Assembly: GCA_965213685.1 (NCBI GenBank)
Contig: CBDBZY010000041.1
Span: 384,001 to 448,000 of the forward strand
Direction: 5' to 3'
DNA length: 64,000 bases
Origin: a bacterium
GTDB taxonomy: Bacteria; UBA8248
Part shown: piece by piece, positions 1 through 64,000 of the stretch
Layout of the letters: each line of letters begins with the position of its first letter
Numbering within the stretch: position 1 is the stretch's first letter
Notes under the pieces: generated by a model
The model's database searches: none
Seen by the model: only the letters and a program-made list of their open reading frames with translations
What the model was told of the DNA's origin: nothing
Made by a program: the position numbers and the translations under genes

Positions 1-249
1 GTTGAGGTTGTTAGAGATGTCTAAGCCAGTGAAGTTGTTATATACATGTATATTTGTATGTATATTAATTTTTCTAGGCTTTTCTCCAAATATTAAGTTC
101 TAAGCTGTTGAGGTTGTCGTGGATTTTAGTTTGTTTTATAGCGTGTGATTCTTCTTTCTTTCTCCCCTGTTCTCTTCTTTCTTTGATTGTGGTGCACTAT
201 GCATGTGATTGTTCATGAACATGTACATGTACTTCTCTTTCTTCTCCTC

Positions 250-900
250 TTCCTCCCTCCTTCCTCCTTATTCGTTCTTCCATTCCTCCTCCCTTTCCCC
301 TTCCCTCCCTCTCTCCCTCTCTCCCTCTCTCCCTCTCTCCTGCAGAGCTGGCACTGGAGGAGACAGCACAGGGCACTAAATACTCACAGAACTGTCAGTG
401 CCATCAAAGCCATCCTGTGAGACACGCACTGCAATCTGAGACAATTGTCTGGAATTGCTGCACGTCTTCACCATGTAGTCACTCTATCCCCCTCCTCCTC
501 CTCCTCCTCCTCCTCCTCCTCCTCCTCCTCCCCCTCCCCCTCCCCCTCCCCTCCTCCTCCTCCTCCTCCTCCTCCCCCTCCCCCTCCCCCTCCCCTCCTC
601 CTCCTCCTCCTCCTCCTCCTCCTCCCCCTCCCCCCCCCTCCCCTCCTCCTCCTCCTCCTCCTCCCACTCCTCCAGATTTTTCTATCACTCACTCCCCCTC
701 CCTCCTTCATGTTCTCTCTCATATCATTACTGCTGTCTTCATCAGTCCAAACACGTGATGTCGCAATCATTCTTATGTTCTGAACAAACTGCTTTTAATC
801 AAAACGTTTTAATCAAACTCTACAAAGATCACAATGCATTAATAACACAACACACATATCAGCTAGTGTAGGATGTTGGAGTGAGTGTATATAAGTAATA
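250..900. repeat. Segmental-duplication block, paralogous to ~63295-63900; includes a candidate + strand exon after a CT tract (acceptor ~345)
   Basis: Near-identical 'ctctcctgcagag(c/t)tggcactggaggagacagcacagggcactaaatactcacagaactg...' and downstream 'gtcttcatcagtcc...gatgtcgcaatcattct' occur at both ends of the window. Product not recognised. Confidence 0.8.
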
Positions 901-1213
901 ATAATGCATATACACGAACACTTCATTGTATATATGAACAAGGTGTTTACTACAGTGTACAACCTAACTACAATATGATGTACAGTGAACATGTAAACCA
1001 ATATATTAATTTTAGTTATTCACAAATTAAATGTTAGGGTATAATAATTATCAAGCCAACACACATAATAGGAGGTTGTTTGTAGTGAAGTAACATGTAA
1101 TGCATAGCAGCATACACAAATTATTCAATGTAAAATCAAATCACTGCAATAATTAGTGGTAGTTCAAATGTACAGTTGTGCACAGTGAGGTGTTATCAGA
1201 GAAGCAATCAGTG

Positions 1214-2104
1214 TTACTCTAATGATCCTACCCACACTTGCTGGGAATACTCCCTAACACCCACCTCCCCTCCAGCCACAAGCAGTTCACCAGAGGGGAG
1301 TACTGCACAAGAGGGAGCATACATTCCCACAGGAAGCTCTCCACACTTGCTCCATTTCTTCCCTTCCGCCTCATATCTGTAGAGCTCCTTTCTCCACCCC
1401 CACCCTCCTACCTCCCTCCCTCCTACCAGTAGCAAGTGGTTCTGCAGGGCTAAGAGTGAGGGGCCACCTACTGGAGGGGATGGCAGTTCCCGCCATGTTG
1501 GGCTAGTGGTGGTGTTGTGAGTTGCGTTTGCTATCAGGGTGGGGAGGTGGGCAGAGAACACGTGAGGCCGACCATCTCTCCAGTAATATGATGAGATGTA
1601 TACGTAATCACTAATGATGACTGCTGTCATCTGCTGACCCCCCATAGGCACTGGCTGTGCACTGTACCACAGGTGAGTGGAGCAGTCCAGGACTTCTACT
1701 GTGTCCTTGTAGTCACCACATGCCACAATGAGGTATTGCTGGTAGCCCACAGCAGCTGACCATGCTCTACCAGTTGGCATTGTTGGGTAGTGCTGAGTAT
1801 TCCAGCGATGACCCTCACTGTCCCATAATTGGATAGCAGTGCTGCCTCCATAACCACCAGCTAGTAATAGCTGGTCCTTGACTGATGCCATGGCAAACAA
1901 GTACTCAGTGCTCTTTGGCAGCTGAGACCACTCACCAGTGGTAGAGTTGTATTGCACTACATCATACCAATTCACAGTCAACCCACTTGCAATGTGGACC
2001 TGTCCCTTCAGTAACGCAGTGTAGGCATACTTGACTCCAAAGGGCAAGTCCTTCCCTCTCCTCCATTTGAGTGGGAGGGGCCATCTCAGTGGCTGGACCT
2101 GAGG
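1214..2104 (-). CDS. Intact terminal exon encoding a Kelch-repeat beta-propeller (distal copy)
   Basis: Acceptor ttacag at 2110-2105; 891 nt open to TAA. Repeated Kelch motifs (LLLAGG, Y..W, LIVACG..VEVLD..W, LLLVGG..YRY..W, LLVAGG). Paralogous to 23128-24017. Confidence 0.85.
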   Translation of the reverse strand, partial: PQVQPLRWPLPLKWRRGKDLPFGVKYAYTALLKGQVHIASGLTVNWYDVVQYNSTTGEWSQLPKSTEYLFAMASVKDQLLLAGGYGGSTAIQLWDSEGHRWNTQHYPTMPTGRAWSAAVGYQQYLIVACGDYKDTVEVLDCSTHLWYSAQPVPMGGQQMTAVIISDYVYISSYYWRDGRPHVFSAHLPTLIANATHNTTTSPTWRELPSPPVGGPSLLALQNHLLLVGGREVGGWGWRKELYRYEAEGKKWSKCGELPVGMYAPSCAVLPSGELLVAGGEVGVREYSQQVWVGSLE

Positions 2105-2484
2105 CTGTAATGAGGTGAATGATGCAGAGAGGGAGGGATGGAGGGAGGGAGGAAGGAAGGGATGGAGGGAAGGAGGGAGGGAGGGGGGAGGGAGGGAAAA
2201 GAGAATAGGGAGAGGAAAATATGGAGGGTTCAAGGGGAGAGGGGTGAAGGAGAGGAGGGGGTGCAGGGGTATTGGAATGGGGAGAGAATGAGAGTGAGGA
2301 GAGGGAAGGAAGTGGTGAGATAAAAATTATGTACAGTCATGTGCCTAATAATTAGTTCACCTGATGTGTACATACACTGTGCACAGGTGTGGCATATAGC
2401 TGGCTAGTATTACTGGATCGAGGCAATATTTATAGCATGGCTTCCTGCTCCATCCTGTGCCATTGCAATACACCTCTCTGTTAA

Positions 2485-3120
2485 GGTGACGGTTCAACCT
2501 TTCGCAAACCAAACAGTTGTTATAAAAACATAGTCTCAGTGTCGTATCCTAAACACTTTTGTAACAATATTGGTACTGTTTTAAAGCTTGAAAACTGCTC
2601 TGTCTGATTATCTACTTTATAATTGTCCACAAAGCAGCACTAGGTTAATGGAGTCCACAAAACTGGGCTCCATAAAAATCCAAATATCTGACTTGGGACA
2701 GTTAGCAAAAATATGAAAAAATACGCTTAATTACCCCACAACTGACCTGTTTGCGGCGACGCATGCTCGTGCATTTAGCATGTAAGTACAAGGCAGGCGC
2801 GCTAAACGTTTGTCCGTGCTACGCACGGGGTCGATTAAACTTGGCGTTTTGCGCACAATTTTGTAGATCTACCGCTCATGATGCGTCGCCGCAAAGGTCT
2901 ACGAGAACTCATTCGAGTGCCGTTGGTTTGGATCCGCTCCAAAATTTTCAGTCCCGAGATATTTAGCATCTACGTACTACAGTACACTCTACACACACAA
3001 GTACGCATAACGGGCCTACCACTTCAAAGGCTGCACGTGTACACGAACTATGAATCTCATTATAACGTACTCCCAACGTAATACCCGTGTGCGCGTACTA
3101 CCCAAGGTTGAACCGCCACC
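2485..3120. mobile_element. Non-autonomous DNA transposon (Kolobok-like MITE)
   Basis: TIR ggtgacggttcaacctt / aaggttgaaccgccacc; TTAA on both sides (2481-2484, 3121-3124); purine-purine terminus. Confidence 0.75.
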
Positions 3121-3344
3121 TTAATTAACCTAACTCCCTCCTCCCTCCTTCTTTCACCCTCCCTCACTTCCCTCCATCCTTCCTTCATCCCTCCTTTATT
3201 AACTAATGGAATACATTGTAGTGAACAGATATCCTTGTGGTATTTACATGACATTGTATGAACTGAACTAAGAGAAACTGTAACTAATTCAATGGAAATT
3301 TATGTTAAACAAAATCATAACTAAAACAGGTTCATTGGCTGCAT

Positions 3345-4110
<766 letters not shown>

Positions 4111-4177
4111 CCCATTATGCATGTTTCCACACTACTAGAGATAGTTGCCACTACATGTAAACCACCCACTGCAGTAC

Positions 4178-4237
4178 CTGCTCATGAGCCTTGGCCTGAT
4201 TAGGAGAGCTCATCTGAGAGGGAGCTTTGGGGGCAGT
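4178..4237 (-). CDS. 60-nt phase-0 linker exon (TAPKAPSQMSSPNQAKAHEQ) of the distal kinase-Kelch cassette
   Basis: ttcctccag acceptor and gtactg donor; homologous to the linker exon at 24728-24651 (ctccag|act...tctcagatga...gcag|gta). Confidence 0.6.
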
Positions 4238-4268
4238 CTGGAGGAAAGGATTATCACTGTGAAATGTG

Positions 4269-6424
4269 GCGTAAATGCGCCAATTATCGCTGTTTTTTAG
4301 CGATGGGGTTTTCCGACCACATAGAGCGTACGAGACGCGTGAGGTAGGGAAATCCCCTACAGTATGGGCCGCTGTAGCGCGTTTACATAGCTATGTAAAG
4401 CGCAACCTTCACGACGCAAAAACGGACTTTGTGCACCACATCTAGAGTGGCGATAATTGGAAGAGTTGCCCTAAATTCGCCACGTAGAATTTCCCGTATC
4501 AAAAGTGAATGTACAGCGTACAAAAGAAGTCCAAAACAAACATACTTTCAAAGTAGAGACATACTCCACAGTTACAAACAACTTTCAGGACGAGAAGCAT
4601 TGTTGTCACCAAGTGCACACACTGTATGAAAACAAGACCCACAGTCAACCCAAAACACAACTGAAGACTTGCAGCTGGCTGGCTCCCTGGCATTGCACAA
4701 TTTGCAGAGTGTACCTTCATCACTGTCACTGTCACTTGACTCATCTCGAAATCGAGCAGGGAGTTGCTGTATTCTACGTGGTCTGCTTCTTTCCGATGGT
4801 TCCTCTGACTCACTCTGGCAACTTTCAAGGGAGTCCAAGTCCTGATTAAGTGCTCGCTTCTTTCCTTTTTTGGATTGAACCTGATTAGCATTTCTTGCCT
4901 CCTCTCTCTCCTTTTTAGCATTTTCATGTTCCTCCTTCTTCTTCCGTTGTTCCTCCTCTTTCTCTCTTTTTTGTTTCTCCCTCTCTTCCTTCTTGTGCTC
5001 TTGTTCCTCCTTGCGTTTTTTCTTCAACTCCTCTGCCTCCCTCTCCTTTGCATCTTTTTCCTTCATCATATCAATGTACTCATTCTCAGTCATTACTCTT
5101 GCCCTCGTTATCCTCCTCCTCTTGGTGGGTTGGGTTTGAGGATCCATATCTGGGGTGCAGAATACATCAGCAAGATGAGCTGGAACCATGCCTGTCACAA
5201 CTAATGGATTGACAATTGAGGACCCTCGTCCAGATGAAGAGCAAGGTTGGGGGGGGAGTAACAGTGAAAGGAGTTGGGGTATTGCAAACATGTGATGGAG
5301 TGCTGGTCAAAGGAGCACCACCAGGACTAGAAGACAGGGAGTCTGGAATTGGATGTGAAACAATGGAAGACACCACAGGTGAAGGCGTCTCAGGAGCCAA
5401 TACAGATGTCTCTAACAGTGAAAGGAGTTGGGGTATTGCACACATGTGATGGAGTGCTGGTCAAAGGAGCACCACCAGGACTAGAAGACAGGGAGTCTGG
5501 AATTGGATGTGAAACAATGGAAGACACCACAGGTGAAGGTGTCTCAGGAGCCAATACAGATGTCTCTTCAGTTGTGGAGGTATCCGTGCTATCTAGAGAA
5601 GAGTTCTGCAGAGGCTTGTACACGTCTGATGGCTTCATCTTCTTGATGGCAATGGCATCTGGGTTGTATGGAAAAATGCCTGATTTCGAAAACCCCGCCT
5701 TAATATTTGACATTGAAAATGCTTTCTCAAAAGGTTCCTTGACCACTGAGGCAAATTTGCGTTTAGACACTACAAAATTTTTCTTAGCAAAGGAAAGGGC
5801 ACGCACTGACTTAAAAAAAGTTGTCCTTCAGGGACTTAAAAACGGCAACATCCAATGGCTGGAGAGCGTGAATTGAAGTGGAAGACAAAAGAGTATCACA
5901 CCACTCGATTGAGCTACATCAATGAGATCAAGAGTCATGTGTGTCTTGTGGCCATCAATAAACAAAATGACTGGTCGCTGTGGGGCAGCATACACAAGAA
6001 ATACTCTCTTCATCCAGCTCAAGAAAGAGCTCTGAGTCTGCCCACCCTGACTCACTTTTGGCATAAACTGCATCATCAGGACCTCTGAAAGTGTAAGGTC
6101 CTCCTGGAAAAGCTTCTGGATAAATGATCGTTGGTGGGAGTGCAATTCCAGCAGCAGAAGCACCAGAGTAAAGTGATGTGCTCAGTCGTTCCATGAGCTT
6201 GAGCATACGTGTACTTGGCTTTTTTGACTGTCACCACTTTCTCACGAGTGCCATTGAGAGGAAGGAACGTTTCGTCACAATTGTAAAGACGTCGGGGGAT
6301 ACACGTGATCTGTATAATAGCTGCGCATGCTCAAAACTTACACACAATGTTGTGTAAGGCAAGCAAAGCCATATGGCGATAATAGGCGTGGAAGCAGAAC
6401 TGGCGATAATTGGCACATCTACGC
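4269..6424 (-). mobile_element. Internally deleted pogo/Tigger-family (DDE_1) transposon with a C-terminal PHD-like finger
   Basis: 22-bp TIR gcgtaaatgcgccaattatcgc / gcgataattggcacatctacgc with TA on the right. Fragments SESGW, ILFIDGHKTH, LFCLP, QPLDV, NIKAGFSKSGIFPYNP and CKLC...WVDCGSCFHTVC. Frameshifted; N-terminal HTH missing. Confidence 0.88.
5259..5566. repeat. 2 x 154-bp tandem duplication inside the pogo transposase
   Basis: 'taacagtgaaaggagttggggtattgc' starts at 5259 and 5413; a period of 154 shifts the frame. Confidence 0.9.
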
Positions 6425-6459
6425 TATAATTGTAAGGAACACTGTAGCAAGGAGAGAAT

Positions 6460-7262
6460 GAATAGGAGAAGAGAAGAAGAGATCTAGAGGAATGGGTCTA
6501 AAAATTAATGTAATAAGGTGGAATGGAGGGGAGAAGGAAGGAGGGAGACTAGGGAGGAAGAAGGGAGGTGGGAAAAGTTGGAGGAAGGGGAAGAGAGGGA
6601 GGTAACAGGGGAAGAGGAGGGAGGAAGGAAGAAGAGGAGGGAGGAAGGGAGAAGAGGAGGGAGGAAGGGGGGAGAGAGGGGAGAGAGGAGGGAAGAAGAG
6701 GGAGGGGGGTGAGGGGAGGGGGGGAGGGGAGGGAGAGGGAGGAGGGGAAGGGGAAGGGGAGGGAGAGGGGAAGGAGAACAGGAGGGAGAGGGGAAGGGGA
6801 GACAGGGGGGAGGGGAGGGAGAGGGAGGGAGGGAGGGGAAGGGGAGGGGGGAGGGAGACGGGGGAGGGGAAGTGAGGGGAGGGGGGAGAGAGGGGAGGGG
6901 AAGAGAGAAGGAAGGGGGTTGGGAGGAGGGATGAGGGGAGGGGAAGGAGGGAGGGGGAGGGAGAGGGGAGGGGAGAGGGGGAGGAGAGAGGGGGGGAGAG
7001 AAGGGAGGATGGGAGGAGGGTAGGCTTCAGCATATTATGCTCGCAATTTTCATGTTTATGCTATGCTTGTGGGGAGGGGAGAGGGAGAGAGGGTGGTAGA
7101 GAGGGCTCAGAGGGGGGAGGAAGGGAGGGGAGGGAGGAGGGGAGGAGGAGAGGATGGGGGAGGGAGGGAGGGAGGGTGGGGGGAGAGGGAGGAAGACAGA
7201 AGGAGAGATATAGGGATATTGCCATGGAGAGAAGGTGAAAGAGAATAGGGGTGAGGAGGAGG
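6460..7262. repeat. Low-complexity polypurine (GA-rich) tract
   Basis: About 800 bp of G/A. This is the pyrimidine tract of the minus-strand intron upstream of the 4237 exon once the pogo element is removed. Confidence 0.9.
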
Positions 7263-9185
7263 CAAGATGAAGATAATTATTAATGAACATATTTTTGTAC
7301 ATCTACATGTATAGGGGATATGCTCCAAGTATGGAACATTGATATACTGCCACAACTTGCTATCTTTGATATCCCACACATTTTTCAGTAATACCTCCAT
7401 AAAGTAATAATATTATAGTTTGTTCAATGTGTAGTTAACTCCAAAAATTTATAAACCTTCTCAAGTACTACTTCACAAGGGAGAGGAAAGAAAGACGGTT
7501 ATGCCTAGTGTGTCCAGTGTATCTTGTATGTCTGGCCTGTCCAGTGTGTCTGTTCAATGATTTTCTAACTGGTACTCCGACCTGTACAGCTCTGCTCAAC
7601 AATATAGGGCTTGTACTATGTAATCAGACATGCATACTCGTCATGTCATCATTGTTCCCACGAAACTTTGTATTATAGCATGTACTTTGCAACCATGTCT
7701 TAAATTTTCTTCATACTTCCAGAGTTGACAATTCTTAAATTACTTGTCTCCTGCCTCTTTTTTTCCACTTTTGGCTTTCAAACTCAACATTTAGAGTTAA
7801 TACAGTAGAAATGCCCATTAATAAATTATTGAGATGGCTTAGACAAAGATATTATAACATGTCTACAGTCCACCCACTGTTCTAGTTTTTCAGCCCCATT
7901 TTCTCTCTTCCTATAATATTGTAATATGTGTACATCACCTCATGAAGAGCTGCATGTCACTCTGTGGCTAGTTCAGTGTGGCATACAGACCTCTTATGCC
8001 TACCCAACGTTTAAAATCTCTGTATATACAGTTAACATCATGTTCTGAAATAAAAGTTCCATTTCTGATTTGCTGATATCATACACTTTTTGTGAAGTTA
8101 CAAAACATTTGCTAAATTGTTAATTGTTTTATGCCGCAATTTAGCAAAAGATATACTAGAATTATAGTCTATTTTACTTAAAAATTGATTAAAAAACAAA
8201 AAGATCAATTGTGAACTATCAATTTCAAAATATTGGAGTTATAAATTCACAAATTTGATAATTAATTTAACTGTTCATAAAATGGTACATTTGTTGTCCA
8301 CATTCGCCGTAATTCCACCAAAATAAAGGATATTGTCACACTAAAATGCTGTATTAGTTATAGACTGTCTGTGCAACTTAGAGGTTTGTAAGCGAAGCCG
8401 CTGACTGCTCTGTAGCCTGAAACGCTTCTCTCACCCGCACTTCGTACGGCTAGGCATACCTAGCCAGGACACAGCCCAAATCACGTGGAAACTCGCGTGC
8501 CTGGGAAGAGGACGATACCAGCCGCCGATCAAATTCCCGGATTGCAGGTAGTACTATAGCCACTGGCTGTACGTGCATGGTGCCCCATCACCCCCTAACA
8601 GCCTGGGAACGAGGCTACAGCGATGAGCGGCACGCCGGTCAGTACGGATTACTGCATGCGCCGTTACACGCCTGGTGTCTAGCTGACATAGCTACACTTG
8701 CTAGGCGCCCCCGTTTACGCAAAGATATAGCTAGCATGTTCCAGGGCTCTCCCTAACGGCTAGGACTCATCCATCCTCACCGTTCTCTCCCTGACGTCAT
8801 TCATATAAAGGCTGTGGACAGCACCCAGGAATGAGGCTATGTCATTCATTATCACTGATACAGACTATCCAAACACATAAGGTAACACTTGCAATAATGC
8901 ATTTCTGATCGAGTTAATCTTTCAACTGTTCTCGTGTTAGAGCAAAGGAAGGATAATCTGGTAGTGCTATTACTAGACACAGGTGTACAAGCTCAGTAAT
9001 CCCTTGAGACTCAATCGCCTCACACCACATCACCAGAGTATCTACATGTATATAGTCATAGATCGTAGAGTGAATGGGTCACACAGTCTCTAATATCTGT
9101 GTTATAGTTCACTCCAGCGCGTGAGGTAGCGTTCGTGTATACCAAATTGACCGCACCCGCGCGGAGACAGTGTAATTAGAAGAGG

Positions 9186-9233
9186 CATAGATATTAGAAA
9201 CACGTAACCGGTTACGTGTTTCTAATATCTATG
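9186..9233. mobile_element. 48-bp perfect palindrome, probable P-element remnant or excision footprint
   Basis: catagatattagaaacacgtaacc|ggttacgtgtttctaatatctatg flanked by 7-bp TSD gaagagg (9179-9185, 9234-9240). Confidence 0.75.
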
Positions 9234-9397
9234 GAAGAGGCGACGTCCTCAAGCATCTGAGGTTGGGCTATCATGGCATGCACGACGCACTCTACCACAG
9301 GTCTCGCGAAGACACGCCTTCCCCGGCCAACCATTCCTATTATCCCGCTTTGAACCCTGACATATGCGAGACAGCTATATGGATGTGTGCGTGTGTG

Positions 9398-9438
9398 CAT
9401 AGATATTAGAGACACGTTACGTGTCTCTAATATCTATG
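9398..9438. mobile_element. 41-bp palindrome, probable P-element remnant or excision footprint
   Basis: catagatattagagacacgt-t-acgtgtctctaatatctatg with 7-bp TSD gtgtgtg. Confidence 0.7.
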
Positions 9439-9612
9439 GTGTGTGTGAATCGCCTGGCTGCCACACGGAGAGCTGACTAGTCACCCGCCATGTGTAATGG
9501 ACAAAGACCAGCCTTGCGCAACCATGCCTTCTCGCGCGCGTATACCCGGAGCCACGCCTTGTTTTGCACGAACTTGTAAATCGTCAGGGGAATAAATATT
9601 TCTTCAGTATTA

Positions 9613-10859
9613 GGCCACTGCAAATGAGAGTTTAGTTTCCCGTCCGCCGCCCGCCCCTTCTTGAGAGCGCCGCGTGGTTTGACCATTATTGACCTTTGTA
9701 CTCCATTATTGCGTCATCTTCATTCACGTGATAGCTTCAGAGTACATGTGCGGTGGTTGTCAGTGAGTCCGAGTCTTTTTCCAAGTCTTGTGCAGCTGAT
9801 ATCGTAGTTTCATGTTGTTTTTGAGCGCTTTTGCTTTGATGCTGCTTGTGAACACTTGTGTCTTCGACTCTTGCTGTCAAACCACGCTGTTACGATGGAC
9901 TATTTTGCAAAGCGAGGATGAAAGGTTGTCCTTGACAGATTTTTATGAAAGGGTAAGTTTCTGTACTCTTTACAAATTTGAAACGTGATATTAAGTTGTA
10001 TGCACTGTAGCGGTTGTTAGTCTGGCCCGGTACTGTACAGTGTATGTGTGTTGTATGCACCATACATATACAATATGCACTGCACTGTTGTGCAAATTTA
10101 ATATGGTAATTGGCATTCCAGCTTACCACAAACACGCCTCTGTTGCAAGGTCACCTCAAGGTCTGCTTATGGCTTCTCCTTTATAGGTGGTGCTTCCAAG
10201 GATAGCCACCAGTAGCAGCAAGGAAGATCATCAAGTGGTTGAAGATGTGCGAGTGGGAACTACAAAAGATGCACTGGACAGTGTTGGTGATCATGCACTC
10301 CAAGTCAGTGATGTGACTGCCTGTTTTGGACGATTTATCAAGTACTATGTGAGAGGTAGCTCCACCACTATTCCCCAAGCATCACCAATAGTCAGAAACG
10401 CATTTCAGATCATGATGTGCGCTCAGAAGCAGCAGAACACTGTCAGATTGCCTTCTCCTGTAACTGTTCGTAACAAACGTGATCAACTCTACAATGACCT
10501 TTTGGAGCTTATCAAATCGAAGGAGCTAGCTAAAGGACGTAGTCTATGTTCGACAAATGTCGTGTGAGGACCCAATCGAAAAACTCTATTACTCTGCCAA
10601 GTTTGCGGACATCTGTGTCTACTGTGGTGTTTCTGTAGATCCTTGGAGTGACAAAGAGCCTTACTATCCACAGTGTGAGGGATGTAGAGAAAAACCTCCA
10701 ATTGCTAATGCTAAGAAGTCACATTCAGTTCCTGTTTCTTAGAATTTCAATTTTTTTGTTAATGATATTCATAGTAATGAATAATGGTAATGGTCCGCCC
10801 GCCCGCATCAAATTTCCAGGAAGTCTGGACGGGAAACTAAAGTCTCATTTGCAGTGGCC
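9613..10859 (+). mobile_element. Internally deleted DNA transposon with TTA TSD (Zator- or Harbinger-like)
   Basis: TIR of about 31 bp (ggccactgcaaatgagagtttagtttcccgtcc / ggacgggaaactaaagtctcatttgcagtggcc); TTA on both sides; empty site in the paralog at ~13333. Coding remnants include a Cys-rich C-terminus (CEDPIE..YYS..ICVYCG..YYPQCEGC). Confidence 0.78.
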
Positions 10860-13047
10860 TTATCTTTGCCTTGTTTGTGGGTATTTGTTTGACGTCATTA
10901 TTTCCGTTAGGGAGTGCCCGGAAACCAGACATTCCCTCAGCATTGTGATGCTTTCCTCACTTCTCCACTACTCCCAAGAGACTCATCTCACGCCACATTC
11001 TCCATGCTATCCAAGCAGCTTCATTGGATACCTAATAAGGAAATTAATGCTAATCGTGTTTGTTTGGACACTGTTTCCTACAAAGCTATTTTAGGGAGTG
11101 CTATTATTACGTACGAAGAACATTGTAGTATGTCTTGAGTACTCAATAAACCACCTCATCATCTCAGCTGCACTCTGGACACTCAGCCTCCACACACTAT
11201 ATCACTACACAGCAATAGTCTGGCGGATATGATCCATCTCATTTTAGGGCAGCGAAGTGCACATTAATTAAGCATGTAAGATTGTGCATACCACCATCAA
11301 TTACATTCAGACAACATTAAACTGACAATAGTTAAACAATGGTGTGTAATTTCATCTATGATTTCAAAACTTAATGCAGCAAACTATCAAACAGAAGTCA
11401 CAAATTTTTAGTTGATCATAAAGAGCTACAATTCCACTATCCTCACAACTTGTGCCAACAACTAATATCAACACAATTATAGAATGCTATAACACTGTAA
11501 TATTATTCCAATCATGCTCATCCACTCTTTATCTCTTATGCAAATAGCATATTATGCGTTAAGATTCATGTATGTCAGATTATCTTCACTTGAGTACACA
11601 CATATATTACACATCTTGGAATAACAAGTTAACAGCAGTGCGATGGTAACTTTCCAAGTCATTCTCTGCAGACATGATGAAGCCTCCACATTCAACACTA
11701 TACTATTCAACAGAGCATTAGTCTAGTAGCCATGTTTTAACACGTGATGCTATAATATTGTGGACTTTCTGTCGTGAGAATTACCTATCATTCTTTCAAT
11801 TTGCTATGCTTACTCTGTTTTCATATCTGTCCTAGATATAGCAGCATAATTATTAACTTTGTTGGAGCGCCACTTCCGCTGCGGCTGCTGCTGCCTCCTT
11901 ATGTTGGGAGATTACAACCTATACATAGCAAAAGAACGATCTATCTCATCTTCTCACCTGCCACAATAGGCGCGATTTGAAGACACGGGAAGGTGTAGAG
12001 ATAAGTTGCTGTCACGTTTCTCAACTGATCCGAGGTGCGATGTCTGTGACTGCGATCGCCCTTCTTGCATGCAGGGAGGGGTCTGGAATCAGACTGTACT
12101 GCTTCGATAGTAAGGTGCTAATGACCCCTCTTGACGTTCTTGACGTGCTGCTAGTCTGCCTGAACGCAACTTTATAGTTATTCCCCAGTTATGACGTCAC
12201 CCAGAGCGTGGATAATGGACATTATTCAGGTTATCCTCATCACGCGTATCACGTTCCACGGGGCTCACCCACACGTCTTCCTCTTCCCACTCAGCCTGCC
12301 TCTCATTTTCTCCTCGGACCTCCCTCGCCACTTTCTATCATGAACGCATGTAGAGCAGAGTCACTCATCTTCTCAGTCCCCCATTCTTCCCACAAAGTAT
12401 CCTCAGTTTCACAGTACAGTGTCTGTCCCACTGCAATGCAAAATAATGTGCGCTGCGTGTGATTGATTACTATCGCACCTAGTACGGGAGTAGGTGTATG
12501 TAGAGATTGCATGGCCACGGCACTCACACCTAGCCTGGCCGTAGAAAATGCGGCTTTTCACGTTTAATATGAAAGCAACATGATTTGTACTAGCACCTTT
12601 CGCCTGACAGCTCAGTAGCATGTTGCTCAAGTTCAAAGCTAGCATGTTCCAGGGCTCTCCCTAACAGCTAGGACTCATCCATCCTAACCGTTCTCTCTAG
12701 TTCTCTCCCTGACGTCATTCATATTAAGGCTGCGGACAGAACCCAAAAATGAGACACTTTACGGACCATTCACCATGCAGGCTATCCAAACACGTAAGGT
12801 AATAATTATTACACACTTACAATAATGCATTCCTGATCTAGTTAACCTTTCACCTGAATATGTTCTTGTGTTAAGGCAAGAGGAAGGATAATCTGGTGGT
12901 GCTATTACTATATAGGCACAGGTGTACAAGCTAATCCCTTGAGACTCACTGTAGGAACAGCCTCCACACACCACATCACCAGAGTGGCTATAGTCCACTT
13001 CTCGTGTTAATTAGAAAGAAAAGCAACCGTAATTCGTAGATGAAACT

Positions 13048-13183
13048 TAGTGTCGTTCCAGAACCTTCCGCGAACGCAGATTGAGGTCACGTTTGCACGT
13101 TATCTCCGCATTCGCTGGGCATGGGGTCGAGACCGTTGCTCGCGCATGCGCGTTCACGGAATACGGTCTGGTTCACGAGACTA
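13048..13183. mobile_element. Short Academ-like MITE
   Basis: Termini tagtgtcgttccaga / tctggttcacgagacta; near-perfect 9-bp flanks agatgaaac / aggtgaaac (one extra base on the left). Confidence 0.45.
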
Positions 13184-14071
13184 AGGTGAAACAAAAGCAC
13201 ATGGGGTGAAATTGCTGTGCATAACAAATTGACCGCACCTACACAATGGCGTCAGGGCTACAGAGAGTGTATAGTTTGACGTCAGGTTGACCGGCAGCTA
13301 GTAACTTATCAGGGGAATAATATTTCTGTAGTATTATCTCTGTCTTGTTTGTGGGTACTTGTTTGACGTCATTATTCCCGTTAGGGAGTGCCCGGAAACC
13401 AGACATTCCCTCAGCATTGTGATGCTTTCCTCACTTCTCCACTACTCCCAAGGGACTCATCTCACGCCACACTCTCCATGCTATCCAAGCAACTCCAACG
13501 GATACCTAATAAGGAAGTTAATGCTAGTCATGTTGGTTTGCATTTGTACCGGCACTACGAAACACTGTTTCCTACAAAATGTTTAATAGACTATTAGCTA
13601 TTGCGTATGAAGTACATCTTGGGTACTCAATGAACTATCTCATCATCTCAGCTGCACTCTGGAGACTCAGCCTCCACACACTATATCACTACACAGCAAT
13701 AGTCTGGCGGATATGATCCATCTCATTTTTGGGAAGCGAAGTCCACATTTACAAACATTAGGTATGCATGTTAGATTCCATTAATTTTAAACTGACAATT
13801 AAAAAATTGTGTGTAATTTCAACTATGATTTCAAAATTATTAATAATTATAGCAAAGTATCAAACAGAAGTCAGTTGATCATAAAGACCTACAATTCCAC
13901 CATCCTTACAACTTATGCTAACAACTATATAACATGAACACAACAGTTATAGAATGCTATAACATCATATTCCAATCATGCTCATCCACTCTTCATCTTT
14001 TGTGCAAATAGCATGTTATGCATCAATATTCATGTTACATTATCCTCACTTGAGTATATGCACACAATTAA

Positions 14072-14660
14072 CCCAACACCGATAGTGGACTTTTGGCAAC
14101 AATAACAGCTCCGCGAACTCGTCCGCTTAGCCCTGCGCACAAGCAGCGTGTAGGGGAGTGCCCTATAGCATTGGAATTGGCAGTCTTCAAAGAATTACAT
14201 CATGTTTGCAGTATGGGAATCGGACATTCACAGCGAGAGTTGCGTTCCGTGAAAGAAGCCATACAATCATGCGTGCGCCAGACGGCCGTCACTCGCGTAA
14301 GAGAACGAACTTCAACGAGTATCTACACGCTCTACAGGTACAGGTAGCTACGTGGAGTCCATAGATACGGTGTTAGCCTTGGAAAACTACGCAGTGTAGG
14401 TAAAAGCTACAAAAACCTACGTGTAGTGTCGAACGGGCGAACCGCGAAGTAGGTCGCTATGACGCTGCGCACTGCTTAGCTTGCTTCGTCTGATGGCTTT
14501 ATAGCTGGCGTGTTGAATGCACAGTGGATAGAGATAGTCCTTAGGGACTTAGAAATGTACAGGGAAAGCACCTGTTTTGAATTCTAGGTCAAAGTCTTGT
14601 GCATAACAACATGACCGCCATGTTATTAAAATTGTCTAAATGAATTCCGCTGTTAATGGG
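14072..14660. mobile_element. piggyBac-like non-autonomous insertion
   Basis: TTAA|CCC ... GGG|TTAA ends; absent from the paralogous site near 11600. TIR similarity beyond the terminal bases is weak. Confidence 0.55.
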
Positions 14661-15296
14661 TTAAGTTTATTACACATTTTTGCAATAACAAGCAACGTGT
14701 GGGTTATGCACTTTCCAAGAGTGCTTTTCATTGCTTTTCATTCATAATGAAGTTTAATTAGTGATATGCAGGTGGCATAGTTGAAATTATATAATACACC
14801 TAGAGTACGGTTCCTCCATAACTAAGTCTGTGTGCAAAGTTCTAACCAGCCCCCCCCCCCAACTAACTCAGTGTGCCCTGGGCCCTGGCCCTAGCCCCAT
14901 CAAATGACCAAACATCAACCTCATCCCATCAAATGACCAAGGTTAGTGAGCAAATCTGCCCTCGATCAATCGGGTACTGGTATTGCTAGTATCTCAGACT
15001 ATAGTCTTGTTCCAGGTCTTGGTGCAGCTAAGTGAGTACAGTTGCACTATATACATGTAGCTATAGGCAAACAATGAATGTCCACCACATGAACATCCGC
15101 TCAAAATTATGCAACTTCCATGATTCAAGATAGATAATGGCTTTGTACTTGTACATACATGTAGCTATAGAGGCAAACAATTTGAATGATTAACACATCC
15201 ACCTGAAAATTGTATAACTTCCACAAAATTAATCGTGATAATATGCATGTAATTATTATACAAATTGTTCTCCAGTCCAGTGGTTAAACACAAAGC

Positions 15297-15356
15297 TTAT
15301 CCCAGACAGAGGCAGCTCACCAGGCGGAGGAGGAGGGTGGATAGGGAGTACATGCC
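15297..15356 (-). pseudogene. Degenerate copy of the P2X-like TM2 exon (GMYSLSTLLLRLVSCLCLG*)
   Basis: Same ccctcag acceptor after a CT tract; similar to GLFSLPTLLLHLV at 32881; shares downstream 'acaaattgttctccagtccagtgg' with 32563. Confidence 0.55.
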
Positions 15357-15676
15357 TGAGGGAGGGGAGGAGAGAGGGAGAGAGGGAGGGAGGGAGGGAG
15401 GGAGGGAGAGAGAGAGGGAGAGAAGGAGGGAGGGAAGGGAGAGAAGGAGAAACAGGGAAAGGAAAGAGGGAGGAAGGCAATGAGGGAGGAAAGGAAGGAG
15501 GGAGGGAGGAGAGAGTGGGAGGGAAGGAAGGAGGGAGAGGGAGAGAGCGAGGGAGGTATATAGGAGATGGCAAACTAGGAGGAAGGGGGATGGTATGATA
15601 CGAAATGTACACGGCATGTTTGGCACGGAAACAGAGGAGGTGTTTGTGAGAATAATATGGCATGGTGGTCATTCAC

Positions 15677-16330
15677 CTTGTGTTCTCCAGGTTTCTAAGA
15701 CTCACAAAAGACAACCTCATCCCCAACCCAACAGCATCTGCAACAGATGAGAGCATAACATATCATGTCAGGAGTGTATGAGCCACCTAAAGAGTGGCGA
15801 AGGAGCATAAAAGTGCAGTTTATCAAAACCTAATGTGCCGCTGCAGTCATAGTTGAACTGCCGTGGGGCCACTGGCTGGCCTCCAACAACGTGCATATTA
15901 GGAAGTTATGATCCACATAGCGGTGTGGTGATATTATATAAGGTATACGCTCCTTTGCTGCCCTTTGGGTGGCTCATATGTTCCTGAATGTGTACATGTG
16001 TACACTGTACATGTACATGTACACAAACATTGGAGTAGAGTAGAAACTGAGCGGTGCATTGCATCCCCTGGTACTACTTTGAACCATGTGGCATCAGCAT
16101 ATGAATGTACAAGGTACTTACATGTACATGTACGTAGAATGCTCTGAACACGTTATCCCATGTACAGGTACATGTATGTAGGTCACCTAATGTACTTGTA
16201 TTATTTTGGAAGTGTTGGAGTTTCCAGTACATGTACATGTATAGTATGCGTGTGTGTGTAGGGCAGCACAGAGTATGTGTGTAGGGCAGCACAGTGTCCA
16301 AAGCAGTCGTCTGGTCCTCCTCATTGTCTG
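15677..16330 (-). pseudogene. CTR9: Two degenerate CTR9-like exons (DNEEDQTTALDT at ~16330-16290; DAVGLGMRLSFVSLRNLENTR at ~15737-15677)
   Basis: Resemble CTR9 'DHEKDQMTCLDTL' and the paralogous exon GAVRLGMGLCFVKLGNLQKAR at 40666-40606, with the same ag|gtgaa donor. Confidence 0.6.
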
Positions 16331-17989
16331 CATACAGTAGCATGCATCTGAAATGAGGTGGAAAGAGGGGGAGGGGGAGGGGCATAGAGGGAGCAAGTAA
16401 AGTATAGAGAAGAGGAGGGAGGGAGGGAGAAAACCAGGCGCAGAACAACAAGTGTGCGGCCACACAAGTGTACATGTATTTATGCTACATGTACTGTACA
16501 TGTACAGAAGTCTAACCACATGTAACATACAATAGCATACAATAGCATACATGTACATCTGCAATGAGATGGAAAGGGGGGAGGGTAGCAGGGGAAGGAA
16601 AGAGGAGGGAGGAAGAGATCCAGGCACACAACATGTGTGCACTAGCAACTGGCCCACATGTCATGTGTACTTATGCTACCTGTACATGCTGAAGCTGGAA
16701 GTGTGTAGACATACACATTACATTGTATATATATTTTTCTAAGCCTTTGAGGCTGCTGTAAATTGTTCGTACATATCGTGATATTGTACATTTCGGACAT
16801 ACACACAAATGTAACTAATGGTTAATGGGTTAACAAGGAACAGTACAAGTGGGAGGTTGGGGAGAGGGAGGAGGAAAAGGGAAGAACGAGACATTGAGGG
16901 GGTGATGGAGAAGGAGCAACAGCAAAACCACTACCTGAGGGAGGGGCAGGAGATGGAGAGGAAAGGAGGGAGGGGAGGCAGGAGGGAGTGGCTAGTGTGC
17001 ATGATCAGTCCTAGAGACAAGGCAATGCAAGGCTACCACTCTCAGGAACAGGGAAAAAGTGAGATGCCTCACGCAGGACTCAAAACTGCAGCATACATGT
17101 ATGTACATATGTACATACTCAGATGCCGTGGTAGCTTAGTGAATAAAGCACAGTGACATGAAAAGGAATGTTGGGAGTACGTACGTGTACATGGGATCAC
17201 AGTGTGGAGAAGGAGGAAGAGGAGAAGGAGGAGGAGAAGGAGGTGGAGAGGGAGGAGGAGGAGGAGGACTGTGCCTGACCAATTCGTATGACCAGGCAGG
17301 CAAGGTACCATTTCTCGGTCTGCACGTCAGATGAATCCAGGTCCGTGCAAAGGTCTTCTCACGGTCTGGTGGCAGACAGTGCTGGGAGGTGGCAATCATG
17401 TGGCACTCACTGCTCGTGGGGAGAGGGAGGGAGGGAGGGAGGGAGGGAGGGAGGGAGTGTTGGAAGAGCATGTCCAAACATACAGTGCCATACATGGATA
17501 TACATGTACATGTACTGTACATGTACACTGTCCCATGTGTATATTTATACATGTACATGTATTTGAAACAGGAGAGGCAGAGGGACAGGGAGATGAAGGG
17601 AGAAGGGAAGGGGATTGAGATGTACAGTGTAGAGGGTAGGAGGTGTGGATGAATAGAGGATGGATCGAGGGAGGGAGGGGGAGGGAAGGAGAGGATGGAT
17701 GAGGGGGGGGAGGGGGAGGGAGGGGGAGGGAGGGAAGGAGAGGGAGGAGGGAAGAGAGGCATGGAACTTGAGCAGCAGCACAAGCCTTACATGGAAGTGG
17801 AGGGGGTGCACTGTACAGTAGAGGGGAATACTGTGCCAGTAACACAATAGCACACATCACTGGACACCCACCAGCCTCACATGCACACAACACAATGCAC
17901 TACCGCACTGCCCCACCCTCACCACACTATAACAGCACTACAACTGCACTGCTATAGCACTGCACTGAACACACATGGGAGGCAGGAGG

Positions 17990-18168
17990 GAGTGGCTAGT
18001 GTGCATGATCAGTCCTAGAGACAAGGCAGCGCAAGGGACCACACCTGGGAACAGCTGCTGCTTTTTCCAGAGGAAAAGAGGTGCCTCAAGCGGACTCAAC
18101 CTCCCAACACACTGCGTACTAGGCACATGCTCTACCAGCTGAGCTACCGAGGCAGCCCAGCTGGGCAG
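17990..18168 (-). mobile_element. tRNA-derived SINE remnant
   Basis: A-box-like ggtagctcagctggtagagc and degenerate B box ggttgagtcc; tail 'gccttgtctctaggactgatcatgcacac' is shared with ~16990-17060. Confidence 0.6.
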
Positions 18169-18506
18169 GTACATGTACAGGCACTGTGAACTATATAAAT
18201 TGTTGTGTAATGACCTTACGATGTGTGCTCTTTTCTATCAAACTCCTTGTAAGTACACCTACTGAGTTTTTTGTAATATGATCAGTCAGCACTCACCACC
18301 CATACCTTTCTAACATCCTACTGCACTTCCATTCACTTGTATAGCTTTCTTTCATGTGATGATCAAATAGCACAGGGACACCTGTACTAATACACATGAT
18401 AGATACATATGTAGCTACAAACATGGTTTTAGGCTACGCTAACACAGGAGTTGCACAAATAATGATTCAAAAGCAAAACCACAAAGCAAAATAAACAATT
18501 CTCCAA

Positions 18507-19350
18507 TTAAAGCAGCTTGAAGAATTTTGCCAGAGCGAGATCTTCTTCTATAATTTTGTTGCGCCAGAAATTTCTAACTAACTCAACTCTCTCCTCCAGT
18601 TTGCTTTTCATCTTCCTCTTTTCAGTCTGGCGTGCCTCTGCAATATTTCTATAATGTCGAGCTAGTGTTGGAGCTTTATTCCTCTCCTTTCTAGTTCTTT
18701 CCTGCACCGTACCGCAGGTACTGTTGCTGACTTTCTGTTGCAGCTGCAGCCAGGTTTGTTTTCAGAGACTGAGTCACAACAGCATCAAGCAATAGTGGTG
18801 CAGTATCAGAGTCATTTTCCATATTTGGTCTTTGAGCATATAACACTGCTTTACAATCCTGCTTGCCTCAATATTGCGACAAAGAGTTTCATTAGTTCTT
18901 GCTTCTCTAATTCTTGCATACTGTAGTTCTTGATCCTCATTTCTCTTCTTCCTTTCCTCTATTTCTTGCAGGTGAACCACACTAAATTTCACAGTACATT
19001 CATGTTCAACCTCTGCCTTGAGGGACTGATTCTCCTGTGTCAGTTGTTGATTCTCCAGGACCAGTTGTGTGTTTTCTTCTCCACTGATGCAATCTGATCA
19101 TTCTTCTCCTGTTCTTTTGACTGCATTTCTTGCAGGTGAACCACACTAAATTTCACAGTATGTTCATGTCAGCGTTGTTTTATGCCATCCAAAGTACCAG
19201 ACTGCCAACTCTCCTTTTTAGATTTGTGTTTATTTAAATGATAATGCTTTTGCCTATCTTTCTTTATTTGCAATGAACGATGTCTTCTGTGTGTCTGTAG
19301 AGAAATAATTATATCTATGTTAATAGTTACTGCAGATATGAGGTTAGACA
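18507..19350 (-). pseudogene. Disrupted coiled-coil protein gene, probably a transposon accessory gene
   Basis: Fragments IEERKKRNEDQELQ.. and LARHYRNIAE..KLEERVELVRNFWRNKIIE lie in different frames; divergent from the gene at 20676. Confidence 0.45.
19004..19130 (-). repeat. 127-bp copy of the kinase coiled-coil tail (24950-25077) inside a 45-bp direct repeat
   Basis: Only a few mismatches to 24950-25077; flanked by the duplicated host segment atttcttgcaggtgaaccacactaaatttcacagta..ttcatgt (18961-19005, 19125-19169). Confidence 0.9.
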
Positions 19351-19713
19351 TATGTAACTATACACATATATACTGCCTGCTGAATGCTGCCAAGTGGCAG
19401 GCCTCAAATCAGAAATGTGAATACACACATATTTTGGGCTGACCCTTTTGTGTGTTGTTGTAGTACTATTAGTAGATCATAGGCTATTATTAGGTTGTGC
19501 TATTTTTGTATATTCCTATTTAGGTGTACTATATTTGTTGTAGTCTGGAAGTCTGCTGATTTAATACCAGTGTTTACAGTGTCACCTCAGAAATTGCTAT
19601 CTTGTGGTTTGCATGCAGAGTACTGGTTTCCTGTTTGACTACTCAGCTGCATTTGACAGGCTACTGATGAACTTGTATAAACATTTTAAAAGTACACAAA
19701 ACTGTGCCACATG

Positions 19714-20110
<397 letters not shown>

Positions 20111-20675
20111 ATGTCATATCAGGGGCTTACACGTACAAACACCATACACCCTTGTGTGAGATATAGACACTCATCATGTATAATCCATTTACATGGTTGT
20201 AGAAAACAATACCTTAAAAGTGGAATGAAAATTGAGGTTCGTTTCACTTGAGCCACACTGTTACATCTTCGAGGTGTTTCAGTATCACAAGCAGGGAAAC
20301 TTGATGATGATGGAGTGTCAGAAGGGGTGATAGGCCATGTTTTTGAATAAATATCCTGTATAAACATATACATCACCAGGATGAGAGAGAAAGATTAAGT
20401 GTGAAATGGACGGAGGCAGAGATTAGAGCAAAACAGGCTGGCATATATATAGAAAAAGCTCACCACAAGTGCTTTTCCTCCATCAAAAGTAATGCGACAG
20501 CTCTTGGGGAGGCGTCATTCATCATAGACTAGTGCGAGTATCCCACGCTATTCAGCATGTGCATGCGTAGTTGCGTCTTCATCGTACTATTAAACAGCTC
20601 CTCGTGAGTGTTTGTGGTTGCAGTTGCTACCGAGTCCAGTTACATTGCTTTTTCAGTGTGTACCATCCTTCAAAA

Positions 20676-22315
20676 TGGCATCTGGCAACGTTTATGGGAG
20701 AGGAGCTATGTTCACTTCAGGATCCGGTTCAAATGGAGGTGACGGAAGCGATGGAGGATTTGCATGTTCTATACCTACAGTACGCCTCGTTCACATTTAG
20801 TGCAGCCACCCAATCATGAACTAGCTAGATTGAACCAGAATTAGATCAAATGTTCGTGGTAATAACAGAGCAAAAGTCGGCGATAGAGAAAGGTAAGGTG
20901 TGGATGTTATTGGTAAATCAAAACTGCTATATTATAGAATTCCGCCATTTTCTAGATATACAAAAAGTGCTGATTTCAAGCAACAAGTTCAGACATTAGG
21001 GAGAACATGAGTGAAGTCAGAGCATCAATGAAATGACTTCAAGAGTCAAAAAGAGGTCATATACCCAAGGACTTATCTGTAAGGGCATTTTATATACAAC
21101 TTGTTTTGTCCGCTGCAGTTTACAGTTTCCTTTGTTTTGCAGAGGTGTGTAAAAGACGTCCACTCTAATCTAAGTAAGGAAGAACAGTTCAAAGGTTCTG
21201 AATCGTAAGTTTACTAATTGTGATTGGTGTATGCTTTCAGCAACTATCTGCTTTCTTATAGCTATACCAGCACACACAATGCTCAAGTGAAAGAGACTAT
21301 AATGAGTGATATGAAAGTGAAGTTTATGGGCACATACTCACCTGTTAGAATCAAGAGTAAGGATCACATGAAATGTTATATGTAAAATATGTCTGTTACT
21401 AGCTTAGTTCCAAAGGTCTGTGTTTAAGTATTTCCTCATGCCACTGTTATGTGCTAATTGGCTGTACTTCAATTACTACCTAGAGAGCACATCCTGTTTG
21501 AACAATCTTGTTGATAACGCTTCCTCTTAGCTGTGTTACTACAGTAAAAGGATCTCTTGCATACAAAATTTTGGAGCTAAACAGGTCAGATGTTTATGTA
21601 CATCATCAATGCATTATTCCTTGTACCTGCAGGATCCATCCATCGGTGTTACGAAAGTCGTAGAAGACTATTCAATAATCAACAACCTAATCACCTAGAA
21701 AAGACCAAACTTACCAGAAGTACAAAAACAGCAAACCAAAAAAAGGTTTGCAACAAAATTATACGTCTTAATTTCTCCCTTCTCTTTATTGAATGCACAA
21801 AAATGCATCATTCACATGCGTGTGTGTGCAGACACACACACACACACAGCTGTACAGCAGACGAAAAAGTTTCCTCAAGAGGGAAGAGGAAATAAAGAAA
21901 TGGTCTGAGGTAGGTCCAGCCTACATGACAGAGGAGAGTGAAGCTGAGGGAGATACCATTCAATAGCATCCTCTCAAGTGGCGGTCTGAAGGTATGTCAT
22001 TTTCTTTTATCTCTCATCTCTCCTTACTTTTTCTTTTTCTGCGGAACTGAGCAAATGGTCCAAAGGATTGATCATAGAATTGCAAAAGCACCACTGCATG
22101 GAACAATACAGCTGAAGAGGAGGGAGCGTTCTGTGTGGTCCGACTCTGGCCCACCCACAACTTTTCCGAATTGGGCAGTAGATCCTGCCTATCAGAGACG
22201 ATCTACAGTCCTGATTCCATGTAATGAAAGTTTGTCATCTGGCCAAATATTACAGCTCAGTGATTCAGAATCACAGACCACATCAACCCAGGACTCTGAC
22301 TGTAGTAGTGATTAG
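20676..22315 (+). pseudogene. Multi-exon C14orf93-like gene (probably a DNA-transposon accessory protein) with in-frame stops
   Basis: Small GT-AG exons encode ..IPKDLS, YTSTHNAQVKETI, IHRCYESRRRLF, WSEVGPAYMTEESEAE..HPLKWRSE and RIDHRI..SDSGPPTTFPNWAV. The YM(T/S)EES..WRS..P.WAV pattern recalls this family (recognised from memory). Confidence 0.5.
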
Positions 22316-23127
22316 GCTAAGTATTGCATTGTGTTAGATTTGAATTCAAGTTTCTATTTATATTTATTTCGATAATTAAAGAGACCCCCAAGTATATAGT
22401 GTGGTTCTAGTATAAGTGCTCACTAAACAGCATACTGTGTATGCCCATGAAGGTTTTGTCACGATGTGGTGGACGGCACCGTCCTGTATTGCCTGTGGAC
22501 AGGAAGCAGATACCGCTTACACGTCAATGGCGGGCACCGTAAAAATCCCGTATAAATGTTCCCAATACGGACTAATACAAGGTCTGTCCAGAGCTCCGCG
22601 AACGCTGCGATTTACCCCACCTCAAGTTTTATGACAGAATTCATTTGCCATCAGTACGGTATCTGCAATCCGGTACTACACTTCCTGTGAAGAATAACAT
22701 AATATTATATGCACCAACACTTCATTATGAAAAATGTGATTACAATTGCAGTATACAAAGTTTTCCACTAACCTCCTGTTACATGCTGTATACATGTAAA
22801 CCAGATGCTTATAGGTGATATTTTCACAAACGTTTGGGTATAATTAACCCAACACACATAATAGCAGGTTGTATAGTGTGCGCATGCTTTCTTTACTATA
22901 GTAGTGTTAGAAAAATGTATATAATTATGTACATGTAAACCACAATGAACGTTCCACAAATTTGGGGGTGTAAGCCAACACTGCACACATAATAGCAGGT
23001 TGTAGGAGTGAAGTAACATGTATTGCATAGCAGCATACACAAATTATTAAATGTAAAATCAAATCACTAGTGGTAGTTCACATGACATTGTACAGTTGTG
23101 CATAGTGAGGTGTTATCAGAGAAACAA

Positions 23128-24017
23128 TCAGTGTTGCTCTAATGATCCTACCCACACTTGCTGGGAATACCCCCAAACATCCTCCCCTCCAGCTGCAAGC
23201 AGTTCACCAGAGGGGAGTACTGCACAAGAGGGAGCCCACATTCCCACAGGAAGCTCTCCACACCTGCTCCATTTTTTCCCTTCTGCTTCATATCTGTAGA
23301 GCTCCTTTCTTTTCCCCCACCCTCCTACCAGTAGCAAGTGGTTCTGCAAGGCTAAGAGTGTGGGGCCACGTACTGGAGGGGATGGCAGTTCCTGCCATGT
23401 TGGGCCAGTGGTGGTATTGCGAGTTGCATTTGATATGAGGGTGGGGAGGTGGGCAGAGAACATGTGAGGCCGACCACCACTCCAGTGATATGATGAGATG
23501 TATACGTAATCACTAATGATGACTGCTGTCATGCGGTGACCCCCCATAGGCAGTGGCTGTGCACTGTACCACTGGTGAGTGGAGCAGTCCAGGACTTCTA
23601 CTGTGTCCTTGTTGGGGTACCCACATGCCACAATGAGGTATTGCTGGTAGCCCACAGCAGCTGACCATGCTCTACCATTTGGCATTCTTGGGTAGTGCTG
23701 AGTATTCCAGCGGTGACCGTCACTGTCCCATGATTGGATAGCAGTGCTGCCTTCCTCACCACCAGCTAGTAATAGCTGGTCCTTGACTGATGCCATGGCA
23801 AACCAGTGGTCAGTGCTCTTTGGCAGCTGAGACCACTCACCAGTGGTAGAGTTGTATTGCACTATGACATACTCATTGCTGCCCTCCTTAGCAAACCCAC
23901 CTCCAATGTGGACATGTCCTTCAGTAATACAGTTTGGGCACACAAGACTCCAAAGGGCAAGTCCTTTCCTCTCCTCCATTTGAGTGGGAGGGGCCATCTC
24001 AGTGGCTGGACCTGGGG
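23128..24017 (-). pseudogene. Proximal Kelch beta-propeller terminal exon with a 1-bp frameshift near 23918
   Basis: Acceptor ttatag; 890 nt is not a multiple of 3. 'gtccttcag' here versus 'gtcccttcag' in the paralog at 2002-2011. Kelch repeats are otherwise open. Could be a homopolymer sequencing error. Confidence 0.75.
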
Positions 24018-24459
24018 CTATAATGAGGTGAATGATGGCAGGGAGGGAGAGAGGGAGGGAGGGAGGGAGGAGGGAGGAGGGAGAGAGGAGGGAGAGGAGA
24101 TAGGGAGAGAGGAAGAGGGAGAGGCGTAAATGAGAGGAGGGGGTATAGGGGAGGTAGAGACACCAGGGGAGGGGAGGGAAGGAGAGGGGAGGGGGAGGGG
24201 AAAGGGAGGGGGAGGGGGAGGGGAAGGGGGTGGGGGAAGGGGGGGGGAGAGGAAGGGGAGAGGGGGAGGGGAGGGGAGGCGGGGAGGGGGAAGGGGAGGA
24301 GGGGAGGGGGAAAGGGAGGGAGGGGGAAGGGGAGGGGAAGAGGGGGAGGAGGGAGGGAGGGATGAGAGGAGGGGTGGGAGGGATGGGTGGAGGGGAGGGT
24401 GGAATGAGGAGGAATGGAGGGTGAGAGGGCGGGAAGAGGACAGAATAACCACAGCTCAC

Positions 24460-24728
24460 AGATTTTGGTTTGGTTGGAGATGTCTTGTATACTGCAGAAT
24501 TCTTGGTTGTCTGCAAAGAAAGGAAAGAGATCGAGGTGGAGTGAGGCAGGCAAGAATAGAGAATGCTAATCTGCTTTGTCCTCCTTTCCTCTCTTCCTTG
24601 CTTTGTTCTTTTTTGCTTCCCCTCACTATCATTTGCACTTGGAGCATTACCTGCACATCAGCTTGCAGTGGTCCTTGAGGGATCATCTGAGAGTGACCTT
24701 TTGGGCTGGGACTGAGCCTAGGGGGAGT
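24460..24728 (-). CDS. Two phase-0 linker exons of the kinase-Kelch gene (24728-24651; 24510-24460)
   Basis: ctcctccag|78 nt TPPRLSPSPKGHSQMIPQGPLQADVQ|gtaatg and ctttgcag|51 nt TTKNSAVYKTSPTKPKS|gtgagc. Confidence 0.6.
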
Positions 24729-24929
24729 CTGGAGGAGACAGGTTTGCTGTGTTTAGTTCATGACAAGAGATTACTAATCACTACAACAACTTTGTGATAT
24801 GCACCAATCCTATCAGTTTCCTGCAAAGAATCATTACTGAGAACTCTATTACTAGAGTCAGTAGCATGATAACCAGTACATGAATTGATCTCCTCTACTT
24901 ATAAAAATCATGCATATAACAATACTCAC

Positions 24930-26087
24930 CAACACTTGCTTGCTCAGCCGTTCAACCTCTGCCTTGAGGGACTGATTCTCCTGTGTCAGTTGTTGATTCT
25001 CCATGACCAGTTGTGTGTTTTTCTTCACCACTGATGCAATCTGATCATTCTTCTCCTGTTCTTTTGACTCCATTTCTCGTTGCAGTGTTCCAATGTGCTG
25101 GTTCTTGTGTGACTCAATCTGCTGGCTTTGTTTCTTCACTGTCTGCACCAACACCAACCTGTCCATGTGGCATTCTGCATCATCGATCTCACCCCTGGCC
25201 TGCTCCAGTAGCTGCACCACCTGATGGATTGAGGGCCGATCCTCTGGAAAGCTTTTGAGGCATCGCTTGATCATCTGCACAAGAGGATGGTCATCACAGA
25301 ACTGGCTGTAGATCTTTTGCATGTACTCCGCTCGCCGCTCCAGCTCATCTCGAAAAACATGCCTTCGGTGCTCATCTCGGTACACTTGTGCCAGAACCTT
25401 ATGGGGGAAGCGTTGTGTGAGGGTGAAAATGGCCACCACACCCAGCGAGAAGATGTCGATCGTCATGTCGTATCGAGACTCGTCTTCCAGTGCCTCTGGG
25501 GGCATGTAGATAGACGCACCAGGTGCTTTGGTCATGGTGGCTACCGTCAGGCTGGGGACAATCCTAGCCATCCCAAGGTCCGCAATTTTGGCTGTCATGG
25601 CGGAGTTAAGGAGAACGTTCCTCGCTGAGAGATCGCGATGGATCAACGGCGGAGAACGGCTGTGCAGGTAGCAGAGACCTTGAGCGACGTCGTAGAGGAA
25701 CGAGTGCTTGAGGCTCAGGGGAATATCGGGCCGAGTCTCCAGCAGGTCGTGGAGGCTGGTCAGCAGTCGCTCCATCACCAGCGCAGGAAGCCGCGAGTCC
25801 GGCAGCACGCAGATGCCGAGAAAGAGGACGATGTGTGGGTGGCGGAGGGTGCTCATGAGTCGGCACTCCTCAACGAACTGGCCTGCCGCCCTCTCCATCT
25901 CAGCCTGCGGTATTTCGGAGCGGTCTTGGAAGATGTCGTGGATCTTCTTGATGGCGCAGACCGCTCCAGGTATCTCCCCCTCCTCCACGCTGCCGTAGGC
26001 TCCTGAGCCGATTCTTGTGCCGGTTAGTCGCACGTTTTGGAGCTGAAACGCCCTCAGCTCGGGGTAATCGCGAAGGAGATTCGCCAT
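24930..26087 (-). CDS. Protein kinase (TKL-like) plus coiled coil; exon 1 of a kinase-coiled coil-Kelch protein
   Basis: GSGAYG, CAIKK, EEC, HRDLSARNVLL, KIADLG, YMPPE and DIFSLG motifs; heptad-rich tail; 1158 nt open to a phase-0 gtgagt donor; ataattattATG start context. Confidence 0.93.
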
Positions 26088-26388
26088 AATAATTGTCGAA
26101 CGCTCTCTGTGAGAAAATGAACAAACAAGGGCTAGTGGTTTATTCTAGTCACGTGAGGAGTGAATACCAATAATTATGTTATAAATACCGATATCCAGGT
26201 AACCGCGTGGATATTGTCGTATGTATCACTGTGATATTCGTGTTCGTGTCACGGCTTTACAGCGCAGCGCTAGAGCCACACGTATTTCCGTGCACGCATG
26301 CGCGTCGTCTCATGGTGGTCCACTGAGGAGGTTCGTATGTAGATGTTATGGAACTGCAGCAGTTCACTAGGGATTAGCCTGCATGAAC

Positions 26389-26922
26389 CAAGCCCGTAGG
26401 CAGGGTGGGTGCGTAGGGTGCGTACGCACCCGCCCCGTTTGCACAGAGGTCCACCTTGAGCATTAAAGTTAATGTACGTTGTGTAGTTGTTGCGTAACTC
26501 AGCGTTTTGATGTGCGGAGCGAGCGTGTCACGCCTACTTCCAGTATAATGCGCATGTTTGCCCACATGCTAGTCTCGTGAACCAGATCGAATGCTCATTC
26601 GCAGCGAATCCCTTCCTCCCCTCCCCCTTTCGCTCCCTCATCACGGGACTACGTGGGTACGTGAACCAACGATGCTTGAATTGGAGTCTTTGCTCATATA
26701 AGTAGCATTATATACGTCTGTGTGTACGATACTTAACAGTTTATTGTTGGTAAGTGTACACCACATTTGACAAATGTATATCATCGGCATTATAGTACTT
26801 GAACTAACACACCACTTCATGTAATTGTAACATTCTCTGAATGTGTAACTTAGCCTTATTTAATAAGGTCCACTTAATCAAAAGAAAGCACCCACCCACT
26901 CCGTTTGCTGCCTATGGGCTTG
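26389..26922. mobile_element. hAT-like MITE with 5-bp TSD (hAT5 type), ~300 bp upstream of the kinase ATG
   Basis: TIR caagcccgtaggcag / ctgcctatgggcttg; TSD tgaac (26384-26388, 26923-26927). Confidence 0.75.
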
Positions 26923-27098
26923 TGAACTGATGGTGAGAGAGCCTTCCTTGCACAACTGTGGCCAATAATAGCAACTATTACTAGGCATAACAAGGACGGC
27001 ACTCTTTCACCACTGCTTCAGGATATTCTGTGGAGTCTCAATGTAGGACCATCCTCCATATACCCATCACCAGACAGGACTACCATGTCATATTAGGA

Positions 27099-28180
27099 TA
27101 ATTAACCCTCCCGCGCATGCGCGGAGGGTTATTGTAGTCGGTGTGTGTGTGGTGTGTGTGTGTGTGTGTGTCTTCAGGCATGCGCTGATTTTCTCCGTAA
27201 CCGTAGATGCTGCGTTCTTCAAAGTTGGAGAATAGGAGAAGCGTCGTAGTCTCTTGGAACTCGTGAACTTTGGAGCCGCTCGGTTGATGGTGAGGCTATC
27301 GGTATATGAATTCAGTGGACTGGACTGATGGAGTGGACTACTGGACTGGAGCACTAACTGGAACACTGGAGCCTAGTAGTGTTAGAGCAGGCTATGCGCT
27401 GTATCCTTGTGTAACTCAGCTAAGGCGAACTCTGGATTCAGTTTCAACTTGGCAAAAGCATGGGGTCATTACTTTTTTGGGTGTGGCCTATCATTCTACG
27501 CATGCTCATTGCCGCAGTGGTACAACCATGCTGAGTCTAGCACTGGAGAGAAGTGTACCTTATAATCATGGCAGAAGGCACGCTAGCGGATCCGATTGTA
27601 ATTGAGGACTGTGTTTTATCAAGTCCTGTTAAGCGGATTGCCATGATTGGCAACGATATAAGGTACACTTCTCTTCAGTGCTACTCCGCGTGGTTGTACC
27701 AGCATTGAGCATGCATATAGAATGATAGGCCACGCCCCAAGAAGTAATGACAGCTAGCTCCCCATGCTTTTGCCAAGTTGAAACTGAATCCAGGCTTCGC
27801 CTTAGCTGAGTTATGCAAGGATACAGCGCATAGCCTGCTCTAACACTACTAGGCTCCAGTGTTCCAGTGCCCCAGTGCTCCAGTCCAGTAGTCCACTCCA
27901 TCAGTCCACTCCAGTCCACAGGCTGAATTCATATCATGACCCGTCATGGAGCGAAAGTAACTTTTGTAAACTCGCGTTTTCGAGGTTCCATTAGCTACTA
28001 ATGGAGTGGAAGTGTAAACGGTACGATCTGGTGTCATATATGCAATTGGGAGCTTTTCGGCTCAAATGTGTCCAGCCAAAGCGGCAAGCCTAGCTAGTAC
28101 TTTGGTGCGCACCTATTGGAGAACATTTCGCCTTTTATAGCATGTGTGATCCCATCGATTGCGCACAACCCTTGTCTATT
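27099..28180. mobile_element. Possible Helentron/DINE-like non-autonomous element (right boundary uncertain)
   Basis: 5' hairpin taaccctccgcgcatgcgcggagggtta followed by a (GT)n microsatellite, an arrangement typical of such elements. Confidence 0.35.
27304..27934. repeat. Fold-back element: ~320-bp arms in inverted orientation
   Basis: 'atatgaattcag..tggactgatggagtggactactggactggagcact..ggagcctagtagtgttagagcaggctatgcgctgtatcc' is mirrored at 27934->27630. Confidence 0.88.
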
Positions 28181-28646
28181 TTTAAACATTTACACATTAC
28201 CTAATGATGACTAAATGCAGAATAAGATCAATGTACCTACCTTCCAGCTTATTATTAACTTAGCTTGTACACCATAATCCTATGCATCATTTGCAAAATC
28301 ATTACCTGCCTCAGCACTACTTCAGCTATTCAAATACCTTAGGATCCATCCTACAGCACATGATGTAATCCTTACATCACCACTTCTATAGCTAGTCTCG
28401 CGAGCCAGCCGTATTTTTCGGTGGGATGAGCGAGCGGGGAAAAATACGTCTGGACACTCTGACCAGCTTTCCGTGAACCTCCGCAGGAATGTAGGAGGCT
28501 CAAATCTGATTGGTTCGTTAGAAATCAAACACATGACTTCCGGCATACCTATCATACTGACCGTATATTTCTATTTAGCGAGTGTGAAATATTGTTTGTG
28601 TGTGCAATGGCTCGCGATTGAGGTACTGTAACTGCAGCCGTTTTAG

Positions 28647-28674
28647 CATAGATATTATTGCAATAATATCTATG
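28647..28674. mobile_element. 28-bp perfect palindrome, probable P-element footprint
   Basis: catagatattattg|caataatatctatg with 7-bp TSD gttttag. Confidence 0.75.
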
Positions 28675-28715
28675 GTTTTAGCGGCCTCCACAACACTAGG
28701 TTACACACGCCTTAA

Positions 28716-29289
28716 GGGAGGGCAAGTCATGATTGCGTTCTTCGTCAATTACTCTACCGTCGCTTTCCCCCTACATTTACCAACGCTAAAACGACAGCAA
28801 TTCTTTGGCGCGGTTGCAAATTCGCTGGGAAAAAATTCATATTTCCCGCTACTGTTGGACGTGCGGCGCTATGTGGCGCCAACCGGTGAAGAGGTGGATG
28901 CTCGCCAAAGGGGAGTGAACTAGTTTATGCGCAATGGGTTGCTCGAGGCTTGGCTTGCTACTTTACGGCAGAATTTGCTACCGTTTTTCGAAATTCTGCA
29001 GCACGACAAAAACGATTATATGTCTAGAAAGAAAGATTTAGCACGGATTTTTAAAGCAAACTTAGATAGCCAACATGCTTAGTAATCATCCACCGAAGTT
29101 TCGTCTCTGCAGCATTAGCCGTTATTGGCAAATTTTTTTTCTATAATTAGCGATATGCATATTGCGTAAATTTTATAATTCTATGAACAGACATATCACG
29201 CAAGACTACGTTATTTCGCTAACAGGCATCATTAGGAGAATACAATAAAACATAAATCAGGCAAAATCATGTCTTAGGGTCGTCCTGCC
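28716..29289. mobile_element. Kolobok-like MITE, copy 1 (second copy 60018-60591)
   Basis: TTAA TSD; short imperfect TIR gggagggcaa / tcgtcctgcc; splits the RecQ reading frame; highly similar second copy in a different context. Confidence 0.85.
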
Positions 29290-30061
29290 TTAAGCCTGAG
29301 CAGAAGTGTGTGATTGAAGCATTTTTGAAGGGAAGAGACGTTTTTGTTAGCTTACCTACTGGAAGTGGGAAATCTTTATGCTACGCCCTATTACCTGCTG
29401 CTTTTGACTTCTTGCGAGAGGGTGAAAGATCGATTGTTATCCTTGTTAGCCCGCTGTTAGAAGGAGAGCGCGAAGTGCTTGCTTCACTGAATGTACCGCT
29501 GCCCGCAACTCCTACTAGCTCTCCATACCGCCTCACCCCACTCTCAAGGGCAGCATCAAGCGAGCTAGCTTCGGCTCTCAGTTTCTGCAGCTTCTCCAGT
29601 CGCCCGAAGCAACCGCGGTAGACGATTGTCGAACCTCCTGGCGGAAGAAAGACATACAGCGCTCTGATACACTCGTGAGACGACTTCCTTATGTCTGCCT
29701 ATCGGCATCCTTCTAAAGGCGCCTCCTGTCACGAGAGTTCGGTGAGACTGGGCACAGGCCACACAAACAACACAGCTACTTTAATTCACATTCCATGGGC
29801 GTGACCTTCGGCCGTTAAACGTAATTATTAAATTCCTTCGTGGCACGGAAAGCTGGTCAGAGTGCCCAGACGTATTTTTCCCCGCTCGCTCCTCCCACCA
29901 GAAAAATACGGCGGGCTCGCGAGACTATTCTATAGCATGTGTGGTCCCAAATATCTATTTTTTAATGCAATTGCATAAGCCTTTGTCTATTTTTGGAACA
30001 CTTACACATTACACAATTATGATTGCATGCAAGTGAAGCAAAATAAAATGAAATGAGGTAC

Positions 30062-31102
30062 CTTTCATCTTGTACATCACCATGGACACCATGAACATTT
30101 GCACTGGAGATTCCTTTGTCCACTTCATCAAACCTTTCCACCTCTTCAAACGTACAGTGGAACCCCTCTAAAGCGGACACCATAAAGGCATTGGGACCAG
30201 GATTTTTGTCCGTTATAGCGTGGTGTCCGTAGCTCAGGGGGTTTAGGTGTTCACGTGCGTGAATGCGCGCGCATGTAGCTAGTGTCCGTATAGGCTATAC
30301 ACACTCATAGGCTGGGGTCAAGAGGGAAAATCAGTCTGTAGCTAGCGAAAATCTGACTTCACTGGGAATCCAATCGTTCGTGAGAAGCCGCCACGGGTAC
30401 CGTACATCACAGCTACGTAGTTGACCCTTGACCTACGTGAAGATCGTGAGCTTGAATGCTATACTTACCAAGTTGAGTGACTTTGCAACTATTATTGCTG
30501 TATCTACAGTCTAACTTTGGTTTCCGTTATGTTCGCAATATAATGGGTACTTCACAGTACGTTGTAGTTATTGGGATATACGGAGGTGCATGTCCGTAAT
30601 ATAAAATATCGAGGTGTCTGTATCTGAGGGGCTGATTTATGAAACTTTATAATAGGCATGCGTTTGAGACCTTTGATGTGCCTCCGAATAATCGCGATGG
30701 CTGTTTTTCGGGAGTCCAGCATAAAGGGTTTGACTTTACAATATTCCGTGGGTGTGGCTAAAGTGTCCGTTGAGCGGAGTTTTCTAGTATTGCAAGTGTA
30801 CAATTATTGGGGACGGATTACTGTCCGTTATACGGAGTAGCGGGGTGTCCGCTATTCAGGGGTTTCTAATGTATTAAAGTCTATGGAGAAACGATCGGGA
30901 CTTTCAGAATTGTCCGTTATATCGTGGGTGTCCGCCGTTGAGGGGTGTCCGTTAAGCGGGGTTCCACTGTACATTCTGCCATGCTGCATCCATTCCCACA
31001 CTTATGTATGGTTGAGATGAACCAGAAAGACAAACTACTATCATCCCCCTCATAATGGACAATGGAGGTCTCATCATTCTCTTGTAACACTTTAAATGTA
31101 AC
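30062..31102 (-). pseudogene. Unidentified coding exon split by the Tc1/pogo MITE
   Basis: Removing 30155-30969 plus one TA restores the frame TFKVLQENDETSIVHYEGDD..MAEC|TFEEVERFDEVDKG..QDER, between a tgacag acceptor and a gtacct donor. Confidence 0.45.
30155..30969. mobile_element. Tc1/mariner-pogo type MITE
   Basis: TA|CAGTGGAACCCC..CGGACACC ... GTGTCCG..GGGGTTCCACTG|TA; partial relatives at ~50915-50994 and ~61270-61481. Confidence 0.9.
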
Positions 31103-31399
31103 TGTCATTATGACAACACAGAATTTTAAGTTAAACTTGATTTGAATCTTGATTCTTATACGTATTGACAATGGTCATTAACAAAATGTGATAATCATTT
31201 TGAAATGCAATGATTATGAAGAAAGTGATACTATTATTGCATGTAGTTATTTAATCAGGCTAACAAAACAACTGCTATACATTCTGTAGTCTTTTATATA
31301 CCTTCTAAATATAGACCTTTCACATGATCAATGAGACTGCCTTGATTTGTCATAGGTATATGGTAGACATAGCAAAGACTGCCATACTGCATGTCTGTG

Positions 31400-31467
<68 letters not shown>

Positions 31468-32693
31468 TGTTTGCAAGTGCAATGTTTGTGAACGCTATTC
31501 AGCAGTGCTAGTCATAAGGCTAACATACACCACAAAGACATGTATCAAAAACGAATGGCATGACTACAGTAAATACATTAATTTTTTCCCCCACCCCACA
31601 TAAAATACATTATTTTTTCCCCCACCCCACCATGATTATGATATAATGCCCCCACACAGAATGTGTAGGGTATCCTCTAAGTGATGTGGGGAGGGAAAGG
31701 CAGTCTATATTACCACTTCATTGAGCATGACATAACACTGATTGTCCATGACCATGTGGAATAACTTGCCTGTTGACTGTGTTTCTTGTAGTATTCATTT
31801 AAGTACAACGTCGTACTACTCCTATGTGATGCCAAATTGTGTTGTACTCTTTTAGTATAATTATTATTGGACATTTAACCCTCGTGCTCGGTGGGCTCTC
31901 AGGCTAGTACTGTTATATGTACTTGAAGTTCAATTCATGAGCACCTGCTCACACCTGCGATTGTTCGTGAGCTTATAATTATAGGGGGACGCTGCATGTA
32001 GAGAAAGACCCCACATTGCGGTCGCTACTCTTTCCACACCTGAGCTGTATGGTACAGCTCACATAATTATGTGGTAGCAAAATGATTATGTCTGTACATA
32101 GCCACTTCATCCTCTCACTATATAGACCAGACTGAAACAGCTCTTAGCCACGTGCAGATGCCGATCGGGGTGTGAGCCTCCGAGGCCGTTCTCTCTATGT
32201 TGTGCTGCTAGTCCTTGAACACGCAATGAAAGGAGCCCCACCCACTTTCACATCTGACGCCAGCTTGTGGCATGACGTCACTCAGAGCGGCACCTCCAGC
32301 TCCCACAGCTACTGTCAGCTAGCACTGCTTCCCAGGATCCCACATGTCACGTTGCCCGCCCACGTGATCCACCTCATCCTTGCCCTCATTCTCCTTCTCC
32401 TCCAGTGGTATATACTTGGAATACTCAGCTGTGCAGAAAGAAGTTTTGGGTTAGTATAACTAGCCTACCCCTGACCTTTGCCCCATCAAATAACCAAGTT
32501 AATTGAGCAAAACACCCCTCAGGTATTGCTAGTGTCTCCCAGGCTCACATGTACATGCACACACAAATTGTTCTCCAGTCCAGTGGCTACATACAGGGCA
32601 GAGGGTGAGTACAGAGAGCACCAACTAACAATGCCACACACTTTGAATGAATAACATTGTAATGATTAGCAACAGCACACATGTAAGTCCATC

Positions 32694-32881
32694 TCACAAA
32701 CAATTATTATGCAGTACATTTTGATAACAATCATTTGAGGACTCCTCATACACACTCCTCCTGTACTGTCCTCTGTCTGGTAGTATGTACAGGGCAAGAC
32801 TGTCGATGACTGTGGCAGTGAGAGTGAAGAGACCCATCCCAGGCACCAGGTGGAGGAGGAGGGTGGGCAGGGAGAACAGGC
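32694..32881 (-). pseudogene. Isolated P2X purinoceptor-like TM2/C-terminal exon
   Basis: GLFSLPTLLLHLVPGMGLFTLTATVIDSLALYILPDRGQYRRSVYEE resembles P2X 'GKFxxIPT..GSGL...ATVxCDxxxLY...Y'; ccctcag acceptor; no ectodomain exons found. Confidence 0.6.
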
Positions 32882-33256
32882 CTGAGGGAGGGAGGGAGGG
32901 ATGGGGGTAGTGTACATGTACATGTAGGTTGGTCACTGATCACTGTTTCCCTTTCTCTCTTTTCAGTACATGTTTACATGTACAATTCCGCTATGCTAGA
33001 CATGTACTCACTCCTCCCTCCCTCGCTCCCTCCCTCTGTTCTGTTCCTTCCTCCTTCCTCTATCAATCGCTTTCCCTGCTTCAGGCAGAGCTTGCGGTGA
33101 CTCTTTCACTGACCTTATTAGGCCTTGATACATTATGCTTTTTTTCCACCTATTATTCTATTCCCCTATTCTTAGTCCATTATTCTCCTTAAAGCTGTGA
33201 TTATGCTTTGTTTCAAAAGATTATTCTGCAAAAATAACTACTCTCTAACTCCAAAT

Positions 33257-36200
33257 TGTAGTATTGTATGACTAGTCAATGAGTGCATCTGTGACGTCAC
33301 TTCCTTGTATTGTCATTTCCTAAGGTATTCACTACTTGGTTTGTATCTCATATAAGTTGTAGTGTATGCAGTCTGTGTGTTGGAGTATGTATTGTGTAAG
33401 TGTGCATGTCTTGCAGTAGAAGTGCTATCATATTCAGTGAAGGTAAGCCTAGTGTAGCCTTTGTGCATGACCCAGAGACAGTGAACCCACAGCCGTGATA
33501 CGACATATTGGCGATGAGTCGGGATGTCAGCCAAGGGTACGCTGGGCAACATCGAGGAGTTCGATGGCAGCAAAGACGACTGGCCGCAATACGTGGAACG
33601 TTTGGAGCACTTCTACGCAAACGAGATAACGGATGCAGACAAAAAGCGGGCTGTCTTCCTGTCTGTCGTGGGAGCAGCCACTTACAAGGGATCAACTTCA
33701 ATAGACGGACCAAGCGTGTAATCACTTCTGCAATAACTTTTAGCTGTTCCTAGCCTGTGCCTAGCCTACCCCTAGCCCTTGCCTATACCTAGCCTATACC
33801 CCAAGCCCTTGCCCTGTCACACGACTAAATAGTCAGGCGGTGAATATGCTACCGCTCGGCCCACCGCAGATTGATTTTTCTATGGTCTTGCCGTAACCTA
33901 TAGCCTCTCCTTCTTCCGGGCGTTCTATGGTGTCACACGGTTTGTGTGTGTATAGGTTACAAGAGTAAACACAATTGTTCGGAGCACCAGCACCCCTCGG
34001 TTGCTAGGGTCTAAAGGCCCTAGCAAGGATCATATCTGAATGGTTAGGCTAAGGACCTCCTTGCGCACGCACTTTGCGAGGTGCCGTGTATCCGACCTGA
34101 TCCCATGTAGGTTAGTCGTGTGACGGGGCGAGGGCTAGGGGTAGGCTAGGTACAGGCTAGGGAACAGCTAAAACCTATTGCGGAAGTGATTACACGCCTG
34201 ATCCGTCTATTGAAGTTGATCCACAACAAGGTCCTGCGAAACATCGTCTCGCCGGACAAGCCTGGAGACAAGACGTATGCGGCGCTGGTGGAGGCGCTTT
34301 CAAAGCATTTCAAACCTGCTCTCTCAGAAATAGTGGAGCGCTTTAAGTTCCATAGCAGAGTTTGGAACCCAGGTGAGTCAGTTGCGACATACTTGGCAGA
34401 GCTACACTCCCTCTCAGAGTTCTGCAACTTCAGGGACACGCTCGAAGTGATGATCCGTGACCGCTTAGTTTGTGGGATCAACGACGCCGCCATTCAAAAG
34501 TGCTTGCTTGCCGAATCAGGACTGACCTATGCGAAGGCTGTGGAGATCACACTGAACGCAGAGACCGCCGCAAAGAGCATGCGAGAACTGTGAGTAAAGT
34601 CAGAGGAGGTCTGGAAGCCACACCAATCCGTACACAGGACCAGTGCAACCTCGCCTTCGAGTGTTGGTGCCGAAGCAGCACCTACCTGTTACAGAGGACA
34701 TTTGGTTGCCAGGTGTAGGGTCAGGAAAGATGTGGTGTGCCACTACTGCGGCAAGCAAGGTCATCTACAGTGAATCTGCAAGAGCAAGGATCAGTGGAAC
34801 CAGAGCAGGAGCAGCAAACGCAAGATCCAGACCGTGGGTCGAGTCCAAGACGAGGAGGATGAGGAAGAGGAGTCAGCATTCAAGAGTGACTCTACTCTCT
34901 GCCACATGGGATCCCGTGGAGTGGCCGACTCACCTATCATGGTGAAGGTGAAGGTGGACAACTGTGTGCCAGTTAACATGGAAGTGAACACAGTGGGTCA
35001 CACTCTTTGATGTCGAGTCCACCTTCAGGGGGCTGTGGCCAGGGAGGAGCTTGCACCCCACTCCCATCAGGCTTCAGTCCTAGCCCATCCCAGTGCTAGG
35101 ATGTTGCAAGGTAAACATTGACTACCAAGGCCAGACTGGAGAGATGCCACTGGTGATAGTGGAGGGCTCTGGGCCCACCCTGCTGTGCAGAGATTGGCTC
35201 TGTTGTATCCAGCTGAACTGGAGAGAGATCCACCATGTGCACTCCCCATCTCTACAGTCTGTGCTAGCACGCTACCCCTCAGTTTTCCAGGAAGGCCTGG
35301 GCACCCTCCAGGGTTTCAAAGCCAGAATCTATGTGGACCCAGATGCTCCACCTAGATTTCACCCTGTGAGATCAGTCCCTTATGCCCTGTGGGATAAGGT
35401 CGACAAGGAACTCCAGCGACTCCAAGACGAGGGGACCCTCAAACCAGTGGAAATAGCCGAGTGGGCAGCCCCCACAGTGGTTGTTTTGAAGCGAGACAAG
35501 GATATTGTCCGCATTTGCGGTAACTTCAGTGTCACCATCAATCCAGTGTCGAAGCTGGATCGCTACCCAATCCTGAGGGTGGAAGACCTTTTCTCTTGAC
35601 TGAGCAAAGGAAAGTACTTTTCCAAGCTCGATCTCTCTCAGGCATGTCAGCAACTCCCCTTGGATGACCAATCCAAAGAATACGTCATGATCAACACTCA
35701 CAGTGGATTGTTTCGATATACCAGACTCCCGTTTGGTATCTCCTCAGCACCTGGTATTTTTCAACAAGTCATTGAGAGCCTCCTCCAAGGCATTGATGAA
35801 GTGGTTGTCTACCTGGATGATATTCTTGTCACTGGGAGTACAGAAGAGAGTCACCTCCAGGCACTTGACGAAGTGCTGAATCGCCTCGACAAAGCCAGTC
35901 TGAGAGTGAAGCAGAGTAAATGTGAGTTTCGAGGAAATCTGTGACCTACCTAGGTCACCGTATGGATGCAGATGGCCTTCATCCACTCCAGGTCAGGGTT
36001 AGAGCTATTGAAGAAGCTCCGACACCCACCTCAGTCTCCACACTGAAGTCATACTTGGGAATGCTGACATATTATAGCAGATTCCTTCCCAACCTTTCCA
36101 CCACTTTACATCCACTGTACCTCCTGCTTCGGAAGGACGCTCCCTGTAAATGGGGTGTCGACCAAGAGAAGGCTTTTGCCGCCTCCAAACAGCTCCTGAC

Positions 36201-38374
36201 TTCTGAAAGTTGCCTCACCCATTTCGACTCATCACTGGAGCTCACTCTGGCATGCGACGCTTCAGCGTATGGGCTGGGGGCAGTCCTCTCCCATAAGATG
36301 CCAGATGGATCTGAAAGGCCAATAGGCTATGCCTCTTGCACACTCAATTCCTCTGAGTGTAATTACGCTCAACTCGAGAAGGAAGGCCTCTCATGCATTT
36401 TTGGAATCAAGAAATTCCATGATTATCTTTTTGGTCGATCGTTTGAGCTTGTCACAGATCAAAAGCCACTGCTGGGCCTCTTGAAGGAGGATCGTGCAGT
36501 TTCCCCACAAGCCTGAGCTAGAATCAAGCGATGGTCCCTTTTCTTCTCTAGCTACGAGTACACTCTGGCATTCCGGAACACAGCTGCTCATGCTAATGCC
36601 GACGCTCTCAGTCGCCTACCACTACCAGAGGAGCCAGCCAGGACTACTGTGGAACCTGAACTGGTGTTGGCCGAGCATCTGGATGACTCCCCTGTGACAG
36701 CTACAGATATCCGGTCCTGGATCCAACAGGACAAGAAGCTGTCACAAGTTCTGCAGTATGTTCAGCTTGGATGGCCGAGTGAAGGTGACCCTGATCTTGA
36801 GCAATACTTGTCACATTGGCTTGAACTCTCATCGTTTGAAGGATGTATCATGTGGGGAACGAGGATTGTCATTCCTCCACCTGGAAGGCAGGCAGTGCTA
36901 CAGGAGTTACATGAGGGCCATCCTGGCATCTCGAGGATGAGAGCCCTCGTGAGGATGTACGTGTGGTGGCCAGGGATCAACAGTGACATTGAGAAGTCAG
37001 TCCGGCTGGGTCAGCCATGCCAAGAAGTCCAATCCTCACCACCACCTGCACCTCTCAACCCTTGGAAATGGCCCACTAGGCCATGGGCAAGACTCCATAT
37101 GAATTTTGCTTGCCCATTTCAAGGGAAGACCATCCTGGTTGTGATCGACGCACACTCAAAGTGGATAGAGGCTACTTCTACACCCTCAACATCATCATCA
37201 ACTGTCATCGAGGAACTACGAACTCTCTTTGCGAAGTTTGGTCTCCCAGAGACAATCGTGACCGACAATAGTTCTGGTTTTACATCAGCGCCCTATCATC
37301 CTGCCTCAAACGGGCTTGCTGAACGTGCCGTCCAAATCGTCAAGAAGGGCCTAAAGAAAGTGACATCAGAAAGCATGAACACTCATTTGGCCAAAGTCCT
37401 CTTCACATACCGCATCACCCCCCAGAGTACCACAGGAATCTCACCAGCAGAGCTCCTGTTGGGCCGAAGACCACATACACGACTTGATCTCTTGCGTCCC
37501 AACACAGCAAGAAGGGTGGAAGAGAGACAACAGGCCCAGAAAAGGAAGCATAATCTCAGAGCTCGTACAAGATCATTTAAAGAAGGAGACACAGTGTTTG
37601 TTAAGAACTTTGGCTCTGGCTGTCAATGGTTGCCAGGGAAGATCCTGGACATGTCTGGACCAGTTTCATTTCATGTTCAGTTGGAATATGGGAGACAGAG
37701 ACACTGTCACCAAGACCACTTACGTTTGAGAGAAGTGGAAGGAGCTATGTCCAGTGATATGTCTCAGATTGCTCCAGAGGACAGTATTCTGATCTCTCCC
37801 ACCACGACCTCAGAGTCTAGAGATCCAGTCATGATGTCAGTATCTTCTGGGACTCCACCAGAAGTGGGTCCTCCTACAGAGCAGACAGAGTCTCCTACAA
37901 CTACCTCTCAACCATCTGCAAGCAACCCGTCCGCACAGCGATATCCTCGCCGCAACAGGAAACCAAGAGACCATTTCGAACCTGGAATTAACTAAGGACG
38001 ATCTCACGTGAGAACTATGTTACTATGTGTGAGAATTAACTGTGTGTGTTAATCTTGGTGCATGCATATCATCTTCTTTCTTCTCTTTTTCTGTTTGCAT
38101 AAGTACCCTCTTAAGGGGGCAGGAATGTAGTATTGTATGACTAGTCAATAAGTGCATTTGTGACATCACTTCCTTGTATTGTCATTTCCTAAGGTATTCA
38201 CTAATTGGTTTTTATCTCATATAAGTTGTAGTGTATGCAGTCTGTGTGTTGGAGTATGTATTGTGTAAGTGTGCATGTCTTGCAGTAGAAGTGCTATCAT
38301 ATTCAGTGAAGCTAAGCCTAGTGTAGCCTTTGTGCATGACCCAGAGACAGTGAACCCACAGCCGTGATACGACA
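33257..38374 (+). mobile_element. Full-length decayed Ty3/Gypsy LTR retrotransposon (Mag-like)
   Basis: 249-bp TG..CA LTRs (33257-33505, 38126-38374; about 6 mismatches); TSD caaat; PBS tggcgatgag (tRNA-Ser-like); PPT aagggggcaggaa. Gag, protease, RT (YLDD), RNase H (CDAS..EKE) and integrase (HHCC, DAHSKW, GLAER) in Gypsy order, with many stops and frameshifts. Confidence 0.97.
33689..34222. mobile_element. Mutator-like MITE inserted in Gypsy gag
   Basis: TIRs of about 90 bp (ggatcaacttcaatagacgga.. / ..tccgtctattgaagttgatcc); degenerate 9-bp TSD acttacaag / ac-aacaag; gag reads GAATYK|VLRNIVSP across it. Confidence 0.8.
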
Positions 38375-38589
38375 CAAATCAGTTCTGATTTCAGCTTCTA
38401 CAGTGACCACGGTCCTCATAGCCTCCACTAGACTGCAGCCTGGCTGGTCCAAATCTCTGTCCACCATTACTGCACACTCTTAATAATGCACACTAATTAA
38501 TTGATCTACCCACAACACGGGATAGTCTGTGAGCCTCAGTACACGTGGGTGGCATGCAATGGGTGGAGCAATAAAATGTGGTGCCAAAG

Positions 38590-38700
38590 TATTTTTATTA
38601 CTTTATACTTTCACACAACCTTCGATTATTTTTATTACTTTATACTTTCACACAACCTTCGATTATTTTTATTACTTTATACTTTCACACAACCTTCGAT
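38590..38700. repeat. 3 x 37-bp perfect tandem repeat
   Basis: tatttttattactttatactttcacacaaccttcgat at 38590, 38627 and 38664; no spacers. Confidence 0.95.
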
Positions 38701-39454
38701 TATTCTCACTTTTGTACTAATTATTTCCCTATTCCTATTATTCTCAAAATTATGCCAGCATAATGTATCAAGGCCTATTCCTCACCCTCTGCCCCTCCAT
38801 TCTGCCCTTATTTCTCCTCCCCTTGTGCTCCTCCTGCCTTGTGGCTTGTCAGCTCCTGGTTAGTACCACTGTTTCATTCTTTCCTTCTCCTCCCCTCCCT
38901 CCATCCTCCTCTCTACCTCCCTCCCTACCTCACTCCCTACCTCCCTCCTTGGCTCACCACATTCCCCCAGTAACTCTCTTTGTACATGTACAATCTACAG
39001 TATGTACGACTATTTGCACGACTCCAATGTACATGTACACATACAATATGTACATGTATATTCATGTACATGTATATTAAATATTATGGATGTGTTGCTG
39101 TTCTGGTACAGGTGCCATCAGTTGTTATGGCCACACTTGCAGTCCTTGCCTTTGTAATTTTCATGTATTACATACCACTCCCCTCCCTCCCCTTTACATG
39201 AGTACATGTGCATGATGTATGGTACATGTACGTACATGTACACATGTGCACTGCACAGTAGCTTGGCCATGACGTGGCTGCCCTGCAGGAGTCTGCCAGC
39301 CTTCAGAGAGTGGTGCTGTCTACCTCACACTGTGCTCCATGCATGAGGTGAGCCTTCTGCATTGGTGGGAGAGAGAGGGAGGGAGGGAGGGAGGGAGGGA
39401 GGAATTGGTAAACTACATGTACATGTACATGTACACATACAAATGTGTGGTCTC

Positions 39455-39800
39455 CTGAGCTGTGGCCACCGGGTGACAGCCAGTCTTCACAATTCTCAGT
39501 ATCACTCCATATGTGCTGTCAGAACCCCATCAGAGATCGATCGGTAACTCCTCTCCATCAGGGAAGGAGCTACACTAAGTCTATATATTCATAGCAGTAC
39601 TGGTGAAGCTGGGTCTCCCTCTAGGGAGCCACTGAACACAACACGCAAGCTACGTTACACACGTGATGAAAAAGGTTAGGAATATTTTTAGATAACTGAG
39701 AAAAACTGGCAGCCACCCGGGATTGAACCAGGGGCCTCTGACTTAAGCTGTCGGTGCTCTACCACCTGAGCTATGGCCACCAGGTGACAGCCAGCCTTCA
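39455..39800 (-). mobile_element. tRNA-related ~310-bp repeat unit with terminal redundancy (SINE/retrozyme-like), copy 1
   Basis: A box tagctcaggtggtagagc and B box ggttcaatccc; begins and ends with 'gtgaag(g/a)ctggctgtcacc.ggtggcca.agctcagg'. Confidence 0.7.
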
Positions 39801-39816
39801 CAACATGTACGCATAC

Positions 39817-41657
39817 ACTGGTGTACTCTTGTAAGCAATACAAAATGCTACAGGAGGGAGGGGAGGAGGTGGGAGACCTTCTTGAAGAAGAAGTGGTTGG
39901 CCAGGTGATTGAGGACCATGGGATTAGAGGAGTCGATTGTGTAGGCCTTTGAGAGAAGTTCAACACCTTTCTTGATGGAGTCATGCTGGGAGGGAGGGAG
40001 GGAGGGAAGGTGAAATGGAGTGAGGGAGAGGGGAGGGGAGAAAGGATGAAAGGGGGAAGGAGGTGTCCACACAGTTCCACTCACCTGTTTGCTGTTCAGC
40101 TCCAGAATAGCCATGCCCACCAGAGCACCCACACAGTGATAGTCTAGCTCCAGACACCGGTGGAACACCATCCTGTGGAAAGTACATGAGGAAAAGCTTG
40201 GGAACATTTTTAGACAACTGTGAAAAACCATCAGTCGGGATCGGGATTGAACCGGGGGCCTTCAGCTGTCAGTGCTCTACCACCTGAGTTATGGCCACCG
40301 GGTGACAACCAGCCTTCACAATTCTCAATATCACTCTGTATATGCCATCAGAATCCCACTAGGGATCGACCGGTAACTCCTCTCCATCAGGGGAGGAGCC
40401 ATACCAAGTGAAATATTCTATATATTCATAGCAGTGCATGTGAAGCTGGGTCTCCCTCTAGGGAGCCACCGAACACAACACGCAAGCTACGATTTACATC
40501 AGAAAGGCTTGGGAATACTCTAGAGAACTGTGAAAAACCAGCAGCCACCCGGGACTGAACAAACAGTGGTCATGGGACAGTTGTGTTTGCATAATACTGT
40601 TCACCTTGCCTTCTGCAGATTTCCGAGCTTCACAAAACACAGTCCCATTCCCAGTCTGACAGCACCTGGAATGGAATGACAATACATTCTTACATATACA
40701 GTACATGTACATGTATTAATCAGTTAATGAGACAAGGGAAAGCAAAGCAACTATGCCTGAACAGAATGACAACACATTCTTACGTATATGATGTACATGT
40801 ATATCCCACATGTACACGTGTACATGTACATGTACTCTAAGCCGATGAGGTTGCTACTTACATGTACTGTATATTAATATTTCTAAGCCGTTGAAGTTGT
40901 TGTGGATTTTAGTTTGTTTCATAGCGTGTGATTATTTTTTCTTTCTCTCTTTGTTCACTTCCTCCTTTGATTATGGTGCGCTATGCACATGATTGCTCAT
41001 GTACATTGTACATGCAATACCTAGGCAGTTTGGGTTTGTCCTGAGAGCCTTCTTGTAGAAGACCAGAACTCCCTTGTAGTCCTTCTTGTTGTAAGCAATG
41101 CACGCCTTACCCAGCAGAGCTGGGATGTTCTCTGGAGACTGAGGGAGGGAGGGAGGGAGGGAGGGAGGGAGCGAGGGAGGGAAGGAGGGAGGGATGGAGG
41201 GAGGGAGGGAGGGAGGGAGGGAGGGAGGGAGGGAGGAAGGAAGGGAGGGAGGAAGGGAAGGAGGGAGGGGCTAGGTCAGTGAGGACTAGCACCCATCGTG
41301 TTCCTCTAACATGCTTGAGAGGGTGCAGTGATCCCTCTAACAGAAACCAAGCATGACTCTATACAGAGTTTGCTGACTCAGCAAATTAAGTAGGGTCGTG
41401 TGGGCATATATGCAATGCCATGGGGCACGTGACTCAATTAGTCTACATGTACATGTATGTGTGCAACCTCCTCTGGAATCTACATGTATGACCTTGTACA
41501 CGTGGCAGCATTGGGTGACCTGCTGTAGGACGAAGGAGAACTGAGCGTCAGCCTGATCCATCTTGTCTCCCTCCAGCAGATAGAAGTAGGCACGGCCCAG
41601 CAGATGGTTAGTGTCATACATGATGATCTTGTCAGCAGTTGTGTAGAGGAATGTCGC
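39817..41657 (-). pseudogene. CTR9: CTR9 (PAF1 complex TPR subunit) internal exons, partial gene copy
   Basis: Exons 41657-41520 [46 protein letters not shown]; 41138-41021 [21 protein letters not shown]..; ~40666-40606 AVRLGMGLCFVKLG; ~40173-40086 [21 protein letters not shown]; ~39985-39879 [35 protein letters not shown]. The next micro-exon (EYTS) lacks an in-frame AG, and the rest of the gene was not found. Confidence 0.9.
40195..40560 (-). mobile_element. tRNA-related repeat unit with terminal redundancy, copy 2 (different permutation)
   Basis: Same family as 39455-39800, but it begins and ends at 'gttca.tccc..ggtttttcacagtt.tcta..cccaagc'. Confidence 0.7.
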
Positions 41658-42003
41658 CTGTGAGGGAGGGAGGGAGGGAAGGAGAGAGTGAGGGAGGGAA
41701 GGAGAGAGGGAGGGAGAGAGAGAGAGGGGAGAGGGGAGAGGAGGGAGGGAGGGAGGATAGAAGGGAGGAGTGAAGGCAGAAAGGAAAGGGAGAGAAAAAG
41801 AGACAGAAAGAGAGGGGAGGATAGAAGGGAGGATAGAAGGGAGGATAGAAGGGAGGAGTGAAGGCAGAAAGGAAAGGGAGAGAAAGAGACAGAAAGAGAG
41901 GGAGTGGCAGAGGGAAGGAGAGGGGAGGAAGCACAGGAGAAGGAAGAGGTAAAGTAACACTCATGTCCAGTAGCCACATAGAATGTCTCAAATCTTCCTT
42001 TCA

Positions 42004-42962
42004 TACCTGGGATACTATGGATATCCTGGGATAATCCCAGGACTCCTCAAAGCATTCCACAGTAGTCCCATAGCAACCACTAATTTAAAATTACCTAGAC
42101 AATCCCAGGATGAACTAAGTTCTCCTTGCAGCATGCCCCTTGTCCGAGTATCCTGGGATTCCTGGGATACACAGACTATCCCAGGATAATCCCGGGATGA
42201 ATGTACATGTACATGTAGTTCTCCTTGCAGCATGCCCCTTGTCCAAGTATCCTGGGATTCCTGGGATACACAGACAATCCCAGGATAATCCCAGGATGAA
42301 TGTACATGTACATGTAGTTCTCCTTGCAGCATGCCCCTTGTCCAAGTATCCTGGGATTCCTGGGATACACAGACCATCCCAGAATAATCCCGGGATGAAT
42401 GTACATGTACATGTACATGTAGTTCTCCTTGCAGCATGCCCCTTGTCCGAGTATCCTGGGATTCCTGGGATTCACAGACAATCCCAGGATAATCCCGGGA
42501 TGAATGTACATGTACATGTAGTTCTCCTTGCAGCATGCCCCTTGTCCAATTATCCTGGGACTCCTGGGATACACAGACTATCCCAGGATAATCGCGGGAT
42601 GAATGTACATGTACATGTAGTTCTCCTTGCAGCATGCCCCTTGTCCGAGTATCCTGGGATTCCTGGGATACACAGACCATCCCAGGATAATCCCGGGATG
42701 AATGTACATGTACATGTACATGTAGTTCTCCTTGCAGCATGCCCCTTGTCCGAGTATCCTGGGATTCCTGGGATACACAGACAATCCCAGGATAATCCCG
42801 GGATGAATGTATGTACATGTAGTTCTCCTTGCAGCATGATATTTGTCCGAGTATCCTGGGATTCCTGGGATACACAGACTATCCCAGGATAATCCCAGGA
42901 TGAATGTACATGTACATGTACATGTAGTTCTCCTTGCAGCATGCCTTTTATCCGAGTATCCT
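42004..42962. repeat. Minisatellite of ~8.5 units, 97-105 bp, with internal inverted repeats
   Basis: 'ctccttgcagcatg' recurs at 42122, 42221, 42320, 42425, 42524, 42623, 42728, 42825 and 42930; length varies mainly by (TACATG)n copy number. Confidence 0.97.
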
Positions 42963-43589
42963 GCCTGCACAAGTATGATCATGATATCTATCCTGGGAAT
43001 GTGCCCCTACAGGTATCAACTTTAATGGAAATTGTGTCACTAAATGCACAAACCTCGTACTACAAACATTACTAATACCATTAATTCATAATTAAATTAC
43101 GAACCACATTTGAAATCAAAAATCAATGATGGTATGGCTGATTGGTATATAGCATTTTGGTAATGTTTCACACACGTTTGAACATAATATGGCCTGTGGA
43201 TAGACATAGGGTGTGAGACAAAGTTATAAGGTTAGGATGAAACTAGGATAGTGATGAGGCTATGTGATTAGATGATCTGTGATATCATGATGAGGTGGTG
43301 ATGAAGTTGTAAGAGATTTGGACGATCACTGTTGGCTGCGTTCGGTGAACTCATTTGCTAGATACTTCCTTGGGGATTTCCTCGGAGACTTCCTCATTGG
43401 GACTACAACAGAACAACTACGTTTCCTACTCTCCAGGGAATTCCTATCCAATGAAGTGAGAAACAATTAAGCACTAGTGTTTCATGTGTAACAACATGTA
43501 TGCTACTCTTCCAACATAAGCCGCAAGCATATAATATATGCTGTTATTGGGTCTTCACAAGTTAAAGGCCAAGATAAATACACCAATGC

Positions 43590-45780
43590 ACGTACATTGT
43601 GATGTCCTCTTCCTCTATTGCAGCCTTGAATTGCATCAATGACACCCCAAACTTCATGAGTTTTTCTGCCAGCTTTGCTGCCTCTTCTGGGTTTGATGGT
43701 AGCTCAGCTTTCTTTAACTCGTAGAGCTATACCAATGTTACATTAAAAAAATAAATAGACACACATGCATACATGTATATGCAAGTTGAAACACATTATC
43801 TCTTACGCACCATGTTAGTTCCACGCTGGGGTTTTCTCTCGATAACTTGCCCCAACTCTGCAGCCTGGAGGGCATAGAAGCCTTGCACTGCACCTTCTTT
43901 ATTGCCACGATCTCTAAATTTTTTCATTGCTAGTAGTGCATTGAGGTACAGAACCTTGCCTGGCAGAAGCAGTGAGTAGGCAGCATTAGCATGTGCCCAT
44001 CCTCCCATACGATCAGATATCTGTCCTTTGCCTGTGCAAATTTTATAAATATCTTTATAGATTGTTAATAATACACACTTGATACGCTGCATCATACAAG
44101 GCATAGGAATACTGTAGCATATGACATTGATCAGGAAGGCTGACAACCCATGTTGGTAGTATGTGTGTAGTGATAAGTGTACAGACCTGTTATGTCTACA
44201 TATGACTGTACATGTAAGTAGAGTACAAGATTTTGTGTCCTATTGTACGTCTCTTTGCTACGTTTAAGCCTCCTTGCTCAATGCTTTTAGTCATTTGTTA
44301 TTAGCTCTACATAAGGACAGTATACCTACACATGTAACTAACCTGGCTTCAATGCTTGGATTGCCTCACGTATATCACCTCTTCCTGCCAAATATGCTGC
44401 ATGCTGCAAGCAAAGGTCAACAAAGTTGACAGCAGCTGTAATGGCCTCTTCAGAAACGTGGTCTGGCACTTTGAGAGGGGTGTCACAGTGAAACAGAACA
44501 TGAAGGGCTGCAGCCACACGAAGAACTTGTCCCTTACTCTTGCTCAACATTCCTAGTGATATAAGAGTGGTTAATCCAATAACACCTCAGAAGTAATTGA
44601 TATAGGGGATTGAATATTATAATTCCACACCATGTGAATTTATGAGTGCATGTTTCAACTAGCTGAAGTACTCAGATACTCCCAGAATCTTAGAAGTTAT
44701 GTATTAGTAGTATCCTAACTTGCACTAGGCTTGTGGGAGAAGATGACAGCATGATGTAGGCAGGCCATGACCAGGAGTGCTTCTTAAATAGAGTAATGTG
44801 TCAGCCAATGTTTACTAGAAACACTAAGGGTGCAAAGTGTTAAATGATACTTCTTGGGTGTGAATAACACCTTACCAGATAAAAGGTCATCCATGCATGA
44901 AACCTGTTGGATTTGCTCTTGGATCATGTCAAACTTGTCCCTGAATGTTGTGATGGACCGAGACAGCTTCCAAGCCCTTATTTCCTTGCCATTGGTCCAC
45001 AAGGATGCCATTAAGCCAACTGTACAAAGAAAAATACACTGGCTATAAAATCTCATGTTCTGGCCAAGAGGTGTGTATTGGTGTATGCACTTTCCATGGC
45101 CACTACTGTACCAACATGTATACTATGGTTTTAACACAGAGCTGATGGTTGAAACTCACTAATAGAAACTGAAAAATCCTTATCAACTCTCTGAAGATCA
45201 TCAAATCGTACAATGTTGGGTTTTGGAATACACCACAAAAACCGTTGACTGAAGCCTTTCTCGGCATTTGTAGGCAACTCCATCAAAGTGCGAGCAACTG
45301 CAGGTTGTGTAAATCCTCCAACAGTGAGGCCAGTATACTTCATTTCGAAGTTAGCATCACCAGACACTACAAGGTAACAGATCATGTAAACCCTTTCATG
45401 CTAAGGTGTATGAAAGGGTAGCCCACCTGTTTTTCTAACCCACTGACTTCCACCATAAAGTTGGAGAAGAAGTGCTAACTCATGGGAGTCAGAAAATCCC
45501 CGTCCACGAAACACATTGATTTGTGAGAGAAACATAGGTAGTTCATCGTAGAGACCCAATAGCTTCCAGTTGTTGTCATTCATAAGGGCACCCATCTTCT
45601 CAAAGGACTGATCGTCCAAAAACCAAGATGGCTGGTTCTCCTCAAGGCCACTGTTGGATCTGGCATCCTCAACAAGCTTGCGTAAATACTTGCACAAGGA
45701 CGATTTTCCGCTTCCAGTGGGCATGCACACAGAGATCCACAGGAGGACTGGCTCAATCCAGTCTGTACCTTCCACAGACT
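43590..45780 (-). pseudogene. Spliced DUF3987/YfjI-like P-loop NTPase gene, 5'-truncated
   Basis: WIEPVLLWISVCMPTGSGKS (Walker A), SFEKM, LGLYDE (Walker B), LLLQLYGG..WVRKT, TVGGFTQP, KGFSQRFLW and SKSKGQVLRVAAALHVL..AAVNFV, spread over about 6 GT-AG exons. Confidence 0.75.
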
Positions 45781-48700
45781 GGATTGGGAGCTGGTTCATC
45801 ATCAGCTGTTTTGCTGGCTAGGGTGTGCACAGTTTGTCCACAACTACTGTGAGAAATATCATGCACCTCACGAACAATTCCTGCTTCATACTCTTCAATT
45901 AGTTGGTGAGGTAGCGATGACTCTGGCTCCCACATGGCAGTTGTTCTGTCCTTTCCAAGCCAAACAACCTGCATGTAAAGTTGAACATGTTTCATGGACT
46001 ATGAGTTATGTACCTAGGTGACAAATGCACCAAAATGGAAGTAGATTGTTATGTAATAGGACACAGGAATCTTGTGGTCAGTTTACATAGCAAGAGTGCT
46101 TCATTAATGTTCCAACACTTTACATTCTGAACACCTGGCCTAGCATATCAAATTTCAGTACATATTTGAATGAGTTAGGAAGAATAGTTTACATGGACTT
46201 CCATTGTAGTGAAGGATACTAGAAGCATAGGGTAGAAAGTATAAGAGAGCAATAATTTATTAGTACAGCTGTGTGTATATGCTTAATATGAGGGCTCTTT
46301 AATTAGGATATACATGTACAAGTACATATGTGTTAATCTACACCTACACATTAGTTTGGCAAGAGGGCATAACAAGAGAGCCTTAAAGGGGGGGGGGGGA
46401 CATGCCCAGTATCCAAAAAAATTTTATTGCATAATTGTAATTTCATGAATATTTAGATAATTTTAGTGATTTTTAAATATTTTTTACTCGCAACGTTAAC
46501 CGGAAAAACACGTTTCTATTCCGTTGCGGTTTCAGCCTACTTAAAATTCATAAATCTTCTTCCTGTATGGGTGTGGTCACGTGTGACGTCACAGAGGGGA
46601 GAGTATCGCTGGTCTAGCCAGTCAGCGTACGTGGTTACAGCCGTGGATCGTGCTCCTAGTAGCCGTTCTAGCGATGCTAGTAGCATCTTAATCTTCTACT
46701 ATTCTTAGTATTTCTTGCAAGGGACCAAGGAAAGCAACGGTGCGTCCGAGTACCGCGATTTAGACTGAGGAAGTGTGGTTGTCCGCGGTACCTTGACTGG
46801 AGGATACGACTCGTTTCCGCGCACAAAGGGACGACTCAAGCGAACCAAGACCAGAACAGACTCAGTTACAGCGAGTGATGAGGCGGTGCTACATATGAAA
46901 GACGTTTCCATGTAGCTATAGCTTGGAGCTAGTGAAATGAGTCAGTGCAGTGGCAATTGACTCTGAGTGTACATGCAGGCTGAGCCCTGACAGCGGACGA
47001 AGTGCTGGAGCTTGGCTATCATGACCACCAAGCACATTGCCAGGGCATGAAAGATTTGTTTAAATATCTGGGTTCTCCAAGCTGCCTACTGCTCTTACAA
47101 ACAGCACCATGGTAGTCGGACTTCAGGGAACATGAGTAACAGTCACATGTGCATTTGTCTTGTTTGCATGTTTCATCTGTCAGCTTTTTCAAGCAGTATA
47201 AATATATCGCTGGTCAGTGCTGGAGGTGACTTGGAAGGAATGTGAGCCGTTACCCAACTGTGTTGTTGTTATGTGGTGGTCAGAAAACATTTCCATCGAA
47301 ACGATGTACCCAATTCATTGAATGATACAAAAGATGTACCAAAATCGTTTAATTATAGATGTAAGAGCTGTATCATGTGCCCATACACATACAGATAAGC
47401 TATAGTTAATGTATACTTCACTTGTATAACAGTCATCACATCATGCTAATGAAGTCATACTATTACATGTAAATGCTCATAGCAGCAATACAGTGCTTGT
47501 GATACAGAATATGGTGTTGACGTCACCTCACAGCTCACAGCTAAAGCTACCTCTGCAGGTGAAACTCAGCATCTTTAGTTATATACCAAGCACATGAGCC
47601 ATTGATCTCAGCAACACATACATGTATATAGGTATTGCTTGTACTAGAGCATTCCTTTTGCTTTGACCCTCCACACAACAGACTCACGGGCATCACTTGC
47701 TGGGATTGTCCTTAACGGACCTAGTCTCAGCCAAGACCGCTCTCTCCTTTTGTATGCCTGTCTTGGTTCTTTACCAGCCTCGTATCACCGTTTGTAGTTG
47801 CTTCAGAGCTTGTGGTAACTCTACCTCCACCGCTACCGCTAACCCAGCTGAAGCGGAATAACAACTCGGGTGCAGCTTGCCACTCGGACTCCAAATACGG
47901 CGGAAAATGTACCAGGCCTGCTTGGTCGGTCCTACAGTTGCTTCAGTGGTTGACTCGAGCTCAAAACGTTCTTCGGTGAAGTGCGTTTCTATACAGAACG
48001 CTCCAATGTCGCGAGTTCTCTGAACGTGTCTGGCCCACCGCTGTGTCAGAACTACAAGGCTAGGAATCTTGAAGAAGCTGATACTACCATTTCTAGTGTT
48101 AGTATATATAGCTGCAACGCACAACTTCACCGTTTCTGATACTTCGTGGCCAACTAGCGCGATTCTGTGTGTACACGAACGCACGTTGAACTCGATCTCT
48201 CTCCCCTCTCTGACGTCACGTGTAACCACGCCCAGACCGGAAGAATTTTAGGGAATGTTGGGAATGTTGAAATTACTTCAATTATCGCACGTTTTCTAGG
48301 CTCGTTTTCCAGGTAATGCTGGAACTAAAAAATTTAGAAAAATATTTTTAATTATCTACACTGCATGGGTATCACAAAAATGTACAAAGTGACATAGTGA
48401 TTTTGGGCATGTCCCCCCCCCTTTAATAAAGTGAGTCTGCTATCACCATCCAACAGAGGGCAGCTACATACAAGCACATGATAAAATTAATGATGCCTAT
48501 AGTACCTGATAATGAGTCTGGGTTCTTGTTAGTCGCTTGCTAGGTATCAGTCCAACCTGATTTGGTGCCATATGTTGATCTGATGTTTCTGAAGTGGCTT
48601 GGGTGGCTGTTGGCTTATGCAAACCACAGTATCTAGACTTGAAATCAGGTGTGTTGCTGCAGCCAGTTGTAACTCTACCAGGAAGACCCAGGTACTCTAC

Positions 48701-49906
48701 AAATCCTGCTTCCATAGCAAAACACACATCACGGTGGTTTTTCATGTTTCCATCTATTACAAGAGTTTCTCCACAGCCTCTAGCCCTGCAGCGATGTCCT
48801 GTTATGATACACAAGGTAAATACGTTGGGGGTGGGGGGGACACATTTAGCATAAACAATAACTGTGCTATGCATATTATATACATACTATCCACCCAAAC
48901 TTACTACACATGCAACTAAAATGTGCATGCATGTGTATCCATATCCTAGTATAGTGACATCTCACCAGAGTTTTTCTTCATGAAAGCCTCATAAAATGTG
49001 CTACCAATTTGCAGCAGCGTGTCATTGACAGCTCCATGAAGAGGAAGGTCAGACAACTTCAAGTCATACCAGGCAGTAACTCTTAAGATGGCATACTGAA
49101 AATGGGCATCTTCAAGCCTTCATCTGTCCATAAGGCGGCGTTGGTTCAAGGAGCTGAAAGGTATGCTGCAAGTACATAATTATACCACATAAATAATTTG
49201 TTTTTAAACACTGCATGCACTGCACATGAATGGGGACACACCTGTGAAAAAAATGGTCGTTGGAACTGCTGTTGTGGACATGGTTGTATATATCAGTTCG
49301 CTGCTTGTAACTAAGTTGCCCTATTACTACCTCTGCATCAAGGCGCTTCAACATGTCCATTGAAAAGGCTGTTTCTTTGGAAGATACAAAATAGGGAAGG
49401 GAATTCCAGTCACTGTTGTAAATTACAGCACAAGATTGGGGTCCACCTTTGGTGTAGTAACCATAGTACTGAAAGAAGGGACATATCCTACGAGAACAGT
49501 ACTTGTGGAAATGGGAGGCTGGTAAAGTTCCACGTAAATCATCATACACAACAACTCGCACTGGTCTGTCTTTCCTAACTAAAAGTTTGCTGCCACAGAG
49601 AATGCAGGTACTGTTGTCACTTATGAGTGGAAGTCCCAATGGTTTGGCTGCAGGTAACTCCAGTTGAAGTACTTGCTTAAAAAGTACTTCATCAGTGGCA
49701 AAGGCAGATGAATTCAGTGTTTGGATATTTTCTGCTAAGGCTTTAGCTTGCTCAGGTGTTAGTGAAGATTCACTCTTCCCATCTGTTGCAAACTGCACAA
49801 CAAGACTCCAAAACTCTGGCAAATGCGGTGATAGAAAAACTGCTGCAAAAAGGATCTTTCTAAGGATGGATGCATCCTTTATATACTTTGCAATAAGCTC
49901 CAACAT
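45781..49906 (-). mobile_element. KDZ-superfamily transposase N-terminal region: CxC5-like + CxC6-like + chromodomain, spliced, catalytic part missing
   Basis: Exon 49906-49242 CILCG..VVYDD..HFHKYCSRRIC..YYGYY..YFVSSKETAFS; exon ~49167-48966 with a stop; exon ~48799-48507 HRC..GC..LVIDGNMKNHRDVC..GCSNTP..SRYCGLH..KRLTRTQTHYQ, splicing to 45968 VVWLG..WEPESSLP (chromodomain). Confidence 0.72.
46387..48422. mobile_element. Kolobok element remnant with a degenerate THAP domain, inside the KDZ intron
   Basis: TTAA TSD; TIR a(g)nacatgccca; subterminal inverted repeats at ~46570 and ~48200; minus-strand CVAA..FFKIP..QRW..C.ETHF..RF at ~48130-47960. Confidence 0.82.
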
Positions 49907-50089
49907 CTCCTGACTCTGATCTAGCTACACTCAGCAACACACCATGTGCTTTCACACCTTTCTGAGCATGCTCACATGCAAGTTGCAGCACATGGACTTC
50001 TCATGCTATGTGGTTTTACACCCTTCTGAGCATGCTCAGATGTGAGCTGTAGCACATGGTATTTGCTTGAGTGTGAAAGAAATGGCAGC

Positions 50090-50462
50090 CATATCACCAT
50101 GTCACCGTCGCCACCCAGCCACTGCTGTTGACAATATAGATGCGTGTGTGCACCCAGCATTGAACTGTATGCTTTATCCATTTCATGTGGTCCCGGTAGT
50201 ATAATAGGTAGGGCATCAGGCGGTGAAGAAAGTATGACCAACAAGCCACTGGTTTTGGAGATTACCTCACACAAAGTATATGCATATTATGTCACCATCA
50301 CCACCAGCCACTGCTGTTGACAATATACATGCGTGTGTGCACCTAGTATTCAACTGTATGTTAACCATTTCACGTGGTCCCGGTAGTGTAACAGGTAGGG
50401 CATCAGGCGGTGAAGAAAGTATGACCAACAAGCCACTAGTTTTGGAGATTACCTCACACAAA
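50090..50462. repeat. ~187-bp tandem duplication upstream of the KDZ gene
   Basis: 'ggtagggcatcaggcggtgaagaaagtatgaccaacaagccact..ggagattacctcacacaaag' occurs at ~50206 and ~50394. Confidence 0.88.
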
Positions 50463-51189
50463 GCATGTCACTTCACAATCCCCCAAAAGCATCTACTATT
50501 GACCATAAAACGTCTCATAACAAGGTACCAGAAAACTTTGAACGTTGTCCCAGTAGTGGACACAGGATAACGTTTTTTCATAGTTTCTAAACCATCCTGG
50601 TACAGAGATAATCTCACACAAACACCAGAACAGCTACTTCATAGAACATTCAAGCGCGAAAACGCAGCTGTCATGAGCTTCTATACAGACAGCGTACATA
50701 CACGACACTCACAGAGTCCCACGTAATCCAAGAGAGGACTTGAAATACGCAGAGCCGTCCTAAGAGGCTAGTTCAACGCGCTTTTGTACACATAAGTCGT
50801 GCACGTCCATCTTTCGCAACCGATGCAAGGAGTGTTTCAAGGATTTCCGTAAGTTGTCCGTGTACGCGTGCCGTTTCTAATCCACGTAGTCTACAATATC
50901 TATGGTGCAAGCGTGCATGGGCATGCGTTTGGGACCTTTGTCCGGATAATCATGATGTCCGTGTTTCAGGAGTCCAGCATAAGGGGTTCGACTGTACTAC
51001 TAGTGGAATGCTGGGCGAGCGGGAGCGAACCAGCTACAATCATAATTAAATGCTTATCTATTTTGATACATTTTAGTTTATGTACTATATACATGTAATG
51101 AAGATCTTATGAAAGTAGCACCATTTGCAAGATTAGCCAAAGTGTACAACCCTCAGACTGGCCTCTTGGAGACAAAGTTAATGTCCATG

Positions 51190-51595
51190 GTTACGGAGGA
51201 ATTGCCTGTTTAGCTATGACCTTTTCAGCGCGAAGGTGTGAAGGAATTTTAAATGACCATAAACGACGGTAACGGAAGTCCCCGCCCCTTGGTGGGCCAT
51301 GGTGTAGAAGTGAGCGCTTTTGTTCCAGGTTCTGTAAGGCCCTATCTCCTGTAGTGAAGGACCTATACTTAGACATGTTGTCAATGATGAACCAGGAGGA
51401 AGGAGACATCCCATACCTGTACGACTGCAGATTTGTAGACGACCTAAAGATCTAAGCCGCGCCTCCCATCGACCATGCAGGATGGATGGCTTACTTTATA
51501 AAACACCCTGGTGTATACATTCAGCAGCAAATTCAGTGGAAAAGCCTAGAAGCCTACAGCTATTTCAGAAGCGGACATGCGTAGGATGTGGATTC
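51190..51595 (+). mobile_element. Degenerate fragment of an ISL2EU/Kolobok-type accessory gene; inverted relative at ~59640-60650
   Basis: LEAYSYFRSGH motif; 'ttttcag.gcgaaggtgtgaaggaattttaa' and 'ccgccccttggtgggccatggt' are shared in reverse complement with 60612-60645 and 59960-59985. Confidence 0.4.
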
Positions 51596-51782
51596 CAGTG
51601 CTCTCAACCTCTCAATAACAATAGGAGGGAGATCAAACTTTTAAATGAGTGAGATTAGGAACAAAATGAGTGAGATAACCAACATTAATAGGGTTTGGAG
51701 ATAATCTATTGATGTAATTGTTTTTTGCTACTGTTAGCTCTATAGTACGTGGTCACGTGGACGTTGGAAGCAAAATTAGTTA

Positions 51783-51816
<34 letters not shown>

Positions 51817-51873
51817 CACACACCACTAAAGGTGAAAACGTAGAACAGAAAAGAATAGAAAGGAAAGACAAAG

Positions 51874-54786
51874 TTAAGCACATGATATAATGTATATAAT
51901 ATCATCGAACGGAGAAAATCGACCAAAAGCAATTCTGTAACGTCGAATGACTTCAGCACACAGCATATCCTCAGAAGAATACATTTTTATGTGTCGATGA
52001 CCAGAAATAAAGTTATAACCAGCGAAAGAATATGCACACTGAGATGCTTCTTTGAAGACGTACTTAACAAGAGGTGAGAGAGATGTTACAGCACGAGAAA
52101 GCATAGAATGAAACCTCATATACAACATATTAGACACTGACTGAATGTTACTAACACAGTGTACAATTCTTGTGTGAGAGTGTGGTGGTAGGTTCCATAT
52201 TCTCCTAAACATTTTGTTCAATGAACATTCAATGATACGCAAATTCTTGCAAGACAAATACCATAGTGTGCTACCATACATAGACAAACAAAATTGCTTG
52301 ACAAGAAAATTCTTTACGGAGAGATCTGCAAATGGAAATACACACTGAACAAAGTTAGCTTTCCGAGTCATATCTTTCGTTGCCCTTATAATATCAGATG
52401 TGTCATCCAAATTGTAAGACAGCACATGCCCGAGATGAGTGATTGTGTCCATGAAGTCCAGAGCAATACCACCAAAGTTAATGCAATCTTTACATGAGGA
52501 TGAAGAGGACAAACCAAATCTGATCAATTGAGTCTTTTCTGCATTGAACTTGAGGCCATGAGATTGTGCGAACTCCTCACAAGTTGTTAGCATAATTCGT
52601 AAAGCAGATGGACACGGAGCTAGCAGGGCTATGTCATCTGCATAACACACTGCACCAACAAAGTGAGCCCCCCAATAACATCCAACACCAATTCGAGACA
52701 GCTTCTGCAATAATCCATCCAAATACACAGCAAACAACACAGGAGACAACACACTACCTTGACGAACACCATTAGAAACAGAAAACGAATGAGACACACA
52801 AGAATTCCAGCGAACACACATTTGTTGACTACTATACCAACTTAGAAGAAAATGGAGAATAGGAGTTGGGAGACCACGAGAATGAAGAATATCAAATAGA
52901 ATGCCATGATCCACCAAATCAAATGCTTTGCTTGCATCTAAAAAACAGCCATAAACCTTAGAACCTTTACGTATATACCTAGAAACAATATTCTTTATGA
53001 GTCCTGTGCAAAGAGTTGTTGAATGACCTTTCTTGAAGCCAAATTGCAAAGCACTACTTGTAAAGTAGGATTCATATCTGGAGAGTATTATTCTTTCCAG
53101 GACTTTACTCAAGAGAGATGCAATTGCAATTGCTCTGTAGTTTTTACTGCTAGAATGATCTTTGTTATTTTTTGGTATGGGGACCAACGTACAATCTCGA
53201 ATACACTTGGGCATGTATCCATGACGAAGAACAGCTGTGAAAAAAGCAGACAGAGGACCAGCAATGGGGAGTGCAGAGAACCTTAAATGCTCAGCAGATA
53301 GCTGTGCAGAATCCACCTTGTTAGGCTTGATTAGATGGATTGCATTCAGTACATCATCAATGGAGACATGAACAGTTGAAAGATGATCAAGAGATAAAGA
53401 GATATTTGAAGCTTGAAGCAAAGTGTGCCGTAAAGAGGAACTGTGTGTATTGAGAAGGCCCTGCAACTTAGAAGCCCACAAGTTTGCAATGTCATTACCA
53501 TCAGAAACACCATCAACAACTGGAGCACATCTGGAATTTCTGGGTTTTGTCAATTTATTGACTAGTGACCAAAAGTCTTGAGGGTTTTTTCGACAGTAAG
53601 ACTTAGCTAACTTATCCCGTAACAAATACATCTGTTGCCTTTTGACTTTACGGGCTGCAAATTTATACCTCTTTTTTGCCTTCTTCTTTATATCAAAGAG
53701 AACGCCCGATTTAGGGCATCCAGCTTCCAACCAAACATGATACCAGAAATTGGTTTCATGCCTCAACTTCCTCGGCCCATCATTCCAGCCCACCAGCCCT
53801 CTGTGCTTTGACTTCATGTGAGAAGGAATGCAGGATGCTGCACATTTCAAAAGGCATGTGACAAGCATATCAGCAAAGCGATCAATACAACTAAGATGTG
53901 ACAAGCAATTAGGCGAACAACAAGAAGCAACATCAGGAGGAAACGGTGGAAGTGACTGAGCAACTAGCTTAGAGTAATTATCAAGATCTTCTTTAGATGC
54001 TTTGTCCCAGTCCAGACTAGGAGAGGAAGAAAACGAATGAGAAGTGGTATCTATCAAAGAGCAATCGACGTTAAGAGTAAATGCAATTGGATGATGGTCA
54101 GAAAGATTAGAACCCAGAAGCACACTTGTAACATGTGACACTATATTTGAGTTATGAATAGAACACAGAACATGATCAACCCAAGATGTTACAAGCCCAT
54201 CATCTCGCTCGTAAGTAAATTGAATAGCGTCTGGAAAGGAAAGATCTCGTGCACAGAGATCCCACTCATCCATAAAATCCAAAAGCAACTGAGTTAAACT
54301 GCCACCCCGAGAAAAATCCACATTAAAATCACCAACAAGTAAATTCACATCACACTTATGAAACTCCAAGAAGCCCTCCAACTCACCAATTGTACTTAGG
54401 TACTCATCAAAGCAAAATGAATGCGACTGAGCAGGCATATACACACAAACCACAAGGACAGAAACACCACAGGAATCATGCAATTTGACAGCACAAAAAC
54501 GATTAGAATTACATAAAAGTGGTGTAATGGAAGAAAACAAAGATCGCCGATACAAAATGGCACAGCCCCCATATGGCCGTCCACACAACAACACACTACC
54601 ATCAATACCACTAACCGAGACACTGTGAAAATCAGGGTGAAACTCATTCAGCAGATACAGCTGATCAGGTAGCAACCAATGTTCCTGAATGAAACATATA
54701 TCAAGAGAACCAATCAAGTCCCAAAGAGTTTGTTTACCACTATTCCAACCTCTACAATTATAAGTAAGGCACTGTAGCGGGGCCAT
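51874..54786 (-). CDS. LINE ORF2: APE endonuclease + reverse transcriptase (970 aa)
   Basis: TYNCRG, IQEHW, GDFN, DHVL and SDHHP (APE); NYRAIA, QFGF, FLDASKAFD, GVRQGSVLSP, YADD and FNAEKT (RT). Confidence 0.98.
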   Translation of the reverse strand: MAPLQCLTYNCRGWNSGKQTLWDLIGSLDICFIQEHWLLPDQLYLLNEFHPDFHSVSVSGIDGSVLLCGRPYGGCAILYRRSLFSSITPLLCNSNRFCAVKLHDSCGVSVLVVCVYMPAQSHSFCFDEYLSTIGELEGFLEFHKCDVNLLVGDFNVDFSRGGSLTQLLLDFMDEWDLCARDLSFPDAIQFTYERDDGLVTSWVDHVLCSIHNSNIVSHVTSVLLGSNLSDHHPIAFTLNVDCSLIDTTSHSFSSSPSLDWDKASKEDLDNYSKLVAQSLPPFPPDVASCCSPNCLSHLSCIDRFADMLVTCLLKCAASCIPSHMKSKHRGLVGWNDGPRKLRHETNFWYHVWLEAGCPKSGVLFDIKKKAKKRYKFAARKVKRQQMYLLRDKLAKSYCRKNPQDFWSLVNKLTKPRNSRCAPVVDGVSDGNDIANLWASKLQGLLNTHSSSLRHTLLQASNISLSLDHLSTVHVSIDDVLNAIHLIKPNKVDSAQLSAEHLRFSALPIAGPLSAFFTAVLRHGYMPKCIRDCTLVPIPKNNKDHSSSKNYRAIAIASLLSKVLERIILSRYESYFTSSALQFGFKKGHSTTLCTGLIKNIVSRYIRKGSKVYGCFLDASKAFDLVDHGILFDILHSRGLPTPILHFLLSWYSSQQMCVRWNSCVSHSFSVSNGVRQGSVLSPVLFAVYLDGLLQKLSRIGVGCYWGAHFVGAVCYADDIALLAPCPSALRIMLTTCEEFAQSHGLKFNAEKTQLIRFGLSSSSSCKDCINFGGIALDFMDTITHLGHVLSYNLDDTSDIIRATKDMTRKANFVQCVFPFADLSVKNFLVKQFCLSMYGSTLWYLSCKNLRIIECSLNKMFRRIWNLPPHSHTRIVHCVSNIQSVSNMLYMRFHSMLSRAVTSLSPLVKYVFKEASQCAYSFAGYNFISGHRHIKMYSSEDMLCAEVIRRYRIAFGRFSPFDDIIYIISCA

Positions 54787-56357
54787 TAAGAATGTTCTGT
54801 GCCCTTGCTGAAGGTCAAATCAGATGCAGAAATATCAAGGGAGGTGATGGAAGGGTGGGTTTGTGTTGATTGCAAGGCAGAGTCAGAGTCACCTGTACAC
54901 AGGGACTCAGAGCCAGCTGGAGAGACACCAGACCTGACATGGGTAGAGTCAGAGTCACCTGTACGCAGGCTCTCACAGCCTGCTGGGGAGACATTACATG
55001 ACATCTCGGCAACAGGGTCATGCTGAGGGAGGGAGACATGTGAAACATCAGAATGACCAGAAGCCCCTTTAGACTTATCTGAGAGTGATTGAGACTTCTT
55101 CTGACGCATATCGGGTGAAAGATCCTCCCGAATGAACAGACGAGCAATGTGAAAATTTTTTAATTTCCGCTTTTGCATTAGAACCATTCTCCTGTCCCAT
55201 GGAGTGGCAAACTTAATCAGCACAGGACGTGGAGGAATAGCATTTTCTGCCACCCCTGACCTCTTCTTGTAACGACCCAGCCGAAATAGGTCTTTGATAG
55301 CAAGCTTACTCCCAGTGAGATATTCTAGAACCTCATCCACCCTCTCCCTTGTGCCCACCAGAGAGGCACATTCTGCAAGGCCAAAAAGTACCACATTTGA
55401 CTCTCTGTCATGATGATCAGGAAGAGAACTGGAGGTAGACTTCCTGAGTGGCAGCTTCATAGGCAGGGAGGAGTGGTTTGTGGATGAAGCACTTTGCTCA
55501 TGCTGTTGTCCACTGGCCACCACTGAAGAGTAGGTGGCCTCTGTTGTGCACACAGGTGGACCTACAGCATTGGAGGCTTCTGATCTAGTACCTCCAGATG
55601 TAAGAAAGGTGGACAACTTCTTCTCAAGGTCCGTAACAGCAGAGGTGAGAGCAAGCAGTGACCTTGTGTTGTCCTGTACCTGCTCAGACACAGGGTCAAG
55701 ACTCAGGGATGGTATCCTAGGGAGCTCTGTGGCTTCACAATAAATAGGAGGGACTGAGCTCTTTGAATCTAATGCATCAAAAGCAGCCAAAATATCTTCT
55801 AGATCCGCATCTATCCGCTCCCTTTTATCAGAGCCACGCCTCTGATGATACACAAGGCCAGCACCCTTCAATTCTTCCTTGCACGACTCCCAGAGCAACC
55901 TTTTGGAATGCTCAACGGCAGACTGATCAAACCTCTCCACCACAATGGAAGATAGGCTGGTCTTGTCACCTCGTAAGCGGAATGCCTTGATAAAGGCCAA
56001 AACTACATCAATCAACATTGTACTCTCAGCCTGCATAGCAACATCTGATGTGATAGGGGCTGAGGGTGTCTCAGCAGACGTACACACAAGGTTGTAGTCA
56101 CTAAGAGGGCGACCACCATGAAAGAGTGAAGACTTCCACTTCTTTGCAGACTTTCCACCCAATCTTTCAAACTCTAAAGGTGTAATCCATTTAGAAGCAC
56201 TCAAAACACACTGACCAACACGCTTAGCCCGCTCCTTATGCAACCGATCAATATACAACTGACCACTCACACTGCCACACTCAACTGAGATATATGAACC
56301 ATTGCAATCACTCTCAATTCTAGGCAATAACAACGAACCACTCTGAGACATAGCCAT
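54786..56357 (-). CDS. LINE ORF1 (523 aa): N-terminal SAND-like domain, coiled coil, RRM-like region
   Basis: ISVECGSVSGQLY..CV..KWITPLEFERLGGKSAKKWKSSL..GRPL (SAND); NVVLFGLAE, RLGR, PRPVLIKF and FIREDL (ORF1 RRM/CTD). Stop overlaps the ORF2 start as TAATG. Confidence 0.9.
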   Translation of the reverse strand: MAMSQSGSLLLPRIESDCNGSYISVECGSVSGQLYIDRLHKERAKRVGQCVLSASKWITPLEFERLGGKSAKKWKSSLFHGGRPLSDYNLVCTSAETPSAPITSDVAMQAESTMLIDVVLAFIKAFRLRGDKTSLSSIVVERFDQSAVEHSKRLLWESCKEELKGAGLVYHQRRGSDKRERIDADLEDILAAFDALDSKSSVPPIYCEATELPRIPSLSLDPVSEQVQDNTRSLLALTSAVTDLEKKLSTFLTSGGTRSEASNAVGPPVCTTEATYSSVVASGQQHEQSASSTNHSSLPMKLPLRKSTSSSLPDHHDRESNVVLFGLAECASLVGTRERVDEVLEYLTGSKLAIKDLFRLGRYKKRSGVAENAIPPRPVLIKFATPWDRRMVLMQKRKLKNFHIARLFIREDLSPDMRQKKSQSLSDKSKGASGHSDVSHVSLPQHDPVAEMSCNVSPAGCESLRTGDSDSTHVRSGVSPAGSESLCTGDSDSALQSTQTHPSITSLDISASDLTFSKGTEHS

Positions 56358-57571
56358 CCAACAACAACAACACAGGACTCACTTCGCACGTGCAGCATGC
56401 GTTAATAGGTCCACCATGGAAGACGACAGCACAGTAGAAACCCACGCGAACGAACGGACGGACACGGAGACAGAGGCGATGACTGACTTCCTCGAGTTTG
56501 CTGGACGAAGGGCGAGAGTCGGCTGTTTGCTGGACGAAGGGCGAGAGTCGGTTGCTGTGAATTTACTTGTGCTATAGTGCGATAATCTATGCACACGTAT
56601 GATCATGAGCGCCTAGAGCATAAGGCCCGAGGGGCGCGCGCGAGGCGCACGTGGTTGAACCTATCTAGCTCGAACGCGCGCTAGTTAGCTACGTACGTGC
56701 GTACACGCGTGTGGTACCGGTACACCCCTTTCACATCCCCTATATACGGCGAGTATACAGTCGGCAGCGCAACCGTTGACGGGTCGACGACCCTAGCCTT
56801 GCGGAGCCACACTTTCTCGCGCACATAAGTAATATCCTGCGTGAGATTTGGGTGTGCTTTGCGGGTGAGCGTGAGTGACATACTAAATGCGTGAGTCTCA
56901 CGCGCAATGCGTGAGAGTTGAGAGGTCTGCAGTGATGTACCATCTCGTCATCTCTGTAAAGGGTAACTTGGTATTCTGCCACCACTTCCTTAGTTTGTCA
57001 GAGGTGCACTGGTACATGGTAGAACACAAGACTAGTGGAATAGCAAACGATGTTCTACTTAAGTTAAAGGAGAATATTATAAAACATAAATGAGGCAAAA
57101 AAGGACAAAAAGCAACCAAAATAACAGCGAGTCTTTAATTTGAAGGTGGCTCCAGTAGAAAAAAGACAAACTCTACGGATGGTAATTGACTCCCTTCTTG
57201 CTCACACACTGTTGCGTACGTGAATCGAAGCCATTGCTCGTATGCTCCTTGCCATGTGTGCATGTCGGTCAGTCGTATATATAGAGAAGCGGCTATATGG
57301 TACACCCTTAATCATCCAAGTGTCGGGTCGACCTGAGACTGAATGCCAACGACGCGCCATTGCGCCAGAGGTGTTGCACTTCTTACGTCAAGCTCCATGA
57401 CTGTATATATGTTTCACATCAACACCAACGAAGCCCAAGCTACCGATAACTTGCTAGTGTCGTATGTGTGGTGACAACTGAAGAGCCTTTCAGTAAATAA
57501 TTTATAACCGGTCTTTCCGTATGCCGAGCCCAGCAACAAGCTAGCTAAAAATGGCTACGTTAAAATAATGT

Positions 57572-57608
57572 ACCCTTGAGGATGACACAAGGTGTCAAAA
57601 CGTTGGGT
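57572..57608 (+). ncRNA. Degenerate minimal hammerhead ribozyme (Penelope pLTR type)
   Basis: accc-ttgagga-t-gacac aag gtgtc-aaaac-gtt-gggt gives stem I, stem II and a palindromic AACGTT; two core positions deviate from CUGAnGA/GAAA. Confidence 0.4.
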
Positions 57609-57841
57609 TCTATTAAGAACAGTGACTAGCAAGTACTTTAGAGAATTAGCAAGATGTACACTACCGTATACTTTGACTTCAAAAAATCAATGTTGTACTT
57701 GAGTAACCACGCATACAATACACACTACACTGTCTATCATCTCTACCTTAATAACCAGCTATCCTTTCTTCCTTACTGTTTAAATGCATGATGAATCAAG
57801 AAATGTTACAATATGACCACAATATGATGCTATCAGCATTT

Positions 57842-58768
<927 letters not shown>

Positions 58769-59061
58769 CTATGAAATAAACCAACACACAAACAAACACT
58801 GGGTCAATAATCCATGACGAGATGGGCCATGTCATCAACCACAATTATTATGGAGTTGCCATGTCCCCAGCCACAGAGCAGTGCTATATTATATATCCTT
58901 TCCCAGGCTTTCCCCCACATGCCAGCACAACAGGGTTTGCACTTTAGTGCTCTTCATTATAATTTTGTGTGTATGCATATTTCGACAGTCATTGAAATCA
59001 AACCTGGGCATTGTGAAAGTCACCTGCACAGTTGACATTACCAGAAAGCAACTCACTGATG

Positions 59062-59580
59062 TAGTGCTCTCAACCTCTCAATAACAATAGGTGGGAGATC
59101 AAACTTTTAAATGAGGGAGATTAGGAACAAAATGAGTGAGATAACCAACACTAATAGGGTTTGGAGATAATCTATTGATGTAGTTGTTTTTTTTGCTACT
59201 GTGAGCTCTATAGTACGTGGTCACGTGGACGTTGGAAGCAAAATTAGATATGTGCGCACGTATGATCATATATCATGAGCATAAGACCCGAGGGGCGCGC
59301 GCGAGGCGCACGTGGTTGAACCTAGCTAGCTCAAATGCGCGCTAGTTAGCTACGTCCGTGCGTACACGCGTGTGGTACCGGTACGCCCCTTTCACATCCC
59401 CTATATACGGCGAGTATACAGTCGGCAGCGCAACTGTTGACGGGTCGAAGACCCTAACCTTGCGGAGCCACGCCTTCTCGCGCATATAAGTACCATCCTA
59501 CGTGAGATTTGGGTGTGCTTTGCGGGTGACATACTAAATGCGTGAGCCTCGCGCGCAATGCGTGAGAGTTGAGAGGTCTG
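59062..59580. mobile_element. hAT-like MITE copy 2 (uninterrupted)
   Basis: tagtgctctcaacctctca ... tgagagttgagaggtctg; direct repeat of copy 1. Confidence 0.88.
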
Positions 59581-60017
59581 GGATTCCCAGGAAGACCTGT
59601 GATCCTTAGCCAATCGTCCCCAGATAATGCCCACCATACTTGGATTGGAATCACGAGTTATGAGCAGATTGTCACTGCCAGCTTCTGACTGAATAGTTAT
59701 AGGCTTCTAAGCTTTTCCACTGAATTTGCTGCTGGAGGTATGCACAAGGGCGCTATATGTAGTAGAAATGCCGGTTTCTGTCTGACTGTCACTTCAAGGC
59801 CCGTGCCATATCGTCCAGCCGTTCGCATATGGATTGTCTCCTTCTTCCAGGCTCATCACTCTCGACTTGTTTAAGTAGCAGTCCTTGGGTAAGGGTGGTA
59901 CCACCCCACAGTACTTGCTCATATCGCGCACGAAACCGTTCACACACTGCACCCGCTAGCCCACCATGGCCCACCAAGGGGCGGGCATTTCCGCTTCCGC
60001 TGTTTACCAACACTTAA

Positions 60018-60591
60018 GGGAGGGCGAGTCATGATTGCGTTCTTCGTCAATTACTCTACCGTCGCTTTCCCCCTACATTTACCAACGCTAAAACGACAGC
60101 AATTCTTTGGCGCGGTTGCAAATTCGCAGGGAAAAAAATTCCTGTTTCCCGCTACCGTTGGACGTGTGGCGCTGTGTGGCGCCAACCGGTGAAGAGGTGG
60201 ATGCTCGCCAAAGGGGAATGAACTAGTTTATGCGCAATGGGTTGCTCGAGGCTTGGCTTGCTACTTTACGGCAGAATTTGCTACCGTTTTTCTAAATTCT
60301 GCAGCACGAAGAAAACGATTATATGTCTAGAAAGAACGATTTAGCACGGATTTTTAAAGCAAACGTAGATAGCCAACATGCTTAGTAATCATCCACCGAA
60401 GTTTCGTCTCTGCAGCATTAGCCGTTATTGGCAAATTTTTTTCTATAATTACCGATATGCATATTGCGTAAATTTTATAATGCTATGAACCGACATATCA
60501 CGCAAAACTACGTTATTTCGCTAACAGGCATCATTAGGAGAATACAATAAAACATAAATCAGGCAAAATCATGTCTTAGGGTCGTCCTGCC
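60018..60591. mobile_element. Kolobok-like MITE, copy 2
   Basis: TTAA at 60014-60017 and 60592-60595; near-identical to 28716-29289. Confidence 0.88.
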
Positions 60592-61052
60592 TTAAGTACC
60601 ACTTAAGTGCCACTTAAAATTCCTTCACACCTTCGCTCTGAAAAGGTCCATAAGGTGATGTCACTGCATGTACTAGCAGCCAATCAGCCCGTTGGAATCA
60701 AGTGGAATCATAGGTGTAGTAAACAGCTTCCGATGTACACCAACTTCGTACGATGTCTACAAGCTAGTCGCTGTCCCTAGTCTAACCCTAACCCTGCCTC
60801 GTTACACGATCAGTGAGCTAGTCCCTAACGTGGGCCCCTAGCAACCCCTGGTAGCAACCCCCAGTAGCAAACCATTGCCGCAACGTGTCACGACGCACTG
60901 TGGCCTGCGAACGGTAGCAAGCCCTTGCCGCCGCGTATAACGATGCAGTGAACGGTAGCTGGGCTCAGCGTTGACGGGGAAGGGACAGGGGTAGTCCGAA
61001 TCGTGAGTCGCTACACACTAAGGCTTGCCTGTAACACGTCGATTGGTCCAGC

Positions 61053-61088
61053 CATAGATATTATACACGGAATTGTATAATATCTATG
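61053..61088. mobile_element. 36-bp hairpin, probable P-element footprint
   Basis: catagatattataca-cggaat-tgtataatatctatg with 7-bp TSD gtccagc. Confidence 0.75.
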
Positions 61089-61269
61089 GTCCAGCTCACT
61101 CAGTCTTTCCCCAAGTAACCGGATGTGATCGAGCCGGCTTTACGTTTGCGCGTAGCGCGGGGGCCCGCGGGGACCAAAAAGTGGCATCACCGGATGAGGG
61201 TATATAAATATATAGAGGAGGGCTCCATCCGCACGACTAGATGGGCTCGCTCCCGCTCGCCCGATTATT

Positions 61270-61481
61270 GGGTGAGTGTGGCTATAGTGTCCGTTGAGCG
61301 GGGTTTTCTAGTACTGCGAGTGTACAATTGGGGACGGAATTACTGTCCGTTACACGGTGTCCGCTATTCAGGGGTTTTTGATGTATTAAAGTCTATGGAG
61401 AAACGATTGGGCCTTTCAGAATTGTCCGTTATATCGTGGGTGTCCGCTGTTGAGGGGCGTCCGTTAAGCGGGGTTCCACTG
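61270..61481. mobile_element. Right half of the Tc1/pogo MITE family (see 30155-30969)
   Basis: Matches ~30750-30969 and ends ggggttccactg|ta. Confidence 0.85.
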
Positions 61482-63294
61482 TATTCAGTACACGTACATG
61501 TAGTGAGACTCCACAGTACAGTAAGACTATAGCGACCTACATGACCCAACTATCAAAAATATTGGTCCGGCGGCCGCCCGGTCTGCCGGACCTACTCCGC
61601 CGCCCCTGTACTTCAGTGCATCTGCACCACACCTGTATTGTACATGCGCACGGGGTATGCGCTCTATGAGCACTTGTTGTCTTTAGGAATGGTCGTCCAG
61701 CCGCGTGGTCGGGCGAGCAAAGAGCGCGTCTCCATGCGACTGGTGGTGCGAATGGACTGCGCAGGGCAGGGCAGAGAGTCACAGCAAAAGGAGATCAGTT
61801 ATGAGTATGGAGCACAGCCATTGTGGAGAGTGGTGCGGATGAAGCTAATCGGGCACATGTCGTCCTTAGGAACTGTGAGATTAGAGACACTGGCCGGCTC
61901 GCTATTGCTCACAAATGGGGCACCAAGGCCCGGATTCCATGGCCCTACAGCGCACTGCTCTCCATTATCACCTCATATCATACGACAGTGTTGTCCCTCA
62001 GCTGCGTGCCTCCCTCCTTCCCCCTCCCTGTCTCTCTTCTCCCCTCACACTCTCTCCCCCTCCTCCTCCTCCTCCTCCTCCTCTTCCTCATTCCCTTCTC
62101 TCTCTCACTCACTACAGTATGCAGGACTACAATGCCCAGAGGTGGTGTGACCTGTTTGTTTGGTCATGTGACTGGGCAAGGGCTAGGAACTACTCTACTC
62201 CTATCGTGCTCTCATCACGCAGGTCTAACACTTGATCCCTCACTACATGGCATTGTATACATGAACAATCATATTATAATTGTAGTACACTACATTAGAA
62301 GAAAGGAAGAAGGAAAAGAAGGAAGAAAGAAATGAACAAACAACAACAACCTTATAATTATAATGATTATGTGTATGCACTCCCAGCTTCAGCAGCTTAG
62401 AAAAATATCTTCGAAAAATATATACATACCCTCAGCTTCACCAGCTTAGAAAAATATATACACACACTCTCAGCCTCTTCAGCTTAGAAAAATAGAACAA
62501 TCTCAGCCTTAGTGGCTTAGAAAAATAGATTGTCAGCCTCATTGACTTAGACACATGTACATGTACATGTGAAGCTCTGAATAATTCTAAGCCATTGAGG
62601 TTGAGATTGCTATATATTTCTAAGCCATTGAAGCTGTAACTTATTTTTCTAAGCCACTGAGGCTGAGAGACTATATTTCTAAGCTGGTGAAGCTGTTGTT
62701 TTTGTGTACAATATGTGTGTAATGCGTTTGTTTGTTTCTTTCCTTCTCTTCTTTCCTTTCCTCTTCTTTCTAGTGCTTATATGTGATTGTTCATGTACAC
62801 GTACTTCTCTTTCTCCTGTTTCCCTCATCTGTCCTCAACTTCTTCTCCGCTTCCCCTTCCTGCGTCTGCTCCTCCTCTTTGTCCCTCCCTCCTTCCCTTC
62901 AAATTCCCCCTTCATTCAATTGTGGGTCCCTAGCTTCCTAGTGGAGCCTTGTAGTGAGATGCACTGACCCTTGGGGACTTTGGCTCTCATCCCATACCAT
63001 AAGACCCTGTTGGTCTCCCTCCCCCTTCACCTGTACCCTGTTGGTCTCCCTCCCCCCTTCACCTGTACATGTACCTTCACCTCTCCCTCCCTCCTCCTCT
63101 CAGATTTTATTTTCCTAAACCATAAAGGCTGTGCACATTCTATTTTTCTAAGCCGTAGAGACTGTACAGATTATATTTTTCTAAGCCATAGAGGTTGTTG
63201 TAATTTTCTTTCTTTCTCTTTCTTTCCCTTCTCCTTTCTTTCTAAACAGTGCTCTATGTACTTGATTGTTCATGTACCCTCACCTCTCCCTGTA

Positions 63295-63900
63295 TGAGTT
63301 ATCTCCGTATTCCTCATTCGTCCTCCCATTCCTCCTTCCTTTCCCCCTCCTCCCTCTCTCCCTCTCTCCCTCTCTCCCTCTCTCCTGCAGAGTTGGCACT
63401 GGAGGAGACAGCACAGGGCACTAAATACTCACAGAACTGTCAGTGCCATCAAAGCCATCCTGTGAGACACCCACTGCAGTCAGAGACAATTGTCTGGAGT
63501 TGCTGCATGTCTTTACCATGTAGTCACTCTATCCCCCTCACCTCTTCCTTCTCCTCCTCCTCCTCTTCCTCCTCCTCCTCCTCTTCCTTCTCCTCCTCCT
63601 CTTCCTCATCCTCCTCCTCTTCCTTCTCCTCCTCCTTCTCTTCTTCCTAATCAATCCTCTCTCCTCCTCCTCTCCTCTTCCTAATAATTAACCTTCCCTC
63701 TTCCTCCTATTCCCACTTCTCCCAGATTTATCTATCACTCACTCTCCCCCTCCCTCCTTCATGCTCTCTCTCATATCATATTGATGTCTTCATCAGTCCT
63801 AACATGTGATGTCGCAATCATTCTAATTGTCTGAACAAACTGTTTTTAATCAAAAAGTTATCACACAATATAACACATATCAGCTAGCGTAAGGTGTTTT
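63295..63900. repeat. Paralog of 250-900
   Basis: Same candidate exon (acceptor ~63390), CT tract and downstream sequence. Confidence 0.8.
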
Positions 63901-64000
63901 AGTGAATGTATAGATAAAGACATCATTATAAAAACAAATTGTGTATTGCATTTTTCACTATGCAGTATGTAAACTCATTTTACATGTTGCATACATGTAT

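Follow-up and report, generated by a model that had tools for sequence, protein, structure and literature searches.

A probable dead copy of a two-gene DNA transposon pairing a KDZ-type transposase with a DUF3987 NTPase

The locus described here, located in a 64-kb stretch of DNA (the window), is very likely a defective and rearranged remnant, present in few copies, of a KDZ-kind (Kyakuja-Dileera-Zisupton) DNA transposon with two genes, which in intact relatives have a divergent orientation; we regard it as a dead copy of a probably undescribed KDZ variant. It keeps gene 1, the transposase gene, up to the chromodomain, gene 2, coding for a DUF3987-family NTPase, from about residue 70, and one tandem-repeat array. 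A previous sequence-only reading of the window had proposed an element that combines a KDZ-type transposase, carrying CxC5 and a chromodomain, with an intron-bearing DUF3987 NTPase; that such a two-gene element exists and recurs is supported by the linkage of the two genes in 19 of 29 related loci. The search for precedents, limited to a collection of papers, retrieved no published description of the pairing of a KDZ transposase with a DUF3987 NTPase and no paper linking DUF3987 to eukaryotic transposons. The window contig has a GC content of 46% and is eukaryote-like, within a bacterial assembly of ~65% GC.

Results

Gene 1 retains the zinc clusters and a split chromodomain

The segments assigned to gene 1, along with the insert that occupies its chromodomain intron, are the following:

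49270..49906, minus strand: KDZ gene exon 1, with start codon and CxC5 zinc cluster (Pfam CxC5; alignment to L008 exon 1)
48946..49119, minus strand: KDZ gene exon 2, 'RLEDAH..' (tblastn match to 10 loci: L006-L012, L019, L022, L001)
48497..48886, minus strand: KDZ gene exon with a Cys/His cluster with DGN, then the first chromodomain half (alignment, 8 copies)
46383..48422: high-copy Kolobok-type insert in the chromodomain intron (TTAA on both sides, AG..CT termini, THAP remnant)
45778..45998, minus strand: KDZ gene exon with the second chromodomain half (Chromo 17.9 bits; 47% identity to the L008 chromo exon)

The CxC5 exon, the second Cys/His cluster, the split chromodomain, the Kolobok-filled intron and the switch at ~45780 were all found close to where the sequence-only reading had placed them. 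The CxC5 domain (PF18718) scored 27.5 bits (E 3.7e-6) in the ORF 49112-49924 of the minus strand and 28.4 bits in the relative L008, against a Pfam cut-off of 26.9; the start codon of the exon is at 49906. The same exon aligns with high score to residues 3-213 of L008 exon 1, and the protein atlas assigns it to CxC5 clusters with a score of 0.97.

The second cluster, in the exon at 48497-48886, follows the pattern H-x-C..GC..V(I/L)DGN..N..C..AG..E..C..C..H; 14 of its positions are invariant across the 8 aligned copies, and so is the DGN motif. It had been taken for CxC6, an identification that the searches did not bear out, since 0 of the 8 copies matched either Pfam CxC6 (PF18721) or KDZ at E ≤ 10 and a whole-assembly scan gave no CxC6 match at the window locus and related loci. 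The chromodomain (PF00385) is interrupted by the intron, and its scores refer to the second half alone: the window exon covers model positions 20-51 of 53 with the score listed above, and the same half-match occurs in L001 (12.4 bits) and L008 (14.8 bits), all below the cut-off of 25.1 and always within model positions 18-52. No match to the KDZ catalytic domain (PF18758) was found in the window, and the D2/E catalytic exons are absent from its entire 64 kb.

The insert in the chromodomain intron has ~150-nt inverted ends, a word depth 50-100x that of its flanks and a THAP remnant scoring 19 bits, below the cut-off of 23.9. Its borders show both the TTAA duplication and the 5'-RR..YY-3' termini that are given as Kolobok criteria in an excerpt of PMC9587614. 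Some contigs of other runs do not carry it, the joint 46382->48423 being present in X1, X3 and X5. A LINE is located at 51874-54819 of the window.

Gene 2 encodes a DUF3987 NTPase without its N-terminus

The second gene, which is also on the minus strand in the window, includes:

45427..45777, minus strand: NTPase exon with Walker A and B, cut on its 5' side (Pfam 37.8 bits; alignment; tblastn)
45367..45426, minus strand: 60-nt GT-AG phase-1 intron (read from the sequence; the exon ORFs of homologues stop at the same residue)
45149..45366, minus strand: NTPase exon with GGFTQP and QRFLW (Pfam 28.6 bits, model 189-243; 61% identity to L008 exon 3)
44874..45044, minus strand: NTPase exon (41% identity to L008 exon 4)
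44341..44553, minus strand: NTPase exon with LRVAAALH (Pfam 25.5 bits, model 312-362; 59% identity to L008 exon 5)
43808..43981, minus strand: NTPase exon, C-terminal region, 'LPGK..KKFR..NKEGA' (60% identity to L008 exon 6)
43562..43747, minus strand: last NTPase exon and stop codon (tblastn to the L001 copy, matched interval 43613-43747)

The three Pfam scores refer to DUF3987 (PF13148), whose cut-off is passed by the exons scoring 37.8 and 28.6 bits, and putting the neighbouring window pieces in frame raised the score to 58.6 bits. Among the domains that the sequence-only reading had named, CxC5 and DUF3987 are thus over their cut-offs, whereas CxC6 is not recognized and the chromodomain half, with 17.9 against 25.1 bits, stays below. 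The window NTPase contains the motifs Walker A MPTGSGKS and Walker B LYDEL, as well as GGFTQP, QRFLW and LRVAAALH, and residues G35, K38, D91 and E92 are nearly invariant (at least 90%) over 25 NTPase homologues and invariant over 9. When C-terminal exon pieces were included in a 58-row NTPase alignment, MAFFT placed them wrongly, and this alignment was not used. The retained exons of both genes are all open, without internal stops.

The homology to the NTPase begins exactly at 45777 (minus strand 'SVEGTDW'), with tblastn matches starting at 45784-45787, and the first ~70 residues are lacking; the DUF3987 matches start at model position 122. Model positions 3-68 were matched by the two C18 copies only, and the N-terminal exon is absent from the entire 64-kb window. 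The full-length relative P0035 scored 101 bits with DUF3987 and 86.7 bits with the phage 'DNA helicase' phrog_2373. Its AlphaFold model has a mean pLDDT of 51 and a pTM of 0.35 (28-row alignment), and a PDB sequence search returned nothing at E ≤ 10. No PriCT domain was detected, and neither a primase nor a polymerase partner is present. Weak NTPase-like matches at 28.8-29.6 kb of the window correspond to a RecQ/DEAD-type Walker A fragment and not to a further copy.

The two genes are linked head-to-head in related loci

Parts of a KDZ-type transposase were found just upstream of the NTPase and on the opposite strand, that is head-to-head, in 19 of the 29 related metagenome loci, a proportion of 19/24 when the count is limited to loci having 1.5 kb or more of upstream flank; the tandem arrangement occurs in 0 of 29. 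The sequence-only reading had allowed for two genes that are never linked elsewhere, which is contradicted by this recurrence. The CxC5 5′ end and the NTPase exon-2 match are 366-829 bp apart in 16 loci. Six record sets contributed the linked loci, which represent ~five deep lineages, or six with the window; between these lineages the NTPase exon differs by 39-71% and the CxC5 exon by 55-65%. All related loci derive from few metagenome record sets, probably of similar hosts. The distances of NTPase and CxC5 are correlated (Mantel r 0.88, with 0/5000 permutations as high), but this signal is driven by two close-kin groups and was therefore used only for counting deep lineages.

As to the assembly of the window, two of its three NTPase copies abut KDZ parts, with L001 being head-to-head, and the third copy shows a weak KDZ exon-2 remnant (E 0.007), again head-to-head. 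No KDZ part was found in 10 of the 29 loci: the flank of L005 measures just 827 bp, another element interrupts L017, L029-L031 are weak matches, and none of these reasons applies to L024-L028. The surroundings of the window locus are rich in transposons, the LINE and the Kolobok-type insert included, as would be expected if an unrelated KDZ element and a separate NTPase element or gene had come to lie side by side by chance. The probability of such a coincidence is close to nil, given the fixed spacing and orientation in 19/29 loci, the ~five deep lineages and the common terminal repeats.

A HMMER search of representatives gave 415 matches; among the best 150, a single one is longer than 300 residues, the others being fragments of exon size. 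In protein searches for longer relatives, the NTPase exon matched two fragments and the CxC5 exon matched none, and the only near match of P0035 was P0035 itself, so that no annotated fused or full-length relatives were recovered. Scanning of the NTPase alignment over viral contigs and genome contigs identified no relative.

Intact relatives carry both genes in one mobile unit

The 7.6-kb contig of L008, which is the clearest of the intact copies, contains both genes with open exons between the arrays, their start codons being ~520 bp apart. In L008 and in L009-L012, both genes are enclosed by inverted arrays of subterminal tandem repeats and by terminal inverted repeats of ~31 nt; in L011 the inverted arrays, of 65-bp units, are at 754-2112 and 12559-16733. 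The terminal inverted repeats are imperfect and were found in L009, at 701-731 and 13609-13639, and also in L010, L011, L012 and L023. L009 and L010 are 93-99% identical over both genes and their left flanks differ, while L009 and L011 differ in the right flanks and have the left flank in common, possibly as a result of an assembly chimera. Since copies in one assembly are so alike over both genes and have different flanks, the two genes are parts of a single mobile unit. No clear target-site duplication is seen around L009, L010 and L011; the contigs may be chimeric within the arrays.

The catalytic exons missing from the window are present in the intact relatives, with the motifs YDD.CH.., VDK.H.KGH and DTE.CEQ.FSWL. 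Matches to the KDZ domain (PF18758) are collinear in L008, with exon 7 at positions 119-172 (15.5 bits) and exon 8 at 179-217 (19.2 bits), and a copy on C64 scored 17.4 bits; the cut-off of 26.6 bits was never reached on a single exon.

The window retains one candidate for a subterminal array:

42118..42963: tandem array, 99-bp unit x 8.4 (TRF), ~650 bp past the NTPase 3′ end; candidate subterminal array

The arrays of the intact relatives occupy the same position. An inverted partner was not found in the window, nor a second copy of this array in the assembly, nor the termini of the window copy. The pattern TCC(N0-2)GGA is enriched in some of the arrays, being present 35 times per kb in that of the window, compared to 0.83 in the whole window, and is absent from one L001 array; it was picked post hoc and for this reason it is not relied on.

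The same-strand junction probably derives from an inversion

Two breakpoints delimit the gene-1 segment of the window:

45777..45778: breakpoint 1, where the chromodomain exon meets the truncated NTPase exon out of frame (contig comparison and sequence)
49944..50070: two diverged ~64-nt tandem units, with breakpoint 2 at ~50059/50060 (sequence; X1 contig joint)

The sequence-only reading had interpreted the locus as an internally deleted copy of a two-gene element, with the catalytic core and the NTPase N-terminus lost at the junction. The copy is indeed defective and the NTPase N-terminus is lost, but a simple deletion does not agree with the X1 contig, obtained from another run (depth 229), which follows the window up to 45,777 and then proceeds from ~50,059 downward on the other strand. 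This is the canonical head-to-head orientation of the two genes. In the window, the gene-1 segment from 45,778 to ~50,059 is turned round with respect to gene 2, and the same-strand run-on results from this; since the canonical element is head-to-head, the junction is not a simple internal deletion. It is probably one breakpoint of a ~4.3-kb inversion, an assembly error being less likely. The missing D2/E exons would then lie past breakpoint 2 and not at the 45,777/45,778 junction, contrary to the loss of the core proposed for that point; as reported above, the whole window is devoid of them.

That the intact element is tandem and same-strand, and that a single internal deletion removed the catalytic core and the NTPase N-terminus, would fit with window genes lying on one strand and abutting within a few bases. 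This explanation is nevertheless very improbable, considering the arrangements counted in the 29 loci, the head-to-head L001 of the same assembly and the contig of another run having the window locus itself head-to-head. Greater weight, although still on the unlikely side, is given to the possibility that the 45,777/8 same-strand junction is an assembly error, the true arrangement being head-to-head with the central part deleted, as in the other runs. The sole bridging X1 contig seen has the other arrangement, the X3 and X5 contigs break at 45,778-45,784 with tails beyond that do not fit the window, and L003 and L001 have central deletions of the same region. Against this, the two breakpoints are not flanked by a long inverted repeat of the kind that might confuse an assembler, and substitutions shared by the four other runs set all of them apart from the window, meaning that they are not its source and that a private inversion is possible; the comparison with other runs concerns 32 of 2196 contig pieces listed, so that the window's own junction may also exist in those runs.

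The low copy number of the locus, deduced from a word depth equal to that of its flanks, its presence in runs with several organism labels and the open state of every retained exon might also point to a domesticated host gene pair, consisting of a chromodomain/zinc-cluster protein and a truncated NTPase, in place of a decaying transposon. Domestication appears improbable because the catalytic exons and the NTPase N-terminus are gone and the arrangement varies among samples. Among the listed substitutions, 5/9 in the NTPase exons are synonymous, in favour of domestication, and 2/7 in the KDZ exons, against it; these counts, drawn from the 36 listed of 181 differences, 16 of them coding changes, are too few to decide. 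The 24 listed runs carrying the locus include no RNA runs.

Discussion

A decaying copy of a two-gene KDZ-kind transposon can be compared with several known systems. The original descriptions of Zisupton and KDZ elements are reportedly those of Boehne et al. 2012 and Iyer et al. 2014. According to excerpts of PMC12730594 and PMC9297572, Zisupton/KDZ elements resemble the window family in having a multi-exon transposase with an N-terminal CxC cluster (CxC5) and C-terminal KDZ motifs, along with terminal inverted repeats; an 8-bp target-site duplication is given for Zisupton (PMC12730594). The window family differs from them in its second, divergent gene for a DUF3987 NTPase, in the chromodomain that separates the DGN segment from the remainder of the core, in the long inverted subterminal tandem arrays and in matching Pfam KDZ only below the cut-off. 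A gene for a TET/JBP dioxygenase is also reported, in the excerpt of PMC12730594, from DNA transposons that include fungal KDZ elements. Fungal elements of this type, as there described, likewise have a KDZ-type transposase accompanied, within the terminal repeats, by a single gene for an accessory enzyme; in the window family the passenger is a helicase-family NTPase instead of a dioxygenase, and the hosts are animal-like.

DUF3987 is described in part of PMC4889955 as an SF6 helicase family, MCM-like, that includes phage SF6 helicases, and in part of PMC11724360 one member is a 5′-3′ helicase, with the DUF3987 helicase AgaPH located beside the primase-polymerase AgaPP. As far as these sources go, the prokaryotic and phage DUF3987 helicases have in common with the window NTPase the Pfam family, the Walker A and B motifs and the carriage by a mobile element. 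The window family departs from them in that the partner is a DDE-type transposase and the gene has spliceosomal introns and resides in a eukaryotic genome.

AcademH and Helitron are eukaryotic transposons encoding helicases, and are similar to the window family as eukaryotic DNA transposons with a helicase-type NTPase; their helicases are of other superfamilies and come either fused to different nucleases or paired with them, whereas here DUF3987 is a separate gene beside a KDZ transposase. Bacterial pairs of a transposase and an AAA+ ATPase include MuA/MuB of Mu, TnsB/TnsC of Tn7 and IstA/IstB of IS21. In these systems, too, a DDE transposase is accompanied by an adjacent dedicated P-loop ATPase gene, which suggests a possible analogy of function with the window family; they differ from it in being prokaryotic.

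The intact relatives have two multi-exon genes, predicted to be transcribed divergently from a shared region, and both are enclosed by inverted arrays of 50-100-bp subterminal tandem repeats and by short terminal inverted repeats. Gene 1 contains, in this order, the CxC5 zinc cluster, the Cys/His-DGN segment, the chromodomain and the KDZ catalytic exons, and gene 2 encodes a DUF3987-family P-loop NTPase. In a mechanism based on these domains, the zinc clusters may bind the subterminal repeats, the chromodomain may tether the transpososome to methylated chromatin and the DDE core would cut and paste the element. The co-expressed NTPase might be an obligatory accessory ATPase, with a role in DNA unwinding at the ends or in repair/replication, or as a regulator of target or assembly. 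We tentatively consider, as a somewhat doubtful extension, that an undescribed KDZ clade of animals obligatorily co-inherits a phage/plasmid-type SF6/MCM-like DUF3987 helicase gene that is required for mobility; this would represent the first eukaryotic system of a transposase with a dedicated NTPase, Mu/Tn7/IS21-like, or else a helicase-assisted replicative variant of cut-and-paste.

To our knowledge, eukaryotic DDE transposons are generally thought to need the transposase alone, dedicated ATPase partners being a hallmark of bacterial transposition systems, and chromodomain targeting is known mainly from retroelements. The maintenance of the KDZ and helicase unit over ~five deep lineages besides that of the window suggests a mechanistic requirement, and the conserved unit suggests a route for a phage/plasmid-type replicative helicase family into animal genomes as well as a chromodomain-guided DNA transposon. 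It also explains the scattered 'DUF3987' and 'CxC5' fragments in animal and host-contaminated bacterial assemblies, of which the window contig is one case.

Transposase and NTPase Gene Parts in the Window

The locus consists of minus-strand parts of a Kyakuja-Dileera-Zisupton (KDZ)-type transposase gene that abut, at 45,777/45,778, a spliced gene for a DUF3987 P-loop NTPase.

Features of the locus (window coordinates)
49112-49924, minus strand: CxC5 exon ORF (Pfam CxC5 27.5 bits, cut-off 26.9, E 3.7e-6)
48946-49119, minus strand: short conserved KDZ exon, after the CxC5 exon
48497-48886, minus strand: exon of the DGN cluster (second Cys/His cluster), ending with the first chromodomain half
46383-48422: insert of 2,040 bp between the chromodomain halves, with a TTAA duplication and AG..CT termini
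45778-45998, minus strand: second chromodomain half (Chromo 17.9 bits, model positions 20-51, cut-off 25.1)
45367-45426, minus strand: clean GT-AG intron of 60 nt within the NTPase
42118-42963: tandem array, 99 bp x 8.4, about 650 bp past the NTPase 3′ end

The CxC5 exon, with its start Met at 49906, passes the profile check just over the Pfam cut-off. The second Cys/His cluster described in the sequence-only reading does exist in the spliced run, an alignment of eight copies giving 14 invariant positions (H..C..GC..V.DGN..N..C.A..AG..E), but the name CxC6 is unsupported: the eight copies gave no Pfam CxC6 or KDZ match at a threshold as loose as E≤10, and a CxC6 profile scan of the whole bacterial assembly (G000) returned no match at these KDZ loci. 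In KDZ transposases, the region around the first catalytic aspartate is characterised by a D(G/A)N motif. The chromodomain halves are split across a Kolobok-filled intron, as had been proposed, and an equivalent half-match is present in L001, on contig C18 of G000, and in L008, the clearest intact relative. A KDZ catalytic (D2/E) exon was found nowhere in the 64-kb window.

The insert in this intron has inverted ends of ~150 nt, contains a THAP remnant, shows a word depth 50-100 times that of its flanks, and has the features listed for Kolobok elements in PMC9587614. It is precisely skipped in contigs of three other sequencing runs (joint 46382->48423, 4-nt overlap), so the insertion is polymorphic or postdates the split between those samples.

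The abrupt switch into another frame, placed near 45780 by the sequence-only reading, maps to 45,777/45,778, where DUF3987 homology starts at 'SVEGTDW'. The NTPase continues through six exons down to about 43,562, and these carry the expected Walker A and B, GGFTQP, QRFLW and LRVAAALH motifs. The N-terminus has indeed been lost: homologues have about 70 extra N-terminal residues, two other NTPase copies in G000 cover DUF3987 model positions 3-68, which the window copy does not, and the first exon is absent from the whole 64 kb. The array at 42118-42963 has the same position as the arrays of the relatives; no partner was found for it. The window copy is incapable of autonomous transposition.

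Arrangement of the Two Genes in Related Loci

Besides the window, G000 holds two NTPase copies, both on C18. In L001 (~21.6-26.7 kb) the NTPase and a KDZ gene stand head-to-head on opposite strands, with tandem arrays at both outer sides, and the KDZ gene comprises exon 2, the DGN cluster, the chromodomain and catalytic exons with YDDGCH, VDKLHMKGH and NTEICEQTFSWL; this copy is degenerate (altered Walker A, one frameshift, CxC5 missing). At L002 (~807 kb) the NTPase is accompanied only by a weak remnant of KDZ exon 2 (E 0.007), which lies upstream in the opposite orientation.

An NTPase exon alignment scan of metagenome contigs gave 29 loci, which were searched with the KDZ exon translations. 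KDZ parts were present in 19 of them, or 19 of the 24 whose upstream flank reaches 1.5 kb, and they always lie in the opposite orientation, upstream of the NTPase (19/19). From the CxC5 5′ end to the NTPase exon-2 match, 16 loci measure 366-829 bp, L020 1,345 bp and L023 3,616 bp; in L003 the central part is deleted. The tandem arrangement of the window occurred in none of the 29, so that the proposed two-gene KDZ and DUF3987 element holds as a pairing and not in its same-strand form. Six record sets contribute the linked loci, which represent about five deep lineages in addition to that of the window; divergence between the lineages is 39-71% in the NTPase exon and 55-65% in the CxC5 exon. 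Among the ten loci without KDZ parts, L005 has only 827 bp of flank, L017 has its NTPase 5′ end cut by a tyrosine-recombinase element, L029-L031 are three weak matches, and in five (L024-L028) the absence is unaccounted for.

By eye, the truncating ORF of L017 (7811-8908) reads as DIRS/Crypton-like, and the NTPase gene of L003 contains a PIF/Harbinger-like DDE ORF (10861-11364). A third KDZ lineage in G000, L032 (G000:C64:1552001-1568000, at 6614-8848), has catalytic exons alone, 37% identical to those of L001, between two inverted tandem arrays and without the NTPase; it looks like an internal-deletion derivative.

Both Genes Lie Within One Mobile Unit

Four near-identical copies (L009-L012) were found in one assembly. 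L009 and L010 are 93-99% identical across both genes and differ in their left flanks, and L009 and L011 differ in their right flanks; the left flank common to L009 and L011 may result from chimeric assembly within the arrays. Imperfect terminal inverted repeats of ~31 nt form the ends of the unit, and inside them lie inverted arrays of 50-66-bp units (L011 754-2112 and 12559-16733). The KDZ and NTPase genes are thus both within one mobile unit. No target-site duplication was readable in the flanks of L009, L010 and L011.

In L008 the element is compact: its 7.6-kb contig has an array at either end, and between these lie a KDZ gene of eight exons (4381 down to 1721) and an NTPase gene of seven (~4905 to 6830), all open, with about 520 bp from one start codon to the other. 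Its CxC5 scores 28.4 bits, and exons 7 and 8 match Pfam KDZ collinearly (positions 119-172, 15.5 bits; 179-217, 19.2 bits), both below the cut-off of 26.6.

The subterminal arrays of different lineages (window 42118-42963, L011 754-2112 and 12559-16733, L032 6614-7204) contain TCC(N0-2)GGA palindromes at 21-35 per kb, against 0.83 in the whole window, a pattern chosen post hoc; one L001 array has none. These palindromes may be transposase binding sites.

Rearrangement of the Window Copy

Contigs from four other runs in three studies were compared with the window over 43400-50000. All four share substitutions against the window, and therefore none is its own source; contig depth over both genes is uniform and low. 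One contig of run X1 (depth 229) follows the NTPase up to 45,777, then switches strand and runs from about 50,059 down into the CxC5 exon; 52 nt of it had mapped to 49,944-49,995 and actually come from the second unit (50,008-50,059) of a ~64-nt tandem pair. Those contigs of runs X3 and X5 that reach 45,784 from the right have tails incompatible with the window. Given this joint and these tails, the locus in the other samples is head-to-head, as in the family at large, with about 150 bp between the KDZ start codon and a 5′-truncated NTPase: a central deletion, like those of L003 and L001. The window differs from it by inversion of 45,778-~50,059. The same-strand junction described in the sequence-only reading is not a simple internal deletion and is probably one breakpoint of this inversion.

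The junction could alternatively be an assembly error, which we consider less likely since no long inverted repeat flanks the breakpoints; among the 32 of 2196 contig pieces listed, a true private inversion is probably the better account.

The two ~64-nt units lie upstream of the KDZ start codon, and an 8-nt inverted repeat borders each of them; a tandem repeat of 187 bp x 1.9 comes next (window 49944-50463 in all). The second unit ends at one of the inversion breakpoints.

Host DNA Around the Element

G000 combines a bacterial genome of ~65% GC with about 4.5 Mb of eukaryote-like contigs at 42-53% GC (C64, C18, C41, C16, C51, C7 and others), the window lying on C41 (384001-448000). This contig is eukaryotic host DNA, animal-like, because it has spliceosomal introns, a LINE (endonuclease and reverse transcriptase) and microsatellites. 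The stretch also occurs in public runs, some labelled sponge metagenome.

The LINE-type ORF (51874-54819, minus strand, 981 residues uninterrupted; Exo_endo_phos 44 bits, RVT_1 115 bits) lies just beyond the KDZ 5′ side. Two long open frames at 23128-26144 (minus strand) read by eye as host-like genes, one product resembling a Kelch-repeat protein and the other a protein kinase with a coiled-coil tail. A RecQ/DEAD-type helicase fragment at 29256-29460 (plus strand; DEAD 37.9 bits, 'LPTGSGKSLCY') gave rise to weak, false NTPase matches.

Relatives, Novelty and Proposed Working of the Element

On its sequence, the element is assigned to the KDZ-type transposons because of the CxC5 cluster, the C-terminal catalytic motifs, the multi-exon structure (compare PMC9297572) and the terminal inverted repeats. 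The only full-length NTPase relative recovered, P0035 (469 residues, recorded as an uncharacterized protein of a nemertean), scores 101 bits with DUF3987 and 86.7 bits with the phage family phrog_2373 'DNA helicase'; its structure model (mean pLDDT 51) was too poor for use. In the protein atlas it lies closest to clusters of DUF3987 proteins from eukaryotes, most commonly Rotifera, and from phages, and the nearest CxC5 cluster is likewise commonest in Rotifera, which we take as a possible lead only.

DUF3987 proteins are described in PMC4889955 as SF6 helicases, distant relatives of MCM, that usually adjoin or are fused with primases and have a C-terminal winged helix; unlike these, the KDZ-linked NTPase comes without a primase. 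One PriCT-DUF3987 protein is a Walker-dependent 5′-3′ helicase, according to PMC11724360. Fungal KDZ elements with a passenger enzyme, TET/JBP, are known from PMC12730594, where the 'helicase' is that of a Helitron; a passenger enzyme gene is common to both, here a DUF3987 NTPase. CxC5/CxC6 appear without a helicase in the fungal paper PMC7641404. In the literature searched, which did not extend to Repbase or Dfam, no paper linked DUF3987 or any helicase to KDZ/Zisupton elements, and none of those on DUF3987 concerned eukaryotic transposons; the KDZ and DUF3987 family is new only relative to that literature. The window copy belongs to this family as a dead and rearranged member.

What was observed directly is which genes the element carries and in what order and orientation, its repeats, and the presence of several near-identical copies with differing flanks. 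In the working that we propose, the zinc clusters would bind the subterminal repeat units, the chromodomain would steer integration to methylated chromatin and the KDZ DDE core would carry out cut-and-paste, while the NTPase would be expressed together with the transposase, from the divergent region that they share, and act as an accessory ATPase. Its role could quite conceivably be DNA unwinding, at the ends or in repair or replication of donor or target; somewhat less probably, by analogy with Mu, Tn7 and IS21, it might be an assembly or target regulator, and the remaining share goes to other roles.
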